Virus record (IMG/VR): IMGVR_UViG_651053023_000011
Span: 1 to 41,897 of that record
DNA length: 41,897 nucleotides
From: a virus
Taxonomy: Duplodnaviria > Heunggongvirae > Uroviricota > Caudoviricetes
Direction: 5' to 3' (one strand)
Shown here: positions 1-41,897 of the stretch, in pieces
Layout: each line of letters opens with the position of its first letter
Numbering within the stretch: position 1 is the stretch's first letter
Made by a program: the position numbers and the translations under genes
The notes under the pieces: model-generated
What the model was told of the DNA's origin: nothing
Databases searched by the model: none
What the model saw: only the letters and a program-made list of their open reading frames with translations

Positions 1-567
1 TTATTCCACTATAAAATTCCTAACCGAATTCAAATCCCCCAGACTGCTCAGTTCCTCTTTCAATTCACGCTGACGTTGATAAATCTCGTCATTGCGATCG
101 ACCTGAGCCTGCGCCATTGCAGTAAGCAGCTCATCCAGTTTCTGCATCGACAGTTTCACCTGCTGGTTTTCCGCATCGCCCCATACCATGGTTTTTCGCG
201 CTGTGTCAGACTTTGATGCCATTACTGCCGGATAAAGGCGGGCCAGTGAGTCGGGGCCAGCGTTCCAGGTGCGGCCGTTCCATTCGAACGTGAACGGCTG
301 CGCTTCCTGTTCTGTGCGCCATACCTCAATTTCTCGTTTTTTAGCGTCCTTTGCTGCTTCCAGCATTTCAGGCGTAACAGTGAACGGGGCGATTTCGCCC
401 CATTTGCCGCTTTTCAGTTCCTGCCAGATTTGCTGGCCTGTCGTCGCGGTGTCTTCTGGCGTGGCTGTGTACGGAAGCGGGTCTTCCATTCCTTCAAACA
501 GCACGTCGCAGTCAATCGCACCGGACTCGGTGTAGCGGGGACTGGTGATTTTTTTAATTTGCATCAT
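1..567 (-). CDS. tail fibre assembly protein (Tfa-like chaperone)
   Basis: 188-aa ORF overlapping the upstream fibre gene by 4 nt; position and sequence typical of lambdoid Tfa chaperones; window begins at its stop codon. Confidence 0.7.
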   Translation of the reverse strand: MMQIKKITSPRYTESGAIDCDVLFEGMEDPLPYTATPEDTATTGQQIWQELKSGKWGEIAPFTVTPEMLEAAKDAKKREIEVWRTEQEAQPFTFEWNGRTWNAGPDSLARLYPAVMASKSDTARKTMVWGDAENQQVKLSMQKLDELLTAMAQAQVDRNDEIYQRQRELKEELSSLGDLNSVRNFIVE

Positions 568-2558
568 GAAACCCTCACAAACAAAGAAACCAGCCCCCGA
601 TTATAAAACGTGACATCCGGGCCTCCTGATAAAGCGAGATATGTGCCAGGCAGGGTACTTCCGTAGACAAATGACCTGGCAGCGGCACTAAATCCTGAAC
701 CGCGATACTCAGCTTCGAAGACCACCTGCCGGAGCCTTGATCCCGGCACAGGTTGCGTACGAAGTAATGTGACATCACTGCTGCCGCTATCTGGCAGGTA
801 TGCGGCAAGAACCAGGCTACCCGGTTGCGGAGCGCGCTGTGATGTAGTATCTCCTGCACATAACAGTTGTATCAGTCGGTCGCGTGACCAGAATAGCCGC
901 GACCATGCCCCGGGAAGTGTCGCCGAAGACATTGATTTTGTAACCAATACCTGATACTTAGCCGGCCCCTCACCAGTAGCGCCGCTGTATTCGGCATCGC
1001 CATGAAAAGTTATCCACCGGCCTGTTTCTGATTCAATACCGCCTGAACCAATTCCGCATCGTATTTCTATATCTACAAGCCCCCTGAAATAGGGTTGCCC
1101 CCCATCATAAGCAATGATGGGATTATATGAAATGCCACTCCCTCCATATTGTGTTACCGCGTAACGCCCGGGGGTGACTTCGAACACCCATTTCAGAAAT
1201 TCGGCAGGGCCATTTTTGGCGCTGAAATACACCACTTCCGACGAAGAGAACACATGCCCGTATCCGAACGCCCCCGGCAGCGCAACACGGCCTTCCGTGC
1301 TGTCGTAAAGGTCTGTCTGAATGTCCTTTACCGCTGCGCTTTTCAGCTCAAGCTCATTGCGCATGGCTTCCACTGTGGCCTGCGCCAGCAGTGACCGGGC
1401 TTTTTCTGACAGCGGAGACAGTGAAGCATTCCCGTCCTGATTAAAGCACAGAAGGTTATCTGCCCGTTCTTCCAGATTGCTGATTGCGGTTAACACGTCG
1501 CTGAGTGGTTGTTTACCCGCCAGCGCATTCATGATTGTTGTCGCAAAGTTCGGGTCATTACCCAGCGCCGCTGCCAGCTCATTCAGCGTGTCCAGGGCTT
1601 CCGGGGACGAGTCAACCAGCGCAGCAAGCAGTTTGCGGACAAACGCCACGTTCGCCATCTCCAGCCCGACGGCATCATCCGGTGGTGTTGGTGTGGTGGG
1701 CGTGCCGGTGAACGCCGGGCTGTCCAGCGGTGCTTTTGTTTTCGTCTCGTCCATGACGGTTTTGACAGCCTTTGGTGTGGCTGCCAGCTCTTCGCTGTCG
1801 TTGTCCGTATCACTACAGAGTTGCACCAGGCCTTTTTCTGTCGTGGAAGCATTGCTTCCCTTCAGGTCATCAACTATCCGTTGCGCCTCGTCCTTATGCT
1901 GTTTCGCGTTCTGCTCGCTTTTTGCTGCCGCTTCGGCGCTGGCTTTTGCCTCGCCGGTCAGCGTTGCAGCTTCACCGAGTTTATCGACCGCTTTCTTGAC
2001 TATCGTGTCGGCATCCTTGACGGCCTGCTCTGCGCGGGCGGCATCCTGTGTGGCAGATGATGCCAGCTGTGCCACCTGCTTTTTATCTTTGGCAACGGCT
2101 TCTGCATTCTGCTGTACGTTATCCGCCAGCGTCTCGCAGTCGCTCTTAATTTGTTGCGCATCAGCGACGTGTTGCCCGGCCTGTTGTTCGCTTTCCGCTG
2201 CCGCTTCCGCGCTCTGCTGCGCCTGCGCCACCATTTCCTCAAAGCGCTTCACCACGTCGGGTTTGAGGTCGCCTTCATCAAGGGCAGTCAGAAAGTCGTT
2301 CAGCGTACCGGGCCTGGAGTCGTCGTATACAGCAATGTCGCCAACACAGTACTCGTCGCGCCAGTCCTGCTTCAGATATACGCAATATTTTCCGGTTTGC
2401 GCCTTAAAACAGTACTCGCCACAGTTTCCTGTCACCACGTCGGCAACTGTGCGCATCACCACTTCTGAGGTGTTTACCCGGGATTTCAGAATTATGTGGC
2501 ATCCGGACATGGGGATGCCTGCGCCATCTATCAGCGCACCTGATATCACTACAGACAT
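564..2558 (-). CDS. side tail fibre protein (second fibre cassette)
   Basis: 664-aa ORF with Ala/Gln/Glu-rich shaft and motifs (ATPKAVKTVMDET, ALVDSSPEALDTLNELAAALGNDPNFA) typical of lambdoid side tail fibres. Confidence 0.75.
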   Translation of the reverse strand: MSVVISGALIDGAGIPMSGCHIILKSRVNTSEVVMRTVADVVTGNCGEYCFKAQTGKYCVYLKQDWRDEYCVGDIAVYDDSRPGTLNDFLTALDEGDLKPDVVKRFEEMVAQAQQSAEAAAESEQQAGQHVADAQQIKSDCETLADNVQQNAEAVAKDKKQVAQLASSATQDAARAEQAVKDADTIVKKAVDKLGEAATLTGEAKASAEAAAKSEQNAKQHKDEAQRIVDDLKGSNASTTEKGLVQLCSDTDNDSEELAATPKAVKTVMDETKTKAPLDSPAFTGTPTTPTPPDDAVGLEMANVAFVRKLLAALVDSSPEALDTLNELAAALGNDPNFATTIMNALAGKQPLSDVLTAISNLEERADNLLCFNQDGNASLSPLSEKARSLLAQATVEAMRNELELKSAAVKDIQTDLYDSTEGRVALPGAFGYGHVFSSSEVVYFSAKNGPAEFLKWVFEVTPGRYAVTQYGGSGISYNPIIAYDGGQPYFRGLVDIEIRCGIGSGGIESETGRWITFHGDAEYSGATGEGPAKYQVLVTKSMSSATLPGAWSRLFWSRDRLIQLLCAGDTTSQRAPQPGSLVLAAYLPDSGSSDVTLLRTQPVPGSRLRQVVFEAEYRGSGFSAAARSFVYGSTLPGTYLALSGGPDVTFYNRGLVSLFVRVS

Positions 2559-2581
2559 AGTTTTTCTCGCGATAAATTAAA

Positions 2582-3127
2582 TCAGGAAGAGGCTTCCGGA
2601 GAGACGGGCCATTCAATGGCGTTATATGAGGTTTTATCAGTGATAATGTTGAAATCCATCGCCTGCAGCGATTTCGCGTAAATGCGGTACGCTTTCAGTT
2701 TCTCCCTGTCTTCGTCACTGATTAATCCCAGCAGCAGGTCTTTTTCCCATTCGCTGGTCATGATGCTGGCCTGTTTTAACAGTGCATCACGCTCATCTTC
2801 CGCTTTAAGTTTGTAGTCAAAAACAAATTCATCATTGCGGTAGAACCAGTAACCAGGCGCGGTAATACGGCGATTGGCGGTAATATCCGGAACTTCAATA
2901 ACACTGGCGTTACGGGGTTCAATGCCTGTCACATCCTTACCGACCCACACCACGCGCCCGTCCCCGGAGTAAACCATTTTTATTGTGTCACTGGCAAAGT
3001 TCTTCTGTTCTTCATACCAGTTTTTGCCGTCTTCCGAAAAAAGCCAGGTGACACCATATTGTTTTGTCAGTTGATATTGTTCCGCGGTTTTCGGATTACC
3101 CGCAGTAATATTTTTTAAATGTAACAT
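2582..3127 (-). CDS. tail fibre assembly protein (Tfa-like chaperone)
   Basis: 181-aa ORF directly downstream of the first fibre gene; fibre-chaperone position. Confidence 0.65.
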   Translation of the reverse strand: MLHLKNITAGNPKTAEQYQLTKQYGVTWLFSEDGKNWYEEQKNFASDTIKMVYSGDGRVVWVGKDVTGIEPRNASVIEVPDITANRRITAPGYWFYRNDEFVFDYKLKAEDERDALLKQASIMTSEWEKDLLLGLISDEDREKLKAYRIYAKSLQAMDFNIITDKTSYNAIEWPVSPEASS

Positions 3128-3129
3128 TG

Positions 3130-4314
3130 TTAAACACTCGCCACGTTATACCAGGTGCCATTAATCAGTTTCTGAAGCGGACGGTAATACACGCCGCCGA
3201 TGTTATCTGCCGAATTACTTCCGGTTTCCTGCACATTAATACCGGATAACCCGTGGCCTGAAGGTGAGCGAAATGTCCAGGATACCTGGTTACCTCCCGG
3301 GTTGTAATACATTTCGGAACCATAACGCACATCCTGCACGCCGCCATTTCGCTGCTGATAGCGGGCATCAAAGTTTCCGTAGTTTGATGGAACCATCTGC
3401 CCGTTTACGGCAAACGTTATGCTGTTATCCGTATTCCTCTGACTGTAAAAATGCCAGCCAGAATCATCACCAAGCTCTGCAACAACAGGCCTTGAGGAAT
3501 TTCCCCATAGATTAAATCTTGCACTCTTCGTGGAAGAACTGTCACACGACAGCGTGAACTTTCTTAAATTGCCGGTCGAGAGATTTTCTAATGCCAGCAC
3601 ACCGTTTTTTGTAAAACGAAAGGCGTTGTGTCCCTCTGCAAACACATTAATAACACCGCGTCCGCCCCACTTAAAACCGGTATTGCTATCACAGAGCGTG
3701 AGTGATTTTTCACCCAGATTGTTCTCATTACCGATGCCAATCCTGTCACCAATAACCACATCGCCCTGGCGCAGGTTAATGGAAATGGGCCGCAGTGGGC
3801 CAATATCGCCATTCTCGCCCTGACCTTCACTGGTAGGGATAAGGTGCAGGCACTCTTCCGAGCGACGAAAAATCAGACCAAAGGCTTCGTTGAAAATCCT
3901 CAGCGCATTAACACCACGGATTTTCAGTTCCCCGGTCATGGTGTCACCATCACGCTGAACGGCATTTTTTGCCTTATCCACCGTAGGTTTTAATCCGAGG
4001 TTTTCAACAGCCTCATCCTTATCTTCCACATCCGAAAGGTTATTTTTTATCAGCAATGCCTCTTCGTTAATCGCACCGCCCACCAGTAATAATATGGCTT
4101 TATATAGCTGATCGTGTTCTTCTTTATTCAGTTCTATCCCGGCTTTCTCAATGACACCACAGATTTCCTCCTGAATGGCATCCCACATGGCACTGTTCAG
4201 CCAGGTGGCAAGGCGTCCTGTGCGAAGATTTCCGTCAGTAAATCCGTTCTTGCCCGGGCCAAACTTATCTTTTACCGCTGTCAGCGTATCAATCCTGTGC
4301 ATCTTCATCCTCAT
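3130..4314 (-). CDS. tail fibre protein (Mu S / P2 H-type N-terminus, Stf-like distal domain)
   Basis: 394-aa ORF; N-terminal region resembles baseplate-attachment domain of myovirus fibres, C-terminus (NLWGNSSRPVVAELGDDSGWHFYSQRNTD...INGTWYNVASV) resembles lambdoid Stf tips; true start may be an internal Met a few codons in. Confidence 0.7.
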   Translation of the reverse strand: MRMKMHRIDTLTAVKDKFGPGKNGFTDGNLRTGRLATWLNSAMWDAIQEEICGVIEKAGIELNKEEHDQLYKAILLLVGGAINEEALLIKNNLSDVEDKDEAVENLGLKPTVDKAKNAVQRDGDTMTGELKIRGVNALRIFNEAFGLIFRRSEECLHLIPTSEGQGENGDIGPLRPISINLRQGDVVIGDRIGIGNENNLGEKSLTLCDSNTGFKWGGRGVINVFAEGHNAFRFTKNGVLALENLSTGNLRKFTLSCDSSSTKSARFNLWGNSSRPVVAELGDDSGWHFYSQRNTDNSITFAVNGQMVPSNYGNFDARYQQRNGGVQDVRYGSEMYYNPGGNQVSWTFRSPSGHGLSGINVQETGSNSADNIGGVYYRPLQKLINGTWYNVASV

Positions 4315-4879
4315 CTGGATAGGAAAATAAAACGACAGTATGTGACGGACATAATTTATTAATCACGCACTCCGCAACCGTATCCCCCCACGTCCGGATC
4401 GGTGTGTTGCAGGCGTCCGTGCATGTCTGCCACTGAGCACCGGCATCCACCGGCAACGTCACACGCCAGAAATAACGCCAGCGATCCCCCCATTCCGGAT
4501 CGGGGCTTGCATCCAGATTCTGGAACTGTTCGATCGTCACGCCGGTATATCCCAGCGCCTCAAGCTGATCCAGGAAAAACTGCTCATTTATGCCGCCAGC
4601 TACATTGGCTTTTGCTTCAAGACGTTGCTGGCGCTGGCGTAATGTCTGGGTTCCGACAGGAGAACAGGAATCAGGTAAACCATACAATTTTTCATAACGT
4701 TCAATCAGCTCTGTGGACTGACCGGGATCGATTTCAATCACCAGTTCATCAGCCCGCTGGTGAACACGCACAAGCGATGGAGCCAGACCGTCAAGTACAC
4801 CGTCGGTATCTGACCATGCAGGTCCCGGCGGCATCAGGCCATACAACAATTTTGTATAATCATCCTGTAACGTATCCAT
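4289..4879 (-). CDS. baseplate/tail protein, Mu gp48-like (DUF2313-type)
   Basis: 196-aa ORF in conserved position after baseplate J gene; start overlaps upstream stop. Confidence 0.65.
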   Translation of the reverse strand: MDTLQDDYTKLLYGLMPPGPAWSDTDGVLDGLAPSLVRVHQRADELVIEIDPGQSTELIERYEKLYGLPDSCSPVGTQTLRQRQQRLEAKANVAGGINEQFFLDQLEALGYTGVTIEQFQNLDASPDPEWGDRWRYFWRVTLPVDAGAQWQTCTDACNTPIRTWGDTVAECVINKLCPSHTVVLFSYPDEDEDAQD

Positions 4880-5961
4880 TATTTACTCCTTACCGGGTCA
4901 TAAGCCTGCCATGTGATCTCCCCGAGTACCGGAAGCTCAGTTTCCCCCAGGTCAATATCCGATGAAGGGTCGATGAGTCGATGGGCCACCTCGCCTGCAG
5001 ATAAACTGATAGCCTCGCTGATTCTGGACAGATACATGCGCCCTTCCGGCACACCATCCCGGAACATCAGCGCATTCAGTTCTGATTTTATTGCCGCCCT
5101 GATTTGCGGTGTGTCTTTCGATAACGCAATCGTCATCGGGATAACTTTTTCTGTGGCACCGAATACATACAATCCGCTTCCGGCAACAGGTGCCAGAGGA
5201 AGGATGTGGTCCCTGACTGCGTTAATCACGCTTTCATCCGGGGCCGGGTGTTCAGGATCGTTCGTCGCCACCATCACGCCAACCGTTCCAATACCTTTCC
5301 AGTGTCTGAAAGTCCATGCACGGTTAATACCCTGAACTTCTTTCGCCCAGATAACATAATCAGGATCTGCGCCCCCCTGTGGAATGTAGTAATAACGTTC
5401 CATAACGCGGGCACGCCATATTTCCAGATTTTCAATATCTTCACCGTCTGTAATGGTGTCAGCGTATCCTGTGGACGGCAGACCACTGACGGGTGTTCCC
5501 AGCTGCATGGCAATACCATCATCCGTATTCCCCGCCGATCCCGGTTCGTCTGCCACAACAGGCACCCGGAGAAGACCATCGGCTGCGGTCACCGTCGCCG
5601 TCGTGGTGAAGGTCACCTGATCATCACGCTGGATCTGCGTTCCCGCTGGCAATACCGGCGTCCCCTCTACGCCATCCCAGCGCACAAATCCCCGGGCTGC
5701 CACCGCATCTTTTCGCGGGCAGCGTTTGATTCTGGCGTGCCGGTACAACCAGTCTTCATCACACATGTCCGGCAACAGATTTCTGGCAAGATAATCGATA
5801 TACCCGTACAACGTGTGTACGGCTGCAGCCTGTACACGGGCATACACTTCCGCATCCATACGACGAAGCAGCGTATCCTGCTCAAAGCGGGTTAATAAAT
5901 CGCTCCGGATCATAGAAATAAGTTGCGGAAGGCCGGGGCGATAAAACTGACTGTCAGCCAT
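4879..5961 (-). CDS. baseplate J-like protein (Mu gp47-like)
   Basis: 360-aa ORF; size, position and sequence consistent with baseplate J family. Confidence 0.75.
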   Translation of the reverse strand: MADSQFYRPGLPQLISMIRSDLLTRFEQDTLLRRMDAEVYARVQAAAVHTLYGYIDYLARNLLPDMCDEDWLYRHARIKRCPRKDAVAARGFVRWDGVEGTPVLPAGTQIQRDDQVTFTTTATVTAADGLLRVPVVADEPGSAGNTDDGIAMQLGTPVSGLPSTGYADTITDGEDIENLEIWRARVMERYYYIPQGGADPDYVIWAKEVQGINRAWTFRHWKGIGTVGVMVATNDPEHPAPDESVINAVRDHILPLAPVAGSGLYVFGATEKVIPMTIALSKDTPQIRAAIKSELNALMFRDGVPEGRMYLSRISEAISLSAGEVAHRLIDPSSDIDLGETELPVLGEITWQAYDPVRSK

Positions 5962-6367
5962 TCAGTTCACTCCAGATATCATCAAAAATAATGTTGTGAA
6001 TATTGCCGTCACGCTGGTAAATGGTAATGGCAAGTGCCAGCGAGTCTGTCCCGGTCCGGACAGCGTTAATATCAAGACGGGAAGCAACACCATCCTCCAC
6101 CATCCACGCCAGCGCCTCACGGGCATAATCTCTGGCAAGCTGCGGGGTTTTATTTGTCAGCTTGCTGCGTCGCAACAGATACAGACGCGACCCCGTGCGA
6201 TCATTCTGAACCGCAGGCCAGGTATCTCCCCACCATCCAAATATCTGCGGTGCATCATCATCCCGCCCGGCACGCCGCCAGGTAAAAAGCGAAATAATCA
6301 CAGCACGCGTCAGAAGGTCGAGCGAAGCCCCGGTCGACACGGATCGCCCGTTAACATTAATCATCAT
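5954..6367 (-). CDS. baseplate protein, Mu gp46-like
   Basis: 137-aa ORF between gp45-like and gp47-like genes; overlapping start/stop. Confidence 0.65.
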   Translation of the reverse strand: MMINVNGRSVSTGASLDLLTRAVIISLFTWRRAGRDDDAPQIFGWWGDTWPAVQNDRTGSRLYLLRRSKLTNKTPQLARDYAREALAWMVEDGVASRLDINAVRTGTDSLALAITIYQRDGNIHNIIFDDIWSELNG

Positions 6368-6372
6368 GATTT

Positions 6373-6906
6373 TCAGCCCATCGGTTGATCTGGCGTGTCA
6401 GTGATCCCACCACCATCACCATTTTCGGTGTGTTTGTGGGCATTGTAGGTCTGCCGCATTTGCTGCATGCTGAGTCCGCCACTGTCGCAATTGTCAGTAA
6501 TATCAGCGGTGGATTCGACAGGCATTTCAAAGCGCGCTTTAGGCGCGTTTTGAAAAATAATGGGCTTCCCGCCCCCGTTCACCACAATACCGGAACGAGT
6601 CAGGACAACGGATTGCCCCTGATCGTCATAAAGCGCCACTTCCCCACGTTTCAGTCCTTTCAACCGGTAACGTCTGTCAGCCACGACCACAACCACACCA
6701 TGAGAACGATCGCCCGCCGGGAATAAAGCAACGCCCTCAGCACCGTTATGTGCAGCAGATGTAAAACCATAAGGCTCAAGGTGCTCAACGTGTTGTTTCT
6801 GATCTCCGGCTATCATTTTCAACCCTACAGACTGACACTTTCTGGCTGAATCCACCGCCGTGATGACAGCCCGGGAAATCAGATTGCGAAGAGAAAACCC
6901 GTTCAT
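6373..6906 (-). CDS. baseplate assembly protein V / spike (Mu gp45-like)
   Basis: 177-aa ORF with strong RBS (GAGGAGG) upstream; gpV-like sequence. Confidence 0.7.
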   Translation of the reverse strand: MNGFSLRNLISRAVITAVDSARKCQSVGLKMIAGDQKQHVEHLEPYGFTSAAHNGAEGVALFPAGDRSHGVVVVVADRRYRLKGLKRGEVALYDDQGQSVVLTRSGIVVNGGGKPIIFQNAPKARFEMPVESTADITDNCDSGGLSMQQMRQTYNAHKHTENGDGGGITDTPDQPMG

Positions 6907-7960
6907 CAGAAATCCTCCTCAACATTTTTTTCTTCCTGCCGGTAACAGGCTCGGGGAGATAAGCATCTGCCGGGCCAACCCGTAATTCAGTCGTCGTGCC
7001 CCGGTCGTCCTGGTTATAGGTGACTTCTGCGATCACCAGTTCATCATTATCAAAATTATTCAGCGGGTCGAAAACGATGACAGATAACCCCGGACGCCAT
7101 AACGCGCCACTGCCCTGCCGCCAGCCCTGAACCGTATATGTTGTCTCACGGGTAAGCGCAGCCCGTTGACGCGCTTCAAATTCACAACGGGCCTTACAGG
7201 TTGCTGTCGTTGCTGTGCCTGACTGCTGAATCAACAAAGGGCGATAACGGGTCACACCACTGTCCTGAATGGTCTGACGTATTGCGGCAATGGTGGCCTC
7301 ACCAAAATCATCATCGTTGCCCGGGCGCTGCCCACTGACCTGATATTCAGAAAACCGCTCTCTGATGCTTCTTTCCGTATCACAGGAAAGAATATTCTCT
7401 CCCAGCACCAGTGCTGTCGCCGCTTTGCCTGTTCCGGTTTTCCCCAGAACCAGTCGACCGCATTCATCGTCATAAGCCAGCGTCTGAACCTGCCCCAGCA
7501 ACCGGTTAAGACAATCGGCAACGGTTTCGCCGTGTTCCGGCTGGGCATCAATCACCGCTGTCTGCGGCACACCGGCGTCAACAACGGTGATGCCAAATGG
7601 CGCAGCCAGTTCACTGACGATTCTGAGCAGGTTTTTTCCGCTCTGCTGGACTGGCAAAGCAGAGCAGTCAACCAGATCGGCTGTTTTGCTTCGCCCGACA
7701 ATTCCCATGCTGACGCTGCTGGCGTCATAACGAAGCGGTAGAGCCTCCACATATCCGGTGAGCACGGGCTCATCCCCGATAAGCACTTCAACCAGCTCAC
7801 CATTTTTTATCCGGGGCTGATAATCCCGGCTTCCGGGCCAGCGGGTGGTAATGGCAACATTAAAATCCCGGGCAATACGGTTAATGCCCGCACTGATTCG
7901 GACGGATGTCCAGCCGCCCCATTCGCGACCAGAAACCCGAAGTAAAACGGTATTATTCAT
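6785..7960 (-). CDS. baseplate hub protein, Mu gp44 (P)-like / late control D family
   Basis: 391-aa ORF; its last ~40 codons overrun the gp45-like start; one extra base in the T7 run (~6925-6931) would end it exactly at the gp45 start. Confidence 0.7.
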   Translation of the reverse strand: MNNTVLLRVSGREWGGWTSVRISAGINRIARDFNVAITTRWPGSRDYQPRIKNGELVEVLIGDEPVLTGYVEALPLRYDASSVSMGIVGRSKTADLVDCSALPVQQSGKNLLRIVSELAAPFGITVVDAGVPQTAVIDAQPEHGETVADCLNRLLGQVQTLAYDDECGRLVLGKTGTGKAATALVLGENILSCDTERSIRERFSEYQVSGQRPGNDDDFGEATIAAIRQTIQDSGVTRYRPLLIQQSGTATTATCKARCEFEARQRAALTRETTYTVQGWRQGSGALWRPGLSVIVFDPLNNFDNDELVIAEVTYNQDDRGTTTELRVGPADAYLPEPVTGRKKKMLRRISDERVFSSQSDFPGCHHGGGFSQKVSVCRVENDSRRSETTR

Positions 7961-9348
7961 CTGACGGGTACCCTTAATGCCCTGATCGGAACAAAGCCCG
8001 GATGGGAGATGGCATTTCGATCCAGGATATCAGTTTCACGGGACGCATCGTCGTACCATGACGCAGCCAGAACAAGCGCAGGAAGAACCTCCGCTGGCGT
8101 TCGCTCTGCGGTCTCCTCCGTCTGAACCAGACGGGCCTGAATATCCCGGTTCAGTTCTGTACGTAATGACGTCAGCTGAAAAAACAGCCTGTCATCCGCC
8201 GCACGCCTGAGCTCCTGTTCAATCGCCGCGTTCAGCGATTCGCGTATGATGGTGAGATTTTCCCGCGTGGGTGGTTGCGCGGTCTCATCCTGCTCTGTGC
8301 TGGCTGCCACGCTGTCAAGCGCCGGATGAGAAACATGAATGATATCGGACTGACGTTCAGTGGAACCACCAACAGCCACAACCGCCTGCTGATTTTTCAC
8401 CAGACTTCCGGGTTGCGGCAGTGAAGTGACCGCCCTTGCAGCCTCGCTGATTGCCGTCGTCCGGATGACTGCAGCCACCAGATTTGTCTGCTGTTTTTGC
8501 CTGACAACCGATGCGGAATCTGTGGGCCACACAGCACGCGGTGCCAGTCCTGGATCCAGCGTAATACCTGACATTGTCGTTATGGACTGCACCAGATCCT
8601 GTGTGTTACCCACCAGTCTGGTTCCTGCCCGCCAGGTATCCTGCAACGTATGCACAAAATCACTGGCAACCGACGGCGGCATCAGAATGACGGATAAATC
8701 GCCCTGCAGTAGTCTCGCTCCGGCAGAAACAGCCGAATTAACCATTTTGAAAGCTGTCTGAACGGTTCCCAGCATATCGGTTGCCCGGGCAATAACATCG
8801 TTCTGAATAAAGTCCGATATTCCCGCGAGATCAAAATCGCCGAACATGTCTTCAATCAGCTCATCCAGGAATCCGGACGACTCCTCCAGTTTTCTGGCGG
8901 TTGCGGCTCCGGCGACCGGGAATGACAGTTCCCCGCTCTCAACAAACTGAAATGAAACCCGGCACATACGGCCTTCCGTGCTGGAATGAGAAACGGTCAC
9001 CTGTCCGTCAATACAACCCTGCATTTCACCGAACTGCGGATGGATCAGTGTCCCCGGCCCGGCGGTTTCAATCGCGGTAATCAGCCTGTCGCGCTGCTCT
9101 GCGTAATCATCACCAACGAGATACGCATTAATCGTCAGCCGTCGCGTGGCACGCCCGAGATCTTCCGTGTACGGTTTGTCACGGTTTGGGTATTCATGGA
9201 CCTGAACGCGGCGTCCGAACGAACCCTCGTCGCTTTCCACCGAAAACGGAACGCCACGAAATGAAGCATCGTAAAGATTATCGCGCCAATTGATACCTGA
9301 AGATGCAGAAAGGAGTGAAGAAAGAGAAGGTAAAGAAGGTAAGTCCAT
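7957..9348 (-). CDS. DNA circularization protein N-like (Mu gp43-like)
   Basis: 463-aa ORF between tape measure and baseplate hub genes; N-like sequence. Confidence 0.65.
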   Translation of the reverse strand: MDLPSLPSLSSLLSASSGINWRDNLYDASFRGVPFSVESDEGSFGRRVQVHEYPNRDKPYTEDLGRATRRLTINAYLVGDDYAEQRDRLITAIETAGPGTLIHPQFGEMQGCIDGQVTVSHSSTEGRMCRVSFQFVESGELSFPVAGAATARKLEESSGFLDELIEDMFGDFDLAGISDFIQNDVIARATDMLGTVQTAFKMVNSAVSAGARLLQGDLSVILMPPSVASDFVHTLQDTWRAGTRLVGNTQDLVQSITTMSGITLDPGLAPRAVWPTDSASVVRQKQQTNLVAAVIRTTAISEAARAVTSLPQPGSLVKNQQAVVAVGGSTERQSDIIHVSHPALDSVAASTEQDETAQPPTRENLTIIRESLNAAIEQELRRAADDRLFFQLTSLRTELNRDIQARLVQTEETAERTPAEVLPALVLAASWYDDASRETDILDRNAISHPGFVPIRALRVPVR

Positions 9349-9361
9349 ACTGTCTCCACTA

Positions 9362-9386
9362 TAAAAAAACCGCCAATTTCTGGCGG
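9362..9386 (-). terminator. rho-independent terminator after secreted-protein gene
   Basis: Dyad CCGCCA/TGGCGG with 5-nt loop followed on the minus strand by a T7 run. Confidence 0.5.
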
Positions 9387-9394
9387 CTTATATA

Positions 9395-9877
9395 TTAATC
9401 ATCACTAATATCTTTCATATTCAATTTGCAATTTTCGTAGGTCACTCCAGACTCGCCATTAACATTAACTCCAGCTCTGATATTCCCGTTTTCTTTTACA
9501 TCTACAAAAAACTGGCCTCTTGGCATCTTGAACACAAATGTAAAACCAACGGTATCTGAATCAAAATCATCATCTTTATATATTGGGATCAGATGTGTCA
9601 TCGTCGCTGGTGATGCATTGTTTGCAAAATCAAATACACCTATACTTTTGCCGAATTCATAAGAAGCTTTTCTCAATATAATCGCACCGCTGGCAGAAGG
9701 GGATGGGCACGATATCCTCAGTTGTCTGAATCCATCTGTATCCAAGTCAACATCATTATATGCAGATGCTTTAACGTTATTAACAAATCGTGAAGCAATC
9801 TCCGCATTTGTTAGTGTTTTCGCCTGAGCACAGCAAGAGGTTAATATTGCAACTGTCATTAAAAATGGCTTTATCAC
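9395..9877 (-). CDS. secreted protein of unknown function (moron in tail operon)
   Basis: 160-aa ORF with N-terminal signal peptide (MIKPFLMTVAILTSCCAQA/K); GTG start with GGAG upstream; visibly AT-rich relative to flanks; own terminator. Confidence 0.6.
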   Translation of the reverse strand: MIKPFLMTVAILTSCCAQAKTLTNAEIASRFVNNVKASAYNDVDLDTDGFRQLRISCPSPSASGAIILRKASYEFGKSIGVFDFANNASPATMTHLIPIYKDDDFDSDTVGFTFVFKMPRGQFFVDVKENGNIRAGVNVNGESGVTYENCKLNMKDISDD

Positions 9878-9944
9878 AAAACAAACTCCATTGTTAGCAT
9901 GTTACGCGATAATTTTGCCTCATCTCTCACCACAAAAAAAGAAT

Positions 9945-11894
9945 TCACCTTTTAAATGGAGAATACCCAACGTCATGGGTGATTTTCATAAAGGGATCGC
10001 CTGTTTTCGGCAAATCGATGACACGCATTCCCGGCGGCGCGTTGTCAAACGTCACCTTAAGTTCGCTGCGGGTTGCCGGTGACGATGAAAGGCTTAACAG
10101 TTGATTCCTTTCCAGTGATACATTCGGGATGTAGCGTTTATCTGGAGATAAATACCCATCACCACGTGGCATCTGCCATCCGGTCATGTCATAGACAAAA
10201 TCATGGAACTGTTTGCCCCACTCGTCGAACTTATCATTCAGACCAAATCCACTATTCAGTGCATCAGCCACAAAATTTTTAACAAGCCAGGGATGTTCTT
10301 TTTCAAACTCCTGCGCCATCATGCCCAGTTCAAGCAATCCACCAATCAGACTGATCTTACCAAGCCCCTTTAATTTCAGCGCCGTTTTTCCTGCCGCCGT
10401 TGTCCATTGATTCTGGGCGACTGTTGCTGCACGAATGGCTGCCACCGCTTTCACACCAATATACAGGGCAGAAACCGTTGCTATTGTTTTTACTGCCTGT
10501 TCCCATCCCCCCATTGCCCTGACAACCTGATCAACCTCCTGCCAGACTTTTTTCACAACCGGCCCGACCGTTTCCCAGTTGTCAATAATGAGATACGCCC
10601 CCGCTACCAGTAACGTAATGAGTCCCTTTGCCGGTGTCATATTCATCACGCTACCCATGATTTTTGTTATGCGTGTCAATGTGCCAATCGCCACGCCCAT
10701 CGTCAGTAATGCCGCACCAGTTTTCGCGATGGTTTTTACGACATCAGGATTTTCTCTGACAAACGTGCGCACTTCTTCCAGAAAAGGCTTCATCTCTTTT
10801 ATGCCTTCATTGATTGAAGGCAGGAAGGTTTCCCCCAACGTGGAAGAAATCGCATTGATCTGGTTCTGCAGCAGCAACAACTGATTTTCCGTCGTCGCGG
10901 CACGGGCGGCATATTCTTTCTGCATTGAGCCGCCATACTGCTGCGCATCCGCCACACGATTAAAATTGGTTCGCAACAAATCCAGATTCGTGAGCAGCGG
11001 CGCAATGGCTCCCAGAGACTCCTTCCCGAACAGCGCATTAAGCACAGCAGCCTGTTTTTCTTTCGGCACTTTCGCCAGAGAATCCAGTACGTGCAGCATG
11101 GCCCCACGGGCGTCTTTCTGCATATCCGCCGCCAGTTTTTTCGGGTCAATGCGCAACAGGCGAAGCGCTTTTTTCTGCGATTTGGTGGCAGAATTCCCCG
11201 CTGTCAGCGACAGCATAAAATTCTTTATCCCCGTCGCTGCAATTTCTGATTCCACCCCCATTCCGGCAATGGTTGCCCCCATTGCGGCAATCTCTCCGGA
11301 GGCCACACCCGCAACACTGCCTAAAGGGCCAATACGGGTCACAACATCAGAAATCTTTTTCGCACTTGCAGGACCAGTATTGCCAAGATAGTTAATCTTG
11401 TCCGCAAGTCCTGCCACTTCTCCCTGTGTCAGCTTAAAGGCTGTGCGCCACTGTGCCATCATCTGACCGGATTCTTCCGCCGTGGTGTCAAAGGCCACCC
11501 CCATCTTCACGGCGTCGTCAGTAAACTGCATCAGCTCGTCACGGGCGATGCCAGCCTGACCACCCGCCGCCACGATTTCGGCGATACCTTCCGCCGACAT
11601 GGGCAGTTCTGTTGACAGGTCGCGCACCTGTTCCGTCATTGCCTTAAACGCTTCCGGCGTATCCAGACCATCCACCACTTTCCGGACATCCGCCATTTTT
11701 GATTCAAGGGCAATGGCAGATTTGACCGGGAGCGCCAGCGCCCCCAGTACTGCGGTTCCGGCACCCGCTGCGCCCAGAGACAGGCTGGCAAACTCCTTTT
11801 TAAAGCCTTTCAGCTGGCGCTGCATCCCCTTCAGCGGTGCCGACACCTTATCCACGGCAGTGATGATCGCCTTCAGCTGAAAACTGTCAGCCAT
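9945..11894 (-). CDS. tail tape measure protein
   Basis: 649-aa ORF, Ala/Gly-rich with predicted coiled regions, downstream of chaperone pair. Confidence 0.85.
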   Translation of the reverse strand: MADSFQLKAIITAVDKVSAPLKGMQRQLKGFKKEFASLSLGAAGAGTAVLGALALPVKSAIALESKMADVRKVVDGLDTPEAFKAMTEQVRDLSTELPMSAEGIAEIVAAGGQAGIARDELMQFTDDAVKMGVAFDTTAEESGQMMAQWRTAFKLTQGEVAGLADKINYLGNTGPASAKKISDVVTRIGPLGSVAGVASGEIAAMGATIAGMGVESEIAATGIKNFMLSLTAGNSATKSQKKALRLLRIDPKKLAADMQKDARGAMLHVLDSLAKVPKEKQAAVLNALFGKESLGAIAPLLTNLDLLRTNFNRVADAQQYGGSMQKEYAARAATTENQLLLLQNQINAISSTLGETFLPSINEGIKEMKPFLEEVRTFVRENPDVVKTIAKTGAALLTMGVAIGTLTRITKIMGSVMNMTPAKGLITLLVAGAYLIIDNWETVGPVVKKVWQEVDQVVRAMGGWEQAVKTIATVSALYIGVKAVAAIRAATVAQNQWTTAAGKTALKLKGLGKISLIGGLLELGMMAQEFEKEHPWLVKNFVADALNSGFGLNDKFDEWGKQFHDFVYDMTGWQMPRGDGYLSPDKRYIPNVSLERNQLLSLSSSPATRSELKVTFDNAPPGMRVIDLPKTGDPFMKITHDVGYSPFKR

Positions 11895-12308
11895 GCTTCA
11901 TCTCCTCGTTAATGCGGACGGCCTCGGCTTCCAGTTCTGTAAACTGCGAAATAGCCACCCGTCGCAGCTCCAGTGGATTCAGTTTCCAGAACCAGGCAAC
12001 ATTGTAGAGTCGTTTCCGGAGGTGCTTCCCGTCTCCGACTGGGTAAAAAAACGCAGGATCTGCATGCTGGTCTTAAAAATATCCAGTTTTGCCATCTGCG
12101 CCGCCGATGAACGCGGGATCCCCGCCAGCAGCGGGATATATTTCAGTGCCACCTGGCTGTCCAGTTTAATACTGCCCTCACCGGAAATAATGAAAGGAAA
12201 ACCCAGGGCCTCGATTTCGTCATACGTGGGTTCACGCAACTCCAGCACATGCAGCGTTTCGTTATGCGCTGTCACCGGTTTTTTTAAAACAATTTCTGTC
12301 ACGCTCAT
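11887..12308 (-). CDS. tail assembly chaperone, -1 frameshift-extended form (GT-like)
   Basis: -1 frame is open from the T7 run (~12045-12051 on + strand as A7) for ~45 codons and ends overlapping the tape measure start codon. Confidence 0.45.
11979..12308 (-). CDS. tail assembly chaperone (G-like, short form)
   Basis: 109-aa ORF between tube and tape measure genes; contains U7 slippery run near its 3' end. Confidence 0.65.
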   Translation of the reverse strand: MSVTEIVLKKPVTAHNETLHVLELREPTYDEIEALGFPFIISGEGSIKLDSQVALKYIPLLAGIPRSSAAQMAKLDIFKTSMQILRFFTQSETGSTSGNDSTMLPGSGN

Positions 12309-12664
12309 TACTGATATCCTCCCTCTTCGCCGTGGAATTCAAGATCTGCCGTACCTTCTTCGGCATTATGGTTTGCTTCGCCATGCAGCCAGGCCGCCGA
12401 AAGCACATACACCATGCCGTTTGCCAGCTCGGCAGTAATCGTCATCTGGTCTGAGGCGGTAATTTTGTCGACCGGAAAATTTTTGGGCACTTTAAACGTG
12501 CCCTTAACGTAAGGTGACCGCCAGGTCTCCTTGTAATCCACATCACCAGCCATGCCGACGACATCATCCCGGACATTGGTGTTCATCGGCACTTCAATGC
12601 CACCTGTCAGCGATAACTGCTGACCATCCACTTTAAAAAAACAGGTTCCGGCGATCTTTGCCAT
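12308..12664 (-). CDS. tail tube protein (Mu gp40 / M-like)
   Basis: 118-aa ORF immediately after sheath gene with ATGA overlap. Confidence 0.8.
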   Translation of the reverse strand: MAKIAGTCFFKVDGQQLSLTGGIEVPMNTNVRDDVVGMAGDVDYKETWRSPYVKGTFKVPKNFPVDKITASDQMTITAELANGMVYVLSAAWLHGEANHNAEEGTADLEFHGEEGGYQ

Positions 12665-14160
12665 TATGCTGACTCCTCTGAATACTGGAGACGGAACTGG
12701 TTAACCACCGCAAAGACACGTAACTGGTTAACATAATCCGGCGGGAACAGCGTGTTCAGTCGGTTCGGGTTATCCGCATCACGCTCAACTATCAGATACT
12801 GTTTAAACAGATCGTAATTTTCCACAATACCGGCACGCTCCATCTGACGATATGTCGCCAGAAGCTCCCCTTTGATAACGGCAGGAGTAACAATCGCCTG
12901 CCCAGGACCAAAACGGGTACCATCATTTGCCAGCTTGTGGCGTCCGTACTTGCTTGTGATGACCGATTTCAGTTTGCGAAGAACATATGCGCTGGTATGC
13001 AGTGTTTCACTGTCCAGATAGCTGTTGTCTGCCACGCCATATGCATTCTTTTTGTATGTGGTTACGGAACGCTGGATCCGCAACGTGCCGCCTTCCACAT
13101 AAGCCGTCGCCACGCCGTGAGATAAAAGGGTCTGCTGCTCTGTCATGATGAATCGCTTACCTTTCGGTGCCGGAAGCATCCCCACCAGTTCCCCCGTCTG
13201 TGTCGGACGGGCCGGGTCATTGCGGATAAATACCGCTTCACGGGCAAGGCGACTGGCAACCAGTTCATCGACAGGCGACTGGGTTTCTTTTTCGTAACCG
13301 GCAAGCGTGATATGTTGCTGATTATGCATATCTCCGGCATTAACCAGCTCTGACAGCGTTCCCAGTTTTGCGGTATAGACATGCCCGTATAACTGGCGCG
13401 CATAACTCCAGCGACCGCTGCTGTCATTCATTTCGGTCATCATCATATTGATGGAGGCGGCATCGTTGAACGGCAGACCGATAAAGTCGAATGCCTCATC
13501 GCCCATAGCAGCAACAGCGGCGGTAAGATCAGGCGCGCCGCTACCCGCAGTTCCGGCTTCCGTCACGACCTGAAGCCCCGCAGGCAGAATCTCACCACCA
13601 CCAGAACCATAATAATTCAGGCAGACAGGCAACTCGTTACCATACAGCCCCTTATGGCGGGCAGTCAGCGTCACCACACCTGCATCAGATGACGCCGCAA
13701 ACGGCAGGGTGATAACCCCGTTTACCGCTTCCTTAATCGCGGTGGCAACCGCAGTGGCATCATCGCCATTCACCACAGGCACCTGTACACTGGAGCGCCC
13801 GACATACAGACTCAGGGTGCCGCTTTCCTCTGCTTCTCCGGTAACTGTCACCCTGACCGTCGCCGCCGCCCCTCTGGCTTCCGGTACTGCAATAACATAC
13901 AGTTCACCGAAAGGATCTGTCTGACGGTAGACGTCAACCATACGCGCCAGCTGGCTCCCGGCCCCACAAATCTGACGGGCATAATCTGCTGACGGCATCA
14001 GCACCAGGCTGTTAACCTCAATGGCGGCATCGTTGCTGGCATGCCCGATCAATAATGCAGGCGCGCTGGTCACTGCTGTATTTGCAGCAGAATTGTCCAT
14101 CTCGGCGTAAAACAACGGCACCAGCGTATCCGACGGAACAGCACTAAAACTTATTGTCAT
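12664..14160 (-). CDS. contractile tail sheath protein (Mu L-like)
   Basis: 498-aa ORF; sheath-like sequence and position. Confidence 0.9.
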   Translation of the reverse strand: MTISFSAVPSDTLVPLFYAEMDNSAANTAVTSAPALLIGHASNDAAIEVNSLVLMPSADYARQICGAGSQLARMVDVYRQTDPFGELYVIAVPEARGAAATVRVTVTGEAEESGTLSLYVGRSSVQVPVVNGDDATAVATAIKEAVNGVITLPFAASSDAGVVTLTARHKGLYGNELPVCLNYYGSGGGEILPAGLQVVTEAGTAGSGAPDLTAAVAAMGDEAFDFIGLPFNDAASINMMMTEMNDSSGRWSYARQLYGHVYTAKLGTLSELVNAGDMHNQQHITLAGYEKETQSPVDELVASRLAREAVFIRNDPARPTQTGELVGMLPAPKGKRFIMTEQQTLLSHGVATAYVEGGTLRIQRSVTTYKKNAYGVADNSYLDSETLHTSAYVLRKLKSVITSKYGRHKLANDGTRFGPGQAIVTPAVIKGELLATYRQMERAGIVENYDLFKQYLIVERDADNPNRLNTLFPPDYVNQLRVFAVVNQFRLQYSEESA

Positions 14161-14318
14161 GATTCTTTAGCCTTATCCTGTTTAACACGTACCACATCAC
14201 CCGCCGCTATACGGCGAAGCCAGTAGCTGTTTTCTTCCACATTTCGCCCGTCAGAAGGCAAAAGGTCTCCACGGGCAGGGTCAGGAACCGACCGCCCTTT
14301 CAGGGGTTTCACAAACAT
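14157..14318 (-). CDS. small Mu gp38-like protein (DUF2635-type)
   Basis: 53-aa ORF (MFVKPLKGRSVPDPARGDLLPSDGRNVEENSYWLRRIAAGDVVRVKQDKAKES) with stop overlapping sheath start; below the ORF-track size cutoff. Confidence 0.5.
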   Translation of the reverse strand: MFVKPLKGRSVPDPARGDLLPSDGRNVEENSYWLRRIAAGDVVRVKQDKAKES

Positions 14319-14327
14319 GAGGGACTC

Positions 14328-14889
14328 TTATTTCTGAGGGAAACGCATTTCCAGATGGTGCTCAAAGTCACCATCTGGGCCAGTACCAGGATCAATGTAA
14401 TCCACATCAATACTCAGCAGGATAAATCCGGCAGAGCATTCACGTCCTCTGCCTGTCGCGTGTCTTCTTCCGTGATTTCATACTTCGCCGTAAAATCAAA
14501 CTGGTAATACAGTTCGTAACGGTTCAGATCCAGCAGCGTGCCACCGGCATAAACAATCTCGCCCCCCTGCGGGTCCGGCATCCACCCAAGCAGGGCTTTC
14601 CAGAGTTCTCTACGACATCATGAACGGCGTCATAGGCTGCCCACTGCCCTTTTTCATCACGCTCATTGCTGAGCACAACAATAACGGAGAAGCCTTCTGT
14701 CAAATCCTGCCAGTAATCGGTCTGTGATTTTTGTTCCCCCGGCGCATCGTCAGAGGGGACAACATAGGCAGCAGGCAGACGCAGTTTTCCGGCATCAGGG
14801 ATCGCCTTAAACTGCGCTGCACCACCAACACGATTCTCAAAACGCGGGCATCGCTCACGCAACGCCGCAATTATTGTTGTCAGTTTCAT
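14328..14889 (-). pseudogene. Mu gp37-like (DUF1834-type) gene interrupted by two frameshifts
   Basis: Track ORF 14524..14889 ends in junk-like tail; coherent continuation (LWKALLGWMPDPQGGEIVYAGGTLLDLNRYELYYQFDFTAKYEITEEDTRQAEDVNALPD, then LSIDVDYIDPGTGPDGDFEHHLEMRFPQK) lies in two other frames. Confidence 0.5.
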
Positions 14890-15410
14890 TTATGCTTCCT
14901 TTTTACCGGACGTAACGAACACTGCAACTCACGGGACAACAGTTCCTGCGTCCAGTGACGCCGCCGCTCAATAACGTCAGCCATAAAGTTATTACGCGGG
15001 GCCAGCCGGAAAGCCGAAGAATGGTGCTTCTTCTGCCGCTTATCCTTTTTATCCATTCCATAAGCTGAATGGCGAACGCCGTAATACAGAAATGCCGGAT
15101 AATAGGGTGCGCCTTCAGGGAAACGGCGATTCCCCTGCCCGTTTTTCTGGTTAGGAGAAATTTTCACCATCAGTCCGGGGCGACGCGTCGTTTTTTTGGG
15201 AACGTAATAACCGATGGAGCGGGCCAGACGCCCGGTCTGATATCCCGGGTTCTCTCCCGGACCGGATCGTCCGCGTTTAATCACCAGACGTCTTGCGTCG
15301 CGCATATAGACGCGCCCGATCTGCACAAATGCCCGACGCAGACGGGCGCGATTAAACTCCAGCTCCTTTGGTTGTTTAAAGTCGACGTGTAAAAATGCTG
15401 TCTGATTCAT
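14886..15410 (-). CDS. HK97 gp10-like head-tail joining / tail completion protein
   Basis: ORF with internal ATG preceded by GGGGTGA; position between adaptor and tail genes. Confidence 0.5.
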   Translation of the reverse strand: MNQTAFLHVDFKQPKELEFNRARLRRAFVQIGRVYMRDARRLVIKRGRSGPGENPGYQTGRLARSIGYYVPKKTTRRPGLMVKISPNQKNGQGNRRFPEGAPYYPAFLYYGVRHSAYGMDKKDKRQKKHHSSAFRLAPRNNFMADVIERRRHWTQELLSRELQCSLRPVKRKHK

Positions 15411-15792
15411 GGCATTCACCCCGTCGTCGCGCTGTACGCAGTTCTTCACATTCCAGCAATAAAAAACGCCGCTGACCGTTCAGGTCGCGTATTCGCCGGA
15501 TCCGGTACTCCTGACCGTAATAAACCACCTCATGATCTGCCGTGATGTCGTGACGGAAACGGATCGTAAAATAATGCGTAACGATATTTTCTGTCTGCAC
15601 TGAGCCCTGATAAGCGGCAGCGCCTGGCTGAGCCACCTTTGCCCAGACATCAAACGACTCCGTATATGTCGGCTCCGTACCAAAATCAGCGGTGGGTTCA
15701 TCCACCCGAAGGCGGATCTTTATTCGGCGATTCAGCTCTCCGGGATCCGGTAAAAGGTAAGTGGCACTGGTCTGACTTTGTCTGATTTTCAT
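15376..15792 (-). CDS. head closure / head-tail adaptor protein
   Basis: ORF starting at MKIRQSQ with ATGA overlap to upstream gene; conserved position after connector. Confidence 0.55.
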   Translation of the reverse strand: MKIRQSQTSATYLLPDPGELNRRIKIRLRVDEPTADFGTEPTYTESFDVWAKVAQPGAAAYQGSVQTENIVTHYFTIRFRHDITADHEVVYYGQEYRIRRIRDLNGQRRFLLLECEELRTARRRGECHESDSIFTRRL

Positions 15793-16112
15793 AGCGGGAC
15801 AATCCTGTAAGGGCCAGCAAGCCATCTGAAACTCATTGGCGTTTCCAGCTTCTCCACATCGGTGATCGTTGAGCGATTTTCATAAAAATGACTGACCAGC
15901 ATCAGCATTGCCAGACGAACATCATCAGTCAGATGCATCCCGTCAGGATCGTCTTCCGGAATCGTCTCTTCCGGTGCATACAACTTCCTGTTCAGGTATG
16001 TCTCTGTTCTTTTCTGTACCGCCTGTGCCAGCAGTTTCAGAAAATCGCCGTCACTGTACAAACCATCATCGAGCCGGAGGTGAGATTTAATTTCCTCTTC
16101 TTTCAGGAGCAT
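15789..16112 (-). CDS. head-tail connector protein (gp6-like)
   Basis: ORF starting MLLKEEEIK preceded by AGGAGG; directly downstream of capsid gene. Confidence 0.6.
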   Translation of the reverse strand: MLLKEEEIKSHLRLDDGLYSDGDFLKLLAQAVQKRTETYLNRKLYAPEETIPEDDPDGMHLTDDVRLAMLMLVSHFYENRSTITDVEKLETPMSFRWLAGPYRIVPL

Positions 16113-16158
16113 ATTTTCCTCCTGTGCCCGCAATTACGCGGGCACAAAAAAAACCGCA

Positions 16159-17385
16159 TTACGCAGCGGCTTTCTGGCGGGTTGCAGCCCCAATTTTCAT
16201 CAGCTTAATCGCCTGAGAATCCACCAGCATACCGCCGGTTCGCTTGGTGGTATAAAAACCCACAAACGGTTTATTGGTGTACGGATCGCGCAGGATACGG
16301 GTACCGATGCGATCAACGATGGTATAGCCACGTTTGAAGTTACCAAACGCAATGGCTTTTGCATCGGCAGCAATATCCGGCATCTGTTCATTCTCAACGA
16401 TGCCATACCCTGCCAGAGAAGAAGGCTGACCCAGCTCAATACCCGGACGCCACAGATAATTTCCGTCGTTATCCTTCAGCAGACGAATGGCAAACAGGCT
16501 GCTGTTGTTCATCATGAACTTCGCGCCGCTGCGATGCGCCTTGCGCAGGGTGTAAATCAGTTTAATGATCGCATCGGCAGTCACGCCGGAAGCCGCACCG
16601 GAAGCAATGTGCTGAAGTTTGCCAAACGCACGGGTCTTGTCATCTTCATCGGTGGACTCATAAGCCAGAAAACCTTTTGGTTTTTTGCTGCCGTCGCCAC
16701 TGGTAAAGGCAATTTCTTCCTGTTCGGCAAATTCCAGCGCCAGCTCACTGTTGATCCAGTCTTCCACATTGAAGAAAGCATCATCGAGCATTTTCTGGGT
16801 GGCCTGCGGGTTGCCGTAGATTTCCCCCATAAAGGGTTCAATCAGCCCCAGTTTTGAGGTGGCGGTTTCCGAACGTGCATCCGTTTCCCCCACCCATCCG
16901 GACGTTGTGCCGCCCAGATTCACCAGTTTTTTATAATCCGAGCCACCGAGGGTGATCACGGTGGCTTCCTGGCGCATCACCACCTCATCTTTCAGCAGCG
17001 TCAGAATGGTGCGATCCAGTTCTTCCGGAATGGCATAACCACCATCTTCATCATTGCCCACCTGCAGCGCCTTACGCTCAAGCTCACGCAGACCGTCTTC
17101 ACGCCCCTTGCGCATAAATCCGATAAACGCTTCTTTATGTTCACTGGCAACTTTATTTTGCGTGCCGCCTGCCGGACGCTTAACTTCAGCCAGCTCAGCC
17201 TCAAGATCACTTTTCAGGTTTTCCAGTTCAGTCAGTTTTTCATTGAGGTTTTCCACTTCTCCGGCAAGTTTTCCCTTTTCCTGCTCGATCGCGTCGATAC
17301 GTTTGTCGTTTTTTGCCTTAAAATCGTCAAACTTCTGCTGCAAATCCTGCGCGACCTGTTCCACGTCTTTAATATCAACAGCCAT
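16159..17385 (-). CDS. major capsid protein, HK97 family
   Basis: 408-aa ORF with N-terminal coiled-coil delta-domain-like region and HK97-fold-like body. Confidence 0.9.
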   Translation of the reverse strand: MAVDIKDVEQVAQDLQQKFDDFKAKNDKRIDAIEQEKGKLAGEVENLNEKLTELENLKSDLEAELAEVKRPAGGTQNKVASEHKEAFIGFMRKGREDGLRELERKALQVGNDEDGGYAIPEELDRTILTLLKDEVVMRQEATVITLGGSDYKKLVNLGGTTSGWVGETDARSETATSKLGLIEPFMGEIYGNPQATQKMLDDAFFNVEDWINSELALEFAEQEEIAFTSGDGSKKPKGFLAYESTDEDDKTRAFGKLQHIASGAASGVTADAIIKLIYTLRKAHRSGAKFMMNNSSLFAIRLLKDNDGNYLWRPGIELGQPSSLAGYGIVENEQMPDIAADAKAIAFGNFKRGYTIVDRIGTRILRDPYTNKPFVGFYTTKRTGGMLVDSQAIKLMKIGAATRQKAAA

Positions 17386-17398
17386 TATTTACTCCTGA

Positions 17399-18049
17399 TT
17401 AAAATTTAAGATTTTTCAGTGCATTCAGTGCGGCATCCACATCCTCAGCATCACGCAGGGATAAAGCGCCATACCCCCCGGCCATGAATGCTTTGGCCTG
17501 GGTTCGCGAGAGTCCAACATCGCGCAGGACCCGCTCAATAATTTTCTGTTCAGGGATCTCCCCACGTGCCAGCGCATTTTTCACATCACTGATACGTGCC
17601 TCATCATTGGAAGGAAACGTCACCAGACTGACCTCCCACAGGTCGATCTCTTTCAGCAGGAATACCCCTTTTTCACGGTCGTATTCCCAGTCTTTCAGGA
17701 TGTAGCCAATAGAAAGGCCGGTTAAAGAACCGGCCTTCATATGGGCATGTGCACGTTTTGCCAGGGGATCATCATCAACGAGTAATCGCCCCCTGACATA
17801 AAGCCCGACATCATCTTCTTTCATTTCGGTGTACACACCGATGGGCTCATCCATGCGGTGCTGCCAGAGCAACGCAGGCAGCGCCTTTTTTTCGCTCCAT
17901 TTATGGAGTGTTGTGGTAAAGGCTCCGGGGACCACCACATCATCGTGGCTGTCCTTAACACCAAAAACAGAACCGTAACCTTCAAACTCCCCGGAATCAC
18001 TGACGGATTTCAGGTTCAGCGGTATATCAAGACGCTGTTTTGTCTGCAT
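17399..18049 (-). CDS. prohead protease, HK97 family
   Basis: ORF between portal and capsid; internal ATG (MQTKQRL) preceded by AGGAGA. Confidence 0.85.
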   Translation of the reverse strand: MQTKQRLDIPLNLKSVSDSGEFEGYGSVFGVKDSHDDVVVPGAFTTTLHKWSEKKALPALLWQHRMDEPIGVYTEMKEDDVGLYVRGRLLVDDDPLAKRAHAHMKAGSLTGLSIGYILKDWEYDREKGVFLLKEIDLWEVSLVTFPSNDEARISDVKNALARGEIPEQKIIERVLRDVGLSRTQAKAFMAGGYGALSLRDAEDVDAALNALKNLKF

Positions 18050-19268
18050 CTCCACTCTCCTTTTTCTTACCGTTGTCATCGCCAGCAGAGGGACTGGTGG
18101 TCATGTTCATCGGAGTCAGATACACATCACCGCCCGGTCGGGGATTCATATCTTCCAGATCACGGCAGTCATTAGGGGAATAAATCCCCCAGTTGATCCC
18201 CGTGGCATACGCTTCAAAGCGGGATTTCATGTCGCCACGCAACAATGCTCCGGCATTAAATTTGGCGTAAAACTTCCCCTGCTTGCTATCCCTGACCAGC
18301 CCTGTATTGATCCGCTGTTCAATGCGGGTCAGATACGGCACAAGGGAATAGTTAATGAAGCCAAGCCCCAGCTCTTCAATATTGTTGAAGGTGGCGCGAT
18401 CGGTGTTCTGCACCATATGCAGCGGCACGCGGAACAGGCGACAGATTTCTTCCAGCTGAAACTTGCGGGTTTCCAGGAACTGGCTGTCCTCGGCATTCAG
18501 TGCCACCGTTTTCCAGTCCAGCCCCATTTCCAGAATCATCGGACGATGAGAGTTTCCCAGCCCGACATGCCGTTCCTCAAAATCCTTTTTGATACGCGCA
18601 TAAGCCTGGTCAGAAAGTTGTTGATCCGTACGCAACACACCGGATGTTACCGCGCCATTGCCAAACAATCTGGCACCATGCTCCTCGGTTGCCGCTGCCA
18701 GTGAAATGGCCTCGCGCGCATATGCAATGGGATTCAGACCGACAAGTCCATCCAGCGTCAGGGTACGCACATGCCAGATTTCATTCTGGGTCAGCACATC
18801 CACGGAACCATCCGGAAACGTCACCTGATAAACCGGCTGCCACTGGCTGTTCAGCTTCGGTTCCACACAGCCCGGATCTATCGGAAGAAGCTCCACCACT
18901 TCCCCCAGTGCCTTTACCTTGTAGGCGTAAAAATTACCCCGCAGACACAGGCAGACGATAACCAGTTCCCAGAATTCCTGCGGCGTCATGTAGCCATTGG
19001 GTTTTGCCGAAATCAGCTTATGCAGCCGTTCATCCACCGCCCGTGTTTTAAGGGTGCCGCTGATTTTGTAGAGACTGCAGGGCAGCATACCAACAGACTC
19101 AGCCAGCACCCTGACGCAGGAATAGACCGCCGTCAGCCGCATGGCCCGCTGGCTGCTGATCCGCTTTCCGGTATAGGTGTCGTATGACAACCCCAGCTCT
19201 TCCGCAAGCATCCCGGGCGTTGTGACGGGGGTGTTATTTTTGCGTTGAAAAAGCCCCTGGAAAAACAT
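18027..19268 (-). CDS. portal protein, HK97 family
   Basis: 413-aa ORF after terminase; GGAGGTG RBS. Confidence 0.9.
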   Translation of the reverse strand: MFFQGLFQRKNNTPVTTPGMLAEELGLSYDTYTGKRISSQRAMRLTAVYSCVRVLAESVGMLPCSLYKISGTLKTRAVDERLHKLISAKPNGYMTPQEFWELVIVCLCLRGNFYAYKVKALGEVVELLPIDPGCVEPKLNSQWQPVYQVTFPDGSVDVLTQNEIWHVRTLTLDGLVGLNPIAYAREAISLAAATEEHGARLFGNGAVTSGVLRTDQQLSDQAYARIKKDFEERHVGLGNSHRPMILEMGLDWKTVALNAEDSQFLETRKFQLEEICRLFRVPLHMVQNTDRATFNNIEELGLGFINYSLVPYLTRIEQRINTGLVRDSKQGKFYAKFNAGALLRGDMKSRFEAYATGINWGIYSPNDCRDLEDMNPRPGGDVYLTPMNMTTSPSAGDDNGKKKESGDADKTAS

Positions 19269-19450
19269 TACTCACCTCCGGAGGCGACCCGGTGACCGCG
19301 ATCGAGATAACGCGCAACCAGCCACGACCAGCACAGACACAGCGCCCCGGCAACAACAAAACCAGCCGGGGGATAAATCAGCCAGGCGCCATACGCCAGC
19401 AAAAGCGCCCCCAGCACGCCCACCAGTGGCGTGAGAATTATCAGAAACAT
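19268..19450 (-). CDS. small membrane protein (two hydrophobic helices)
   Basis: 60-aa ORF with GAGGT RBS, wedged between terminase large subunit and portal with overlapping stop/start. Confidence 0.4.
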
Positions 19451-19461
19451 AATGACCTCGG

Positions 19462-21219
19462 TTAAAGCGAGCGAATACCAACGCTGACCAGATGCTCAGA
19501 CAGATCCGGCTCCGGTTCACCGCCATTGACCAGCATCCGGCTCATTGCTGTAAACATCGCCACAGGGCCGTCGATTTTGGCTTCCGGCGTGGATTTATTC
19601 GGGAAGATATTGTTGTTTTTGTCCGGTTTCACCGTAACGTTAGACATCATCCAGTTCATGACCGGGTGATTGCTGTGGTGGAAACGTCCGGCATAGACCA
19701 GTGATTCCGTTTCCTTCATGGCCTCTGACAGATTGCGGACCGTCTGCGGAACTTCCACCAGCGGTATACCTTCTTCAGCCAGCGCCAGACTGAACTGCAT
19801 TGCGCTCCACGGGTCAAATCCCAGTTCCCTCAGGTTTTCACCGCCAATCCATTCCAGCAGGTCACTTTTTATCTGAGTATGATCGATAACATCACCATCC
19901 GTCAGGATGAGCTTATCCATCTCCGCCCACTTCCGGTAAAGTTCTGCCTGCTGCCGTGAGCATCGTTCCAGCCGTCCTTCCGGAAGCCAGAATTTAAAAT
20001 CGGCATGAACATGCCCGTTATCCGTTCGCCAGAGTTTTGCCGCCGCACAGATATCAATCTTATGAGCAAGGTCGACGCCGACCCACATGGGATATGTTTT
20101 CAGCTCATGCTGTGGAGCGATGTATTCACACTTCTCCCACTTAATCATATCCATCCAGGCAGACTCGGCAGTGACCCACACATTCATGTGTTTGGTAAAA
20201 AAATTCACCCGCGCTGAAACCTGTTCCTTCGCTTTTTTCGCCAGACGACGCAGATCATCCCAGCGTTTACAGATGCCCAGGCCCGGATTCGCTTTCTGCC
20301 AGACCGTTTCATCAAACGGATCATCTCCCTCATCGAGCGTGTAAATAATCGCAAAGTAGGAGTCGTCTTTTACCGCGCCCTCCACGTCGCTGTTATAGCC
20401 TCGCAATACCTTGATGGCGTAATCGCGTTGCTCGTAACAAATCCCTTCCTTGTTAAAGCCCGCCGTGGTGATACCAAATAACAGGGACTGCAGACGGGCA
20501 CCGGTTGCCGTTTCCAGAACGTCCCACACGTCGCGGGTTTTATGTGCATGCAGCTCATCAATAATGGCGCAGTGGATGTTCAGACCGTCCAGGTTGTTTG
20601 CATCCGAGGAAAGCGGTTCAAATTTTGATGCGCTCTGCTCCTGGTAAATCGCCAGCTTGTTGAAATCAAACAACCGCCCGAGTGTCGACCGGGCTTTCCT
20701 GACCATATTTTTGGCGTCTTCAAACACAATTCTGGCCTGGTCACGCGTGGTTGCGGCTGAATACACCTCAGCACCGCCTTCACCATCTGCCCCCGTCATA
20801 TACAGGCCGATACCCGATGACAGGGTTGATTTTGCGTTTTTACGGGCGACTTCGTTGTACGCCGTCCGGAACCGGCGCACCATCACCGGACGTCCGCTGC
20901 CATCGCTGCGCATGACAACTTCCCCGGTCTCTTCATTGACCAGCGGAATGACAAAACCAAAAATATTAATGAGGATAAATACATGCCAGTCCATCAGTTC
21001 AATGGGCTGGCCTGCCAGCGCCCCTTTTACATGGGGCACAAATTTGTAGAAATTCAGGATGTGCTGCGCACGGGGTTCACTGAAATAAATCCCCCGCTCT
21101 TCGCCGTACTTCAGATCATCAAGAAAACGCTGGCAGGCCAGACGGACAAATTCGCCAGCGACAATTTCTCCTGCAACAACACGTTCGGCGTAGCGGATCC
21201 CGTCAGCCACTTTTGCCAT
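19462..21219 (-). CDS. terminase large subunit
   Basis: 585-aa ORF; ATPase and nuclease regions typical of large terminases; ATGA overlap with small subunit. Confidence 0.9.
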
Positions 21220-21701
21220 CAGTCTCTCGCTTTTAAAAGTTCCGCCAGCGGATCAACATCATCCGGTCCGGCGGTATTTACTTTCGCCCGGCTTGCCGGT
21301 GACATACCAAACTCTGCAAGCATCGCCCGGATCCGCTTCCAGGCATCCGCTTTCATCGCAGCAGCCGGGTGTGCCTTAATCAGCACATCACCGTTCTGCG
21401 TTTCCGTGCGGTAGGTATAACCCTCAGCATCAAGTGTTTCGCAGTGATGCCGGTATTCGGTGTAGGCTTCCACCAGTAACTCGAGTGCACGCGCATCAAG
21501 CTGAGAAATGATCCCTTCCGCATTCAGTTCTTCCGCCATTCGCCTGAACCAGTACTTCCCCTGCGCCCCTAAATGTTGCGGAATTTTAGGGAGACCTTTT
21601 TCATCCTTTTTAGCGGCTTTTTTGGGGTCTTTAACGGGGCGCTTTGAGGGGTTGCCTCGTATCAAATGCAGGCGTGGCGGGGTTTTCGGGGGTCCTGACA
21701 T
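21219..21701 (-). CDS. terminase small subunit (P27-type)
   Basis: 160-aa ORF, basic N-terminus, directly upstream of large terminase. Confidence 0.75.
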   Translation of the reverse strand: MSGPPKTPPRLHLIRGNPSKRPVKDPKKAAKKDEKGLPKIPQHLGAQGKYWFRRMAEELNAEGIISQLDARALELLVEAYTEYRHHCETLDAEGYTYRTETQNGDVLIKAHPAAAMKADAWKRIRAMLAEFGMSPASRAKVNTAGPDDVDPLAELLKARD

Positions 21702-21774
21702 AATCGGTTTTACCTATCAATCGTTTGATCGCATTCCCAAAAAAAGTTTTCGAACCTGCGGCGATGCGAGGAAG

Positions 21775-21830
21775 GGTTGGCGGGCGGTCCCGGACAGCCA
21801 GGGTTGCAGGGATTTGACCCGCCCCTCCCC
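21775..21830. other. candidate cos / packaging site region
   Basis: GC-rich dyad (GGGCGGTCC ... GACCCGCCC) in the HNH-terminase intergenic region where cos sits in HNH-dependent cos phages. Confidence 0.25.
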
Positions 21831-21847
21831 ACAAGTGAGAATAATTA

Positions 21848-22198
21848 TCACCTGATTCGTTCGCGCGCTGTTTTCGCTTTGTGGCAGGGCCAGCACAGAC
21901 TCTGCAGGTTGCTGTCTGCGTCTGTTCCGCCATGCGCTTTCGGGATGATGTGGTCGACGGTTTTCGCCTCGCTCACCACACCGACACGCAGACACAACTG
22001 ACACAGACCTTTATCGCGCTTCAGAATACGGGCACGAATCACCGTCCATTTTGAGCCATAGCCACGCTGATGGCGGCTCAGTCCGCGCTGGTGCTGCACC
22101 CAGCCTTCACCCCGATGTTTATCGCAGTAGCCAGAACTGTCTGTCGTTGTGCCTGCGCAGCCTCGCTTACGGCATGCGCGGGGGATTCGTGATGGCAT
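21848..22198 (-). CDS. HNH endonuclease (packaging-associated)
   Basis: 116-aa ORF with Cys-rich N-terminus and HNH motif (DHIIPKAHGG...N...CWPCH). Confidence 0.85.
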   Translation of the reverse strand: MPSRIPRACRKRGCAGTTTDSSGYCDKHRGEGWVQHQRGLSRHQRGYGSKWTVIRARILKRDKGLCQLCLRVGVVSEAKTVDHIIPKAHGGTDADSNLQSLCWPCHKAKTARERIR

Positions 22199-22218
22199 GG
22201 AATTTCATTCTCCACCGA

Positions 22219-22515
22219 TTAAAACGTTTCTCTCTCGGGGATAACGTGTATTGCATTCAGTCCCGCCGCCACAGCGTGCTGATTATGTTCACTGACCAAC
22301 TGCATTGTTTCATCAAGCAATTCACGGCAGCGATTTGCATTCGTTTCTATGCTAAGCACCAGTGAATGGCTCCCACACAACCGCCCATCCAATAAAAATG
22401 GAGAGTCAGCAGAAACAATTTCCGATTTTATTTTTTGCAGCGCGCAAAGATTTTCTTCAATACGCTTTCGCAGAACAACGCAGCGTCCAATCGCTTCATA
22501 GTTTCGCTCAGACAT
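22219..22515 (-). CDS. hypothetical protein
   Basis: 98-aa ORF from ATG (MSERNYEAIG) preceded by AGGAGG at ideal spacing. Confidence 0.5.
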   Translation of the reverse strand: MSERNYEAIGRCVVLRKRIEENLCALQKIKSEIVSADSPFLLDGRLCGSHSLVLSIETNANRCRELLDETMQLVSEHNQHAVAAGLNAIHVIPERETF

Positions 22516-22599
22516 TTCGCCTCCTGTTTTCAATGGAGATATTCAGGCCAACAGCATTATCGCAGCCCCTCACACTGAAGGGCTGCTGTAATGCTGGTA

Positions 22600-22782
22600 T
22601 CAATTCTGCGTACACTGTCGGATACCATCGACAATTTCACAGACCTGAGAAGCAGCGTCAAAAAGCCGGCTCGCCTTATTTAAGCTGACACAGCCCACCA
22701 ATAAAAAAGGCACCAGTATCGCTACCAGCGCCCATTTCGCCGCCGCTAGCGGCATTCTGTGTGTCCAGTGCTTTCGGCTCAT
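22600..22782 (-). CDS. putative small lipoprotein (possible o-spanin-like)
   Basis: Lipoprotein-type signal with lipobox LVGC in late-gene orientation downstream of endolysin; weak RBS, start uncertain. Confidence 0.3.
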   Translation of the reverse strand: MSRKHWTHRMPLAAAKWALVAILVPFLLVGCVSLNKASRLFDAASQVCEIVDGIRQCTQN

Positions 22783-22839
22783 AATTTTGCAATTCACTTG
22801 ACACAATCCCCGCTGAACTAAACGCAAAAAGGAGTGTTC

Positions 22840-23109
22840 ATGACTAAAGAGCAACTGGAAGTAATTGTCGCCTTAATCAGCAGCCAGCAAATGGCTCTGA
22901 CTCACCTCTCACTAAAAGTCGCAAGCCTCACCGGCTGCGACAAGCAGGAGCTAGCCAATTCATTCCTTCAGGAGGGTGAACGCCTGCTAACCAGACACAA
23001 TGGCAAGCTCGCCAATGTTATTTTCAGCCAGATTGCCAGGGGTATTGAGGCAGGCGAGGAACAATCACAAGAGAACATCAGAGGAGAGATTAACGGACTA
23101 CTTCATTAA
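22840..23109 (+). CDS. hypothetical protein (opposite strand to late operon)
   Basis: 89-aa ORF from ATG preceded by AAAGGAG; tail-to-tail overlap with endolysin 3' end. Confidence 0.45.
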   Translation: MTKEQLEVIVALISSQQMALTHLSLKVASLTGCDKQELANSFLQEGERLLTRHNGKLANVIFSQIARGIEAGEEQSQENIRGEINGLLH

Positions 23110-23620
23110 ATATTGCCATAATCTCTGACTGAATTTGCTCAAAAAATGACAATTCGGTTTTTGTGCCAGCCGCTGCATTTGCCGATGCTGCGGCTTTTTG
23201 TTTATTTTTTTTCAAAACATTCTCCTGCAGAATAAAAGCTGTCATCGTTTCAACTGAAAGTGAGGCCCGTCTTTCAGTGTTTTCCCAGTCCCCGCCCCAT
23301 TCGATGGCAGTTCCCAGCTCTGCGGCAGCCTGCTTAAATGCCTGTGCGATTTTCTCGTACAGAGGCCAGTCCCATGACACCTGGCTACCAACATAAGCCA
23401 CAACATCCACCGCATCACCGGTCAGGTGACGGCTGTTCATGGTCTGGCTTTTCCCTTCCGCGACCAGTTGTTTCTGGCGCTCTTTCGTGCGCAGACCTTC
23501 CGTAATACCGAAATCAACCTCCGTCAGTTCAAGGGCGCGGCGAACGACAGCAACCAGTTGTGGTTTGACGCCCTCCAGATTTTTTTCACTGCGGCGGCTG
23601 AATCTGAATTTACCCGACAT
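23090..23620 (-). CDS. endolysin, peptidase M15 family (L-Ala-D-Glu endopeptidase-like)
   Basis: ORF with SRHLTGDAVDV motif typical of M15/VanY-type zinc peptidases; follows two membrane-protein genes. Confidence 0.8.
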   Translation of the reverse strand: MSGKFRFSRRSEKNLEGVKPQLVAVVRRALELTEVDFGITEGLRTKERQKQLVAEGKSQTMNSRHLTGDAVDVVAYVGSQVSWDWPLYEKIAQAFKQAAAELGTAIEWGGDWENTERRASLSVETMTAFILQENVLKKNKQKAAASANAAAGTKTELSFFEQIQSEIMAIFNEVVR

Positions 23621-23622
23621 AT

Positions 23623-23898
23623 TCACCTCAACAATGGAAAGATTTTTGTGACATTCCCGCGTGCACGTATCACCAGCACGCAGAACAGCAGATTAAAAAA
23701 CACTTCCAGCCAGCCCGTTGCTAACGGGCGACCACACAGATAGCTGAGGGGCGCAAAGGCATACAGCAGCATCAGCAACCAGGCCAGCCATGACATCAGC
23801 GGTTTATGTCTGGAATCACGACGACGATAAAAAAAGAGCGTCAGCACGATAACCGCGCATAACGCCACATTCAGCAATCCGGAAAGGTTACTTAACAT
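23623..23898 (-). CDS. lysis-associated membrane protein (holin or antiholin candidate)
   Basis: 91-aa ORF with three hydrophobic segments; ATG preceded by GAGGAGG; overlaps both neighbours. Confidence 0.5.
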   Translation of the reverse strand: MLSNLSGLLNVALCAVIVLTLFFYRRRDSRHKPLMSWLAWLLMLLYAFAPLSYLCGRPLATGWLEVFFNLLFCVLVIRARGNVTKIFPLLR

Positions 23899-24280
23899 TG
23901 CCGCCTCCTCCACCCCGCAGGCGGGAGAACAGGCCGGACACCAGCGATGCAATATCCTGCTGGTGGATGAACGAGAGAATCTTCACCGACACCACCGCCA
24001 CCAGCACCGCACACAGTGCATCCGCCGATGTACCGTCATAACCTGTTTTTGATGCAATCCAGGCTGACAGCACATGCGCACCCAGCACGCCAACGATAAA
24101 CGACACCAGAAAATGCGCCGCCACACGCCAGGCTGAAAGCGCCTGCGGCATCGTTGCCACAAATAACGCCCCGGCGAACGCCCCAAACACAATCCCGAAA
24201 TCCGTTCCGGTAAACAGCCCGAATACCGTCGCCCCGCCGAGCGCCGCAGCCGTACCGGAACCGGACAAGGGTTCAGACAT
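23888..24280 (-). CDS. putative holin
   Basis: 130-aa ORF from ATG (MSEPLSG) with AGGAGA RBS; Gly-rich transmembrane segments; first gene of lysis cassette. Confidence 0.5.
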   Translation of the reverse strand: MSEPLSGSGTAAALGGATVFGLFTGTDFGIVFGAFAGALFVATMPQALSAWRVAAHFLVSFIVGVLGAHVLSAWIASKTGYDGTSADALCAVLVAVVSVKILSFIHQQDIASLVSGLFSRLRGGGGGNVK

Positions 24281-24367
24281 ACTTTTTCTCCTGTAAATAA
24301 AAAAGGGCCACCAGCGGCCCGTAAAAAACACCCGTCAAAGGCACCCGCAGATACCTTTTGTGTGGTG

Positions 24368-24520
24368 TTATTCAGATTTACGCAGTAAAGGCCAGAGTAC
24401 GGCCAGCGCCATCGCCACCAGCACACCATCTGCCAGCACCGACATCAGCCGTCCGGTGAAATCCACCGCCACTACCAGAAACAGCAGGATGGCAGCCAGC
24501 ACAAGGCGCGCACTTTTCAC
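24368..24520 (-). CDS. small hydrophobic peptide (about 50 aa)
   Basis: GTG start overlapping TerB-like stop (GTGA); two hydrophobic stretches; below track cutoff. Confidence 0.3.
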   Translation of the reverse strand: MKSARLVLAAILLFLVVAVDFTGRLMSVLADGVLVAMALAVLWPLLRKSE

Positions 24521-24942
24521 AGGTACTGCTCCAGCGGCAACTGCAGCGCCTGAGCAATTTTCTTGAGCTGCGCTTCTTCATCCGGACCAATGCCGTCCTG
24601 GTCAGCAATATCGAGACACAGGCACAGCACATCAACCGCTTCGGCGGTTCCTGCCACATCAGCCAGTTCACGCAAAGCCTGAGCATTCGCACTACGAGGT
24701 GACGCTTCATAACGGGCGCGGATATTTGCACTCATTTGTGCAATCTCACCGGAGAACGGCGCAAAGGCAGGAAGTGCTGCAATGGTTTTTTCCAGTACAG
24801 CGATTTCTTTCGCATCACAGGTGCCGTCGGCGAATGCTATGGAATACGCGCCCCAGACGGTCGCCTCCACTGCGTCGCGGTTCTCCATCTTCTTCACTTC
24901 AGTAATGGCCTTGCGGGTTTTCTTTTTGAAAATACCAAACAT
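24517..24942 (-). CDS. TerB-like domain protein
   Basis: 140-aa ORF with AAGGA RBS; paired acidic motifs (AFADGTCDAKEIAVLEK and LDIADQDGIGPDEEAQLKKIAQ) typical of TerB fold. Confidence 0.65.
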   Translation of the reverse strand: MFGIFKKKTRKAITEVKKMENRDAVEATVWGAYSIAFADGTCDAKEIAVLEKTIAALPAFAPFSGEIAQMSANIRARYEASPRSANAQALRELADVAGTAEAVDVLCLCLDIADQDGIGPDEEAQLKKIAQALQLPLEQYL

Positions 24943-24961
24943 CGTGACTTTTCCTTTTAGT

Positions 24962-25053
24962 GGGTGAGCCTGCGCCCGGGGGTGACCAGTCCACAGAGAA
25001 AGTCACACTGACCATCCCGTAAGCTCACCCCTGAAAGGCTCTGTGGTTTTTTT
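24962..25053 (-). other. structured leader with interleaved dyads upstream of TerB-like gene
   Basis: GGGTGAGC (24962-69) pairs GCTCACCC (25023-30); CCACAGAG (24991-98) pairs CTCTGTGG (25039-46); T7 run follows on + strand. Confidence 0.35.
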
Positions 25054-25126
25054 GATGTGCGCCGGGCGTGGCGCGGAAATAAAAAAGGCCCGCCGTAGCG
25101 AGCCGCATAAATACTGAATTCTGAAT

Positions 25127-25150
25127 AAAAAAAACCGCCTGGCGTGGCGG
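25127..25150 (-). terminator. rho-independent terminator downstream of tRNA genes
   Basis: CCGCC/GGCGG stem with 6-nt loop followed on the minus strand by T8. Confidence 0.5.
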
Positions 25151-25516
25151 TCTATGGCATAAAATGGCATGAAGAGAACGCGATGATTTTATTATGACCA
25201 GAGACGTCGGGTGCCTCCCGAAACATCCAGTCCTGCATGGATGCTGTGGTTTCCCGCAAAACCGACTCTTTCAACCACCCTCGCACTGAGGAACGTCTCT
25301 GGGGTGTTATTTACAACACCGGAATGATACATTACCAGCCCTGCCAGGAAATACAAATCTCCACCAGTAATGCACCATTCCACTATTGTAAAAAAACAGC
25401 ACTGGTACCGTAATAAATAATATTCATTACAGAACAGGATGTGGTAAGGAGTTAGGGTAAAACATCCCACACATATAATGTGTCAGTGCCTGAAACAGCC
25501 TGGCATCGTCCTCTGC

Positions 25517-25591
<75 letters not shown>

Positions 25592-25594
25592 ATA

Positions 25595-25670
<76 letters not shown>

Positions 25671-25835
25671 AATGGTTCCTCAAGAAAAATAAAATGCCCC
25701 AGCAATACCCCCTCGGAACCGGGTGCGAATATTAACGAGATAAGATATTTTTTCAACAAAAATCAATGTCAATATTTGTAAATATACTCATATATTTTTA
25801 TTATTTCAATAATTAATAAATAACAGAAAGCGTGT

Positions 25836-26882
25836 TTAAAGATTATTTTCTATTACAGTTACAGTTTGATTAAATCTCTCTTTTTCCAGTTCCACACCAA
25901 TTGCCCGACGCCCCAGCGTCATTGCGGCTTTAATTGTGGAGCCTGACCCCATAAAGAAGTCGACAACCAAGTCTCCCGGACGACTGCTGGCGGTAATTAT
26001 CTGACGTAACATATCCGCTGGTTTTTCACAGGGATGTTTGCCCGGATAATACTGCACAGGCTTGTACGTCCAGACATCGGTATAAGGAACAGCAGCCGAT
26101 ACGGAAAAATAACGCCGTAAAGATTTGTACTCTGCCAGCAGGCTGGCATATTGTCGGTTCAGTTCACTGTATGCGCTGACCAGCTGGTGATGTGGTTTTT
26201 CCAGTTCTCCGCGCTGATGCTTTTCTGCTGCTACACGTGCAAATAACACCTGCAGTTTTCTGTAATCACCCTCGTTCGGCAACTGCCACTGACTTGTACC
26301 AAACCAGTGTGACGCCATGTTTTTCTTTCCGGTCGCTTCCGCTATCTGTTTCGATGTTACCCCAAGTGAATCACGCGCATCACGAAAGTAAGAAATCAGC
26401 GGGGCCATGACGTGCTGTTTTAGCTCGCGTCCCTTTGCCGCATAGCCGTCATTTTTGGGCTGGTATGGCCCCTGATAATGTTCTGCAAACAGAATGCGTT
26501 CTGTTGCAGGGAAATACGCCCGCAGGCTTTCCTTGTTGCATCCGTTCCAGCGTCCGGACGGCTTCGCCCAGATAATGTGGTTCAGCACATTAAAGCGCTG
26601 ACGCATCATGATTTCGATATCAGATGCCAGGCGATGACCACAGAACAGGTAGAGACTTCCGGCAGGTTTCAGTACCCGCCAGAATTGCGCCAGACACTGA
26701 TCCAGCCATTTCAGGTAATCATCGTCGCCCTTCCACTGGTTATCCCAGCCCTCGGGCTTCACTTTAAAGTATGGCGGGTCTGTGACTATCAGATCGACAG
26801 AGTTTTCCGGTAAGGTCTGGATAAATTCCAGGCAATCAGCGTTGATTAACTCACAACTGGATATTTTTACAGTATTGGCCAT
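25836..26882 (-). CDS. DNA methyltransferase, beta-class (N6-adenine or N4-cytosine), orphan
   Basis: 348-aa ORF with TDPPY catalytic motif near N-terminus and FxGSGST SAM-binding motif near C-terminus; no adjacent restriction enzyme. Confidence 0.85.
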   Translation of the reverse strand: MANTVKISSCELINADCLEFIQTLPENSVDLIVTDPPYFKVKPEGWDNQWKGDDDYLKWLDQCLAQFWRVLKPAGSLYLFCGHRLASDIEIMMRQRFNVLNHIIWAKPSGRWNGCNKESLRAYFPATERILFAEHYQGPYQPKNDGYAAKGRELKQHVMAPLISYFRDARDSLGVTSKQIAEATGKKNMASHWFGTSQWQLPNEGDYRKLQVLFARVAAEKHQRGELEKPHHQLVSAYSELNRQYASLLAEYKSLRRYFSVSAAVPYTDVWTYKPVQYYPGKHPCEKPADMLRQIITASSRPGDLVVDFFMGSGSTIKAAMTLGRRAIGVELEKERFNQTVTVIENNL

Positions 26883-27032
26883 AGATCAATAAGCACTTCT
26901 CTGATAGGCTCATACCGCTTTTGCGCAAAGCAGATGGGCCTGAGGTTTGCTTGTGACCCCAACGCATGAGCAGATGGCTGGCAGGTGCCGCTAACACCCA
27001 CCAGCCGCCCATTACCACAAATTAAAAAGCCT

Positions 27033-27230
27033 TCACTGCGGAAGGCGTCTGTAACAACCGAACTGATAATCTGCCAGACCCGCCATAACAAGCTGAGTCA
27101 GTATTAACTGGCAGCGTTCGCGTGAAAGGTAAGTATTCTGCGCAATTTCCCCGACAGTCGCCGGTTCGGTGACGCTCAATTCATTAAACACCACTCTGGC
27201 AGTTTCGGTCATATCCTGCTGTTTTAGCAT
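27033..27230 (-). CDS. small winged-helix-like protein (PapI/FaeA-like candidate)
   Basis: About 65 aa from internal ATG (MLKQQDMTETARVVFNELS...); directly upstream of methyltransferase. Confidence 0.35.
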   Translation of the reverse strand: MLKQQDMTETARVVFNELSVTEPATVGEIAQNTYLSRERCQLILTQLVMAGLADYQFGCYRRLPQ

Positions 27231-27349
27231 GTCTTTTTCCCTTTTCTGGTTAACGTGACATACCAATAACTCTTGCCGGAAAAGCCAGCAAGCTGAAAGA
27301 CCGGTATTCGTAACCACCAGCGCGTTTAATGTTCTGTGCCGTTTTTAGG

Positions 27350-27380
27350 GCACAAAAAACCCGCCCGGCGGCGGTTTTAA
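27350..27380. terminator. GC-rich hairpin flanked by A and T runs (bidirectional terminator candidate)
   Basis: AAAAAACCCGCCCGGCGGCGGTTTT. Confidence 0.4.
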
Positions 27381-27480
27381 GCTGTGTGACGTAGTAATCA
27401 CTCTTAACATCATATTTAAATTTTTACGTACGTAAACCTGTACGTATAACTTTATATTATAAAAATGCAACAACTATAAT

Positions 27481-27507
27481 ATTTTAGATATTTTAGATAT
27501 TTTAGAT
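27481..27507. repeat. three perfect tandem copies of ATTTTAGAT upstream of porin gene
   Basis: Direct reading; adjacent TATAAT and TACGTACGTA palindrome in AT-rich porin promoter region. Confidence 0.7.
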
Positions 27508-27686
27508 AAATACTGCATTGGAAATTATCACCAATATTTAACGCCACACATAAATGTGATATTGATCACACTATAAACCCTTAAATAAACCCCATATCTT
27601 GAAATAACCGTACCGATTAGATGTATATTTAAGTTGCAGCGACATTATTTTTTAATAATAGTTCCCAAAAGAACTAAGGATTCATA

Positions 27687-28769
27687 ATGAAAAAATTAAC
27701 AGTGGCAATCTCTGCTGTAGCAGCATCAGTATTGATGGCTATGTCCGCTCAGGCAGCTGAGATTTATAACAAAGACAGCAATAAATTAGATCTGTACGGA
27801 AAAGTTAATGCCGGGCACTACTTCTCCTCTAACGATAAACACGATGGTGACAAAACTTATGCTCGTCTGGGATTCAAAGGTGAAACCCAAATCAATGATC
27901 AACTGACTGGTTTCGGTCAGTGGGAATATGAATTCAAAGGCAACCGTGCTGAATCTCAAGGTTCCTCCGCAGACAAAACTCGTCTTGCATTTGCTGGTCT
28001 GAAATTCGGCGACTACGGCTCCATCGATTATGGTCGTAACTACGGTGTAGCATACGATATCGGTGCATGGACTAACGTTCTGCCAGAATTCGGTGGCGAT
28101 ACCTGGACCCAAACAGATGTATTCATGACTGAACGCACCACAGGTGTTGCAACTTATCGTAACAACGACTTCTTTGGTCTGGTTGAAGGTCTGAATTTTG
28201 CTGCTCAGTATCAGGGTAAAAATGACCACACTGACGTAACTCAAGCTAATGGTGATGGTTTCGGTTTCTCCACTACTTATGAGTATGAAGGATTCGGCGT
28301 AGGTGCAACCTATGCTAAATCTGACCGCACTAATAATAAGGTTATCTACGGTAACAACAGCCTGAATGCATCTGGTCAAAATGCTGAAGTATGGGCAGCT
28401 GGTCTGAAATATGACGCTAACAACATTTACTTGGCCACTACCTATTCTGAAACCCAGAATATGACGGTATTTGCTGATCGCTTCGTCGCTAATAAAGCTC
28501 AGAACGTTGAGGCTGTTGCACAATATCAGTTCGATTTTGGGCTGCGTCCGTCCGTGGCTTACCTGCAATCTAAAGGTAAAGATCTCGGAGTATGGGGCGC
28601 TCAAGACTTAGTTAAATATGTTGATGTAGGCGCAACCTATTACTTCAACAAAAATATGTCCACTTTTGTTGACTACAAAATCAACCTGATTGATAAGAGC
28701 GATTTCACGAAAGCATCTGGCGTTGCTACCGATGATATCGTTGCTGTAGGTATGGTTTACCAGTTCTAA
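27687..28769 (+). CDS. outer membrane general porin (OmpC/NmpC/Lc-like), prophage-encoded
   Basis: 360-aa ORF with AAGGA RBS, signal peptide ending AQA, N-terminal [17 protein letters not shown]-terminal ...YQF. Confidence 0.9.
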
Positions 28770-28775
28770 ATCTTT

Positions 28776-28819
28776 TTATTAAAAAAGATATGTTGTGGGA
28801 GATATTTATCTCCCACAAC
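28776..28819 (-). terminator. terminator candidate (tR-prime-like)
   Basis: 12-bp stem GTTGTGGGAGAT/ATCTCCCACAAC followed on the minus strand by a T-run. Confidence 0.4.
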
Positions 28820-37681: not shown

Positions 37682-38259
37682 ATTATTCAGAGTTCCGACC
37701 AGAAGTTACGCCACATGGCATAAAAATTGGCAATACAACCATTGATTATGTTGAGGCCGTACAGCGACTTAATGATGGTGAATACGATTATCCAAACTCA
37801 CACGGTTTAAGAATCATGCAATGTATTGCTGAAGCCGATGATGCAGGGTTGCTGGGACGATTTTCAGTCGATATGAAAGTTGCTCAATGGCGATGGCTGT
37901 ATGTGACTACGTTTATAAATGAAGAGAAAGACAAGAACGGTACCGTTGATATCCCTAACGATAATGGAACTACAGATCGCGCAGTTATTTACAAGGGGAA
38001 ACATGGTTGCCTGAGTATCTACCCCGGACCACTTCGCATTGCCCTGCAAAACCATGTCGAATGGGGATTTATTGAAAAATATGGCGAAGCTGAAGGCATG
38101 GGGCGAGTTCTGTTTCTCTATCAAAAAATGCTCATCGCAGATCCTGATAATGGTTTCATTATCTCTGCTATGGGGCGCGAAGGGCTTGAACTCCTTCTGG
38201 ATGAAATGATTCACGATCTGAATACTCATGGTATGCCAGAAGCGCCAGTGACACATTAA
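37678..38259 (+). CDS. hypothetical protein (193 aa)
   Basis: ATGA overlap with upstream small ORF. Confidence 0.5.
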   Translation: MNYSEFRPEVTPHGIKIGNTTIDYVEAVQRLNDGEYDYPNSHGLRIMQCIAEADDAGLLGRFSVDMKVAQWRWLYVTTFINEEKDKNGTVDIPNDNGTTDRAVIYKGKHGCLSIYPGPLRIALQNHVEWGFIEKYGEAEGMGRVLFLYQKMLIADPDNGFIISAMGREGLELLLDEMIHDLNTHGMPEAPVTH

Positions 38260-38265
38260 ATATTA

Positions 38266-38292
38266 AGAAGAATATAATTCTTCCGTTTTTTA
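38266..38292 (+). terminator. terminator candidate after four-gene operon
   Basis: GAAGAAT/ATTCTTC stem followed by T6. Confidence 0.45.
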
Positions 38293-38435
38293 CTAACCGT
38301 TTATATGAAAAGCAACCGTGAATTAAGCAGAGTAAAACTGATTTTAATCCTTGCCACAGTGCTGACACTAACTGAAATCATTATTCTCTTTATTGCGCTG
38401 TCAGTCGGTTAAAAATATCGGGATACCACAGACCA

Positions 38436-38624
38436 ATGAGACTGTATTTCACAATAGTAATTTTACTGGCAATTATCGCATGCATTTACGGATTACTCGT
38501 TCCGTTCCTTATATCCATGAAGGATACGATAGCAGTTATTTCTGGCTTTGCACTGGCGTTTCTGACCCCGCCCTGCATTTATGCCATTTACAAGGGTCTT
38601 TCTTTCACTAAGGATAAAAGATGA
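38436..38624 (+). CDS. small membrane protein (two predicted TM helices)
   Basis: 62-aa hydrophobic ORF; stop overlaps start of SPFH gene (ATGA). Confidence 0.45.
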   Translation: MRLYFTIVILLAIIACIYGLLVPFLISMKDTIAVISGFALAFLTPPCIYAIYKGLSFTKDKR

Positions 38625-39448
38625 AAAAAATTATTTTTGCTTTAGCCATTGTTCTGCCGACTATTGGCCTTGTCGGTTGCGATCGCGTTGAACCAGGTAA
38701 TGTTGGCATCAAGGTAAATAAACTGGGCGACGATAAAGGCGTCGGTGAGGTGGTCGGTGTTGGTCGCTACTGGACTGGCTGGAATACTGAAGTTTACATC
38801 TTCCCCACCTTCAAGCAAATGAAGACCTACGATGAACCGTTCAGTTTCCAGATGAGTGACGGTACAACCATCGGCTATCACATTGGCGTGGCCTACAAAG
38901 TTGATCCATCCAAAGTTACCACGGTGTTTCAGACCTACCGCAAAGGCGTGGATGACATTACAGACACCGACCTGCGCCAGAAGATCGCCGACGCACTCAA
39001 CCGACTGGCCAGCAAAATGACCACTGACAAATTTATCGACGGCGGCAAGTCTGAGCTGCTTGATGAAGCTCTTAAAGACATTCAGGCAGAGATGACACCT
39101 ATCGGTATTCAGGTAATGAGCCTCTCATATGTGGGTAAGCCGGAGTACCCGCCTACTGTTATCGACAGCATTAATGCCAAAGTCACGGCGAACCAGAAAA
39201 CACTGCAGCGCGAGCAGGAAGTTAAACAGCGCGAAGCGGAAGCCAACATGTTGCGCGCGGAAGCTGCCGGACAGGCTGATGCGATTCGCACAAAAGCTCA
39301 GGCCGAAGCCGATGCTATTCGTTTACGCGGTGAAGCTCTGCGCCAGAACCCCGGTGTTATGGAGCTGGAAGCCATCAATAAATGGAACGGCACACTGCCG
39401 CAATACATGACCAGCGGTGCTAATACACCATTTATCCAGGTTAAATAA
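38621..39448 (+). CDS. SPFH/band-7 (stomatin/prohibitin-like) domain lipoprotein
   Basis: 275-aa ORF; lipoprotein signal with lipobox LVGC; SPFH-like core followed by Ala/Glu-rich coiled-coil (QREAEANMLRAEAAGQADAIRTKAQAEADAIRLRGEA). Confidence 0.65.
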   Translation: MKKIIFALAIVLPTIGLVGCDRVEPGNVGIKVNKLGDDKGVGEVVGVGRYWTGWNTEVYIFPTFKQMKTYDEPFSFQMSDGTTIGYHIGVAYKVDPSKVTTVFQTYRKGVDDITDTDLRQKIADALNRLASKMTTDKFIDGGKSELLDEALKDIQAEMTPIGIQVMSLSYVGKPEYPPTVIDSINAKVTANQKTLQREQEVKQREAEANMLRAEAAGQADAIRTKAQAEADAIRLRGEALRQNPGVMELEAINKWNGTLPQYMTSGANTPFIQVK

Positions 39449-39488
39449 CTTATATGCCCGGCAAGTCGCCGGGCTAAGGGAAGATCAG

Positions 39489-39860
39489 ATGAACCCCCAG
39501 AATACTCAACCGCAAATAATGAACTATGACCCGAATCTGACGTCATGCGGACGCATGGCAAAACAAACCGTTCGATTAACTTTCGGGCTATGGGAATACC
39601 GCGAAACATTCGAAGTTACTGTCGGCGGCAATCTGACCGGACTGGATGTTATCAGTTGCGCTATTGAAAGCCTGTACGCAACGCTGCCTTATGAAGAAGT
39701 CAAGGATGAGCGCACAGGGGGAACAGATATCATGGCCACCATTAATATTGGCGAACTGATATGTCAGGATGAAGACCTGTCCGGAGAACTCTGGCTTGCC
39801 GGGATGCTTATCTCAGCAGAAATTATCAGTATTGAACCCGCTACAAACATACGACTCTGA
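39489..39860 (+). CDS. hypothetical protein
   Basis: 123-aa ORF from ATG with AAGGGAAG RBS, after a GC-rich stem-loop. Confidence 0.45.
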   Translation: MNPQNTQPQIMNYDPNLTSCGRMAKQTVRLTFGLWEYRETFEVTVGGNLTGLDVISCAIESLYATLPYEEVKDERTGGTDIMATINIGELICQDEDLSGELWLAGMLISAEIISIEPATNIRL

Positions 39861-39891
39861 AGTTCTCACTATTCAGAGAGCAGGAGAAAAA

Positions 39892-40134
39892 ATGTTCGCT
39901 TTGATTAATCAGGGACAACTGTATACCGACAGTGCCGGTTACCCGGTAAAAATTATTCGCTGCATAAATAACACTGTGTTGTACAGAAGAATGGATGGGC
40001 GAACACAGTCGGTAAAAATAAACGATTTTAATGAACTGTTTGAACGGCTCGATCACCAGGAATACCGACAAATTCTGGCAGAAACAGAACTGGAAACTCA
40101 TCTGAAAAAATTACGGGCCATGAAAAGGAAATAA
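39892..40134 (+). CDS. hypothetical small protein
   Basis: 80-aa ORF from ATG preceded by AGGAGA. Confidence 0.5.
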   Translation: MFALINQGQLYTDSAGYPVKIIRCINNTVLYRRMDGRTQSVKINDFNELFERLDHQEYRQILAETELETHLKKLRAMKRK

Positions 40135-40137
40135 AGA

Positions 40138-40284
40138 ATGAATAAAGCGTTTGAGCTATGGGTACGCCAGCGTTACGGCAATCGCTATGACCTGACGCGA
40201 GATGTTGACGGTTTCTACTGCCGTGAAATTGTGAAACGAATGTTTGAAGTGTGGTGCCACTGCCGTGGGCTGAGTGTTGTGTGA
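40138..40284 (+). CDS. hypothetical small Cys-containing protein (48 aa)
   Basis: ATG preceded by AAGGAA; below track cutoff. Confidence 0.4.
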   Translation: MNKAFELWVRQRYGNRYDLTRDVDGFYCREIVKRMFEVWCHCRGLSVV

Positions 40285-40292
40285 GGTAATGC

Positions 40293-40529
40293 ATGGGCAA
40301 TGTGATTCAACTGGCTCCCAATGAATGGGTTTGTGAAAGCGTTCTTATCGCAATTACCGGGCTCAAACCAGGCACAATTCTCCGGGCCCGGAAAGAATGC
40401 TGGATGGTAGGAAGAGAGTATATTCACGTATCGCCTGACGGTAATCCAAAACCTTCCAGCGAATGTATGTATAACAGAAAAGCAATCGATGCCTGGGTCG
40501 CTTCAATGAAAAACAAACAACCTGGGTGA
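40293..40529 (+). CDS. excisionase-like protein
   Basis: 78-aa basic ORF with GAGGTAA RBS immediately upstream of integrase. Confidence 0.5.
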   Translation: MGNVIQLAPNEWVCESVLIAITGLKPGTILRARKECWMVGREYIHVSPDGNPKPSSECMYNRKAIDAWVASMKNKQPG

Positions 40530-40584
40530 TTTAATACCATGAAATATGTAAGCTCATATCGCTCTTGGGCGTCTGGAGGTATCG

Positions 40585-40836
40585 ATGGATAAAGTCAAAT
40601 ATCCAACAGGCGTCGAAAACCACGGTGGCACATTACGCATCTGGTTTAATTTTAAAGGTAAACGTGTCAGGGAAAATCTTGGTGTCCCTGACACTGCCAA
40701 GAACAGGAAGATCGCCGGAGAGCTGCGGACATCTGTATGTTTTGCCATTCGTACAGGAAACTTTGATTACGCTGCGCAGTTCCCTGACTCTCCTAACCTC
40801 AAGGCTTTTGGGGTAAATAAAAAGAAATTACGGTGA
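40585..40836 (+). CDS. int: integrase N-terminal arm-type DNA-binding domain (separated from catalytic domain by apparent frameshift)
   Basis: 83-aa ORF (TGVENHGGTLRIWFNFKGKRVRENLG...FDYAAQFP) typical of arm-binding domains of tyrosine integrases; stops in an A-run. Confidence 0.7.
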   Translation: MDKVKYPTGVENHGGTLRIWFNFKGKRVRENLGVPDTAKNRKIAGELRTSVCFAIRTGNFDYAAQFPDSPNLKAFGVNKKKLR

Positions 40837-41897
40837 AAGAACTTGAAAAAAAGTGGCTGGATCTGAAACGCATGGAAATCTCTGCAAATGCATTCAATCG
40901 CTATGAGTCCGTTGCAAGAACAATGATTCCGAAAATTGGAGGTAGCAGACTGGTGTCAACGGTGACCAAAGAGGAATTGCTGTATATCAGGAAAGATTTG
41001 CTGACCGGATATCAGAATTCAACGAAAGACAAAGCACCAGCAAGAGGACGGAGCGTCGTTACTGTAAATTATTATATGACGACAATCGCTGGAATGTTTC
41101 AGTTTGCTGCAGATCACGGTTACTTAGAAGCAAACCCCTTCGAGGGAATTAAGCCTCTTAAAAAAGCCAGGGCAGAGCCAGATCCGCTAACTCGTGACGA
41201 ATTTATTCGCCTGATAGATGCTTGCCGGCATCAGCAGACAAAAAACCTGTGGTCATTGGCTGTGTACACAGGAATGCGTCATGGTGAGCTGGTCTCCCTG
41301 GCCTGGGAAGATATCGATCTGAAAGCAGGAACAATTACTATCAGGCGCAATTATACGAAACTCGGTGAGTTCACTCTACCTAAAACTGAAGCAAGTACAA
41401 ACAGGGTTGTGCATCTTATCCAGCCCGCTATCAGTGTCCTGAAAAATCAGGCTGAAATGACAAGACTGGGTAAGCAGCACCACATCAAGGTTCAACTACG
41501 TGAATATGGACGTTCAGTGAATCATGAATGTACTTTCGTATTCAACCCCCAGGTGGTTAGAAAAAGCAAACAGGTAGGTTTTATCTACAAGGTAGATTCC
41601 ATTGGCGACTCATGGGAAACAGCCATTAAGCGTGCAGGCATCAGGCATCGAAAGGCATACCAGTCACGACACACTTATGCGTGCTGGTCATTATCTGCCG
41701 GAGCAAATCCAAGCTTCATTGCCAGCCAGATGGGCCATGCCAGTGCCCAGATGGTTTTCAATGTATACGGAGCATGGATGACTGACAGCAATGCAGAACA
41801 GATCGCAATGCTGAATCAGAAGCTGGCAGATTATGTCCCAATGATGTCCCATAGTCACCAAAGTGACACAAGAGGCCTATTAAAATCAGTGGGTTAG
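40833..41897 (+). CDS. int: tyrosine recombinase / integrase, core-binding and catalytic domains
   Basis: 354-aa ORF with catalytic motifs (R...HxxR in SRHTYACW, C-terminal Tyr region); begins at GTG just after arm-domain stop; ends at window edge. Confidence 0.8.
   Translation: MKELEKKWLDLKRMEISANAFNRYESVARTMIPKIGGSRLVSTVTKEELLYIRKDLLTGYQNSTKDKAPARGRSVVTVNYYMTTIAGMFQFAADHGYLEANPFEGIKPLKKARAEPDPLTRDEFIRLIDACRHQQTKNLWSLAVYTGMRHGELVSLAWEDIDLKAGTITIRRNYTKLGEFTLPKTEASTNRVVHLIQPAISVLKNQAEMTRLGKQHHIKVQLREYGRSVNHECTFVFNPQVVRKSKQVGFIYKVDSIGDSWETAIKRAGIRHRKAYQSRHTYACWSLSAGANPSFIASQMGHASAQMVFNVYGAWMTDSNAEQIAMLNQKLADYVPMMSHSHQSDTRGLLKSVG

What the first reader, a model, noticed from the sequence alone, without database searches (positions are those of the whole stretch)
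40585..41897. Integrase split by an apparent single-base deletion in an A-run
The arm-binding domain (40585..40836) and catalytic domain (40833..41897) lie in different frames. Adding one A to the A5 run at ~40819-40823 gives a continuous reading (GVNKKEITVKELEKKW) typical of arm-type integrases. Either a sequencing error or a real inactivating mutation that would lock the prophage in place while leaving its cargo functional.
Basis: seen in the sequence. Interest (0 to 1): 0.5.

Follow-up and report, generated by a model that had tools for sequence, protein, structure and literature searches.

The report
Frameshifted phiP27-type prophage integrase gene
This is an ordinary, well-known phage integrase gene that reads as two pieces because one A is missing from a six-A run; the cause is most likely a sequencing or assembly slip, because the same window has four more one-base slips in other conserved phage genes.

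Summary
ORF 40585..40836 holds the arm-binding domain (PF12167). ORF 40833..41897 holds the catalytic domain (PF00589) and lies in the -1 frame. One extra A in the A5 run at 40819-40823 restores a 437-aa integrase. At DNA level the repaired gene is identical to the integrase of E. coli P13-6, and its protein is about 99.7% identical to phage phiP27 Int, which integrates at yecE.

Every intact relative checked has A6: 3 phages, 109 IMG/VR contigs and about 109 finished E. coli genomes sampled from 327. The split is therefore a derived lesion, not a conserved or programmed frameshift. No stimulatory RNA structure follows it.

The lesion is not isolated. The window has four more private one-base indels that break conserved genes: baseplate hub, tail terminator (twice) and endolysin. 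Comparators have none in coding sequence. The A5 allele was found in four other sequences, each on a different haplotype and each with further single-base indels nearby.

Best reading: a base-calling or assembly artefact (about 0.65). Main rival: a real, multiply defective prophage (about 0.3). Both are ordinary. The window carries no stx genes. Interest is low.

The parts
40585..41897 (+). int gene of a phiP27-family prophage, reading as two ORFs because one base is missing
   Evidence: 99.8% identical to phiP27 int/xis DNA. After repair, identical to the P13-6 integrase gene with 0 substitutions.
40585..40836 (+). ORF1, 83 aa: N-terminal arm-type DNA-binding domain plus 5 out-of-frame codons and a stop
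   Evidence: PF12167 Arm-DNA-bind_2, residues 7-70, E 2.4e-25. 100% identical to phiP27 Int residues 1-77.
40819..40823 (+). A5 run, the site of the missing base (A6 in relatives); codons AAT AAA AAG in the ORF1 frame
40833..41897 (+). ORF2, 354 aa from GTG: core-binding region and catalytic tyrosine-recombinase domain, in the -1 frame relative to ORF1
   Evidence: PF00589, E 1.4e-18. 99.7% identical to phiP27 Int residues 80-437. Aligns to the XerA catalytic motifs.
40293..40529 (+). excisionase gene (xis), intact
   Evidence: PF06806, E 9.5e-33. 100% identical to phiP27 L02.
6925..6931 (-). T7 run (T8 in four references): private one-base deletion near the 3' end of the baseplate-hub gene (L49 homologue); the ORF runs on to 391 aa instead of 351
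14419..14422 (-). G2 (G3 in four references): private one-base deletion in the tail-terminator gene (L43 homologue)
14613..14616 (-). Second private one-base deletion in the same tail-terminator gene; the ORF is cut to 121 aa instead of 187 and homology continues in two other frames
23281..23284 (-). C3 on the + strand (C2 in phiP27 and P13-6): private one-base insertion near the 3' end of the M15 endolysin gene; it fuses the gene to the next ORF (178 aa instead of 125)
   Evidence: The surrounding 561 nt are otherwise identical to P13-6.

Best explanation
The region is the integrase gene of a Stx-negative phiP27-family prophage that integrates at yecE. The gene encodes a 437-aa arm-type tyrosine recombinase. 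It has an N-terminal arm-binding domain, a linker and core-binding region, and a C-terminal catalytic domain, and an excisionase gene sits just upstream. In this window the gene reads as two ORFs because one A is missing from an A6 run in the linker, at codons N78-K79-K80. The most likely cause is a base-calling or assembly undercall, one of at least five single-base indel errors in this 42-kb sequence. On that reading the real gene is intact and the phage integrates and excises normally. Shown: the deletion is derived and private, the other private indels exist, and A5 is absent from finished genomes. Inferred: that the cause is technical and not biological.
For: (1) The state is derived. A6, or the equivalent extra base, and an intact 436/437-aa ORF are present in phiP27 and PhiR49_2 (CharmingMan has a different but in-frame sequence of the same length), in 109 IMG/VR contigs and in all of about 109 distinct finished E. 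coli genomes sampled from the 327 that carry the gene.
(2) The lesion is fresh. Window 40092-41897 has 0 substitutions against the intact P13-6 allele and differs only by this gap.
(3) It is not isolated. Four further window-private one-base indels lie in conserved CDS: T8->T7 at 6925-6931, G3->G2 at about 14420, a deletion at about 14615, and C2->C3 at about 23284. At each site 2-4 independent references agree with each other against the window. Comparators have no private single-base indel in coding sequence. Fisher p = 0.014 for 5800-15700 and 0.034 for both regions combined.
(4) All five lesions are frameshifts. No window homologue of a phiP27 protein is cut short other than at the five indel sites. 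The endolysin lesion also sits in 561 nt otherwise identical to P13-6.
(5) The other four sequences with A5 are on different haplotypes (40-70 substitutions apart among the window, L006 and L007; L120 is 60 substitutions from the window, L121 25). L006 and L007 each have an A6 twin 0-1 substitutions away. All four carry more single-base indels: L006 in the SPFH gene, L007 at two sites, L120 an A7->A6 loss in the host gene yecE, and L121 nine indels in 1.5 kb, mostly in homopolymers.
(6) The A5 allele was found in no metagenome contig and in no GTDB representative genome.
Against: No reads or quality values are available, so the cause cannot be proved. Three of the five lesions are in very short runs (2-3 nt). 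Where a close comparator exists, the longer runs are called the same as in it, for example A7 at 40846-40852 and T8 at 23205-23212. That is not the classic long-homopolymer error profile. The statistical excess of private indels is moderate (p 0.014-0.034). Real prophage decay also produces homopolymer indels. The other A5 sequences were found by searching for A5, so their number says nothing about frequency.
Confidence: 0.65

Rival explanations
1. The deletion is a real, very recent mutation in a prophage that is becoming defective. Int would be truncated after the arm-binding domain. The tail terminator, baseplate hub and endolysin would also be hit. The element could then neither excise efficiently nor make tails, and would persist as a cryptic prophage whose porin, TerB-like and tRNA cargo stays expressed.
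For: The sequence as given contains the lesions. Homopolymer runs are also the natural hot spots for replication slippage. Several lesions in one element fit relaxed selection after a first inactivating hit. Cargo ORFs are intact: the porin at 27687..28769, the TerB-like ORF at 24517..24942 and two tRNAs.
Against: There are five frameshifts but no nonsense mutation, IS insertion or deletion, and no window homologue of a phiP27 protein is cut short other than at the five indel sites. There are zero substitutions in the 1.8 kb around the int lesion and zero in the 561 nt around the endolysin lesion relative to an intact relative. With an assumed indel-to-substitution ratio of about 1:10 (my assumption for E. 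coli), two such indel-first stretches have a probability of about 0.008. No finished genome among about 109 sampled has the lesion. No related strain shares it: the other A5 alleles lie on other haplotypes.
Confidence: 0.3
2. The two-ORF arrangement is decoded by -1 ribosomal frameshifting. tRNA-Lys slips on A_AAG (context U_AAA_AAG, 40818-40824) into the ORF2 frame. This would give ...N-K-K-E-I-T-V..., exactly the wild-type protein, either as a programmed device or as leaky rescue of a real deletion (attenuated excision).
For: In the ORF1 frame the codons are AAT AAA AAG. A -1 slip on AAG leads to GAA ATT ACG GTG and so restores the wild-type residues (my reading of the sequence). A_AA.G is the most shift-prone tetramer in E. 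coli (PMC4066793). Rescue of indels by low-level frameshifting is documented, for example in HSV thymidine kinase (PMC5009743).
Against: The arrangement is not conserved: none of about 220 intact relatives has the two-frame layout, so it is not programmed. The motif is not an X_XXY_YYZ heptamer, because its first base is U. No stable structure follows the site (MFE -10.1 kcal/mol, z = 0.24). Without a stimulator, tetramer motifs averaged about 0.15% against a background of about 0.11% (PMC4066793). Rescue, if any, would therefore be near background.
Confidence: 0.03
3. A split integrase. ORF2 is translated on its own by coupling at the overlapping stop and start (GTGA, 40833-40836). The separate arm-binding and catalytic polypeptides would then cooperate in trans.
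For: The GTG at 40833 overlaps the TGA of ORF1. Both domains are complete on either side of the break.
Against: I see no recognisable Shine-Dalgarno sequence upstream of the GTG (AAAGAAATTACGGTG). No relative has this layout. The arrangement follows trivially from a one-base deletion.
Confidence: 0.02

Closest known systems
Integrase of Stx2e phage phiP27 (NP_543053.1, P27p01) and its allele in E. coli O141:H4 P13-6 (WP_000361999.1)
   Same: Same gene. Residues 1-77 are 100% and residues 80-437 are 99.7% identical to phiP27 Int. There are 0 nucleotide substitutions against the P13-6 allele. The same xis gene lies upstream. Relatives sit next to yecE/DUF72, the documented phiP27 integration site (Recktenwald & Schmidt 2002, cited in PMC8065619 and PMC3491183).
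   Different: One A is missing (A5 instead of A6), so the gene reads as 83 aa plus 354 aa. The surrounding prophage is a mosaic without stx2e.
Lambda-type (arm-binding) tyrosine integrases, e.g. lambda Int (PDB 1z1b)
   Same: Same architecture: an N-terminal arm-type DNA-binding domain, a core-binding region and a C-terminal catalytic domain, with a partner excisionase.
   Different: Sequence similarity to lambda Int is only distant (E 0.006). The arm-binding domain belongs to Pfam family PF12167 (Arm-DNA-bind_2).
-1 frameshift sites of dnaX and IS elements (A_AAA_AAG, A_AAG)
   Same: Contains A_AAG, and the downstream ORF is in the -1 frame (PMC4066793).
   Different: There is no conserved two-frame layout, no canonical heptamer and no stimulatory structure. 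It arises from a deletion in a normally in-frame gene.
Homopolymer indel errors of error-prone sequencing and assembly
   Same: These are single-base gains or losses in mononucleotide runs that split conserved genes. They co-occur at several sites in one sequence, and the same A6->A5 change appears in a read-set assembly with nine indels in 1.5 kb (L121).
   Different: Several lesions are in runs of only 2-3 bases, and many longer runs match the comparators. The platform is unknown.

Membership tests
Tyrosine recombinase / phage integrase (Pfam PF00589) | C-terminal catalytic domain matching the family profile above the curated cut-off | tested here: met
   PF00589: 67.7 bits against a cut-off of 27.1, ORF2 residues 119-312. 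Also matches XerA and other solved recombinases.
Tyrosine recombinase / phage integrase (Pfam PF00589) | Catalytic residues present (Arg-I, the His/Arg box, the nucleophilic Tyr) | tested here: inconclusive
   YTGMRHGEL aligns with Arg-I of XerA, and SRHTYA and MGHAS align with box II. The Tyr in NVYGAW was seen by eye but lies outside the printed alignment. The residue aligned to the first His of HxxR is Tyr. ORF2 is 99.7% identical to phiP27 Int, so nothing here looks specific to this window.
Arm-type (lambda-like) phage integrase | N-terminal arm-type DNA-binding domain on the same polypeptide as the catalytic domain | tested here: not met
   The domain is present (PF12167, E 2.4e-25) but lies in a separate reading frame in this window.
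Arm-type (lambda-like) phage integrase | Adjacent excisionase and a position at the prophage end next to the attachment site | tested here: met
   xis at 40293..40529 is PF06806. In P13-6 and STEC309 the int stop overlaps yecE/DUF72. The window ends at the int stop codon, so the att site itself is not in the window.
Programmed -1 ribosomal frameshift | Two-frame arrangement conserved among homologues | tested here: not met
   113 of 113 A6 sequences in the fetched set are in frame (phiP27 is counted twice there). All of about 109 sampled finished genomes have the extra base.
Programmed -1 ribosomal frameshift | Slippery X_XXY_YYZ heptamer | tested here: inconclusive
   U_AAA_AAG: only the A_AAG tetramer is canonical (motif rules from PMC4066793).
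Programmed -1 ribosomal frameshift | Stimulatory downstream structure or a suitably spaced upstream SD | tested here: not met
   Fold of 40825-40905: MFE -10.1 kcal/mol, z = 0.24, and 116 of 200 shuffles fold at least as well.
Genuine pseudogene (real inactivating mutation) | Lesion confirmed in reads or independent sequencing of the same strain | not testable with these tools
   No reads and no source record are available.
Genuine pseudogene (real inactivating mutation) | Lesion inherited by related strains, or accompanied by other signs of decay (substitutions, nonsense codons, IS elements, deletions) | tested here: not met
   The other A5 alleles lie on different haplotypes. There are 0 substitutions in 1.8 kb against the intact allele. 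The only other damage is four more single-base indels.
Sequencing/assembly indel artefact | Several single-base indels private to the sequence that disrupt genes intact in all relatives | tested here: met
   Five sites in 41.9 kb and none in comparator CDS; Fisher p = 0.014 and 0.034.
Sequencing/assembly indel artefact | Discordance with the underlying reads or low quality at the site | not testable with these tools
   No read data.

The most novel reading that the evidence does not exclude
The A6 run in the Int linker is a real, recurrent mutational switch. A6->A5 would arise independently in different phiP27-family prophages (five haplotypes seen). It would shut off excision, while rare -1 slippage of tRNA-Lys on A_AAG regenerates the exact wild-type Int at a very low level. 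This would be a 'saviour-indel' style attenuation that stabilises lysogeny without fully losing mobility.
Probability: 0.04. Interest if true: 0.45.

Novelty: already known. Interest (0 to 1): 0.08.

Why it matters
It matters mainly for annotation. The gene should be treated as the ordinary phiP27-family integrase with a suspected frameshift error, not as two genes, a novel split recombinase or a recoding site. The window as a whole should be read knowing that it contains at least five single-base indels that break conserved genes. Any other truncated, fused or split ORF found in it needs the same check against relatives. If the lesions proved real, the element would be a multiply defective cryptic prophage, which is a common and well-understood fate of prophages.

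Tried and rejected
(1) Programmed frameshifting: rejected because the two-frame layout is absent from every relative and no structure follows the site.
(2) Transcriptional slippage rescue: not pursued. A5 is far below the run length of about 8-9 that, to my knowledge, E. coli RNA polymerase needs for appreciable slippage.
(3) A shared-ancestry explanation for the other A5 alleles: rejected. They are 40-70 substitutions apart, and L006 and L007 each have an A6 twin 0-1 substitutions away.
(4) Exact-match scans for the A5 allele in GTDB representative genomes and in metagenome contigs found nothing.
(5) Looking for the window's own source failed. No contig of this length or allele is in IMG/VR, INPHARED, the RefSeq complete E. 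coli genomes or the gene-position index, so platform and reads remain unknown.
(6) The idea that phiP27 (Sanger, 2001) is the erroneous side at the tail-terminator and baseplate sites: rejected, because three independent finished genomes agree with phiP27.
(7) The first literature query returned nothing because of phrase handling. A second query found the paper.
(8) The split-gene scan also flagged single-reference junctions at about 21740, 32360 and 34890. The one at 21740 is an intergenic A-run polymorphism that P13-6 shares. The other two lie at mosaic boundaries and were not pursued.
(9) A 4-reference private-change count was spoiled by a partial phiP27 HSP and was redone with full-length references.

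Full report
OBSERVATION. The window contains ORF1 at 40585..40836 (ATG, 83 aa) and ORF2 at 40833..41897 (GTG, 354 aa). The two starts are 248 nt apart, so ORF2 is in the -1 frame relative to ORF1. The only A5 run in the overlap zone is at 40819-40823, and an A7 run follows at 40846-40852. Adding one A gives an uninterrupted 437-aa protein. Pfam finds the arm-type DNA-binding domain PF12167 in ORF1 (E 2.4e-25) and the catalytic domain PF00589 in ORF2 (E 1.4e-18). It also finds an excisionase (PF06806) just upstream at 40293..40529.

WHAT THE ELEMENT IS. The int-xis end is 99.8% identical to Stx2e phage phiP27, 94.9% to phage PhiR49_2 and 80.9% to phage CharmingMan. In all three the integrase is one 1314-nt CDS. 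The whole window is a mosaic phiP27-family prophage. It has terminase, portal, capsid, sheath, tube, tape measure and baseplate genes, and homologues of most phiP27 proteins. In E. coli chromosomes the integrase stop codon overlaps yecE/DUF72. This is the published phiP27 integration site (Recktenwald & Schmidt 2002, as cited in PMC8065619 and PMC3491183). The window starts at the stop codon of the last tail-fibre gene and ends at the int stop codon, so the att sites are outside it. It has no stx genes. The equivalent slot holds tRNA-Gly, tRNA-Thr, a TerB-like ORF and a small ORF matching the DUF3927 gene annotated in P13-6. An OmpC-like porin gene lies at 27687..28769.

THE LESION IS DERIVED AND PRIVATE. 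The alignment shows A6 in phiP27 and PhiR49_2 where the window has A5, and a different, in-frame sequence of equal length in CharmingMan. An exact-match scan of IMG/VR found 109 contigs with the A6 allele and 2 with A5. All full-length A6 copies encode an intact protein of 436 or 437 aa. The gene is present in 327 of 5426 finished E. coli genomes. In the 60 best and 60 evenly spread hits, about 109 distinct genomes, the match is always one base longer than the query, or one longer and three shorter in the 436-aa variant. The window's gene differs from the P13-6 allele by this single gap and nothing else. From 40092 to 41897 there are no substitutions.

THE LESION IS NOT ISOLATED. tblastn with phiP27 proteins shows that, besides int, the tail-terminator homologue (L43) is spread over three frames and cut to 121 aa instead of 187. 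The baseplate-hub homologue (L49) loses its last residues and runs on to 391 aa instead of 351. The M15 endolysin (L30) is fused to the next ORF, giving 178 aa instead of 125. Alignments against phiP27 and three independent finished genomes (STEC309, 401651, A36) show the references agreeing with each other against the window at 6925-6931 (T8 versus T7), at about 14420 (G3 versus G2) and at about 14615 (one base missing). At about 23284 both phiP27 and P13-6 have one base fewer, in 561 nt otherwise identical to P13-6. In the same alignments the comparators have no private single-base indel in coding sequence. Their only ones, near window positions 14165 and 39887, lie between genes. The excess in the window is moderately significant: Fisher p = 0.014 for 5800-15700 and 0.034 with the int end added. 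A scan with 2072 ORFs from all fetched relatives found multi-reference frame junctions only at about 14420, about 14600 and the int site.

THE OTHER A5 SEQUENCES. Four other sequences carry A5: two IMG/VR contigs (L006, L007) and two Logan read-set assemblies that encode the identical 83-aa product (L120, L121). They are on different haplotypes. L006, L007 and the window are 40-70 substitutions apart, while L006 and L007 each have an A6 twin 0-1 substitutions away. L120 is 60 substitutions and L121 25 substitutions from the window. Each has more single-base indels close by. L006 has one that shortens the conserved SPFH/lipoprotein gene. L007 has two. L120 has A7->A6 in the host gene yecE. L121 has nine indels in 1.5 kb, mostly in homopolymers. 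So A6->A5 at this spot demonstrably arises in error-laden sequence, and I did not find it in any clean one. These four were found by searching for A5, so their number is not a frequency estimate.

MECHANISM AND RIVALS. The gene product is a standard arm-type tyrosine integrase. With Xis it would catalyse integration and excision at yecE; this function is inferred from family membership and the near-identity to phiP27 Int. I rate an artefactual split at about 0.65. The grounds are the five fresh frameshifts with no other kind of damage, the zero substitutions around two of them, the absence of A5 from finished genomes, and the company A5 keeps elsewhere. A real, multiply defective prophage is the main rival at about 0.3. 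Homopolymers are natural slippage sites. Three of the five lesions are in runs of only 2-3 bases. Many longer runs in the window match the comparators. Without reads the question cannot be closed. If the lesions are real, the prophage has lost tail and lysis functions as well as Int, so 'locked in place with working cargo' is only part of the picture.

Programmed frameshifting is rejected as a designed feature. In the A5 allele the ORF1 frame reads AAT AAA AAG, and a -1 slip of tRNA-Lys on A_AAG would restore exactly the wild-type ...NKKEITV... sequence. However, the layout is not conserved, the heptamer is not canonical, and no structure follows (z = 0.24). Unstimulated tetramer motifs in E. 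coli averaged about 0.15% against a background of about 0.11% (PMC4066793). Low-level rescue of a real indel is known in other systems (PMC5009743) but would be near background here. A two-polypeptide integrase made by coupling at the overlapping GTGA has no support beyond the overlap itself.

COMPARISON AND NOVELTY. After repair the gene is an already catalogued protein. It has the P13-6 allele's nucleotide sequence and is 99.7% identical to phiP27 Int. Frameshifted integrases and homopolymer miscalls are both routine. Nothing here lies outside known kinds.

VERDICT. The interpretation (one-base deletion in the A-run, either error or real) is supported, with the balance towards error. Novelty: already known. 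Interest: low (0.08). The useful by-product is a warning that this window contains at least five single-base indels that break conserved genes.

Noticed in passing
window 6925-6931; 14419-14422; 14613-16; 23281-23284: Four further window-private single-base indels break the baseplate-hub, tail-terminator (two hits) and M15 endolysin genes. Two to four independent references agree against the window at each site.
   Followed up: yes
window 24368-25670: The slot that holds stx2e in phiP27 carries a TerB-like ORF (24517..24942, - strand), a small ORF (24368..24520) matching the DUF3927 gene annotated in P13-6, and tRNA-Gly(tcc) and tRNA-Thr(tgt). The window has no StxA or StxB homologue.
   Followed up: partly
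window 27687-28769 (+): An intact 360-aa OmpC/OmpF-like porin gene with a signal peptide lies in a segment that matches neither phiP27 nor the P13-6 prophage. It is a likely lysogenic-conversion cargo gene. Related prophages in the E. coli search also list ompC.
   Followed up: no
window 1-4 and 41895-41897: Both ends of the window coincide with stop codons: the last tail-fibre gene on the - strand and int on the + strand. The window seems to be trimmed at gene boundaries, and attL/attR and the yecE junctions are not included.
   Followed up: partly
L120 (Logan SRR364093) ~2554-2560: A contig with the same A5 integrase allele on another haplotype also has an A7->A6 loss that splits the host gene yecE/DUF72 into 159-aa and 67-aa ORFs. 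Upstream of int it has an SSB gene.
   Followed up: partly
window ~41630-41660 (ORF2 'YQSRHTYA'): In the alignment to XerA, the residue at the first His of the HxxR box is Tyr in this integrase. ORF2 differs from phiP27 Int at only one of 358 aligned residues, so this looks like a family trait, not damage. I did not check the position directly in relatives.
   Followed up: partly
window 17376-17378: A private in-frame 3-nt insertion relative to phiP27 and STEC309 lies at the very start of the major capsid gene.
   Followed up: no
window ~32360 and ~34890: The split-gene scan flagged possible frame junctions here, supported by only one or two reference ORFs. They lie at mosaic boundaries near the Ant-like gene and were not resolved.
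   Followed up: no
window 9352-9954: An extra segment lies between the tape-measure and DNA-circularisation genes. It is absent from phiP27 but present in the STEC309, 401651 and A36 prophages, which annotate a 160-aa hypothetical protein there.
   Followed up: no
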